DNA of 36,763 nt from positions 1 to 36,763 of the forward strand of contig JACPAV010000032.1 of the NCBI GenBank assembly GCA_016180645.1. The letters run 5' to 3'. Of this stretch, positions 1 through 36,763 are shown piece after piece. The translations under genes were made by a program, and so were the position numbers. Below the pieces are notes generated by a model. The model did not search any database. It was given only the letters and a program-made list of their open reading frames with translations, and was not told the DNA's origin. How positions within the stretch are numbered: the first letter of the stretch is position 1; every line of letters starts with the position of its first letter. This DNA comes from Nitrospirota bacterium (GTDB lineage: Bacteria; JACPQY01).

Positions 1-471
1 CTGCGCGGTCACGTCGCGGGCCGCGGCGAACACACCGAGTACGTTGCCTCGCGCGTCCTTGTAGACCGACGCGTTGTAGAGCACGTCCGTGAGGCGGCCA
101 TCCCTGTGGCGGATGGTCAGCGGGTAGTCGGTGACGAACCCCTTGGCAAAGACCTGCTGATAGCCCTCTCGCGCCTTCTCGGGTTCGGTAAAGTAATCTG
201 AAAAGTCGGTCCCGATGAGCTTCTCGCGCGAAACGCCGGTGACCTTTATGGAACCCTCGTTCACATCCGTGATCTTGCCTTCCGGGCTGATCGTCACGAG
301 CGGGTCAAGACTTGCCTCGATGAGACTGCGGGCGTACTGGGATGCCTCTTTCTGCGCGGCCGCATCTTGGGGCGCCTCGGTGCCCGAACTGACACTCGCC
401 TCCAATCGCTCGGTCCGGCGGAATTTCGCGACGGAGCGGGGTTGAACTCGATTCTGACTACTGACCTTCAT
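1..471 (-). CDS. PAS domain S-box sensor protein, 5' part (runs off the left edge)
   Basis: Not in the ORF track; translated by hand from ATG 471 (SD AGGGAGGG upstream): MKVSSQ...QYARSLIEASLDPLVTISPEGKITDVNE...LIGTDFSDYFTEPEKAREGYQQVFAKGFVTDYPLTIRHRDG...NASVYKD...GVFAAARDVT, a typical PAS/PAC repeat, open to position 1. Confidence 0.9.
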   Translation of the reverse strand, partial: MKVSSQNRVQPRSVAKFRRTERLEASVSSGTEAPQDAAAQKEASQYARSLIEASLDPLVTISPEGKITDVNEGSIKVTGVSREKLIGTDFSDYFTEPEKAREGYQQVFAKGFVTDYPLTIRHRDGRLTDVLYNASVYKDARGNVLGVFAAARDVTAQ

Positions 472-482
472 GTTTTCCCTCC

Positions 483-671
483 CTAAAGAACGTTTTCGAC
501 TTGACTACAGATTTCTCCGTGGAATGACTTCAATAACTGGCAAGGGTATTGAATATGGGGGGTATGGAGCGTCGCACCGGATGTGCTGTTCAGAAAGTCA
601 ATGACTGACAATGACTTCACCAGACATCCATGGGTGCGATGCTGAATCTCAACTCGAGAAAACTGCCCCAT
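483..671 (-). CDS. possible 62-aa small ORF (doubtful)
   Basis: GGAGGG lies 5 nt before the ATG and the stop abuts the PAS gene RBS. However, the region is AT-rich, has no recognisable motif and contains repeated motifs. Confidence 0.25.
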   Translation of the reverse strand: MGQFSRVEIQHRTHGCLVKSLSVIDFLNSTSGATLHTPHIQYPCQLLKSFHGEICSQVENVL

Positions 672-707
672 TTCGTCCCTCCATCGATCATGTGTGATCG
701 TAGGCCG

Positions 708-736
708 ATTCTAGGCAGTCCGATCGAACTTGTCAA
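708..736 (-). promoter_or_regulatory. sigma70-type promoter for the PAS gene
   Basis: TTGACA (736-731), 17 nt, TAGAAT (713-708), with an AT-rich tract just upstream. Confidence 0.7.
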
Positions 737-818
737 ACGTAAAACAAAGTATACGAGTCTTTAATTAGGGTGAATACCCCATAATACGATACCTCTCAGT
801 AATTTCGGCTCCGGCGTC

Positions 819-857
819 GAGGCTGAACCTTGATAGCAGCCACGGAAGTTCAGCCTC
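819..857 (-). terminator. stem-loop after the exonuclease-WYL stop codon
   Basis: GAGGCTGAAC (819-828) pairs perfectly with GTTCAGCCTC (848-857). There is no U-tract, so terminator function is uncertain. Confidence 0.35.
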
Positions 858-865
858 TATGGTGG

Positions 866-1786
866 CTAGCTGAGGTGCGCGGTGGGATCCGGGACGGCGT
901 GGGGGGCGGTGTCGGCGGGACGCTCGAAATTGTCGCTCGTCAGTTTCCAAGCGGTGATCCGATCGAGGCGGAAATTCCGGCTGGTCCCTTTCAGGTGGCA
1001 ATAGCCGACGAGATAGTCGTGAGCGCTGAGCTTGACGATCTTGTAGGGGTCCACCACCCGCTGAGACTGATGCCCCCGCCCGCCGCTCACGTACGTGATC
1101 AGTACGCATCGCTGATCGCGGGTGGCCTGGATGAGATCGTCGTAGAGCTGGGGCGGATAGATATCGGGCTCGATCTCCCGGGGGTCGAAGGTGAGGGCCG
1201 GACCGTGGATGTCGATGAGGTCCTTCAGCGTTCCCAACCCATGTTCCTCTATCTTCCCCAGGAAATTCATGAAAATGGTGTGGAGGTCCCGCGCGTCCCG
1301 TTCGGCCCGGTGGTAGAAATCGGTGGGGAGGGAGAACCGTGTCCGCAGGATGTCCATCGAGTGTCGTTCATATTCCGGATAGAGTTTGCGGGAAAGCGTG
1401 AGCGTATCGATCACAATGTTGTCGGGGAAGCCCAGCTTGAGGTCGTTCATGGCGCTGGAGAAGAAACCGATGTCGAACGAAGCGTTGTGGGCCATCAGGA
1501 CATCTTCGCCGATGAATTTCAGAAACCCGGGCAGCACCTCATCCTGCGTGGGCGAATGAGCCACCATGCCGTCGGTAATCCCGTGCACTTTTGAAACTTC
1601 GGGAGGGATCGGGCGCATCGGGTTGACCAAGGTGGCGAAGGTTTCCACGACCTCCGCTCCCTTGGCGCGGATGGCGCCGACCTCCACGATCCGGTCTCCA
1701 CGCCACGGGTTCAGCCCCGTCGTTTCGAGATCGAAGAAAGTGAGATTGCGGTTTCGAAGGTCCACCCTCCCTCGTTCTATGAACAC
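866..1786 (-). CDS. DEDDh 3'-5' exonuclease (DnaQ/PolC-like) fused to a C-terminal WYL domain
   Basis: ExoI FFDLETTG, ExoII AHNASFD, ExoIII HRAERDA; WYL-like tail ITY...RVVDPYKI...YLVGYCHLKGTSRNFRLDRI. The true start may be GTG 1765. Confidence 0.9.
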   Translation of the reverse strand: MFIERGRVDLRNRNLTFFDLETTGLNPWRGDRIVEVGAIRAKGAEVVETFATLVNPMRPIPPEVSKVHGITDGMVAHSPTQDEVLPGFLKFIGEDVLMAHNASFDIGFFSSAMNDLKLGFPDNIVIDTLTLSRKLYPEYERHSMDILRTRFSLPTDFYHRAERDARDLHTIFMNFLGKIEEHGLGTLKDLIDIHGPALTFDPREIEPDIYPPQLYDDLIQATRDQRCVLITYVSGGRGHQSQRVVDPYKIVKLSAHDYLVGYCHLKGTSRNFRLDRITAWKLTSDNFERPADTAPHAVPDPTAHLS

Positions 1787-1802
1787 CGGCGGTGTTTGTC
1801 AA
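1774..1802 (-). promoter_or_regulatory. sigma70-type promoter with a palindrome in the spacer
   Basis: TTGACA (1802-1797), 17 nt, TAGAAC (1779-1774); AACACC-N3-GGTGTT at 1782-1796. Confidence 0.55.
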
Positions 1803-1836
1803 ATGTGCGGGAACAGGATAAATATCGCTCGTTCAA

Positions 1837-2898
1837 ATGACGATCCCAACCGTCATATTCTGGGCGATCACTCAGATCACGTATCCCCTGGTCGAGGCCG
1901 AGCATTTCGGCGTGGATCTGGACTTGGACGCCTACTATTCCGCCGTCGCCGCGTACGCGAGCATCGGCACCGCCAGGCCCGAGTTCGGCGAAGGCGAGGA
2001 AGGCGAGATTTACAAGTACCTCTGGGCGAACTTCCTCAAACCCCACACGATCCTATTCGAGGCCAGCACCTATCCCATGCCGCTGGCCGGGATCGCCTTG
2101 AAAGCCAACACGGGGGACCGGTACGGCGAGCCCCCCGCGGCCGTCGGGGACAATCCGAGGGACGACCCCTCCATACGTCCCAAGAGCAGGACGAGCATTG
2201 CCGAAATTCTCACCGCCGGATTTGAGGAGCCTTACGCGTTTTCGCTTTTCGCAGGCAACCTCGCCTCGTTCAAGTCGCCGGTTCCGTCCGTGAAGGGAAT
2301 CGCGTATGCGGGATATCTGTTCACCTTCGGCACGCAGCACATCAAGAGCAACAGTCTGATCGACACCCGTTGGTACGAGTTCGAGGGAAAGCTCAAAGGG
2401 GATGACATCAAGATCTATCGCAAATTGAAATGGAGCTACCGGATCGGTGGGCGGGTGTTCCAGGATCCTGAAATCTCAAATTATGTTTACTTCTCGACCC
2501 TCCGCGACCGGATCGACTTCACAGGCAAGGGCTGGAGCCTCCTGCGAAACAGTTTCCTGGAGGTCTCCGGTTTCGCCAGCCCCACGGTGTCGACCAAGGT
2601 GGAAGACGTGCTGGTTCGCGCCCTGGCGATCGTGGGGAAGAACTTCCCTTTCTACAAAGACAAGCTCACGTTCAGTTTCGGCCTGGGGGTGGTCATCAAC
2701 ACGAGCGCCAAGTACAAGGGCTGCCTCAAGCTCGATACGGGGGCGCTGACGAGTCCTGAGACGCGCGCTCTCATCTCGCAATGCCGTGAGCTCAGGACGG
2801 ACACGCCCGAGGGACTCTCGGCGCGCGACGACTTCATTTCATCTCACAGCAAGAAATTCGATCTCCAGCTCGCCGTTCGGCCGAACCTGAAATTCTGA
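1837..2898 (+). CDS. hypothetical protein, possibly an outer-membrane beta-barrel
   Basis: 353-aa ORF with GC3-biased codons, alternating strand-like segments (YAGYLFTFG, LKWSYRIGG, LTFSFGLGVV) and a C-terminal Phe. Confidence 0.7.
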   Translation: MTIPTVIFWAITQITYPLVEAEHFGVDLDLDAYYSAVAAYASIGTARPEFGEGEEGEIYKYLWANFLKPHTILFEASTYPMPLAGIALKANTGDRYGEPPAAVGDNPRDDPSIRPKSRTSIAEILTAGFEEPYAFSLFAGNLASFKSPVPSVKGIAYAGYLFTFGTQHIKSNSLIDTRWYEFEGKLKGDDIKIYRKLKWSYRIGGRVFQDPEISNYVYFSTLRDRIDFTGKGWSLLRNSFLEVSGFASPTVSTKVEDVLVRALAIVGKNFPFYKDKLTFSFGLGVVINTSAKYKGCLKLDTGALTSPETRALISQCRELRTDTPEGLSARDDFISSHSKKFDLQLAVRPNLKF

Positions 2899-2899
2899 A

Positions 2900-3739
2900 T
2901 TATGAGCCCGGCGCCTGGCGGGGATCGATCGCGTCTCGAATCGCTTCGCCGACGAGATTGAATGAGAGGACCGTCACCAGAATTCCGAGTCCTGGAAATG
3001 TCATGAGCCACCAAGCCACGTGCAGGTAGTCTTTCCCCGATGTGAGGATGTTGCCCCAACTCGGCGTCGGAGGCTGGACTCCCAGTCCCAGGAACGACAG
3101 GCCCGCCTCCGTGAGGATCGCGCCGCCCACACCCAGCGTCGCGGAGACGAGGACGTAGCCCAGCACGTTCGGAAGCACGTGCCTGGACATGATCGAGCGC
3201 GGCGGAACTCCGATGGCTCTCGCGCTGGTCACGAACTCCAGCTCACGGATGCGCAGGCACTCGCCTCTCACCACGCGTGAAAGCCCCGGCCACGAGGTGA
3301 TCCCGATGACGGCCATGACTTTGAAAATGCCGGGTTCCAGGAGCGAAATGACCATGAGGATCAGGAAGAACGTCGGGAAGCAGAGCATGATGTCCACGAA
3401 CCGCATGATGACGGAATCGACCCATCGTCCGACGTACCCCGCCAAAATGCCCAGGGCGGTCCCGATGACAACGGAGATGCTCACCGCCACGAATCCCACG
3501 GTCAGGGAGATCCGCGCGCCGAGGAGCATCCGTGACAGGACATCACGCCCGAGGTCGTCCGTCCCCATCCAATGTTTCCAGGAGGGAGGCTGGAGGCGGT
3601 CCAGGAGCACCTGCTCCGCGAAATCATACGGCGAGAGGGCCGAGGCGAAGATCGCGACAAAGGCCAGGGCCATTAGCAAGAGGAGGCCCGCCATCCCGGA
3701 AGGGTTCCGCCGAAATCTCTGGATGTAGATGTTCAGCAT
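2900..3739 (-). CDS. oppC: oligopeptide/dipeptide ABC permease (OppC/DppC)
   Basis: HWMGTDDLGRD, EFVTSARAIG (EAA loop), LSFLGLGVQPPTPSWG. Confidence 0.95.
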   Translation of the reverse strand: MLNIYIQRFRRNPSGMAGLLLLMALAFVAIFASALSPYDFAEQVLLDRLQPPSWKHWMGTDDLGRDVLSRMLLGARISLTVGFVAVSISVVIGTALGILAGYVGRWVDSVIMRFVDIMLCFPTFFLILMVISLLEPGIFKVMAVIGITSWPGLSRVVRGECLRIRELEFVTSARAIGVPPRSIMSRHVLPNVLGYVLVSATLGVGGAILTEAGLSFLGLGVQPPTPSWGNILTSGKDYLHVAWWLMTFPGLGILVTVLSFNLVGEAIRDAIDPRQAPGS

Positions 3740-3742
3740 AAA

Positions 3743-4717
3743 CTATTTCGCCAGTCTCACCCGCGGATCGACGACGGCCACGCCGACGTCGGCGAGGAAA
3801 TTCCCCAGGAGAGTCAGGAAAGCGACAATCGTCCCCAGCCCCATGACCACGGGATAGTCCCGGGCCATCATCGCATCCATGCCGAGCCGGCCAAGACCCG
3901 GATACGCGAAGATCGTTTCGAAGATGAACGCGCCGCCGATGAGGTCGGGCAGCATGAGGCCCATGAGCGTCACCATCGGGATCAACGTATTGCGGAACGC
4001 GTGACGCCAGAAGACGCGCTGCGAGCTGAGGCCCTTGGCGCGGGCGGAACGCACATAGTCCTGCCGGATGACTTCAAGAAGCATCACGCGGGTGTAGCGG
4101 GAGAGAAATGCGAGGCCGGTAAACGCCGCGGTGAGGGACGGCAGGATGAGGTGCTGCGCGGTGTCCCAGATTCTTCCCCCGAAGCCGAGATCCGTGTAGT
4201 TCAGCGAGTGCAACCCCGATACCGGGAGCCATCCCAGCAGAATTCCAAAGAACATCATCATAAGGAGGCCGAACCAGAACGTCGGCATCGAGAATCCGAT
4301 GAATACGAGCACCGCCAGGCCGCGGTCCACGAGCGAGTTCTGCTTGATGGCGGACACCGCTCCGATGGGGATCGCGAGGAGAAAGATAAGAATCATCGTG
4401 CACAGGTTCAGGAGCAGGGTGTTGGGAACGCGCTCGACGATCTTGTCGATCACCGGCCGTTCATCTTTGAACGAGGTCCCGAAATCGAGCCGGGCGATCC
4501 GCTTCATCCAGCGTCCGTACTGGATGTACCAGGGCTGGTCCAGCCCATAGAGGACTTTCAGCTTGTCTTTGATCTCCGGCGAGGTACGGGCGGACATCTC
4601 CGTGGCCAGGTCGATGGGGCCGCCCGGCGCGAGCTGCATCACGCCGAAGGTCATGACCGTAATCCCCCACAGGAGGAAAAGCATGGAAGCCAGTCGTCGG
4701 CCGAGGTATCGCGCCAT
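3743..4717 (-). CDS. oppB: oligopeptide/dipeptide ABC permease (OppB/DppB)
   Basis: LAPGGP, LDFGTS, DYVRSARAKGL, ETIFAYPGLG, DPRVR. Confidence 0.95.
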   Translation of the reverse strand: MARYLGRRLASMLFLLWGITVMTFGVMQLAPGGPIDLATEMSARTSPEIKDKLKVLYGLDQPWYIQYGRWMKRIARLDFGTSFKDERPVIDKIVERVPNTLLLNLCTMILIFLLAIPIGAVSAIKQNSLVDRGLAVLVFIGFSMPTFWFGLLMMMFFGILLGWLPVSGLHSLNYTDLGFGGRIWDTAQHLILPSLTAAFTGLAFLSRYTRVMLLEVIRQDYVRSARAKGLSSQRVFWRHAFRNTLIPMVTLMGLMLPDLIGGAFIFETIFAYPGLGRLGMDAMMARDYPVVMGLGTIVAFLTLLGNFLADVGVAVVDPRVRLAK

Positions 4718-4729
4718 CGCCGGTCCCTT

Positions 4730-6436
4730 CTACTGCTCGAACACCGGCACGGGGTATTTCCGCTTTTCCGGCGGCACGTGCCACTGGTTGAAGTTCCAGA
4801 AGAGGCCGAGCGCCGAGACGGACGGCCCTTCGAACCGTCGGTGAACCACCGGCGTCGCTTCGGGGTAGTACAAGAAAATGTAGACCAGATCGTCGTGGAT
4901 CAGCCGGTGAATTCGCCGGTAGATTTTCTGTCGTTCGGCCTGCTCAAACGTCACGCGGCCGCGTTCGAGCAGATGATCCACTTCCGGGTTGTTGTAGTCG
5001 ACAAAATTGTACTTCCCGGGTCCCGTTTGCGAGGAGTGCCAGATCAGGTATTGGTCCGGATCGCGGCCCAGCGACCAGCCCAGAATGACCACATCGAACG
5101 CGCGCGGTTCCACGAACTTCTGGATGAAGGAGCTCCACTCGACGATGCGGATGGTCACATCCACGCCGATTTTCTTGAGTTGCAACTGGAGGACTTCCGA
5201 CGTGAGTTCCCGCACTTTGTTTCCCTGATTCGTCATGAGCGTGAAGCGAAACGGCTTCCCGCCCCGATCCAGAAAACCGTCACCGTCCGAATCGGACCAC
5301 CCGGCTTCTTGCAGGAGCCGGCGGGCTTCCGCGGGATTGAACGCGATGTCCTCCACCCCCGGATCGAAAGCCCAGCTCAGCGGCGGGAACGGTCCGGTGG
5401 CCGGGCTGCCCAGACCAAGCAACACGCCATCGATGATCTCCTTCTTGTTCAGGGCCATCGCAAGCGCAAGGCGGACCCGACGATCCTGGAACAGCGGATT
5501 TTTCAGATTAAAACCCATGTAGCTGTAGCTGAAGCTCGGAAAGCGGAACTTCTGGTGGTTTTCGAAGAACACGTCGTACGCCTTGTACTGGTCCGGCCGG
5601 AGAACCATCGTATCGATCGATTGTCTCCGAAGCTCGAGGAACTGGACGGCCTGGTCGGGGATGATCCGGTAGATGAAGCGCTGTACGTGAGGCCGTCCCT
5701 CGAAGTAGTTCGGGTTGGCTTCAAGGACGATCTTCTCGTCCGTTCTCCATTCGCAAAAGGTGTACGCCCCCGTTCCGATCGGGCAGCGGTTGGCGGGATG
5801 GGAATTGAAGTTCTCCACGGTCTTGGGCGGATCGGTCTTCGGTCGGCAACGCGTGGGAGGACAGGCAAAGGTTTTTGCCTCGTAGACATGCTTCGGAATG
5901 ATCGAAATCATCCAGCTTTCGAGGGCGGGCGCGAACACTTCTTTGTAGCGAACGACAACCGTGTGGGGGGCCGGAGCCGTGACCGATTTCACAAGCTCGT
6001 AGTCTGAAGAGTACGGCGTTCGAACCTTCGGATCGACCAGCCGTTCGTAGGTGTAGAGCACATCGTCGGCGGTGAAGGGGGCGCCGTCATGCCATTTCAC
6101 GCCTTGCCGCAGATGGAAGGTGATGGTTCGCCCACCTTCGGCCACTTCCCACTTCTCCGCGAGCACGCCTTGAATGTCCAAGTTGGGTCCGTACTTCAAG
6201 AGTCCGTCGTAAACCATTCCATTGATGTCGCCGGAGGCGCTGTCATTGGAGAGCACCGGATTCAGCATGCTTGCGTCACCGATGGAGGCGTCGACGAACG
6301 CATCACCGTCAAATGGGTGCAGCGCACCCTTCACCAACCGCTCGGGCCGCGTGGGACTTCCGGCCGCGGTGCAGGCGAGGATCGAACAGGTGAACAGGGA
6401 GATCCGTCCCGCCCGTACGCCCACCTTCACAGGCAT
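4730..6436 (-). CDS. oppA: peptide ABC transporter substrate-binding protein (SBP family 5)
   Basis: FHLRQGVKWHDGAPFTADDV, PIGTGAY, RVRLALAMALNK; N-terminal signal with ILAC (possible lipobox). Confidence 0.93.
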   Translation of the reverse strand: MPVKVGVRAGRISLFTCSILACTAAGSPTRPERLVKGALHPFDGDAFVDASIGDASMLNPVLSNDSASGDINGMVYDGLLKYGPNLDIQGVLAEKWEVAEGGRTITFHLRQGVKWHDGAPFTADDVLYTYERLVDPKVRTPYSSDYELVKSVTAPAPHTVVVRYKEVFAPALESWMISIIPKHVYEAKTFACPPTRCRPKTDPPKTVENFNSHPANRCPIGTGAYTFCEWRTDEKIVLEANPNYFEGRPHVQRFIYRIIPDQAVQFLELRRQSIDTMVLRPDQYKAYDVFFENHQKFRFPSFSYSYMGFNLKNPLFQDRRVRLALAMALNKKEIIDGVLLGLGSPATGPFPPLSWAFDPGVEDIAFNPAEARRLLQEAGWSDSDGDGFLDRGGKPFRFTLMTNQGNKVRELTSEVLQLQLKKIGVDVTIRIVEWSSFIQKFVEPRAFDVVILGWSLGRDPDQYLIWHSSQTGPGKYNFVDYNNPEVDHLLERGRVTFEQAERQKIYRRIHRLIHDDLVYIFLYYPEATPVVHRRFEGPSVSALGLFWNFNQWHVPPEKRKYPVPVFEQ

Positions 6437-6440
6437 GAAC

Positions 6441-8189
6441 CTACAGCCTCACGCCGCGCGGCTCGATCTTGCGGCGCAGCCGCTGCGTCTGGTCTTCCTT
6501 CGGGGAGAGCGTCAACGCCTTCTTGTAGAATTCCACTGCGACCGAGAGTTCCCCGAGATTCCAGTGCGTATCGCCAAGGTGCTCGTTGATGACGGGGTCG
6601 TCCGGCGTGATCTGGACGGCTTTCTTCAAGAGTTCCAGCGCGCCCTCGAAATCCCCTTTTTGGAAATATACCCAGCCCAGACTGTCCATGAAATAGCCGT
6701 CGTTCGGCCGCGCCTCCAACGCCCGGCGGACGAGCGATTCCGCCTCATCCAGATTCCGGCCTTCCTCTGCGTAGCTGTACCCCACCCAATTGAGGGCATT
6801 GGGATGACGGGGGTTGCCGGCCAGGATCCGCTTCATCGTCTCGATACTCGCCTCACGCCGTCCGTTCTGCTCCTGCACAATGCCCAGCTCGTAGAGGATG
6901 GACTCACTGTCAGGCTCCAGTTCCACCGCCTTCTCCAGGGCCTTCTGGGAGGCGCCGAAATTCCGCTGATCCTGATAGATCAACCCCAATCCTTCGTGAA
7001 ACCGTGCCTCCTGGGGATGCCCGCGGATCAGACCCTTGAGCCGCCTCTCCGCCCTGTCCCATTGCTTCTGACGCCCCTCGAGGAAGGAGAGCCGGACCAT
7101 AGCCTCAGGGAATAGTTCCGATTCGGGCCCCACCTTTTCCAGGAATGCGGCGGCCTCACCCGGCTTCTGTATGGCCTCCAAAGCCACGCCCGCGCCGTAG
7201 AGGGCGTCGTCCAACCCCGGGGCCAGTTCGAGGCATCGCCTGAAGGCATCGACGGCCGGCGCTCTCTTGTCGTCCTCAAAGAAAACCCATCCCAGAGCCA
7301 GGAAAAAATACGGCTCATCCGGATACGCGGAGGCCAGGGTCAGCAGAACAGACTCCGCCTTGGACCATTCGCGCGTTGCCCAGATCCATTTCCAGAGCTT
7401 CGACCTCGCCCCTTCATGCGAGGGGGACAGGAGTAGAATCTTCTGAAGCTCCTCCACGGCCTGGGGCCTGCGTTGCGTTTCTTCGTAGAGGCGGTGGCGC
7501 TCCCAATGCAGATCGACGGAATCCGGCGCTCTTTCCAGCGCCCGGTTGAGCAAGGCTTCCGCTCCCGCCGCGTCTTTGCGCAGGGCGGCCAGGCGGGCCG
7601 CGTAGAAGAGAACGCTGGGATTCTCAGGCTGGGAGGCCAACAATTCCTGCACCTTTTTTTCGGCCTCGTCCAGCCGACCCCCTTCGATGTCGGCGGATGC
7701 GATGAGCAGGTCGATCCCCGGGTACGCGGGATCGAGGCCTCGGACCTTCTCGTATTCGCCGATGGCCGCCTCCCAGCGTCCCGTTACGGTGTAGATTTGC
7801 GCCAGCATGAGATGGGGCTCGATGTCCTTCGGGGCCAACTCGGAAGTCCGCCGGTACGCTTTCTCTGCCTCGATCAAATCGCCCTGCCGCGCCGCCGCCT
7901 GCCCGTATTCGGCCCAGATCGCCGTGGAGTCCGGCTCAAGGCGGAGCGCCTCTTGGTAGTGCCGGAAGGCGGAAGAGGTATCTCCGTTCAAGAGCTCCCG
8001 GCGGGCCCGCATGTAGAGATGATAGGAATCGGCTTCGGGGCTCAACTCGACCGGGGCGACATCGGACTTCTGGGGGCGAAGCGTAGCGCAGGCCGTGAGG
8101 GCGACAACGCCGAACAGGAGGGGGAGGAGGTTCTCGACTCCGCTTCGCTCCGCTCGAACATTACCCTTCGAGCTTGTCGAGAAGTCCAT
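6441..8189 (-). CDS. TPR-repeat lipoprotein
   Basis: Lipobox-like LTAC, many TPRs, and the C-terminal ALNWVGYSYAE...DSLGWVYF...EHLGD signature. The start may be a little downstream (GTG). Confidence 0.9.
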   Translation of the reverse strand: MDFSTSSKGNVRAERSGVENLLPLLFGVVALTACATLRPQKSDVAPVELSPEADSYHLYMRARRELLNGDTSSAFRHYQEALRLEPDSTAIWAEYGQAAARQGDLIEAEKAYRRTSELAPKDIEPHLMLAQIYTVTGRWEAAIGEYEKVRGLDPAYPGIDLLIASADIEGGRLDEAEKKVQELLASQPENPSVLFYAARLAALRKDAAGAEALLNRALERAPDSVDLHWERHRLYEETQRRPQAVEELQKILLLSPSHEGARSKLWKWIWATREWSKAESVLLTLASAYPDEPYFFLALGWVFFEDDKRAPAVDAFRRCLELAPGLDDALYGAGVALEAIQKPGEAAAFLEKVGPESELFPEAMVRLSFLEGRQKQWDRAERRLKGLIRGHPQEARFHEGLGLIYQDQRNFGASQKALEKAVELEPDSESILYELGIVQEQNGRREASIETMKRILAGNPRHPNALNWVGYSYAEEGRNLDEAESLVRRALEARPNDGYFMDSLGWVYFQKGDFEGALELLKKAVQITPDDPVINEHLGDTHWNLGELSVAVEFYKKALTLSPKEDQTQRLRRKIEPRGVRL

Positions 8190-8204
8190 TCGGTTGGGGG
8201 ACTC

Positions 8205-9059
8205 TTATTGTTCGAGGAGCGACATATCCACGCTGGAGGACAGCCTGAAGATGACCCCTTGGAGATCGTCCTCGACCATGTTCAAAGCCTTGAGGGATCC
8301 GGGATCCATCTCGTAGTACATGCTGTCCACCCCCACGCCCTTCCCCATCATCAGGCAGGCCACGTCCGCCAGGTGCACCACAGAGACCAACTCAGGGTCA
8401 CCCTGCACCAGCTTGGGCGTGTGGTGGTAGCGGATGGCAGCCACCAGATCGAGGGGAAATCTCCACTTGCGCGCCACTTCGCTCCCGATTTCAGCGTGGT
8501 CGAATCCCAGCAGCCGTTTCTCGGCCTCAAGGAAGGACACCTTTTCCTGCTCCACCATCTCCATCACGCTGTCAAACACCTGCCCAATGTACGTGCTCAT
8601 GACGAGTTTGCCGATGTCATGGATCAGCCCGGCCGTGAAGGCGACCTCCTTCAAAGGCTTCTTTCCCGTCCGGTCGGCGAGCATCTCGGCAGCAAAGGCC
8701 GCGTACACCGAATGTTCCCACATCTGGCCCTTGAGCATCTTGTACCCCTTCAGATCACGCTCGTAGATCTTGTAGAGGGACCCCGCCAGCACGAGGTTGT
8801 GCAAGGTGTTGAATCCCAGAAACGCCACTCCCTGCTGAATATTGTTGATTGGCTTGAGCACCCCGTAGTACGGCGAGTTGGCAAGCTTGAGCACCTTCGT
8901 GGCCAGCGCCTGATCGGTGGAAACGAGATCGGCGATGTGTTTCGCCGTGCAGTTGGGTTTGGCCATGGTCTCTTTGATCTTCGTCACCACTTGCGGGATG
9001 GGAGGAAGATCATCCACCGACCGCACGATCTTCCGTTTGAGCTCGAGCGAAATGGACAC
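8205..9059 (-). CDS. HDOD domain signal-transduction protein
   Basis: LPPIP, DQALATKVLKLANSPYYG, WEHS, AGLIHDIGK, DHAEIG...W.FP, YHH. Confidence 0.93.
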   Translation of the reverse strand: MSISLELKRKIVRSVDDLPPIPQVVTKIKETMAKPNCTAKHIADLVSTDQALATKVLKLANSPYYGVLKPINNIQQGVAFLGFNTLHNLVLAGSLYKIYERDLKGYKMLKGQMWEHSVYAAFAAEMLADRTGKKPLKEVAFTAGLIHDIGKLVMSTYIGQVFDSVMEMVEQEKVSFLEAEKRLLGFDHAEIGSEVARKWRFPLDLVAAIRYHHTPKLVQGDPELVSVVHLADVACLMMGKGVGVDSMYYEMDPGSLKALNMVEDDLQGVIFRLSSSVDMSLLEQ

Positions 9060-9529
9060 TAGACCTCCAGCGGGTCGCCCATCAGATGTTTCACGAGCAC
9101 TTTGCCTTCGCGGAGACGCACTTGGACGTCACGCTTCCTCCGGCCTCCTACCTCCATGCCTCCGACATTGAGACCCTCCTCGCCGAGTATCTTCTTGGCC
9201 ATTTCTACGTTCTGCTGGCCGATGGACAGGGCGCTCGCCCCCATGAGGTCGGATCCTCCGATGAGTTTCACGACCAGCTCATGTTTTGAAACACCCTGGT
9301 TTTCCATTTCCGCGATCAACAGCCGTACTCCCGTATCGGTAAACTTGGACAAATCCGCGCGATTGTTCGACGTGCACCTGGGGAGCAGCGCGTGAAAGGC
9401 CCCTGCCACCATTTTCTGCTTTTCAAGCATGACAACGGTGATTCCCGAGGTGACGTTCGGAATGTCTAAAATCTTATCACCCCCGGCGGCAACCTTCAAT
9501 TCGCCGATCTTGATCATGAGCGATGGCAT
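9059..9529 (-). CDS. cheD: CheD-family protein lacking the catalytic Cys
   Basis: IKIGEL, FHALLP, KFTDTGV, KLIGG, IGQQNVE, EVGG are CheD motifs; the canonical GSC reads TSG. Confidence 0.85.
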   Translation of the reverse strand: MPSLMIKIGELKVAAGGDKILDIPNVTSGITVVMLEKQKMVAGAFHALLPRCTSNNRADLSKFTDTGVRLLIAEMENQGVSKHELVVKLIGGSDLMGASALSIGQQNVEMAKKILGEEGLNVGGMEVGGRRKRDVQVRLREGKVLVKHLMGDPLEV

Positions 9530-9537
9530 CGCGGGAG

Positions 9538-9566
9538 AGAATAGAAGAACTGGGGGCCAGCGTCAA
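9538..9566 (-). promoter_or_regulatory. sigma70-type promoter of the cheD operon
   Basis: TTGACG, 17 nt, TATTCT, 8 nt, then ATG 9529. Confidence 0.55.
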
Positions 9567-9595
9567 TGAACTCCGACGCTGGGTGCGAAGGCGTA

Positions 9596-9625
9596 TTGCT
9601 CCCCCGTTCGGCCCCACGCTATAGT
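9596..9625 (+). promoter_or_regulatory. sigma70-type promoter of amrS
   Basis: TTGCTC, 18 nt, TATAGT, 7 nt, then ATG 9633. Confidence 0.45.
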
Positions 9626-9632
9626 AGGAAGG

Positions 9633-10751
9633 ATGGAAACCAAACGGAGAGAATACATCGAAGCGGACACCATTGTGGGCGATTGGTGGCATCCACTCCC
9701 CGACGGCCGGATCCAGTGCGACCTCTGTCCCCGGTATTGCAAGCTGCACGAGGGCCAGCGGGCCTTTTGTTTCGTCCGCCAACGCCGGGCCGATCGAATC
9801 GTCCTGACCACGTATGGGAAGAGTTCGGGCTTCTGCATTGATCCGATCGAAAAGAAGCCGCTCGCCCACTTCTATCCCGGCTCCAGTGTCCTCTCCTTCG
9901 GCACCGCCGGCTGCAACCTGGGATGCAAGTTCTGCCAGAACTGGGATATCAGCAAGGCGCGGGAGGTGGACCGCCTCTCGGAAGCCGCATCACCTTCGGC
10001 CATCGCGGAAGCTGCGGTTCGCGCCGGATGCCGGAGCGTCGCGTACACATACAACGACCCCGTCATTTTCGCCGAGTACGCCATCGATACGGCGCTCGCC
10101 TGTCGCGAGCGGGGCGTCCTCAACGTTGCCGTCACGGCGGGCTACATCGCCTCGGAGGCCCGGAAGGATTTCTACAGCGTGATCGACGCGGCCAATGTCG
10201 ACCTCAAGGCCTTCACCGAGGAGTTCTACCACAAGACCTGCTACGGCCATCTGGAAGAGGTACTCGATACCCTGGCCTACCTCCGAAACGAAACCCAGGT
10301 CTGGCTCGAAGTCACCACGCTGCTCATCCCCGGTCAGAACGACTCGGAGGCGGAGGTCGATCAACTTTGCGAGTGGTACCTGCGGACCCTCGGGCCGGAC
10401 GTGCCGCTGCATTTCACAGCGTTCCATCCGGATCATAAGATGACCGACACGCCCCACACGCCGCCGGCCACGCTCTCCCGCTCGCGGCGCCAAGCCCTGA
10501 AGGCGGGGATCCACTACGTCTACACGGGGAACGTCCTCGATGCGGACGGGCAGAGCACCTACTGTCCGTCATGCGGACAGTGTGTCATCGAGCGGGACTG
10601 GCACCAGCTCGGCCGGTGGAGCATGGACGAAGGAAAATGCTCGGCGTGCGGCACGGTAATCGCGGGCCGCTTCGGGGCGTTGCCGGAGAATTGGGGTCGA
10701 CGAAGAACCCCCGTCACATTCCACACCGCCACTCCGGGGCCGCGGGCATGA
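9633..10751 (+). CDS. amrS: AmmeMemoRadiSam system radical SAM enzyme
   Basis: CDLCPRYC, DPIEKKPL.HF.PG, GCNLGCKFCQNWDIS (CxxxCxxC), AYTYNDP, C-terminal CxxC pairs. Confidence 0.92.
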   Translation: METKRREYIEADTIVGDWWHPLPDGRIQCDLCPRYCKLHEGQRAFCFVRQRRADRIVLTTYGKSSGFCIDPIEKKPLAHFYPGSSVLSFGTAGCNLGCKFCQNWDISKAREVDRLSEAASPSAIAEAAVRAGCRSVAYTYNDPVIFAEYAIDTALACRERGVLNVAVTAGYIASEARKDFYSVIDAANVDLKAFTEEFYHKTCYGHLEEVLDTLAYLRNETQVWLEVTTLLIPGQNDSEAEVDQLCEWYLRTLGPDVPLHFTAFHPDHKMTDTPHTPPATLSRSRRQALKAGIHYVYTGNVLDADGQSTYCPSCGQCVIERDWHQLGRWSMDEGKCSACGTVIAGRFGALPENWGRRRTPVTFHTATPGPRA

Positions 10752-10810
10752 AGCCTGCGACGACCGTCTCGAACATCTCTCCGGGGTAGCCGAGGGCTTT
10801 AGCCCGCGTC
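10741..10810. repeat. REP-like doublet (GTAG family) between convergent amrS and dprA
   Basis: + copy GGTAGCCGAGGGCTTTAGCCCGCGTC (10785-10810) and a degenerate - copy at 10741-10765; same family as 32905-32973. Confidence 0.6.
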
Positions 10811-10824
10811 TTGCGGTCGAGGAT

Positions 10825-11919
10825 TTACTTCCTCGCAAACAACTTCCCTGCGAATTGCTCCACGAATCCCACCAGCTCCAAACGGAGAAGGATCTCGGAC
10901 ACGCGGGCGGCGCCCAACCCGCACGACTCGATGATCTCATCCACGTGGATCGCTTCGGAGCCGAGTCGCTCCAACACGATTCGATCGAGTGGAGAAAGCG
11001 CGGAAAGATCAGGCGGGGGTAATGCGCCGGGCGCCCCTTTCCTGTCCGGAAAAAGCTCCTCAAGGATGTCGTCCACCCCGCTCACCAGCTTCGCGCCCTG
11101 TTGGATGAGCGCGTTGGTGCCCTTCGATCCCCGTGAATAGATGCTCCCCGGCACGGCGAAAACCTCCCTCCCCTGATCGAGCGCGCGCTGCGCGGTAATG
11201 AGCGAACCGCTCTTCTCCGCCGCTTCCACCACCACGACGCCCCTCACCAATCCGCTGATGATCCGGTTTCGGAGAGGGAAATTCCCCGCATCCGGTTTCG
11301 TGCCAAAAGCATATTCGGAAAGGATGGCGCCGCGCTCGGGAATGCTTTTGTACAACCGGACGTTTTCCGCGGGGTAGACCACGTCCATCCCGCATCCCAG
11401 CACGGCGAGGGTCCGTCCGCCGGCCTCCATCGCGCTCCGGTGCGCGGCCGCGTCGATTCCGCGAGCCATCCCGCTGACCACCGTCACACCGCGATGCACC
11501 AACTCCCCCGCAAGATGTCCGGCCGCCCGCACCCCGTCTCTCGATGCCCCTCGTGAACCGACAATGGCCACGGCGTCGTTCTCTTCCGCTTCGAGTTTCC
11601 CTTTCACATAGAGGCAGAGTGGAGGGTCCGGAATTTCAGAAAGGAGCGACGGATAGACACTCGAACCGAGCGGCAACAGATCCACACCGAATCGGGCTGC
11701 CTGCTCGACCTCCCGATCCACCGCTTCCCATTCGTGGAACTTTCGCAGCGCCGCCGCCAATTTCGGACCCACGCCATCCAATTGCGTCAGGGCGGACGGC
11801 TTGGCTTCAAGAACAGCTTTTGCCGATCCAAACGCTCGAACGAGCATTTTTCCAATGACCGGCCCAACGCCCGATACCCGCCCAAGCCCCAGCGCGTATC
11901 GGGCTTCGCTCCCCCCCAT
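10825..11919 (-). CDS. dprA: DNA-processing protein DprA
   Basis: YPSLLSEIPDPP, AIVGSR, VSGMARGID, NFPLRNRIISG, KSGSLITA, GREVFAVPG, C-terminal wHTH. Confidence 0.97.
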   Translation of the reverse strand: MGGSEARYALGLGRVSGVGPVIGKMLVRAFGSAKAVLEAKPSALTQLDGVGPKLAAALRKFHEWEAVDREVEQAARFGVDLLPLGSSVYPSLLSEIPDPPLCLYVKGKLEAEENDAVAIVGSRGASRDGVRAAGHLAGELVHRGVTVVSGMARGIDAAAHRSAMEAGGRTLAVLGCGMDVVYPAENVRLYKSIPERGAILSEYAFGTKPDAGNFPLRNRIISGLVRGVVVVEAAEKSGSLITAQRALDQGREVFAVPGSIYSRGSKGTNALIQQGAKLVSGVDDILEELFPDRKGAPGALPPPDLSALSPLDRIVLERLGSEAIHVDEIIESCGLGAARVSEILLRLELVGFVEQFAGKLFARK

Positions 11920-11928
11920 CGCTTGCCT

Positions 11929-13095
11929 CTAATCCGATCTGATCTTGTCGCCCACCTGCACCGGCGAATTGCTTCTCACGATGAGTGCCGTTGACGTCGT
12001 GGAACCTACCCGGAGAATTACGATCTCTCCCACCGTGACCGGCGGGATCAGGAGCCCGCCCACTTCCTCCTCCGACCGCACGATCTTGAAAACCTGTCCA
12101 GCCTCTGCCCCGCTTCCCGCGCCGAGATCCGTGTAAACGATGTGCCCCTGGCCGAGAAACTGGACGTCCTCCCTCGCCGCCACCACATAGCCCTCGATGC
12201 CTTTCCGGCCTTTCTTCACCAGCACCCTTTCGGGCACGGTTTGCATGGGTACGATGAGATCCTCGGTGGCAATGTAGTCGTAAGACACCAGCACGCGCGC
12301 GCTGGCGGATTCGGTGGATGTGTCTTCAATCTCGACGGAGCCGAGAACCTCGATCCGATACCCGAGGTCATCCCCCGTGTCGGGATGCTCGATCTCCTCG
12401 CCCACCCGCACCACGAGATACTTTTCGCCTTTCTGTACAGTGGGGGATTCCTCAAATTCAAGGTAGATGACATCGCCCTGCCCCATGAGACGCCGACCGT
12501 CCATCGTGCCCAGGACGCGCGGCGCCTCTTCGTATTCCTCCTCCGTGATGAATCCGGTGCCCAGCAGCCCCTGGTAGACGATCTCTCTCGGCTTATCGAG
12601 GCTCGGGATGACCCGGAGCGCCGGGGGTTCGATCTTTTTGGGAGGGACGAGCTTCATGACGGGCATTTCAGGCGGCGCTTCAGGCGGAGGGACGAAGGGT
12701 ACGGGGGGCGGCTCGAAAGCGGGGGCCGCGGCAAGCTCCGGCGGAAGATCGGGCACTGCCTCAATCCGGATGGGCGGAATGATCAGCGTCTGCCCGGGAT
12801 AAATCCAGTGAGGGTTCCCGACCGCGTCGCGATTGGCATCCCAGATATCGTTCCATCTCCAGGGCGAGGAAAAATAGCGGGTTGAGAGGTCCCAGAGGGT
12901 GTCCCCGTCCTCTACGGTGTGCGTCTGCTGTTCCCCGGATGTTGCCGAAGCAACAGCGGCCGACTCGGTGGAAGGTTTGGAGGATTCGGTTGGAGGCTCG
13001 GTTTGCGCCCCGTTCGATTCGGCCCATGAGGCCGTGCTGATCAGCAGACCCACAACCATACCGGCTCCCCCTTGTGCCATCCGTGGCCAATACAT
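11929..13095 (-). CDS. LysM peptidoglycan-binding protein
   Basis: Signal peptide and HTVEDGDTLWDLS...NPHWIYPGQ; occupies the usual position upstream of dprA. Confidence 0.9.
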   Translation of the reverse strand: MYWPRMAQGGAGMVVGLLISTASWAESNGAQTEPPTESSKPSTESAAVASATSGEQQTHTVEDGDTLWDLSTRYFSSPWRWNDIWDANRDAVGNPHWIYPGQTLIIPPIRIEAVPDLPPELAAAPAFEPPPVPFVPPPEAPPEMPVMKLVPPKKIEPPALRVIPSLDKPREIVYQGLLGTGFITEEEYEEAPRVLGTMDGRRLMGQGDVIYLEFEESPTVQKGEKYLVVRVGEEIEHPDTGDDLGYRIEVLGSVEIEDTSTESASARVLVSYDYIATEDLIVPMQTVPERVLVKKGRKGIEGYVVAAREDVQFLGQGHIVYTDLGAGSGAEAGQVFKIVRSEEEVGGLLIPPVTVGEIVILRVGSTTSTALIVRSNSPVQVGDKIRSD

Positions 13096-13112
13096 TTAGC
13101 GACATCCCCCTT

Positions 13113-13841
13113 CTATTTCAGTTCCTCCAGTTTCCTCTGTGCTTGGTTCGCCGCGAAGCTGAACGGGTGTTCTTCGATCACCCGTTTGAAGCTCGATCCG
13201 GCCTGATCCGTTTCACCCAGGCGAAGGTGGCAGTAACCGATCTTCACGAGCGCATCAGGAACCTTGTTCCCCTTCGGGTACTGCTCGATCACCCGGTTGA
13301 ACATTTGAAGCGCATCTTGAAACTGGCCGCGCGCGTACTTCACTTCCCCCTGCCAGTACATCGCGTTGTCCGCGTTCTCGTGGGCGGGATAGAGTTCGAG
13401 AAATTCCTTGAAACCCCTTTCCGCATCGTCCAGCTTCCCCTTCTGGAATTTCCCGAAGGCATCGTTGTAGAGCGAAATCGGGTCCATCTTCGTGATGGTT
13501 TCATTGGTCAGAATCTTCCGCGGTTCAGGGGAAGGCGACGCACTGGAGGCAGGCTTGGGCAGGTCGGTCGTGGACGGTACGATCTTCGTGATTTCGAGCG
13601 GTTTCTGTTTGTCTTGCTCCACCGTTTGCAGCCGCTTGTCCACCTCCACCGTACGCTGGCTGACGATTTCGACGCGGGAGTCGAGATTGTCCATGCGCAG
13701 GTTCAGATCGACGAAGCTGCGTTGAAGATCCGCTAGTTGGGTCTTGATGTCCTGGGCTTCCTTCTCTTTCAGCCCGCCGGCACAACTTGCCAGCACAAAG
13801 GCCAGACCCGTTCCGAGTGTGAACTTGGGAAGTTTCCTCAT
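13113..13841 (-). CDS. cpoB: Tol-Pal protein YbgF/CpoB
   Basis: Lipobox LASC, coiled coil, TPRs ADNAMYWQGE, YPKGNKVPDALVKIG. Confidence 0.9.
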   Translation of the reverse strand: MRKLPKFTLGTGLAFVLASCAGGLKEKEAQDIKTQLADLQRSFVDLNLRMDNLDSRVEIVSQRTVEVDKRLQTVEQDKQKPLEITKIVPSTTDLPKPASSASPSPEPRKILTNETITKMDPISLYNDAFGKFQKGKLDDAERGFKEFLELYPAHENADNAMYWQGEVKYARGQFQDALQMFNRVIEQYPKGNKVPDALVKIGYCHLRLGETDQAGSSFKRVIEEHPFSFAANQAQRKLEELK

Positions 13842-13855
13842 CGCCTTAGCTGTAT

Positions 13856-13884
13856 ATTATCCCGCTCATCCGACTGATTTTCAA
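13856..13884 (-). promoter_or_regulatory. putative sigma70 promoter for cpoB
   Basis: TTGAAA, 17 nt, GATAAT. Confidence 0.45.
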
Positions 13885-13928
13885 CCGAAAACCGTGCGCA
13901 GCGGGCCATCACCCGCGCTCAACGCGGG

Positions 13929-14004
13929 GGTGGGCGACGGGATTTGAACCCGCAACCCCCAGTGCCACAGACTGGTGCTCTAACCAAGTTGAGCTACGCC
14001 CACC
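13929..14004 (-). tRNA. tRNA-His (GTG)
   Basis: GGTGGGCGTAGCTCAACTTGGTTAGAGCACCAGTCTGTGGCACTGGGGGTTGCGGGTTCAAATCCCGTCGCCCACC folds as a cloverleaf with anticodon GTG and an encoded G-1:C73 pair; CCA is not encoded. Confidence 0.97.
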
Positions 14005-14019
14005 GTATGGATTTCAATG

Positions 14020-14048
14020 AGGCTACGCCGATGTCCGCCGATTTTCAA
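14020..14048 (-). promoter_or_regulatory. putative tRNA-His promoter
   Basis: TTGAAA, 17 nt, TAGCCT, ending 15 nt before the tRNA 5' end. Confidence 0.4.
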
Positions 14049-14100
14049 ATTTTCATGCCGCTGGCTCTCGCCAACCCACATACATCGTACACCTTGATAT

Positions 14101-14123
14101 TGGGGTCAAGGCTTTACTTGACA
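14101..14123 (+). repeat. left inverted repeat / REP-like hairpin
   Basis: Internal hairpin GTCAAG-6 nt-CTTGAC. Confidence 0.85.
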
Positions 14124-14125
14124 CA

Positions 14126-15064
14126 TTATCTTCCATCTCGCAGGCGTGAGAGGGTGCGAGAAAAGGACCGATCCTTTCTCATCATGGCCTCCGCCGCCAC
14201 ACAGGCACGGGTGACCGCGCTGTCGCTGCCCAGACCGAAATGCGCCTTGATCTCCTCGTGTGGGAAACCCGCCACCCGACAGGCGACATAGATCGACGCG
14301 TTTCGAGCCGAATTGAGTCGCCCACGCCGACTGTTCATGAGTACCTCGCGCCGAACCCCCAAGGCCCGCGCCACGGCGTCCGATACCACACCCAAGCTGG
14401 GAAACTGAGGGGTTCGTTCCGAACGGGGGTGCCGGTCGGAGGGCCGAATACCCTTCGGGATCCGAACCTCAAACCCCTCCCTCCCCAAGAAGGGGCTGTA
14501 GCGCCTTCGCTGGTAAAACTCCTGAAGGCTCTTCTCATTCCCTTCCGCCACAAATTCTTCAAAGGCCCGCAGGCTCGAAAAGCGTAAAAGCACCTCCTCT
14601 CCGGCCAGCCAGGATGGTCCCGATCGCATCCGATACAAACGGTGGCTGCTCCAGGCATAGTCCGCCGGGGACCGCACCACGCCCGCCTCAACTGGGTTGA
14701 GATGGATGTACCGGACGAGTTGAAGCAGGTACTCCTCCGCCTCCACCAGAATTGCCTTGTACCGCCCGCGGAACAAGGGGCCATTCCTTCCCCGCTTCCG
14801 GTTGAAACGCTGCGTGTATACCCCATCCACGTGCCGCATCACCCTCGAAAGATTTCCCCGTGGAGTCCGAAGGAATACATGGTAATGGTTCGACATGAGG
14901 CAATAAGCATAGGTCACGACTCCCCACCGCCTGAACGCGTCCTCCAATAGCTCGGTGAATCCCTCCGCGTCCTCATCCGTCACGAACGTCTGCATCCTCC
15001 CCAGCCCCCGGTTCATTACGTGGTAGTAGGCACCCGGAAACTCGATCCGCAAAGGCCGCGACAC
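14126..15064 (-). CDS. REP-associated tyrosine transposase (Y1 HUH) with a C-terminal DnaA-like HTH
   Basis: MSRPLRIEFPGAYYHVMNRG, AYCLMSNHYH (HUH), GPLFRGRYKA, RYIHLNPV (catalytic Tyr), YAWSS, C-terminal ARNASIY...EEIKAHFG...SAV. Confidence 0.92.
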   Translation of the reverse strand: MSRPLRIEFPGAYYHVMNRGLGRMQTFVTDEDAEGFTELLEDAFRRWGVVTYAYCLMSNHYHVFLRTPRGNLSRVMRHVDGVYTQRFNRKRGRNGPLFRGRYKAILVEAEEYLLQLVRYIHLNPVEAGVVRSPADYAWSSHRLYRMRSGPSWLAGEEVLLRFSSLRAFEEFVAEGNEKSLQEFYQRRRYSPFLGREGFEVRIPKGIRPSDRHPRSERTPQFPSLGVVSDAVARALGVRREVLMNSRRGRLNSARNASIYVACRVAGFPHEEIKAHFGLGSDSAVTRACVAAEAMMRKDRSFSRTLSRLRDGR

Positions 15065-15070
15065 GCCCCG

Positions 15071-15099
15071 ACTCTACCCAGCCCATCGAGTTATGTCAA
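15071..15099 (-). promoter_or_regulatory. transposase promoter with its -35 inside the right inverted repeat
   Basis: TTGACA (15099-15094), 17 nt, TAGAGT, 6 nt, then GTG 15064. Confidence 0.65.
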
Positions 15100-15116
15100 G
15101 TAAAGCCTTGACCCCA
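15094..15116 (-). repeat. right inverted repeat / REP-like hairpin
   Basis: TGTCAAGTAAAGCCTTGACCCCA, the exact reverse complement of 14101-14123. Confidence 0.85.
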
Positions 15117-15160
15117 TAGCCGATGGGGCCACCCCTTCCGGAGGATGGGTGACATCACAT

Positions 15161-16666
15161 TCACAGGTAGATCGATCTCAACAATTCCCAACCGATACCC
15201 AGCGTCTTCAAGACACCTGGGATCAGCGGACCTGACCTTGCCCCCGCCGGACAGAAATCGACCAATTTTCCGGAATCGCAACGAACGATGCGCCCATCTC
15301 TGATAACCGCTGCCGGGCGAGCTACCGTGCCCAGGTCGGCCAGAGGGTCTTCGGTCAAGATCAGCGCGTCGGCCAGCACGCCCGGTGTGAGCCCCCCCAG
15401 GTCATCCCTGCCCAAGGCGCGCGCGCTGCCGCGGGTGGCCGCCTGCAAAACCACACCAGCCGGCAAACCCGCTTTCTGCATTTCCAGCATTTCGCGACCG
15501 GCCGAGCCGTGCAAGCCGTAGCAAAAAGAAGTATCCGTACCAAAACCCAGCTCGACGCCCGCTTTCCACAGTTCGTAGAGGTTTTGACGCGCCGTGGCCA
15601 TGGCCGTTTCAAGGCGGGATTTTTTCAATCCTGGCAGGAAATCTCCCGGGATGTCATTGCCCGGCAGTTTCATCCGGCGGTCGAAATCCAGCAACCTGCC
15701 GTAGAAGTGGGGTAGGACTTGTGGCTGGAGTTCGGCCACCAGCCCGCTATTTTCGAGCGCCTCGCCGAACGCCGCAAACACCCAGAGGGTGGGAATGACT
15801 ATGACCCGGTTGCGCGCGGCCTGTCGAACAATTTCTTCAGGCAACGGCAAGAAAGAGCTGTGCGCGATGACGGGTGCGCCTGCCGTCAGAGCGCGACGAT
15901 ACCCCTCGGGGGAATGGGCATGCACGAAGACCCGCAGGCCCTGCTTCTTGGCCTCATCTACTGCTGCGCTGAAGACGTCCTGATCCATGATCTTGAGGGG
16001 GCGTTCGTTGTAGGCAAGCTCCATAGCCGCGATCTTTACCAGGTTGGCGCCGGCGTTCTTGATGCGTCGGACGGTGGTGCGAGCATGGTCCGACGAATCC
16101 AGGCCAATAGCCACAACCAGTTCCTCCGCCAGATTAGGGTCCAGCCAATCAAAGGGATATCCTTCCGGCGCGGTCAGGATCGGGCCGGCGACAATGTAGC
16201 GTGGCCAATCTTTCCCGGCCTCCACCTCACTTTGCAGCCGGTCGCGAAGAGCGACACTCCCATATAGCGGTCCGCCGAGATCGACCACCGTCGTCTCGCC
16301 GTAGCTGAGCGCCACATCGAAATTCATCGGGATCTGGCGCACGTTCTCCCAGCCCACCCCCTCGTCTCCGCTGCACAGGCCGGCTCTCATCATGTGGGTA
16401 TGCCCATCGACCAGGCCGGGAGTCACGAACAACCTGCCGCCGTCCAGGATACGGGTTGTCGCGTCGGCCTTGAACTCGCCGGCCGGCACAATTCTGCCGT
16501 CGCGGATGAGCAGGTCGCCGCGAGAAAACTCGGTCGAGTTGCCGATGAAGATTTGCGCCCCTCTGACCAGAATCGTTTGCCGCGGGTAGGTTGCCGGGGA
16601 TTCAGCAAGCAGCCAATAGGCCGCCACCAGCAAGGCCGCAGCAGACGAAAAGATCCAGCGCCTCAT
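15161..16666 (-). CDS. metal-dependent amidohydrolase with an N-terminal signal/anchor
   Basis: PGLVDGHTH, VKI, VHAH, IAH, GTD, G.LAD motifs. Confidence 0.9.
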   Translation of the reverse strand: MRRWIFSSAAALLVAAYWLLAESPATYPRQTILVRGAQIFIGNSTEFSRGDLLIRDGRIVPAGEFKADATTRILDGGRLFVTPGLVDGHTHMMRAGLCSGDEGVGWENVRQIPMNFDVALSYGETTVVDLGGPLYGSVALRDRLQSEVEAGKDWPRYIVAGPILTAPEGYPFDWLDPNLAEELVVAIGLDSSDHARTTVRRIKNAGANLVKIAAMELAYNERPLKIMDQDVFSAAVDEAKKQGLRVFVHAHSPEGYRRALTAGAPVIAHSSFLPLPEEIVRQAARNRVIVIPTLWVFAAFGEALENSGLVAELQPQVLPHFYGRLLDFDRRMKLPGNDIPGDFLPGLKKSRLETAMATARQNLYELWKAGVELGFGTDTSFCYGLHGSAGREMLEMQKAGLPAGVVLQAATRGSARALGRDDLGGLTPGVLADALILTEDPLADLGTVARPAAVIRDGRIVRCDSGKLVDFCPAGARSGPLIPGVLKTLGIGWELLRSIYL

Positions 16667-16705
16667 CGAACGCCGGTCGCCCGACTCACCTTTTTCTGTT
16701 CTCTT

Positions 16706-16905
16706 TCATCGGGCGGACAGCGTGTTTTGCTCAGGATGAGGCCCAAGCCAGTTCACCCCACCCGTCTCGATATCGTAAATCGCGCCGACGACCTTCTGTG
16801 GCCTGCCATCAGTCTCCTGAGCGCCGCATCCGGAGAAATTCCAATGCCTTCTCCCGACGACCTCAGCCCTTCCGGGCGCATCCCTCTACGCTTGCGCGGA
16901 TCCAT
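16706..16905 (-). pseudogene. beta-carbonic anhydrase remnant with an internal deletion
   Basis: Hand translation gives ISPDAALRRLMAG (beta-CA N-terminal helix) joined out of frame to KVVGAIYDIETGGVNWLGPHPEQ (beta-CA C-terminus); the Zn-binding core is absent. Confidence 0.65.
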
Positions 16906-17112
16906 GTTCCTTGACCTCTTTAGGATCATGTATCACAGACGGCCTGAACCGTGTAGATGCGAATGTAGCCGTTCTACCTCCCATCCTCACCCCATGCCGA
17001 GGACGGTATGGGGGACAAGAACGTTTCATGAACGTCGGACTTTACCCCACCCTCTCACCGGATCAAAATAGGATTGCACCCAACCCATTCGACGGCTACG
17101 CTTGCCACTGCC

Positions 17113-18861
17113 ATGAAGCACTGGCCGCACGTTCGATGGTCCCATCCCGCCCTGACACTGCTCCTTGTCGCAGCCACCCCCTTCGCCGTCTCCGCTGGCG
17201 GTATCCGCGGTAGCGTCACCGATTCGGCGGGCGCGCCGGTACCGGGCGCTCTTGTAACGGCAACCGTCACCGAACGGGCCGAGCACCATACGGTCTATTC
17301 CGACGGCGAGGGGCGCTTCGCTCTCCTCCTTCCCACCGTCGGAACGATCCAGATGCGGGCGCGATCTCAAGGATTCACCGACGCCGGCACGGAGCCGGTG
17401 AAGCTTTCGAGTCAGCCCATTATCAGACCCTTCGTGCTGAAACCGGTGTCGCCCGCGGATCGCGCCGCCCTCGCGCCGGCCAGCGCATGGTATCGCAACG
17501 TCCGATTTCCAACGCCCAAGCTCCAAGCCGAGTTCGCCATCCAATGCGGCATGTGCCATCAGCAGGGAAATCTCTTCACGCGCATCCCGCGGGCGGAGGC
17601 GGATTGGACCCGTGTGCTCGACCAGATGGCAGCGATGGGCGGTGTGGTCACGAAGGAACTGCGGAATCAGATTCCGAAAGTCCTGAACAGCACCTACACA
17701 AGTCTCCCGCCGGAAAGCGTTCGGTCCCCGGCGATTCCTTCAGGCCCCCTGGCCGGAGTCGAGATCACCGAGTGGGACATCGGAGCAACCACTTCCATGC
17801 CCCATGACGCCATCGTGGGATCCGATGGCAGAATCTATTCTGTCGACATGCTGGGGGACAACCTATTTCGGCTAGACCCTGTGACCGGCGAACGGCGGCG
17901 ATGGTCCATTCCGCCGGAAGGCGCGCCGCCCGGCGGACTCATGGGTACCATCGCTCAACGAGGGTTCGGCGCATTCCGGGCCGCGCCCCGACTCGGGCCT
18001 CACAGCCTTCAGGAAGATTCCGCCGGACGGATCTGGATCACGCTCAGTTTCTGGAAGGGCCTGGTCCGTTTCGATCCCAAAACCGAATCGTTCACCCATG
18101 TCCACCAGGGGCCAAGCGGCCGGTACCCGCACACTCTCCGCTTCGACCGGGACGGACGTCTATGGTACACGCTGGCCGTGTCGAATCAGGTGGGACTGGT
18201 TCTGCCCGGTCGGGACACCGCCAAACTCATCAACCTCCCCACGCGCGATCTCCTCCAGAAGTTCTTCATGCGCACGATCCGGTTCTGGATGAAGATCGGG
18301 CAACGTTTCCCCATGAAAGTCACTCCGGTGAATGATCCGGAGCTGATGCCCATTGCCTACGGGTTGGACGTGGCCCCGGATGGTGGGATCTGGTTCAGCC
18401 AGTTCAACAATCGCCGAATCGGACGAATCGATCCTGCTACCAAGCGAATCGATACGTTCGATACACCCTTCTACGGTCCGCGGCGCCTGCGCGTCGGAGC
18501 GGACGGTATCGTCTGGATCCCCGCATACGTCGACGGCGCACTCGCACGGTTCGATCCCTCCACGAAGAAGTTCAAGGCCTTTCCCCTGCCCTCACCCGGG
18601 GATTTCCCCTACGCACTCAACATCTCCACCCGATCCGGAAACATCTGGATCTGCGGAGCGAACAGCGACACCCTCATCCGATTCGAACCGCGAACCGAGG
18701 CCTTCACTTCCTATCCTCTTCCCACGCGTGTCACGTTTTGCCGCGACATCGACTTCGACGAGCAAGGAAACGTGTGGACGAGCAATTCAAACCTCCCCGC
18801 GTGGCACGTGGAGGGACAGCAACCTAGAATTATCCGCCTCTCCGTTCCCGGAGGCGCCTAA
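17113..18861 (+). CDS. secreted protein: carboxypeptidase-regulatory-like domain + c-type cytochrome motif + Vgb-like beta-propeller
   Basis: Signal peptide from ATG 17113 (track starts at TTG 17074); IRGSVTDSAGAPVPGALV; CGMCH; repeated GPH/PH...DG.IW...RFDP blades. Confidence 0.85.
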   Translation: MKHWPHVRWSHPALTLLLVAATPFAVSAGGIRGSVTDSAGAPVPGALVTATVTERAEHHTVYSDGEGRFALLLPTVGTIQMRARSQGFTDAGTEPVKLSSQPIIRPFVLKPVSPADRAALAPASAWYRNVRFPTPKLQAEFAIQCGMCHQQGNLFTRIPRAEADWTRVLDQMAAMGGVVTKELRNQIPKVLNSTYTSLPPESVRSPAIPSGPLAGVEITEWDIGATTSMPHDAIVGSDGRIYSVDMLGDNLFRLDPVTGERRRWSIPPEGAPPGGLMGTIAQRGFGAFRAAPRLGPHSLQEDSAGRIWITLSFWKGLVRFDPKTESFTHVHQGPSGRYPHTLRFDRDGRLWYTLAVSNQVGLVLPGRDTAKLINLPTRDLLQKFFMRTIRFWMKIGQRFPMKVTPVNDPELMPIAYGLDVAPDGGIWFSQFNNRRIGRIDPATKRIDTFDTPFYGPRRLRVGADGIVWIPAYVDGALARFDPSTKKFKAFPLPSPGDFPYALNISTRSGNIWICGANSDTLIRFEPRTEAFTSYPLPTRVTFCRDIDFDEQGNVWTSNSNLPAWHVEGQQPRIIRLSVPGGA

Positions 18862-18927
18862 CCCCACCCGTGCCAGGAACTGACTCTTCCAACTCCAGGG
18901 CGAGCACTTCTCGTTCCGGCGGAGAGA

Positions 18928-20472
18928 TCAGGGTGACAAGCCCACCCGAAACTGCGGATTTCTTTCGTCGTAGTACTTGAAGAAGATGATTTCAGACAGT
19001 CTCATGGCACGATCCTTCACTCCCGGATCGGTGGGATAGCCGTCCGCCAGGAAAATGATCGGATCGATGGAGGCCGGATACGCGCTGTCGGCCGGGGCGA
19101 ATGAAAATCCGGGGACGTCCTCGTTCTGATCGACCAGATCCACGATTTGCTCAAAATAGGTATCGGCGACGCGATTCGCTTCGCGCACCCTTTGAGACAT
19201 TCCGAAGGATAGGATGGCGCTGAACAGAACAAACCCCTCCAGAGCAAGCGTCAGCCCCATTCGACGCGACCATTCCGCGGAGTCGAAATCGAGCACCGCG
19301 TAGGCACCGATAACGGCCACCAACGTAAAAAAGTAGAGGTAGTAACTCACACCGACAATATCGCCCAACGAACGCCCAAACCCGATGACGAGCGCATACG
19401 TGAAGGCCATCCCGGCCATCAACAAGGCCAGCGGCCACTCGGCCATCCAGGCTGATCGGGTGAACGCGAGAACCGCTGACAGAACGAGGAAGATCCCCAA
19501 GGCTGCGTTGATGACGTAGGGAGCCGAGTCCCGCGTCCAAACAAACCGCTTCCCGAATCGCTGGTATGGCACGATTTGATGGTCCACCGCCGTCGGCAGA
19601 AACGTCTCCCCGGCCCATCGCCCCACCGCCGCCGCGGCGCGTCCCACCGCACGCACGGAGTTTTCAAACGCCATGATGTTCTCCACGCCGTCTTTTCGAT
19701 GCACGTAGAACACCTTCTCGCGGCCGACGCGATGCGGGAGATACACGGCGGTGAAGAGGACCGCCGGGACGAGGAGCGCGGCCCATGACCCTACGGACAA
19801 CCGAGCAGCACGCCGTCGCGCCACCAGCGCCGTATATCCGGCCATGAGCATCGACAGGGGCACCATCACTTCATAGAACCCGACCGCCAGTGTCATGGCG
19901 GCGGCGTATGTCCAACGGTCTCGCCCCCGCCCCAGGCCGGCCGCCATTCGCCTGAGCGGACCCAGCGAGGCGATGAAAAACAAGAAGGACCAGAGGTATC
20001 CGCCGATGCAGTTCCACATGACCATCTCGATGAGACCGGGGGCGATCGAAAAGAATAGCGCGAATAGACCGGCAAACCAGGAAGGTCGAAGCCGCCACAA
20101 GAACCGGTAGAGAAGAAACACGACGGCCAGATGCAACGCAAGGTTGGCCGCGTTCCAGTAGACGTAGTGGTACTTGAAGAGCCAGTTCTCAACGGCCACC
20201 CACGAGAACAAGAGCGGACGAAAAAGCGAATTATCTCCTTTGTAGTAGCGGCGGGATTGCGGGTAGTCATAGTGCCGGAGACCGTCGAGGAGCGAATGCG
20301 ACCCTTCAAGATCGGCGAAATACCAGATCTGGTCCGTGACGAACATTCGGTGGAGCGAAGGGACGTATACGATGAGGTTGGCCGCCAAGATAAGGACGGG
20401 AAAAAGGAACTTCAACGCGGGAGGGGTGTTGGCCGGGCGTACGGGTCTGCCGGCCGCAGAAAGTTCGCTCAC
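18928..20472 (-). CDS. multi-pass membrane protein, GT-C glycosyltransferase-like
   Basis: About 10-12 TM segments; F..D..W, FRPL, NLALH, YE motifs. Start reassigned to GTG 20472, which overlaps the upstream TGA and has GGAGG upstream. Confidence 0.7.
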   Translation of the reverse strand: MSELSAAGRPVRPANTPPALKFLFPVLILAANLIVYVPSLHRMFVTDQIWYFADLEGSHSLLDGLRHYDYPQSRRYYKGDNSLFRPLLFSWVAVENWLFKYHYVYWNAANLALHLAVVFLLYRFLWRLRPSWFAGLFALFFSIAPGLIEMVMWNCIGGYLWSFLFFIASLGPLRRMAAGLGRGRDRWTYAAAMTLAVGFYEVMVPLSMLMAGYTALVARRRAARLSVGSWAALLVPAVLFTAVYLPHRVGREKVFYVHRKDGVENIMAFENSVRAVGRAAAAVGRWAGETFLPTAVDHQIVPYQRFGKRFVWTRDSAPYVINAALGIFLVLSAVLAFTRSAWMAEWPLALLMAGMAFTYALVIGFGRSLGDIVGVSYYLYFFTLVAVIGAYAVLDFDSAEWSRRMGLTLALEGFVLFSAILSFGMSQRVREANRVADTYFEQIVDLVDQNEDVPGFSFAPADSAYPASIDPIIFLADGYPTDPGVKDRAMRLSEIIFFKYYDERNPQFRVGLSP

Positions 20473-22379
20473 TGTGGACGCGGCCTCCCCGCTCGGCCTC
20501 TGAGAATCAGAATCCAGGCCATCATCACGACCCAGGAGAGATCCGGGGTCGAGCGGCCGAAAGCTACGCTTGCGCAGCCCCATGTCCATCCGGGATCGTC
20601 CTTTGCAAGGGTATCCAGGGACAAGCGGAACGGAAGAATCCCCCCGCCGCATTCGTCTTTGAAATCGGGCGCGGAGAGAAGGTCGTACGATGTCTTCTTC
20701 GCCAGGGCCGGAGACACTGTCAGGCGCGTCCCATCCGTTGAGAGGCCCAATGTGAAAGAGGCCTCGGGGTTGAATGTCAGCGGCGGCGCGGCGTCGGGAT
20801 CCTCGCTGATCGGCACCGCTCTGCTGAAATCGAGATTGAGCTGAGGCTGGGTCGTCATGTGGCCGAGATCGCTGTCCGCAGTCGGATTCAGGAGCTCCGT
20901 CCACGCGATGGGACAGCCGTTTTCATCGGGCGCGCCCACGTCGGTAATGTAAATTCCCCGGCATTCATCATCGTATCCCTTCGATCCCGGCTTGGTTGCG
21001 CAGGTCCACTGGGTTGCTTCCTTCGACCCAGGGAACGGATCACTGGAACCGGCTCGGCTGCCGGCCCCGCGCAGGTCGTACCTCCCGTCTGCCTCAACAA
21101 GCCTTAAGCACGGGTGGTTCTCATCGTCGTTCACGGTGTTGTCCTCGTATCGCTCCGCGCACACTTTGTCATCGGCATGCCAGATAAGAAGACCCTGCCC
21201 GGGAAGCTTCTCGTCGAATCCGGTCTTGAGGCGGCATTCGATGAGAAAATACTCCTGGTCAACAATCGGGATCTTGTAGGCGACCGGCTGCCTTTCGATG
21301 GGAGGCAGCGTAACGCCGGACAGGCAGCGCGGAAGCGTGATCGGCTCGATGAGGCCCACATACATTTTGCTCCAGGCGGACAGATGTGAAGGACGCTCGG
21401 GCGAGCGCCGATCTCCGCCGTATCCTCCGCTGCTCATGAGTTCCCATTCACCGGCGCCGCCGCTGGTGGTGCCGTCGGTTCCGGTGTCGTACAGGTCCGG
21501 CAGGCCGAGAGCGTGGCCGAACTCGTGTGCGAATACCCCGACCTCGACCCTCTTTCCCGACGAGCACGACATCGCCGGCTGCATGACATAGTCGTCGATT
21601 CGAATGTCCCCCCCCCGGGCAGAGGGATCGTTGGTGTTGTACGGCCGCCCGTCGAACCAGCCGGAGTACTGAAAGTAGTGCGAAAAGACATCCGTCCCGC
21701 CGCATTCCCCTCCTCTTCCACCGTGAATGAAAAAGACGGTGTCGACGAAACCGTCGTCGTCCCCCGAGTTGGGAATGCCGTCCGATCCGTCATTGTCGTA
21801 TTGCGAAAAATCGACCTTCGCGTCCCATCGATCCAGGGTCTGCTTGACCATTTCGGCGGCTCCGCCGGGCAGATCTGGACACAGACCTGTACAGGGCCGG
21901 TTTTGATCGTCCTTATGGGGAGTCTGTTCGAAGAAAGCACGTTCCCGTGTGAGATCGAACCAATCCACCACGTCGCCCTGCACCATGAGCCGCCCATACG
22001 TGTATTCCAGATAGGCATCACGCAGACTTCCGGTGGGCCAGGATCCGAAAAGCATGGATTCAATGTTGAACTTGTCCCAATCCGGCTTCTCGCCGGCGTA
22101 GTACATCAGGAACACGGGAACTCGAATCGTGAATTTCCCCGTCGGCAGTCGCCCGACCCGGCTGGGGGATTTCAGAATTCCTCCCTTGATAACCGATTCC
22201 CGCCATCCGTGCAGCGCCCGACCGAATCCCTTGCCACCGGGGCGGCCCTCAAATCTTTTCTTCAAATGAGAAGGGTATTCCCGCGCCACCGAGAAAGCCG
22301 GAAGGGAAAGGAAAACCGCCGACGACATGGCCGCCATGAGAAGTCGGGCGAGACGGAGTCCTGTCAAGGCCGTAAACAT
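20469..22379 (-). CDS. M6-family (immune inhibitor A-like) metalloprotease with an Ig-like domain and CTERM-like tail
   Basis: DFSQYDNDG, GVFAHEFGHALGLPDLYD, WELMSSG, EYFLIE, GLLIWH; tail GCAS...TM helix...RGR. Confidence 0.92.
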   Translation of the reverse strand: MFTALTGLRLARLLMAAMSSAVFLSLPAFSVAREYPSHLKKRFEGRPGGKGFGRALHGWRESVIKGGILKSPSRVGRLPTGKFTIRVPVFLMYYAGEKPDWDKFNIESMLFGSWPTGSLRDAYLEYTYGRLMVQGDVVDWFDLTRERAFFEQTPHKDDQNRPCTGLCPDLPGGAAEMVKQTLDRWDAKVDFSQYDNDGSDGIPNSGDDDGFVDTVFFIHGGRGGECGGTDVFSHYFQYSGWFDGRPYNTNDPSARGGDIRIDDYVMQPAMSCSSGKRVEVGVFAHEFGHALGLPDLYDTGTDGTTSGGAGEWELMSSGGYGGDRRSPERPSHLSAWSKMYVGLIEPITLPRCLSGVTLPPIERQPVAYKIPIVDQEYFLIECRLKTGFDEKLPGQGLLIWHADDKVCAERYEDNTVNDDENHPCLRLVEADGRYDLRGAGSRAGSSDPFPGSKEATQWTCATKPGSKGYDDECRGIYITDVGAPDENGCPIAWTELLNPTADSDLGHMTTQPQLNLDFSRAVPISEDPDAAPPLTFNPEASFTLGLSTDGTRLTVSPALAKKTSYDLLSAPDFKDECGGGILPFRLSLDTLAKDDPGWTWGCASVAFGRSTPDLSWVVMMAWILILRGRAGRPRPQ

Positions 22380-22385
22380 TGAAGT

Positions 22386-22394
22386 ATTCTATCA
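22386..22394 (-). promoter_or_regulatory. extended -10 element for the M6 protease gene
   Basis: TG-A-TAGAAT, 6 nt before ATG 22379. Confidence 0.5.
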
Positions 22395-22398
22395 TGCG

Positions 22399-23298
22399 AT
22401 GCCGACTTTCAGCCTCTTCCTGGCCGGATTTCAAATACATGTTCACATGACACTGTGCTCCTCATGGCCGGAGATGAAACAACGATTCAGGCCGTTTCTC
22501 TCCCCACCTCGCGGAAAGCGTTTCCCCTCGCATCGCCAGCGATGGATCATCAGCGAAACGCTGCGCACCGTCCCGAATGAAGACCGGAGGGGCCGCGTGA
22601 TTCTTCCCACTCTCGCGTCAGACGATTCGACAGTGACCGTCCGCCACCCCAACTATCTGGGGGCCTTCGATCTCAAGACCCGCTCCGGCCACGCGTCCGT
22701 CAGCCCCACATTTCCTTCGTTCAGTTCCCTCGTGCGGGGGTTTCTCGCCACGGCTCTCCCACTGGACTCCGGCCTGATCCTGCACGCCGCCGCCATTTCG
22801 CTGAAGGGATCGGATGGCACGGTCGTATTCGCCGGGGCGTCCGGGAGCGGCAAGACGACCACCGCACGGCACTTTCTCAAGACCCGGACCCGCTATGTGA
22901 TCCTATCGGATGAACTGGTTGCGGTGCGTTTGAATCCCAAGCCACGAGCATTCGGTACACCCTTCTGGGGAGATCTTCGGTCGTCGATCGATCCGTCAAA
23001 GTCGCGCAATAATCTCTCTGCCCCACTCCGGAAGCTCATTTTCCTTGAAAAAGGGAGCCGAGACGAGCGCAGGCCTCTCACTCAAAGGGAGACCGCAGGC
23101 CGACTCCTGAAATGCACCCTCCTCCACAGTCGCTCAAAGACCGTTCTCAGCGGCGCCCTTTCCACAGCTCAGGCCATGGCCGGTTCATGCCCGGCGGAAT
23201 TGCTGACCTGGAAATCGCTCGACTACCTGACGGCGACAGCTGGAAAACTCGTGGAGGAGCGCGCACCCGCCGGGAGGCGAGTCAGGGCTTTTTCGTAA
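22399..23298 (+). CDS. HprK-related P-loop kinase
   Basis: LILHAAAI, FAGASGSGKTT, ILSDE, GTPFWG. ATG 22399 avoids overlap with the M6 gene (track start 22327). Confidence 0.8.
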   Translation: MPTFSLFLAGFQIHVHMTLCSSWPEMKQRFRPFLSPPRGKRFPSHRQRWIISETLRTVPNEDRRGRVILPTLASDDSTVTVRHPNYLGAFDLKTRSGHASVSPTFPSFSSLVRGFLATALPLDSGLILHAAAISLKGSDGTVVFAGASGSGKTTTARHFLKTRTRYVILSDELVAVRLNPKPRAFGTPFWGDLRSSIDPSKSRNNLSAPLRKLIFLEKGSRDERRPLTQRETAGRLLKCTLLHSRSKTVLSGALSTAQAMAGSCPAELLTWKSLDYLTATAGKLVEERAPAGRRVRAFS

Positions 23299-23464
23299 GG
23301 AGCTGCTGAAGGAGAAACTCTTCGTCCTTGGGAGCGAGGTCGAATTTGCGAGCGGTTTCGTGAATGATTTCGGTCAGGGGCTTGTTTGGAAATGCGGTTC
23401 GCTGTTCGGAGATCCACCGGAGGGCTTTCTCCATGGGATACGCACCGGGTTGCAGGTCCTTCAT
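23282..23464 (-). CDS. small helical hypothetical protein (60 aa)
   Basis: Follows the beta-barrel gene after 9 nt with an AGGGG RBS; KALRWISE...KFDLAPKDEEFL looks like a real helical protein. Confidence 0.7.
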   Translation of the reverse strand: MKDLQPGAYPMEKALRWISEQRTAFPNKPLTEIIHETARKFDLAPKDEEFLLQQLLTKKP

Positions 23465-23473
23465 GTCGGCCCC

Positions 23474-24856
23474 CTAAAAGGCGGCGCGCAGCGAGCTCTG
23501 CGCGGCGAAGACGGGCCTCGCGGCCTCGGGGTCGATGCGATTGAAAAACGCCCCCGCCGCGCCTCCAGGGATAAGGATCGAGCCGACCACGTCCAGAGAA
23601 AAGGACCGGGAGAAATCATGACGGATTCCCGCATCGGCTTCCACTCCCACAAAGACTTCACCCAGGGCGTTTCGCGGTTGAAGCACGGACGCCGCGGCAA
23701 GAGTGGTCGAAAGCTCCCAGTTCTCCATCCATCCATAATATACGCTCCCCTCGGCCACCGCCAAACCGCTTCGAACGATCGTGAACAGGCCCGCCTTCTC
23801 TCCCATGCCCTCGTCCAAGTTGTCGCCCACATCTCTGAGTTCGTTTTCCGTTAGAAGGAGCGTCTGACTCCGGGATTTTCCGGAATAGTGGAAGGCCGTG
23901 TTGCGCCCGTTTCGATCGTCGCCGTCATCCGGGCTGAGCAGAAGCGCGCCGACCATCCATCCTGATTCTCCGGCGGAAGCAGGTTGGCGCTGAATTTCTG
24001 TTGGCAAAGTCCCACGACTCCGCCCTTGACGTCCCCGCCCGGCCGCCATGTAGGCCTGAACCGCGCCGGCCAGATGAGTCTCGGTTTCTCCCGTGAAGGA
24101 GCCTCCGCGGGTTCCGCCCACCTGCGCGGCCAGATCCACTCCCATTTCCCGCCCCTCCATCACGCATCCGATGTTCGTCGTCTCCGTCAGGAGCCATGTA
24201 GGGCGTCCAACCCGTTGTCCATCGTACAATGCAATCAGCGCCGGATTCACGTTGAGTGCCTCGCCACCCTTGGAGGCCGATGCGGCGAACAGGAAAACGT
24301 CATGGTTGAAGTTGTTCCGGGTGAGGTCGATGCCCTCCGATGTTTGATCGGGGAGCTGGCCCACCAGCGCCTCGCCGGAATAGGATTCCGTCGACGTCCC
24401 CAGTCTCGCGGCGCCGACGTAGTAGCTCATGAAGAGGCGCGTGGGGTCGGAAAAATACTGGTATCCCGCGCGCAAATGGGATTTTTCGGAGACGCGCGCC
24501 TGGCTGTAAGCTTGGCGGTGCTTAAAGAACAGGACGTCGTTCGCCGCTTCCTTCGGAAGGAATTCCACCCGATTCCGGCTCCAAAGGTTGAGACCGAGTT
24601 CACCGTCGTAACGAACCCGCAGCGAATCGCCGATTCCGACTTCAACTCCCGGATCCAGGAACGTGGCAAAGTAGCCCACCGATTGGCCATCCGGCTGATA
24701 CAAGGCTTTCGATCCGTCGAAATCGCTGTCGCTCTTGATGACGGCCAGGTTTTGGAGGGAACCGCCGAATTCCACGGTCTTGCCTTCCGCGGCCGCGGAA
24801 AACGGCGCTCCTGCAAAGATAGCCGCAACGGCTGCCGCCCTCAGACGAGACCTCAT
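23474..24856 (-). CDS. outer-membrane beta-barrel (porin/alginate-export-like)
   Basis: Signal peptide from ATG 24856 (ATGA overlap with the GH5 stop; 24862 also possible), amphipathic beta-strands, C-terminal Phe. Confidence 0.75.
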   Translation of the reverse strand: MRSRLRAAAVAAIFAGAPFSAAAEGKTVEFGGSLQNLAVIKSDSDFDGSKALYQPDGQSVGYFATFLDPGVEVGIGDSLRVRYDGELGLNLWSRNRVEFLPKEAANDVLFFKHRQAYSQARVSEKSHLRAGYQYFSDPTRLFMSYYVGAARLGTSTESYSGEALVGQLPDQTSEGIDLTRNNFNHDVFLFAASASKGGEALNVNPALIALYDGQRVGRPTWLLTETTNIGCVMEGREMGVDLAAQVGGTRGGSFTGETETHLAGAVQAYMAAGRGRQGRSRGTLPTEIQRQPASAGESGWMVGALLLSPDDGDDRNGRNTAFHYSGKSRSQTLLLTENELRDVGDNLDEGMGEKAGLFTIVRSGLAVAEGSVYYGWMENWELSTTLAAASVLQPRNALGEVFVGVEADAGIRHDFSRSFSLDVVGSILIPGGAAGAFFNRIDPEAARPVFAAQSSLRAAF

Positions 24857-27147
24857 TTCCATTCGCCCAGTCCCCTGCCGTTCACGACTTTGCTGCCTTT
24901 GAAGAAGTAGCTCCAACCGAGATTCTCCTGGCCTTTGAGGGGCGGACGAATTCGCACCGTGTGCACGGTCCCCGGCTCGTCCGCCGTGGGGAAGTACAGG
25001 AGCGTCGTATTCTCGTGGTCGTACACGGCGTATCCATCGGACAACCACACGTAATACCCATCGGGGTAATAAAGTTCATAGGGGATGAAGATTTCCGTGG
25101 GAGACGTCGTTTCCTTGCTCTCGAATTTCAGTTCGAACTCACCCTCCGCGTTGACCACGCCCTTGTCCGGGTCGAAATAGTGCAATCCGGAATTGAACCG
25201 CATCGAGACGGGCTTCCCGCTCAGGAACGTGGGATGGGGGCGGCTGTAGGCTTCCTGCGATCTCGGATTGAGGCTCGGATCCACCACGGAAAAATCCTCG
25301 CTGTTCCAGCCGTCGCCCCGCTCAAACGTATTCTCGGAGGACCAGCACCACTGGATGTGGTTGAGAAGCATCGACTCGAACGCCTCGTAGTAGTTGTCGA
25401 GGATTTCCTTCGCTACGGCATAGTCGGATTCCACGGACTTGTTGATGCCGCCGTAGTTGTAGTACGTGCCGAATTCGCCGACGACCACGGGAATGTTTCC
25501 AAGCGAATGGGACGCGCGGGAGATCACGCCCTCGATGAGAGGCCGGTAGTCGCGGAACCGCTGTTCCTCCGGCTTGAAATCCCGCGGCGCGGAATTGAAA
25601 CCGGGCAGAGGGTAAATATCCGGATACCAATGCGGCGCATAAACCACTTGGTTCAGTCCTTCCGGTCGCGTGGGATTGATTGTGAACAACCCTTCGCCGC
25701 TCCCGCCGCCAGTCAACATGCCGAGGACCGTTTCCAGTCCCATCGCCGGCTCGATCCAGATCACGGCGTTCGGATCTTCATCCTGAATGGCCTTGCCGAC
25801 CTTCTCGTAGAAAGGGGTCATGTGAGCCTGTTCGAACCCGAGGTTCAGGCCGATGACGCCGAGCATGTCGACAAATTCGTAACCCCACTTCCGGCGTGTC
25901 TCCGGAGACGTATCGGGAGGCAGCAGCCGGGCCCCGGAAAGGAGCTGTGTAAAATCCTCGGCCAGTTTGGCGTCCGAAAAGACCGATTCGAGGAACTTCT
26001 TCACGGCGTCGAGGCTGCCCACGTTCATATAGATGGCCCCCGCCGTGAGCACGATGAACGCGCCAATGGGTTCGTTGATGATGTCGTATCCGATTACGTT
26101 GGGATAGTCCTTCACCCGCCGGACCACCTCCACCCACGAGCGCGTGTAGGCGTTCTGAAGGTAGTCCTCGATATTCTCGCCGTTCACCATCAAGTTTGGA
26201 AAAGCCGCCTTTCCGGCGAGGAGCGCGGCAAAGCTCCGCTGAACATCCACCGAGAGGGCACCGTTCACCCCCCAATTGGTCCACGGCAGCATGTCCGGCG
26301 TCTCGTTCACCTCGAAGGGGTATTTGGGAAGCAGGGGAGTGATGAAACCGAGCAGGCCACCGATGTCGAGATCGAAACCGCCGAATTTCTTGATGATCGA
26401 ATTGGCGGAAGCCACGAAGGCCGGATCGCTCAAGTTGCCCAGCATGCGCGCCGTTCCCCACGCGGGAGAATCCATGTCCTTCTCAGGCAGGATGGCCTTG
26501 ACGGCCCATCGGGGGGCGCCGTCGCCGCGAGTCGCGTTGTTGTACGGCGGCAGGAAGGCCACCGCCGTGGTGAGGAGGTCGGGGGGAATTCCCGGTGGGA
26601 GGAAGAAGGATAGACCCTTCACGAGGTCTTTCGCAGAGTCGATATCATTGTAGTAGGAGATGAGGTGGCGGCTGAAAATATCCTGGTGCATGTCCATCAG
26701 CACGTAGATGCGGTACTCGTTGGCCTTCTCCACGATTTTCGCCAGATAGTCGAGGTACCTTTCATCCACGGAATCCGCCGACACGGGCTGGATGCCTTCC
26801 CAATTCACGAGAAGGCGGATCGAGTTGAAACCGAGTTTGCGCATGAGCGCGAAATTCTTGTCCGCTTGATCGAGGGGGAAAGGTTTGTCCTCATAGGTCG
26901 GCATCTCGCTCAAAGGTTTCGTGCATTTCACGCCTGTCCTCACGAAGCACGGGTCGTCGTTGGACGGAAATTTCGTGCTCCCGCTCAGGTTGACGCCGTG
27001 CAGATAAACGTACCGTCCGTTCTCATCTTTGATGTAGTTCAAGTCCGTGTGAACCCGCGGCATCGGCCGGCTCTCGAAGACCGGTTTCTTCGAGCAGGAG
27101 AAGGACAGGATGACGATCGCGGCCAGCCAAAGATTCTTCCGAAGCAC
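24853..27147 (-). CDS. GH5 endoglycoceramidase-like lipoprotein with large insertions
   Basis: Lipobox SFSC; DENGRYVYLHGVN, GFNSIRL..WEG, DMHQD, DGAP.W, GYDIINEP, APHWY, VGEFG, C-terminal beta domain. Confidence 0.88.
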   Translation of the reverse strand: MLRKNLWLAAIVILSFSCSKKPVFESRPMPRVHTDLNYIKDENGRYVYLHGVNLSGSTKFPSNDDPCFVRTGVKCTKPLSEMPTYEDKPFPLDQADKNFALMRKLGFNSIRLLVNWEGIQPVSADSVDERYLDYLAKIVEKANEYRIYVLMDMHQDIFSRHLISYYNDIDSAKDLVKGLSFFLPPGIPPDLLTTAVAFLPPYNNATRGDGAPRWAVKAILPEKDMDSPAWGTARMLGNLSDPAFVASANSIIKKFGGFDLDIGGLLGFITPLLPKYPFEVNETPDMLPWTNWGVNGALSVDVQRSFAALLAGKAAFPNLMVNGENIEDYLQNAYTRSWVEVVRRVKDYPNVIGYDIINEPIGAFIVLTAGAIYMNVGSLDAVKKFLESVFSDAKLAEDFTQLLSGARLLPPDTSPETRRKWGYEFVDMLGVIGLNLGFEQAHMTPFYEKVGKAIQDEDPNAVIWIEPAMGLETVLGMLTGGGSGEGLFTINPTRPEGLNQVVYAPHWYPDIYPLPGFNSAPRDFKPEEQRFRDYRPLIEGVISRASHSLGNIPVVVGEFGTYYNYGGINKSVESDYAVAKEILDNYYEAFESMLLNHIQWCWSSENTFERGDGWNSEDFSVVDPSLNPRSQEAYSRPHPTFLSGKPVSMRFNSGLHYFDPDKGVVNAEGEFELKFESKETTSPTEIFIPYELYYPDGYYVWLSDGYAVYDHENTTLLYFPTADEPGTVHTVRIRPPLKGQENLGWSYFFKGSKVVNGRGLGEWK

Positions 27148-27153
27148 GGGCGG

Positions 27154-27181
27154 ATTATACGGTGGTTGAGCGATGAGTCAA
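27154..27181 (-). promoter_or_regulatory. sigma70 promoter of the GH5-barrel operon
   Basis: TTGACT, 16 nt, TATAAT, 6 nt, then GTG 27147. Confidence 0.65.
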
Positions 27182-28579
27182 AGCTTTTCGACCGGTTCCC
27201 CCTGGGGATTCGCCCGGGCTCCCCATACGGATCGTGGACGCATCACCTTCCGAAGCCTCGTCCATGCCAACGATCCGCTGATTCTCATCGAACTGAGGAC
27301 GACAGGCGACGAGTCCGGAGCGGAGCTCTCATTCCGCCCACAACAGGGCATCAGTCCCCGAATCGCCTGGGCGGAGAGGACGGTCGAGCCGTCCAATCTG
27401 CCGCCCCCGCCGACGTATTGGAAGCCGGGCGTGGAGGTTTTCCACCTCGAACGCTACTCCACCCATGACCTGGGCGGCGGAATTCGATTGCCGTTCGTCC
27501 ACGAGCTGGGCAATCTGACGTGGGCCCTTCACAACTGCTGGCGGCAATATCGCTATTCGATGGATGACGATATGCTGCGCGACCGGTTCTTCCCCCTGCT
27601 GCGCGGCAGTATCAATCTCTTTTTGCACATGCTCGAAGAAGGCCCGGACGGGAAACTTCACCTGCCACCGACGCATTCACCGGAATTCAATGACCCGGCG
27701 ATGGTCCCGGATGCAAACTATGCGCTCGGCCTGCTGCGCTGGGGGTTGTGGACGCTTCTGCAAACCACCTCGCTGCTCCGAATCGACGACGAACTTCAAC
27801 CCCGCTGGGAATCGACGCTGGAACGATTGACCGACTTCCCCCAGGATGAACACGGCTTGATGATCGGCCACGGGCAGCCCTTGGATAAAGGACACCGCCA
27901 TTTTTCACATCTGATATCGATCTTTCCGCTCCATCTGCTCAGGCCGGATGATCCGCGGGACCGTCCTCTGATCGAACGCTCCTTCCAGCACTGGCTCGAC
28001 CTGGGCGCGGGGACGCCGAATTTCAATGGCTACAGCTACACCGCCGCCTCATCCATACACAGTTCACTCGGCCACGGGGACGCGGCTCTTGAAATGCTAA
28101 GCGCGGCTCTGAAAATGTTCAGCCCGACCACGATGTATGTGGAATCGGCGCCCGTGATCGAAACGCCCCTTAGTGCAGCCGAATCGATTCACGACATGCT
28201 CCTCCAAAGCCACAACGGGATACTGCGTGTACTCCCCGCCGTCCCACGCGCCTGGCCGGACGTCGCGTTTCACGATCTGCTCGCCGAGGGCGCCTTCCTC
28301 GTCAGCGCAACAAGGAGAGAGGGCCGCACGCGCATGGTGCGGATTCGGAGCCTTGCCGGAGGGATCTGCCGTTTGAAGACCGATCTTCCCCGACCGCTCC
28401 ACCCCCTTGGACCGCCGGCCCTCTCCATTAGGGAAGAGGACGACGGGATTGTGGAATTGGACCTGAGGAAAGGAGAGGAGATCGTGCTATTCTCGGACCC
28501 GGATGTTCCTGAACTCGAGATCCAGCCGGTGGCGCCGCTTCGTTCGGACGACCGCTTCAACCCCTTCGGAGTGAAATAG
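27173..28579 (+). CDS. GH95-like (alpha-L-fucosidase family) protein, apparently truncated
   Basis: GNLTWALHN.W..YRY, HLPPTHSPE, HRHFSHL...FP, IETP, DMLLQSH...LPAVP..W, AEGAFLVSA; at 468 aa it is short for GH95. Confidence 0.75.
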   Translation: MSQSFSTGSPWGFARAPHTDRGRITFRSLVHANDPLILIELRTTGDESGAELSFRPQQGISPRIAWAERTVEPSNLPPPPTYWKPGVEVFHLERYSTHDLGGGIRLPFVHELGNLTWALHNCWRQYRYSMDDDMLRDRFFPLLRGSINLFLHMLEEGPDGKLHLPPTHSPEFNDPAMVPDANYALGLLRWGLWTLLQTTSLLRIDDELQPRWESTLERLTDFPQDEHGLMIGHGQPLDKGHRHFSHLISIFPLHLLRPDDPRDRPLIERSFQHWLDLGAGTPNFNGYSYTAASSIHSSLGHGDAALEMLSAALKMFSPTTMYVESAPVIETPLSAAESIHDMLLQSHNGILRVLPAVPRAWPDVAFHDLLAEGAFLVSATRREGRTRMVRIRSLAGGICRLKTDLPRPLHPLGPPALSIREEDDGIVELDLRKGEEIVLFSDPDVPELEIQPVAPLRSDDRFNPFGVK

Positions 28580-28593
28580 AAGGGACCGCACTC

Positions 28594-30051
28594 ATGATAG
28601 CGGAATGGAAGACACCCTTCTCGAACGGCATCGGGCCGCTGCTGGCGGCCGGGCTCGTCGCCGGAATGGTCTCCTGCTCGGACGGCGAGCGTCGAGCAGG
28701 AGACGCTGCTCGTCCGTCCGCGGAAGACCATTCCTGGCGATTCATTAGAGACGACGAGGGACGCGCCCTCATCCTGCACGGAACCAACATCTCCAATTCC
28801 AGCAAGGTCGACCGGCACCCCAGGGTGACGCAGGAGGCCGTGATGAGGCTCTCACGGGATTGGGGATTTAATTTTGTCCGGTATTTGATTTTCTGGGCCA
28901 AGATCGAACCGGAGGCCGGCGTCTACGATGATCTTTTTCTGGATGAGGTCGGGGAACGTCTGGACTGGTTCGCCGAAGCCGGGATCCAAGTGGTGCTCGA
29001 TATGCACCAAGACCTCTGGGGGCCCTCTCTCAACCGCTGTTTCCCGGAGGAGATTTACAACGGCGCCCCCTCTTGGGCGACGATCATCGACAGCCGGCCG
29101 TACGAATCCCATTGCAGCGTGAACTGGGGCCTGGACTACTTCTCGCCGGATATCTCCCGTGCCTTCGACAATTTCTGGGATTACGAGAAGCATCCCGAGT
29201 TGCAGGATCAATACGCCGCCATGTGGGTGCACGTAGTTCAACGGCTCAAGGATCATCCCGCCGTCCTCGGCTATGATCTTATGAACGAACCCTGGCACGG
29301 AACGGACTTCGGCCGGGAGAGGGAATTCGACGAAACCAAAATGCATGGATTCATCCAACGGATGATCATGGCCATCCGCGCCGCCGACAATGATTCATGG
29401 ATCTTCCTCGAACCCCGGGCGGGCATGATCAATCAGGGCCGGGCTTCCTACCTCCCGCCCTTTGTGGATCCGCGATCGGGGCCGCCACACCTCGTCTATT
29501 TCCCGCACATGTACCTCGTTTCGGTTGACTCCGGCGCGTATCGCTCCGGTGTTTCAGACTTCGCGGATTGGTTCGACAACCGGCGGGCCGAGGTCGAAAT
29601 CCTGAGAACTCCCCTGGCCGTGGGCGAGTGGAGTCCCAACGGCAATCCGGTATTCCTGCACGACCTCCTCAAGGGTTTGGATGACATGACGTCCGGTTGG
29701 GCCCAGTACCAATACGAAGGCGTCTTCGGGTCCGAAAACGACGGCATGCGCCGCGTGTATCCTCAACGTGTGGCCGGCACTCCCCATTCCTGGTATTACG
29801 ATCCATCCAGCCGCGAGTTCTCTCTGAGATTCGACGGCGATCGTGATATTTCCGCGCCGACCGTGATCTATGTGCCCGCGAAGGTTCATTTCCCGGAGGG
29901 TTGGGAGCTCCGAGTCGACGGCATCGATCCCTCCCGCTATCGGTTCGAATGGGACGAGCCAACCGAGACGCTTTCCCTGCGGTTCCTGGCCGGCGCGCCA
30001 CGGGAGCGAATCGTGCGGATAGGGCCGAAGGCCGGCGATGTGAAGAATTGA
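28594..30051 (+). CDS. GH5 endoglycoceramidase-like lipoprotein
   Basis: Lipobox MVSC; IRDDEGRALILHGTN, GFNFVR, DMHQD, GAPSW, GYDLMNEP, FPHMY, VGEW, RVYPQRVAGTP. Confidence 0.9.
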   Translation: MIAEWKTPFSNGIGPLLAAGLVAGMVSCSDGERRAGDAARPSAEDHSWRFIRDDEGRALILHGTNISNSSKVDRHPRVTQEAVMRLSRDWGFNFVRYLIFWAKIEPEAGVYDDLFLDEVGERLDWFAEAGIQVVLDMHQDLWGPSLNRCFPEEIYNGAPSWATIIDSRPYESHCSVNWGLDYFSPDISRAFDNFWDYEKHPELQDQYAAMWVHVVQRLKDHPAVLGYDLMNEPWHGTDFGREREFDETKMHGFIQRMIMAIRAADNDSWIFLEPRAGMINQGRASYLPPFVDPRSGPPHLVYFPHMYLVSVDSGAYRSGVSDFADWFDNRRAEVEILRTPLAVGEWSPNGNPVFLHDLLKGLDDMTSGWAQYQYEGVFGSENDGMRRVYPQRVAGTPHSWYYDPSSREFSLRFDGDRDISAPTVIYVPAKVHFPEGWELRVDGIDPSRYRFEWDEPTETLSLRFLAGAPRERIVRIGPKAGDVKN

Positions 30052-30063
30052 ATCCCAAGATCA

Positions 30064-30999
30064 ATGATCATTGATGTTCGCCGTGACAAGATGAGAAAAG
30101 GCCCTGCCCTCGGATACGAACCTTCCCACGCGGTCGGAAAAGCGCATGCCACCAAGGTCGATGGAAATTCAATCGCGTGGGCCGAAACGGGGCGAGGGAA
30201 ACCCCTCCTGTTGATCCATGGGGTGATGGATTCGCATCGTACCTGGCGCCGGCTTGCCCCGCTGCTCGCGAGGCGCTTCCGGGTTCTCATGCCGGATCTT
30301 CCCGGACACGGGTATTCCGGCCGTCCCGATGCACCCTACACACTGGCCTGGTACTCCAAAACCCTCAGCGCCTGGATGGAGGCGATTGGAGTCCGCCGCG
30401 CCCACGTTTGCGGACACTCCTTTGGAGGCGGAATCGCCCAGTGGATGCTCCTGGAGGACAGGAGGAGAGTGGATCGGCTGGCTTTGGTATCGTCCGGGGG
30501 CCTCGGACGAGAAGTCAGTTTCGGATTGCGCGTATCAAGCTTCCCCGGACTCGGTCCGCTATTGACGCCCCTCGTCTTGCGCCTGGGTTTGCCTCTCGCC
30601 CAGCGGATCACTCCGGGCGCTTTCGGCCATAACGAGCCTGATGAGATCGAACGACTCGTGAGGATGTGCCGCATTCCAGGCAGCGACCGGGCGTTCAATC
30701 GAACCGTCACGGGCGTCATCAACATCCTCGGACAACACGTCCAGTCCTTCTCGCGCGCAGGGGAGATCAAATCGCTCCCGCCCATGGCCTTGTTTTGGGG
30801 CGACAAGGACCCGATCTTGCCGATCTCCCACGCCCACGCCGCCTGCCGTCGATTGGAGCATTCCACCCTTTCGGTCTACCCCGGCGTCGGCCACTACCCT
30901 CATCTGGATGAACCCAACCGATTGGCGGCGGAACTGGGCACGTTCTTGACGGATCCGAAACGCCGGTGCGCACGCCTGAGGATGGGCGATTTCCGTTGA
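30064..30999 (+). CDS. alpha/beta-fold hydrolase
   Basis: LLIHG, DLPGHG.S, GHSFGG, WGDKD, GHYPH; the start may be ATG 30091. Confidence 0.92.
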   Translation: MIIDVRRDKMRKGPALGYEPSHAVGKAHATKVDGNSIAWAETGRGKPLLLIHGVMDSHRTWRRLAPLLARRFRVLMPDLPGHGYSGRPDAPYTLAWYSKTLSAWMEAIGVRRAHVCGHSFGGGIAQWMLLEDRRRVDRLALVSSGGLGREVSFGLRVSSFPGLGPLLTPLVLRLGLPLAQRITPGAFGHNEPDEIERLVRMCRIPGSDRAFNRTVTGVINILGQHVQSFSRAGEIKSLPPMALFWGDKDPILPISHAHAACRRLEHSTLSVYPGVGHYPHLDEPNRLAAELGTFLTDPKRRCARLRMGDFR

Positions 31000-31023
31000 A
31001 ACCCGTCCCATTTCCAATAGAAT
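30996..31023 (+). promoter_or_regulatory. sigma70 promoter of the SSS symporter
   Basis: TTGAAA, 16 nt, TAGAAT, 7 nt, then GTG 31031. Confidence 0.55.
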
Positions 31024-31030
31024 CCGCAAC

Positions 31031-32683
31031 GTGACCACGATTCATTTGGCCTGGGTCGATTGGCTCGTCATTGCCATCTACTTCGCGTTCATCATCGCCA
31101 TCGGGTTCTACCTCAAGCGATTTACGAAAACGGGGGACGACTTCTTCCTCGCCGGGCGAAAGAACAGCGCATGGGTCGCGGGACTCGCCTTCCTTTCGGC
31201 CAACCTCGGCGCGCTCGAAATCCTCGGATGGACCGGCGCCACGGTGAAGTACGGCATGTTCGTGGCCCACTTCTACTGGATCGGCGCGGTCCCCGCGATG
31301 CTTTTCCTCGGCCTCTATATGATGCCGTTTTACTACAGCAGCAAGATCCACTCGATCCCCGGATACCTCAAACTGAGATTCGACGAGAAAACGCGGGTCC
31401 TGAACGCACTGTCCTTCGCCGTGATGACGGTCCTCATGAGCGGGATCAACATGTATCTCATGGCGCTCGTCTTTCAGATTTTCCTCGGATGGAACTTCGA
31501 CGCCTGTCTGTGGATCTCCGCCATTACCGTGGCCTGTTACATCACGATGGGGGGGCTGCTCTCCGCGATTTTCACCGAGACGATCCAATTCTTCCTCATC
31601 TGGTTCGGGCTGTTTCTGGTCGCCATCCTCGGCATCGTGGAAACTCGCGGCGAACTGCTGACCACCGTGCCCGAGGCCATGCGCTCGCTGTGGGCCACCT
31701 CCGCCGATCCTTCGATGAATCCCATGGGGGTGACCTGGCTCGGCATCGCCGTCGGCCTTGGATTCGTCCTCTCGTTCGGCTACTGGACGACCGACTTTCT
31801 CATCGTCCAGCGGGCTTTTTCCGCGAAGGACCTCCGAACCGCGCAGATGTGCCCCGTGATAGCGTCCTTCTTCAAGATGGCGCTCCCGATGATCGTCGTC
31901 GGGGCCGGGCTGGTCGCCTGGAAACTGGGGCAATCGGGACAACTCACGCTCTTGACCAATGCCGCCGGCGATCCCAATTACGACTCCGCCCTGCCCCTGC
32001 TCCTTGCGCGATACTATCCGCACGGCCTGATGGGCCTCGGCATCACGGCGCTCATGGCCGGATTCATGGCGGGCCAGGCCGGCAACATCAGCGCCCTTAA
32101 CACGGTATGGACGTACGACATTTACCGGGCCGTGCTCAATCGCAACGCCTCGGACCAGCATCTCCTGTGGATGGGGCGCGTGGCCACGCTCGTGGGAATC
32201 GTGCTCAGCATCGGGGCGGCCTACTGGGCACGACAGTTTCCGACGATCATGGACTACATCCAGGCGATCTTTTCGTGGGTGAACGCTCCGCTCTTCGCCA
32301 CGATGCTCCTCGGAATGTTCTGGAAGCGGACCACCTCCGCGGGAGCGTTCTACGGATTGCTGGCAGGGATGGGGGCTTCGTTCCTCATGTTTCTCGGTCT
32401 CAAGTTCGGCTGGTTCTCGGGCCAATGGCTGACCTTTTCCACGCACGCGAGCGATATGAGCAATAATCTTTGGAGGGCGTTCTGGGCGTGGATCATCTGT
32501 TTCACGGCCACCATCGCCATCAGCGCCGTCACGAAACCAAAGCCGGACGCCGAATTGGAAGGGCTCGTGAAGGCCCTGACGAAAACCGTCCGCGTAGGGG
32601 AGACGCCGCTTCTTTCCCGGCCCGGATTCTGGGCCGTTATTTCATGCGTGATCCTCGTCGTACTGAACGTGTGGTTCTGGTGA
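31031..32683 (+). CDS. sodium:solute symporter (SSS), sugar/inositol-type
   Basis: DFFLAGR, SANLGA.E, YL..RF, GGL, YWTTDFLIVQR, many TM helices. Confidence 0.93.
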   Translation: MTTIHLAWVDWLVIAIYFAFIIAIGFYLKRFTKTGDDFFLAGRKNSAWVAGLAFLSANLGALEILGWTGATVKYGMFVAHFYWIGAVPAMLFLGLYMMPFYYSSKIHSIPGYLKLRFDEKTRVLNALSFAVMTVLMSGINMYLMALVFQIFLGWNFDACLWISAITVACYITMGGLLSAIFTETIQFFLIWFGLFLVAILGIVETRGELLTTVPEAMRSLWATSADPSMNPMGVTWLGIAVGLGFVLSFGYWTTDFLIVQRAFSAKDLRTAQMCPVIASFFKMALPMIVVGAGLVAWKLGQSGQLTLLTNAAGDPNYDSALPLLLARYYPHGLMGLGITALMAGFMAGQAGNISALNTVWTYDIYRAVLNRNASDQHLLWMGRVATLVGIVLSIGAAYWARQFPTIMDYIQAIFSWVNAPLFATMLLGMFWKRTTSAGAFYGLLAGMGASFLMFLGLKFGWFSGQWLTFSTHASDMSNNLWRAFWAWIICFTATIAISAVTKPKPDAELEGLVKALTKTVRVGETPLLSRPGFWAVISCVILVVLNVWFW

Positions 32684-32687
32684 GGCT

Positions 32688-32903
32688 ATGACCGAAGAAA
32701 AAGCCATGCTGTCGGTGTGGGCGTGGGTGGGGATCATCCTGCTCGTGTACGGCGCGATCGTAACCGGCTCGGGCGTCTACTATGCAATCGGCTCCCCGGC
32801 CCCCACGGTACTGGGTGAACTCAACCCCGCCGCCTGGTGGGGCTGTATCATGCTCATCGCCGGCGCCGCCCTCTGGTTCCTCGGCCGAAGACCGGCCTCC
32901 TAA
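32688..32903 (+). CDS. small two-TM membrane protein, probable SSS partner
   Basis: GAGG RBS, starts 4 nt after the SSS stop, two hydrophobic helices. Confidence 0.8.
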   Translation: MTEEKAMLSVWAWVGIILLVYGAIVTGSGVYYAIGSPAPTVLGELNPAAWWGCIMLIAGAALWFLGRRPAS

Positions 32904-32904
32904 A

Positions 32905-32973
32905 GACGCACCCTGAAGGGTGCGCCTACCAAGACCTACCCCGATCCGGTAGGCGCAGGCTTCAGCCTGCGTC
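32905..32973. repeat. REP doublet (REPIN-like, GTAG family) between convergent genes
   Basis: - copy GGTAGGCGCACCCTTCAGGGTGCGTC (32930-32905); + copy GGTAGGCGCAGGCTTCAGCCTGCGTC (32948-32973). Confidence 0.85.
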
Positions 32974-32985
32974 CGAACACGCGGC

Positions 32986-34824
32986 CTAGAACGTCAGGCC
33001 CAGCATCAGGGAAAGAATCCAGCGGTTGTAATCGCGCTGCGTTCCGGTGTCCCGGTTGACGGTGTAGTTGAAGCCACTATCGAGGTACAACCGGCTGGCG
33101 AAGGACTTGTACAGGCCCGTTCCAATCCGGAAGGTTTTTTCGCTGCCCTCTTCCACCGTCGCCACCGATCCCGTCTGCTGATCGGTGCCGCTTTGAGCCG
33201 GAGCCGGCGCGGGGGTGCGGTCCCAAGCCTTGTGATGGTACCCCGTGAATACGCTCCATTGGATGTCCGCCGGGAGCAAGACCCCGAGGCTTAGATCCGA
33301 CCGGAATCCGTTGTAGGCAAACTGGTTGGTTGAATCTTTCACCGGCTCATTCCGATCGTAGCCCAGTTCGATCCGGCTCTGCAGAAGTCCCTGGATGATA
33401 TCGACCGAGAGAAAGGAAAAGGCGCCGGTGTTCACGATGGTGAGGGCCTGCGCGATGCTGGAGTCCGTTCGGACGTAATGGTCATATCGCCCGGGAATGA
33501 CGATGCCCAACGCGGCGCGATCCCCCAGAACGCGGCTCACGCCCGCTGAGCCGTTCACTTCGATGTAGGACGGCGCTTTTCGGAAGAGCAGCACCCCCGC
33601 CCCCGCATGGGCGTCGAACCGGTAGTTCTCGTTGTCGAAGTAGCGAAGGGCTGAACCGTCGAGCATGGCGAAGGTCATGTCGTATTTGCGAATGTCGCTG
33701 TTCTCCCCTTCGAAATGTAGGGTTTGACTCGCCGAAAGATCCGCCGTGAGGCGCGATTCGGGAGTGGGCAGCGTCCACACCGCGCCGTCCAGGGCGAGTT
33801 GGGTTCGAGTCCCGCGGAATCCCTCTTCCAAATTCAGCGGACTGAGGATCACGTTCGAGTCCTCCTGCACACCGAGACCGGTGGTCACCTTCCAATTCTT
33901 CTCCTCCAGGGCCTTCCGCTTCCGCGCCTGTTGCAAGACAACGAGATGCTCCTCCGCCATCTCCTTCATTCTGGGATCGGTGGCATTGTCCCGAACGGAT
34001 TGGAATCGCGCGGTCGCTTCGGCGAAGCCTTCCTGTTTGTACGCCACGAGGCCGAGGTAGTAGTCGATTTCGGCGTCGGTTTGCGGATTCATGCCTTTGG
34101 CGCGGTTCAGATGTTCCTTCGCATGCTCCATATTGCCGGAGAGATACGCGGACACGCCGGCGTAGTAGTAGACCTGCCGCACATTGGGATCCGCCGAGAT
34201 CGCGGCATCAAGATGTGAATGAGCCGATGCGTACTGGCCGGAATAGTAATCGGAGAGGCCTTTCGAATACTCGGTCTCGAAGACCTCGTTGAAACCGCCG
34301 GGCCCGAGCTGCGAGCGCTGCTCTTTGAGGACCAATTGCTTGCCCACACCTTGAACGACTGCGGGGAGACGATCCGTTTGCGTCGGAGAAGTAACCACCG
34401 TGACCGACGATCCACCGGACCGCAAATTCACCATTTTCACGGTGACGGACCACGAGCCCGCGCCACCCGCCACCGTTCCCAGGAACAAGCGATCCGCCGG
34501 GAGGCTCTCCACCATTTGGAAGATGCAGGTCGTGTCATTCTTGCAGCCGTAGATGCGGTTCACATAGTCCGGCCCCGCCGCCTGAGTGAATTGGGCCGGC
34601 GTGACGTAGTTCACGGGTCCGAGTTGCCCGAGGCCATTCACAAACGATGTGGTGGCGAGGTCCGCCACCGCCTGATCCACTCCCTGCCCGCGGAAGTTCA
34701 GGACGGCGATCCGGATGGCGGCCTGAGCCAAGGCGTTGGAAACGCCCGTGAAGAGTGATGAGTAAAGGGTGATGAGAAATAGAATCGCCATCACGCACGC
34801 CCGGGGCTTCACATCCCTCATCAC
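32986..34824 (-). CDS. outer-membrane protein: N-terminal alpha/beta domain + TPRs + C-terminal beta-barrel (Slam/DUF560-like)
   Basis: Signal peptide; IAVLNF...C...C domain; TPRs; barrel starting GLGVQEDSNV and ending LMLGLTF. Confidence 0.75.
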   Translation of the reverse strand: MMRDVKPRACVMAILFLITLYSSLFTGVSNALAQAAIRIAVLNFRGQGVDQAVADLATTSFVNGLGQLGPVNYVTPAQFTQAAGPDYVNRIYGCKNDTTCIFQMVESLPADRLFLGTVAGGAGSWSVTVKMVNLRSGGSSVTVVTSPTQTDRLPAVVQGVGKQLVLKEQRSQLGPGGFNEVFETEYSKGLSDYYSGQYASAHSHLDAAISADPNVRQVYYYAGVSAYLSGNMEHAKEHLNRAKGMNPQTDAEIDYYLGLVAYKQEGFAEATARFQSVRDNATDPRMKEMAEEHLVVLQQARKRKALEEKNWKVTTGLGVQEDSNVILSPLNLEEGFRGTRTQLALDGAVWTLPTPESRLTADLSASQTLHFEGENSDIRKYDMTFAMLDGSALRYFDNENYRFDAHAGAGVLLFRKAPSYIEVNGSAGVSRVLGDRAALGIVIPGRYDHYVRTDSSIAQALTIVNTGAFSFLSVDIIQGLLQSRIELGYDRNEPVKDSTNQFAYNGFRSDLSLGVLLPADIQWSVFTGYHHKAWDRTPAPAPAQSGTDQQTGSVATVEEGSEKTFRIGTGLYKSFASRLYLDSGFNYTVNRDTGTQRDYNRWILSLMLGLTF

Positions 34825-35669
34825 ACTTCACTCTTTACCTTTTTGAGGATCCATTGGCCCACGGTGTCAAAAGCTTCCGGCCGTCCAATCTCATGAAAAG
34901 GCTCGTGCTTGAACTCCGGCCAGGAATTGAGGGTCTTATCCGAGTGCCCGACGTTGGCGAAGAAGGCCTTCGCGGCGTCCACGCTCACAATTCGATCGCT
35001 CTCTCCCAGAATCATGAGGAGGGGAAATTTCCAGCCGGCGCCGTCCGCCTGCACCCGATCCATGGCGGCAACCATCTCGGTAAACAGCCGGGTGCTGATC
35101 CGCCGGTGGACGAGCGGATCATCCACGTACGCCCTCACCTCCGCCTCGTCCCGCGAAAGGAGCTTCGGATCCAACTCATTGTCCATCGTCAGGTCCGGCA
35201 TCAGCTTTGAAAGGCCGCGGCCGACGGCCGCTTTCAGGGCCGGAACTTTGACGGCAATCCCCAGCGCCGGCGAGGAGAGAATGACGCCGCGCGGCGAATG
35301 CGATCCGGTCTGGAACAAAGACCAGTGGGAGACGATCAACCCTCCCAGGCTGTGGCCCAGCACGAAAAGTGGGATACCCTTGATCCACTTGGGAATGAAT
35401 TCGAGAAACGCGTTTATGTCTTCTCCGTAAGTTCTAAGTGAATCGACACAACCACGCCTGCCTTCGGTACGGCCATGCCCGCGCAGGTCCATGGCAAAGA
35501 CCTCGATATTGGATCGGACCATCGCGTGGGCAAACTCTTTGTAGCGGCCGGAGTGCTCCCCCAATCCATGGACCACCACGAGCGCGCAGCACGGTTTTTC
35601 GGACCTGAACCTGCGGTAGAAGATCCGCGTCTTGTCCTTGGCGAGGAAATGCTCCGAAAATTCCGTCAC
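34821..35669 (-). CDS. lysophospholipase/monoacylglycerol lipase-like alpha/beta hydrolase
   Basis: VHGLGEHSGRY, DLRGHG, GHSLGG, SRD...Y..DPL, HE. Confidence 0.92.
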   Translation of the reverse strand: MTEFSEHFLAKDKTRIFYRRFRSEKPCCALVVVHGLGEHSGRYKEFAHAMVRSNIEVFAMDLRGHGRTEGRRGCVDSLRTYGEDINAFLEFIPKWIKGIPLFVLGHSLGGLIVSHWSLFQTGSHSPRGVILSSPALGIAVKVPALKAAVGRGLSKLMPDLTMDNELDPKLLSRDEAEVRAYVDDPLVHRRISTRLFTEMVAAMDRVQADGAGWKFPLLMILGESDRIVSVDAAKAFFANVGHSDKTLNSWPEFKHEPFHEIGRPEAFDTVGQWILKKVKSEV

Positions 35670-35675
35670 GTTGAA

Positions 35676-36686
35676 CTACTGCTCCCGCCAGTACAGGAAT
35701 TCCATCTCACTCCGGCCTGATTTGGACCGGTTGATCACGGCGGTCACCACCACGGTGGTTTCGCTCCCCTCCGCGCCCACGCGCCCGATCGATGTGACCG
35801 AAAAGACATCGCTCTTCACGGTCATGTACTGGGCCGGCAGGGTCCCCTGGAAGATTCCGGTGAATTGGGTGGCGTCGATGCGATCGAATGGCTTCTCCTC
35901 CCGCCGTCGGATGATCTCTTCGGCCGCCCGTTCAAACTCCGGCGCAAGGCAGGCCAGAACTTCCCGCTTGACCGTGTTCACGTTCACTTTGGAAAACCGC
36001 GGGGGCTGCGGGGCGGCAGGATTCGTCTCCCCCTGTCTCGGTGGGGGCGCCTGCCAGCGCGGATAGACGGTCAGGAACGGGCGCAATTTCTCCAGGTTGC
36101 TCCAGCCGATCCCTTCGACAAGCCCCAATTCGGAAACCGTCTCGAACGGCGCGTCCGATCGCAGAATGGGTGGAATCCTCGCGGAATAGTAGTCTTCATC
36201 GAAATTGTCCCCCTTTTCGGAGGAGGTCGACCACTCCTTGATCCAACGGTAGGCGTTCTTCACGTCCAATTCGACTTTCACTTCCTTAGCAAGACAGGCC
36301 AGCTGCTCCTCGCTCATCTCCTGAGCATTCAGTTTGCTCATTTCGTCCTCCACGAAGGCTTGGACGCGACCCTCTCCCAACGGCAGTTCATTGGCCGGCG
36401 GCTGGAGATTCCACGGCTCCCCCAAATAGTCCACATCTTTCTTGCTGACCGTGCTCGGAAGGAGCCCCTCCGCGTCGGCTTTGAGGAGCGCTCCGACGGT
36501 ATGGACGCCGGAGTGGGCCAGGGCGCGCGCCTTCACGGTGTCGCGGAGGGAGGTTGTGATGAGGTAATGGGATTGTCCCGTTTCCGCGACTTCGACGGAC
36601 ATGATGGTCAGCATCGTAATCAGGACCATGACCATTAGCAAGGCAATCCCGTTCTTGGAGCCTAGGATCGTCCGGAACCGCATCAC
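35676..36686 (-). CDS. gspK: type II secretion minor pseudopilin GspK
   Basis: Prepilin site KNG|IALLMV, DYLGEPW, DEMSKLN, FETVSEL..V.G, VNVNT, YWRE. Confidence 0.9.
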   Translation of the reverse strand: MMRFRTILGSKNGIALLMVMVLITMLTIMSVEVAETGQSHYLITTSLRDTVKARALAHSGVHTVGALLKADAEGLLPSTVSKKDVDYLGEPWNLQPPANELPLGEGRVQAFVEDEMSKLNAQEMSEEQLACLAKEVKVELDVKNAYRWIKEWSTSSEKGDNFDEDYYSARIPPILRSDAPFETVSELGLVEGIGWSNLEKLRPFLTVYPRWQAPPPRQGETNPAAPQPPRFSKVNVNTVKREVLACLAPEFERAAEEIIRRREEKPFDRIDATQFTGIFQGTLPAQYMTVKSDVFSVTSIGRVGAEGSETTVVVTAVINRSKSGRSEMEFLYWREQ

Positions 36687-36763
36687 GATCCCTTCAGCAC
36701 TTTCACCTGGGCGAGCGGTAGAAACACCTTCGTGGTGTGGACCTGCACTTCGCCCGCCGGGCT
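36683..36763 (-). CDS. 3' end of the upstream gene, probably gspJ (partial)
   Basis: Open frame SPAGEVQVHTTKVFLPLAQVKVLKGS* whose stop overlaps the gspK start; identity is inferred from position only. Confidence 0.5.
   Translation of the reverse strand, partial: SPAGEVQVHTTKVFLPLAQVKVLKGS

Follow-up and report, generated by a model that had tools for sequence, protein, structure and literature searches.

Which genes of a locus that holds two GH5 lipoproteins, an outer-membrane β-barrel and a sugar symporter belong together, and what do they do? The initial annotation had proposed two divergent arms working as one multi-gene system for scavenging glycolipids. An ORF check of the window, the whole stretch of 36,763 nucleotides analysed, confirmed the two arms and all eight ORFs at the coordinates given below, and Pfam agreed with this layout:

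23282-23464, minus arm: ORF of 60 aa, no family found by Pfam
23474-24862, minus strand: 18-strand outer-membrane β-barrel with an AlgE/OprD-like fold, unannotated family (AF2 model, Foldseek)
24853-27147, minus strand: GH5L, 764-aa GH5 lipoprotein, predicted Sgl1/EGCrP2-like exo-β-glycosidase (Pfam, structure, conservation)
27154-27181, minus strand: σ70-like promoter match TTGACT-16-TATAAT (11/12), pattern match only, just upstream of the GH5L start
27173-28579, plus strand: GH95 remnant ORF (Pfam GH95 domains, partial)
28594-30051, plus strand: GH5S, 485-aa lipoprotein, endoglycoceramidase II-like GH5, island passenger (Pfam, sequence match)
30064-30999, plus strand: α/β hydrolase, 311 aa, island passenger (Pfam Abhydrolase)
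30996-31023, plus strand: σ70-like promoter match TTGAAA-16-TAGAAT (10/12), pattern match only, just upstream of the SSS gene
31031-32683, plus strand: SGLT-type Na+/solute symporter of the SSS family, 550 aa (PF00474/SSF)
32688-32903, plus strand: sm71, 71-aa membrane protein, predicted symporter accessory subunit (gene order, complex model)
23465-32985, strand not applicable: island of about 9.5 kb, missing at the matching site of a same-family genome (G001)

The σ70-like pattern search found 5 sites in the region against 2.4 expected. The match at 27154-27181 overlies the first codons of the GH95 remnant ORF, which lies 25 bp from the GH5L start.

A conserved four-gene core on a genomic island

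In G001, the sole same-family genome compared for the island site, homologues of 32986-34824 and 23282-23464 lie on one contig only 26 nt apart, with the order of the outer flanks kept. Public contigs bridge both the left island junction and the GH5L/GH95 junction. The cassette described below is located on this 9.5-kb island and is split here into two divergent units. The island also holds an endoglycoceramidase II-like lipoprotein, an α/β hydrolase and a dead GH95 gene.

Gene order was surveyed in 29 related loci, 27 of them with upstream sequence and 2 cut at the barrel. In all 27, GH5L immediately precedes the barrel on the same strand; the proposed conservation of the GH5-barrel pair was thus upheld, whereas that of the wider cluster was not, as the GH95, GH5S and hydrolase genes stand beside the cassette in 0 of 29 loci. 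Among 301 evenly drawn Myxococcota genomes, which are related and hence not independent, the barrel is present in 41, GH5L in 42 and both in 41, with GH5L alone in one and the barrel alone in none. The cassette is found in 3 of 41 relatives of the window's genome (G000 included), and its flanking genes vary between loci.

The suggested linkage of a porin to a Na+ symporter holds in part. Sequence of at least 1.5 kb beyond the barrel made 24 loci scorable, and in 14 of these a sugar importer follows the barrel: an orthologous SSS symporter (61-81% identity, starting 19-71 nt after the barrel) in 11, a distant SSS in two and a MalK-type ABC sugar importer in one. Two further loci carry the SSS orthologue elsewhere within the locus, while in 8 of the 24 no symporter was seen beside the pair. 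In 13 of 13 loci, the SSS orthologue has an sm71 homologue as its next gene downstream. The conserved core consists of four genes, encoding GH5L, the barrel, the SSS symporter and sm71, and represents an uncharacterised set; the view of both arms as one system of eight conserved genes was not supported. No SusC, SusD or TonB-dependent receptor domain was detected by Pfam in any window ORF scanned, as had been anticipated.

The 60-aa ORF, which had been counted as the small protein of the barrel arm, was likewise discarded as a member: its homologue occurs at the empty site of G001, none was found in the 29 related loci, and it has no Pfam match. GH5S contains Pfam Cellulase and Glyco_hydro_5_C domains and matches the Rhodococcus endoglycoceramidase II (EGCase II, GH5_28, 2OSW) over residues 49-465 (8.3e-70), thus over its full length. 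Both catalytic glutamates are kept (N231-E232-P233, nucleophile E345), and E345 shares the alignment column in which the E351S mutant chain 2OSX departs from the wild type. Differently from EGCase II, GH5S is a lipoprotein, and it stands outside the conserved cassette. No full-length GH5S-type gene was found in the 29 loci, where weak GH5S matches overlie GH5L-type genes; homologues with 36-38% identity exist elsewhere in G000, G001 and G025. The gene annotated as GH95-like does have GH95 domains by Pfam, yet the catalytic domain spans only profile positions 169-377 of 408, followed by the C-terminal domain, and residues 113-439 align to 449-789 of the 803-residue GH95 enzyme 2RDY. To judge by its sequence, it is a dead remnant, truncated at the 5′ end, in which only the latter half of the catalytic (α/α)6 domain is left together with the C-terminal domain. 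Further GH95-like matches were found neither in G000, G001, G002 and G025 nor in the 29 loci. The α/β hydrolase (Abhydrolase_1, 9.2e-31) is generic and MhpC/PcaD-like, with all NCBIfam matches below their cut-offs; it shows no evident signal peptide and has no homologue in the 29 loci.

GH5L resembles fungal sterylglucosidases

GH5L comprises a TIM barrel with a cap and a C-terminal β-sandwich, and Pfam assigns Cellulase (GH5, 1.4e-19) and Glyco_hydro_5_C (1.3e-12). Its nearest solved relatives by sequence are Sgl1/EGCrP2 of Cryptococcus neoformans (7LPO, 1.2e-31) and SglA of Aspergillus fumigatus (8EXD, 7.5e-26), with about 24-25% identity over the aligned residues. The AF2 model (pLDDT 82, pTM 0.86) matched SglA with Z 38.9 over 500 residues and Sgl1 with Z 30.7 over 528 in the VIA fold comparison. 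Z was 35.2 for EGCase II, which has the same two-domain architecture, with 413-431 residues aligned to endoglycoceramidases; cellulases reached at most 26. Foldseek matched a sterylglucosidase at 2e-29, although TM-scores against Sgl1 were only 0.58-0.61, which we count against the function proposed below. The placement of both GH5 proteins in the glycolipid-hydrolase part of the family, and not among cellulases, was thereby supported, for GH5S by its match to EGCase II (8e-70) and for GH5L by sequence and fold. Names found in the bacterial GH5L clade were only "cellulase family glycosylhydrolase", "hypothetical" or generic BglC, with no characterised enzyme among them.

GH5L, too, keeps the NEP motif and nucleophile originally noted: N358-E359-P360 and E558 are invariant in 15 of 15 homologues, as are C18, K59, H154, H506, Y508, W600, W614 and E617. 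Residues of Sgl1 named in PMC8497620 were carried onto GH5L through the alignment of the two sequences. Sgl1 K47, H142, D144, N269 and E270 correspond to K59, H154, D156, N358 and E359, and E520, W570, the cap residue W584 and E587 to E558, W600, W614 and E617; D156, present in the window protein, is unlike the other mapped residues absent from the invariant list. By this alignment, GH5L keeps the sugar-binding residues of Sgl1 and SglA and the capping tryptophan which limits those enzymes to one sugar. Because GH5L shares this cap with Sgl1, its predicted activity is the removal of a single hexose from monoglycosyl lipids, and the earlier proposal of a core enzyme releasing glycans from ceramides was not supported. 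The cleft of EGCase II, in contrast, is open, and this enzyme liberates intact oligosaccharides (PMC8497620).

The N-termini of GH5L and GH5S each consist of a hydrophobic segment ending in a cysteine, read from the sequence with no predictor behind the lipoprotein call. As hardly any linker follows this putative lipid anchor, the active site of GH5L would sit at a membrane surface. In Sgl1, sterol specificity arises from a buried hydrophobic cavity. The fungal sterylglucosidases Sgl1/EGCrP2 and SglA belong to subfamily GH5_12. The Cryptococcus EGCrP sequences are placed in GH5_12 by PMC3526467; as a yeast flavonoid β-glucosidase is included there as well (PMC3526467), the aglycone of GH5L need not be a lipid.

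The coupled outer-membrane barrel

The barrel starts at ATG 24862 or at ATG 24856, and the latter overlaps the GH5L stop codon as ATGA, in agreement with the coupling first suspected; the barrel is predicted to be translationally coupled to GH5L. It has no Pfam or NCBIfam match, and 0 of 14 family members match any barrel family in Pfam, including Alginate_exp, at E<=1. The family is compact, with 148 representatives at E<=1e-3 and 90 at E<=1e-30 among 1.84 billion. The last residue is phenylalanine, and the AF2 model (pLDDT 75, pTM 0.76) has 18 strands. AlgE (3RBH, 3.3e-16) is the best Foldseek match, followed by chitoporin (7VU2, 6e-12), MOMP and Occ/OprD (Occ channels at 1e-11 and weaker), and the nearest atlas clusters carry Alginate_exp. 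AlgE, OprD/Occ and chitoporin are monomeric, substrate-specific channels with likewise 18 strands; the barrel differs from these channels in lacking an HMM-level relation to Pfam Alginate_exp or OprD and in being always paired with a GH5 lipoprotein, with no adjoining alginate genes. A polysaccharide exporter has this AlgE-like fold of 18 strands as well, an observation that counts against a salvage function. OprD-type channels possess a constriction loop, L7. We infer that its place is taken in the barrel by the long loop joining strands 13 and 14, which is strongly conserved.

The symporter and its predicted small subunit

The symporter (PF00474, 1.2e-51; TIGR00813, 221.6 bits against a cut-off of 184) shares the SSS fold family with vSGLT (2XQ2, 2.6e-48) and human SGLT1 (2.8e-44), its best solved relatives, and with the also close SGLT2. 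We take N64, Q69, Y87, E88 and S91 to be the sugar-binding positions of vSGLT; N64 alone is identical in the alignment, the others reading E63, F81, Y82 and G85 in the symporter. As most of these positions differ, the transported solute is uncertain.

The small protein sm71 has two hydrophobic segments, with W11, L18, G22, W50 and W51 invariant in its alignment (A4), and matched no known family in Pfam, NCBIfam or a further search. The modelled complex with the symporter gave an ipSAE of 0.66 (0.66, 0.67 and 0.65 in three runs), compared with 0.00 for the best control; in the calibration, 116 of 157 solved complexes attained the ipSAE mark, as did 2 of 215 mismatched pairs. The pLDDT of the partner was at least 74 and the runs agreed in at least 92% of contacts. 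The model supports binding of sm71 to the symporter. SGLT2 has a small partner, MAP17. The predicted binding of sm71 is similar, although sm71 differs by its two hydrophobic segments and the lack of a known-family match. A galactokinase gene follows the SSS-sm71 pair in 3 of 13 loci and none is present in the window; the hexose released and imported may be glucose or galactose.

Proposed function and alternative explanations

We regard it as moderately probable that the four core genes form a self-contained salvage cassette, independent of TonB, for β-glycosides whose hydrophobic aglycone bears one sugar. GH5L, attached to the outer membrane through a lipid anchor and a very short linker, would cut a single β-linked hexose off the lipid as a retaining GH5 enzyme with E359 as acid/base and E558 as nucleophile, and Trp614 would exclude a second sugar as Trp584 does in Sgl1. 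The co-translated 18-strand barrel would serve as a dedicated outer-membrane path, for the released hexose if the enzyme faces outwards or for the amphipathic glycoside if it faces the periplasm. The SGLT-type symporter with its 71-aa subunit would then bring the hexose in together with Na+.

The gene order and the importer linkage would fit equally well to the use of soluble β-glycosides, in which the barrel is a glycoside or oligosaccharide porin comparable to chitoporin and the aryl-glucoside and sucrose porins, GH5L a periplasm-facing exo-β-glucosidase and the symporter the route of sugar uptake. The substrates would be small glycosides from plants or fungi (flavonoid, aryl, alkyl) or short β-glucans, in accordance with the flavonoid β-glucosidase of GH5_12 (PMC3526467) and with the high rank of chitoporin 7VU2 (6e-12) in the structural comparison of the barrel. 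We nevertheless consider this rather unlikely: every closest solved relative of GH5L acts on lipids, its alignment with sterylglucosidases is about 70-100 residues longer than that with endoglycoceramidases, in keeping with a shared cap, and the near-linkerless anchor would set the active site at the membrane surface.

A role in the turnover or quality control of glycolipids in the cell's own envelope with sugar recycling, like that of fungal EGCrP1 and Sgl1, would agree with the membrane anchoring of GH5L and with fungal homologues working on endogenous glycolipids (PMC8497620); PMC10202945 moreover describes myxobacterial acid-labile sterol conjugates of unknown nature, with steryl glucosides discussed as candidates. 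Strong oxidosqualene cyclase matches were, however, limited to 2 of the 28 genomes from which the cassette loci come, and G000, G001 and G002 had none, which we count for a foreign rather than an own sterol as substrate. With the patchy distribution (41/301 Myxococcota, 3/41 relatives), the varying flanks, the location on an island missing from a same-family genome, and a dedicated channel and high-affinity type importer that better suit nutrient capture, such a housekeeping role appears improbable. In exopolysaccharide operons, such as those for alginate, cellulose and Pel, an exporter is encoded together with a hydrolase or lyase. An AlgE-like exporter with GH5L as periplasmic trimming hydrolase would conform to this pattern, to AlgE as the best structural match and to the Alginate_exp of the nearest atlas clusters. 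Yet Pfam revealed no conserved adjoining synthase, co-polymerase or TPR scaffold in the flanks of 13 loci, importers rather than synthases follow the barrel, the Alginate_exp HMM matched 0 of 14 barrels at E<=1, and GH5L carries an exo-glycosidase one-sugar cap; we judge secretion very improbable.

Gram-negative porin-hydrolase-transporter operons are exemplified by chitoporin with chitinolytic genes and by the glycoporins ScrY and BglH. With these and with the Bacteroidota SusC/D loci, the cassette shares the logic of an envelope hydrolase, an outer-membrane passage and an inner-membrane importer. It has neither TonB-dependent transporter nor SusD, and it differs from those systems by its barrel family and its glycolipid-type GH5 hydrolase, for which the sequence predicts a lipid anchor and translational coupling with the barrel. 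With Sgl1 and SglA, GH5L has in common the two catalytic residues, those that bind glucose and the capping tryptophan, at an identity of about 24-25%; these are intracellular fungal enzymes, whereas GH5L is bacterial, predicted to be lipid-anchored and exported, and has genes for its own outer-membrane channel and a sugar importer beside it. For the salvage cassette, candidate substrates are steryl glucosides, monohexosyl-ceramides and monogalactosyl-diacylglycerol from foreign or detrital membranes. With the four-gene set, the bacterium can probably cleave the sugar from such single-sugar glycolipids and take it up.

Gene content of the locus

The initial annotation proposed a two-arm system for glycolipid scavenging at 23474..32903 that lacks SusC, SusD and a TonB receptor. 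All ORFs it named were recovered in the window:

23282-23464, minus strand, ORF of 60 aa, no Pfam or NCBIfam match
23474-24862, minus strand, outer-membrane barrel protein of 462 aa with signal peptide and C-terminal Phe, no Pfam or NCBIfam match
24853-27147, minus strand, large GH5 lipoprotein GH5L (764 aa), Pfam Cellulase and Glyco_hydro_5_C
27173-28579, plus strand, GH95-like ORF, two Pfam GH95 domains
28594-30051, plus strand, small GH5 protein GH5S (485 aa), Pfam Cellulase and Glyco_hydro_5_C
30064-30999, plus strand, α/β hydrolase, Pfam Abhydrolase_1
31031-32683, plus strand, Na+/solute symporter SSS, Pfam SSF
32688-32903, plus strand, sm71, ORF of 71 aa with two hydrophobic segments, no Pfam or NCBIfam match

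The absence of SusC, SusD and TonB receptor domains held for every scanned window ORF; the SusC-like TonB-dependent transporter and the SusD-like lipoprotein of a Bacteroidota-type polysaccharide utilisation locus were accordingly not found among them. Both GH5 proteins carry an N-terminal hydrophobic segment ending in Cys, and the stop codon of the GH5L gene overlaps a possible start codon (ATG) of the barrel gene in the sequence ATGA.

GH5L resembles sterylglucosidases

GH5L scored 71.1 bits with PF00150 (cut-off 23.5). Besides the catalytic pair, GH5 enzymes conserve Arg, His, His, Tyr and Trp residues, and R111, H154, N358, E359, H506, Y508, E558 and W600 of GH5L were invariant in 15/15 homologues, as was C18 at the end of the hydrophobic segment. 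The catalytic motifs were thus kept as initially described, with N358-E359 and E558 in GH5L and N231-E232-P233 and E345 in GH5S.

The closest solved relatives of GH5L by sequence were two fungal sterylglucosidases, Sgl1 from Cryptococcus neoformans (PDB code 7LPO, 1.2e-31) and SglA from Aspergillus fumigatus (8EXD, 7.5e-26), followed by Rhodococcus endoglycoceramidases (EGCase II, 4e-13). An AlphaFold model built from 15 homologues (pLDDT 82, pTM 0.86) gave the same order in Foldseek, with Sgl1 and SglA at about 1e-29, endoglycoceramidases at about 1e-22 and cellulases at 1e-10; the best 11 matches were Sgl1 or SglA throughout. In VIA alignments, 500-534 residues were aligned to sterylglucosidases as compared to 413-431 to endoglycoceramidases, and these 70-100 extra residues fit a shared cap above the TIM barrel. 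In enzymes of the Sgl1/EGCrP type, this cap region surrounds a hydrophobic cavity that is buried and Y-shaped.

Structural comparison of the GH5L model with solved enzymes (VIA-align)
Compared with SglA: Z 38.9, rmsd 2.7 Å, 500 residues
Compared with EGCase II: Z 35.2, rmsd 2.8 Å, 428 residues
Compared with Sgl1: Z 30.7, rmsd 3.3 Å, 528 residues
Compared with cellulases: Z 26 or less, about 285 residues

For Sgl1, PMC8497620 names Glu270 and Glu520 as catalytic residues, Lys47, His142, Asp144, Asn269, Trp570 and Glu587 as glucose-binding residues, and Trp584 as a cap that excludes a second sugar. In the sequence alignment, these catalytic residues fall on E359 and E558 of GH5L, the glucose-binding residues on K59, H154, D156, N358, W600 and E617, and the capping tryptophan on W614 (7LPO chain numbers are the paper numbers plus 1). 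Except for D156, the mapped residues are listed as invariant among the 15 bacterial homologues. GH5L thus shares with Sgl1 and SglA the catalytic pair, the mapped glucose-binding residues, the capping tryptophan and the closest match in sequence and fold. As the Sgl1 residues including the capping tryptophan are kept, the prediction for GH5L is a retaining exo-β-glycosidase with room for one sugar rather than an endoglycoceramidase.

The initial annotation matched the motifs of both GH5 proteins to endoglycoceramidases/EGCrP; GH5L falls with the Sgl1/EGCrP type and GH5S with the endoglycoceramidases. GH5S (88.3 bits with PF00150, cut-off 23.5) matched Rhodococcus EGCase II (2OSW) at 8.3e-70 over residues 49-465 and kept its catalytic residues, E345 aligning with the position altered in 2OSX (E351S), as well as its C-terminal domain (GH5_C match, 4.8e-15). 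This similarity over the full length makes GH5S a convincing endoglycoceramidase II relative, as judged from sequence. Neither protein is an endoglycoceramidase I equivalog: with NCBIfam NF051847, whose cut-off is 700 bits, GH5L reached only 69.8 and GH5S only 143.4 bits. Clustered at 90% identity, the GH5L family comprises 153 or more clusters, which are unnamed or called just 'cellulase family glycosylhydrolase', 'hypothetical' or by a generic BglC name.

The genome of the window also encodes GH5 paralogues on contigs C29 (L010 5335-7107) and C57 (L011 7309-9183), both of which scored for GH5_C in a six-frame genome search; Pfam on called ORFs listed GH5_C for the C29 copy only. The C29 copy adjoins ORFs with matches to fragments of Tn3-type transposases, whereas acyl-CoA dehydrogenase, SDR and enoyl-CoA hydratase genes neighbour the one on C57; no barrel gene was found beside either.

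An outer-membrane barrel family tied to GH5L

The AF2 model of the barrel protein, built from 14 homologues, has 18 strands (pLDDT 75, pTM 0.76). Its best Foldseek match was AlgE (3.3e-16, TM 0.59-0.65), followed by chitoporin, Campylobacter MOMP and Occ/OprD channels. Language-model neighbour clusters carry Alginate_exp, a likeness at the language-model level only. The Pfam scan assigned the window protein to no family, and 0/14 members of the barrel family matched Pfam barrel families including Alginate_exp (PF13372) at E ≤ 1, so that the same 18-strand fold as in AlgE is modelled here without a PF13372 match. A profile search of 1.84 billion representatives delimited a compact family, with 148 of them matching at E ≤ 1e-3, a number that falls to 123 when the threshold is 1e-10 and to 90 when it is 1e-30. 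The best conserved stretch is the long loop between strands 13 and 14 (approximately residues 308-362), in which Y324-S325-G326 and N346-L347-D348-E349 are invariant in the alignment of 14 homologues. This loop, modelled at low confidence, may line or gate the pore.

A pattern search of GTDB species representatives yielded 29 loci with a barrel homologue, labelled as Myxococcota, Myxococcales or Anaeromyxobacteraceae (17), Deltaproteobacteria (2), 'Proteobacteria/Pseudomonadota' (5) and 'bacterium' (5). Two of these loci end at the barrel; in each of the other 27, which contain upstream sequence, tblastn located a GH5L homologue directly upstream on the same strand, so that the pairing of GH5 and barrel noted initially proved to be conserved. 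In one of the compared genomes, G025, the two members of the pair show 58% and 41% identity to their counterparts in the window, and their ORFs likewise overlap by 4 nt.

The linkage was also seen in a sample of 301 Myxococcota genomes, which were evenly drawn around a centre genome picked for carrying the cassette of GH5L, barrel, SSS and sm71. The barrel profile (E ≤ 1e-10) matched in 41 and the GH5L profile (E ≤ 1e-60) in 42 of them, and all 41 barrel genomes were among the 42 GH5L genomes; since these genomes are kin, the counts do not represent independent events. Where both coordinates were listed, the two genes were mostly adjacent, and a few pairs were split over separate short contigs (e.g. 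in G180 and G282). Some Myxococcota genomes contain two to four pairs. Around the pair in 13 loci, 73 flanking ORFs were scanned with Pfam, and no other conserved neighbour emerged.

Some genomes (G089, contig C52; G145, C19; G125, C15) have an additional GH5L-like gene of shorter length after the barrel. At one locus, L023, a GH84 gene and another GH5 gene lie upstream of the cassette and a PIG-L deacetylase gene lies downstream.

A symporter with a predicted small partner

SSS scored 176.3 bits with PF00474 and 221.6 bits with TIGR00813 (cut-off 184), and its nearest solved relatives were vSGLT (2.6e-48), SGLT1 (2.8e-44) and SGLT2. At the columns of vSGLT N64, Q69, Y87, E88 and S91, which we take to be the sugar-coordinating positions, SSS has N58 (the same residue), E63, F81, Y82 and G85, in an alignment that may shift locally.

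In 24 loci, 1.5 kb or more of sequence is available beyond the barrel. Of these, 11 have an SSS orthologue (61-81% identical) that starts 19-71 nt downstream of the barrel, and two have a distant SSS 158-194 nt downstream. One locus (L018) has a MalK-type ABC sugar importer in the symporter's place, two have the orthologue elsewhere in the locus, and in eight none was found. Three loci carry a galactokinase gene after the SSS-sm71 pair.

A homologue of sm71 follows the SSS orthologue in 13/13 loci, in one of which it is cut by the locus end. The modelled complex of SSS and sm71 reached an ipSAE of 0.66 (runs 0.66, 0.67 and 0.65) compared with 0.00 for the best control, a mark attained by 116/157 solved complexes and 2/215 mismatched pairs. 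With a partner pLDDT of at least 74, contact agreement of at least 92% and an interface on SSS residues 9-31, 180-204 and 327-336, the model supports binding of sm71 to SSS. The nearest atlas clusters of sm71 are unnamed proteins of 71-72 aa (score 0.89), which serve as a lead only.

Genes outside the conserved unit

The initial annotation treated eight genes as one system. This view did not hold across genomes: GH5S, the α/β hydrolase and the GH95-like ORF have no counterpart gene in the 29 loci, where GH5S gave merely weak matches positioned over GH5L-type genes. The TPR protein and the second hydrolase encoded beyond sm71 likewise lack counterparts there, and these genes, together with GH5S and the first hydrolase, were rejected as conserved partners.

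The GH95-like ORF is a remnant. Of the 408 profile positions of the catalytic domain it retains only 169-377, together with the C-terminal domain; its residues 113-439 correspond to residues 449-789 of the GH95 protein 2RDY, which is 803 residues long, and no match to the GH95 N-terminal domain was found in it. With half a catalytic domain and no N-terminal domain match, a working fucosidase was ruled out, and its initial placement in the system was dropped. Using this ORF as query, no second GH95 piece was detected in the window's own genome or in G001, G002 and G025. A gap of 25 bp lies between the ORF and the start codon of GH5L, and a near-consensus promoter match for GH5L (TTGACT-16-TATAAT) lies over the start of the ORF.

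The 60-aa ORF, which starts 9 nt past the barrel stop codon, has neither a signal peptide nor a family. Its homologue in G001, the only genome of the same family, is 53% identical (L052 11773-11937) and adjoins the TPR protein gene. This small protein had been counted as a partner of the barrel; as G001 lacks the barrel and no homologue occurs in the 29 loci, it was rejected as a component.

The cassette lies on an island

In G001, a gap of 26 nt separates the homologue of 32986-34824 from that of the 60-aa ORF, and the order of the outer flanks is unchanged. This empty site identifies 23465-32985 as an island relative to G001, nearly identical to the span initially proposed for the system. 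The lineage is thinly sampled: of 40 relatives, one belongs to the same family and 39 are related at the domain level only. No direct repeats were found at the island ends.

On its right side, the island is bounded by the spacer between sm71 and the next gene (32900-32985), a palindromic dispersed repeat with arms at 32905-32930 and 32948-32973 (85% complementary). The window's genome contains 57 matches to this repeat, some of which form tandem arrays of about 80 nt (contigs C25 and C52). The DNA of the window occurs in four groundwater metagenome runs, all from one study. Both the left junction and the junction of GH5L and GH95 are spanned by public contigs; at the right end these break in the repeat, where summed contig depth rises about four- to five-fold. 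These contigs are DNA from one study, three of four from possible source samples, and confirm the assembly only.

To the right of the island, 32986-34824 (minus strand) encodes a 612-aa protein with a signal peptide, TPR repeats and a long C-terminal part without a family. The start of its gene is overlapped by a lysophospholipase-like alpha/beta hydrolase gene (34821-35669, minus strand), and both are kept in the same order in G001. To the left lie genes for an M6 (InhA-like) metallopeptidase (20469-22379, minus strand) and a P-loop protein (22327-23298, plus strand) weakly matching HprK-related and ScmC families, as well as an IS200-like transposase ORF (14126-15064, minus strand).

Proposed function

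Membranes are very rich in steryl glucosides, glucosyl- and galactosyl-ceramides and galactolipids. We propose that anchored GH5L would act at the outer membrane and take the one hexose off glycolipids or other hydrophobic β-glycosides, that the dedicated barrel would then pass either the sugar or the glycoside, and that the two-part symporter of SSS and sm71 would import the hexose. A bolder version, which we consider rather improbable, is that GH5L and the barrel work together in the outer membrane as a single machine that extracts monoglycosyl lipids (steryl glucosides, monohexosyl-ceramides, the galactolipid MGDG) directly from membranes of foreign or detrital origin. Not just the sugar but the amphipathic glycolipid would be taken up or presented by the barrel, in a TonB-independent, lipid-directed counterpart of SusC/D, and the hexose would enter through an SGLT-type symporter needing a previously unrecognised 71-aa subunit.

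Other readings of the cassette are the use of soluble glycosides and the turnover of the cell's own glycolipids. With respect to the latter, a strong oxidosqualene-cyclase match occurred in only 2 of the 28 genomes with a cassette locus and in none of G000 (the window's own genome), G001 and G002, which makes own sterol conjugates unlikely as a general substrate. Sterol conjugates that await identification are nevertheless described for myxobacteria (PMC10202945). Polysaccharide export would suit the AlgE-like fold of the barrel; unlike for AlgE, however, no conserved synthesis or export genes lie beside it, neither in the flanks of 13 loci nor among the scanned window ORFs.

Uptake of a hexose released from hydrophobic β-glycosides, as proposed here, follows a familiar logic of porin, hydrolase and importer; new are an enzyme of the glycolipid type, a barrel family that lacks annotation and goes with GH5L, and the small symporter partner. 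No bacterial cassette of such kind was found described in the open-access literature and bioRxiv on GH5_12, sterylglucosidase/EGCrP2, and steryl glucosides with myxobacteria.

The four genes form a compact and testable unit, which occurs in roughly one of every seven Myxococcota species sampled as well as in a few other lineages. They provide a functional lead for a large GH5L clade annotated only as 'cellulase family', define an outer-membrane channel family that has no Pfam model, and suggest, with sm71, that SGLT-type transporters of bacteria may have a small subunit. Should the substrate be confirmed, steryl glucoside removal and glycolipid analysis would be possible uses of the enzymes. 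For the myxobacteria, GH5L is a candidate enzyme acting on their sterol conjugates, though most carriers lack sterol synthesis genes.
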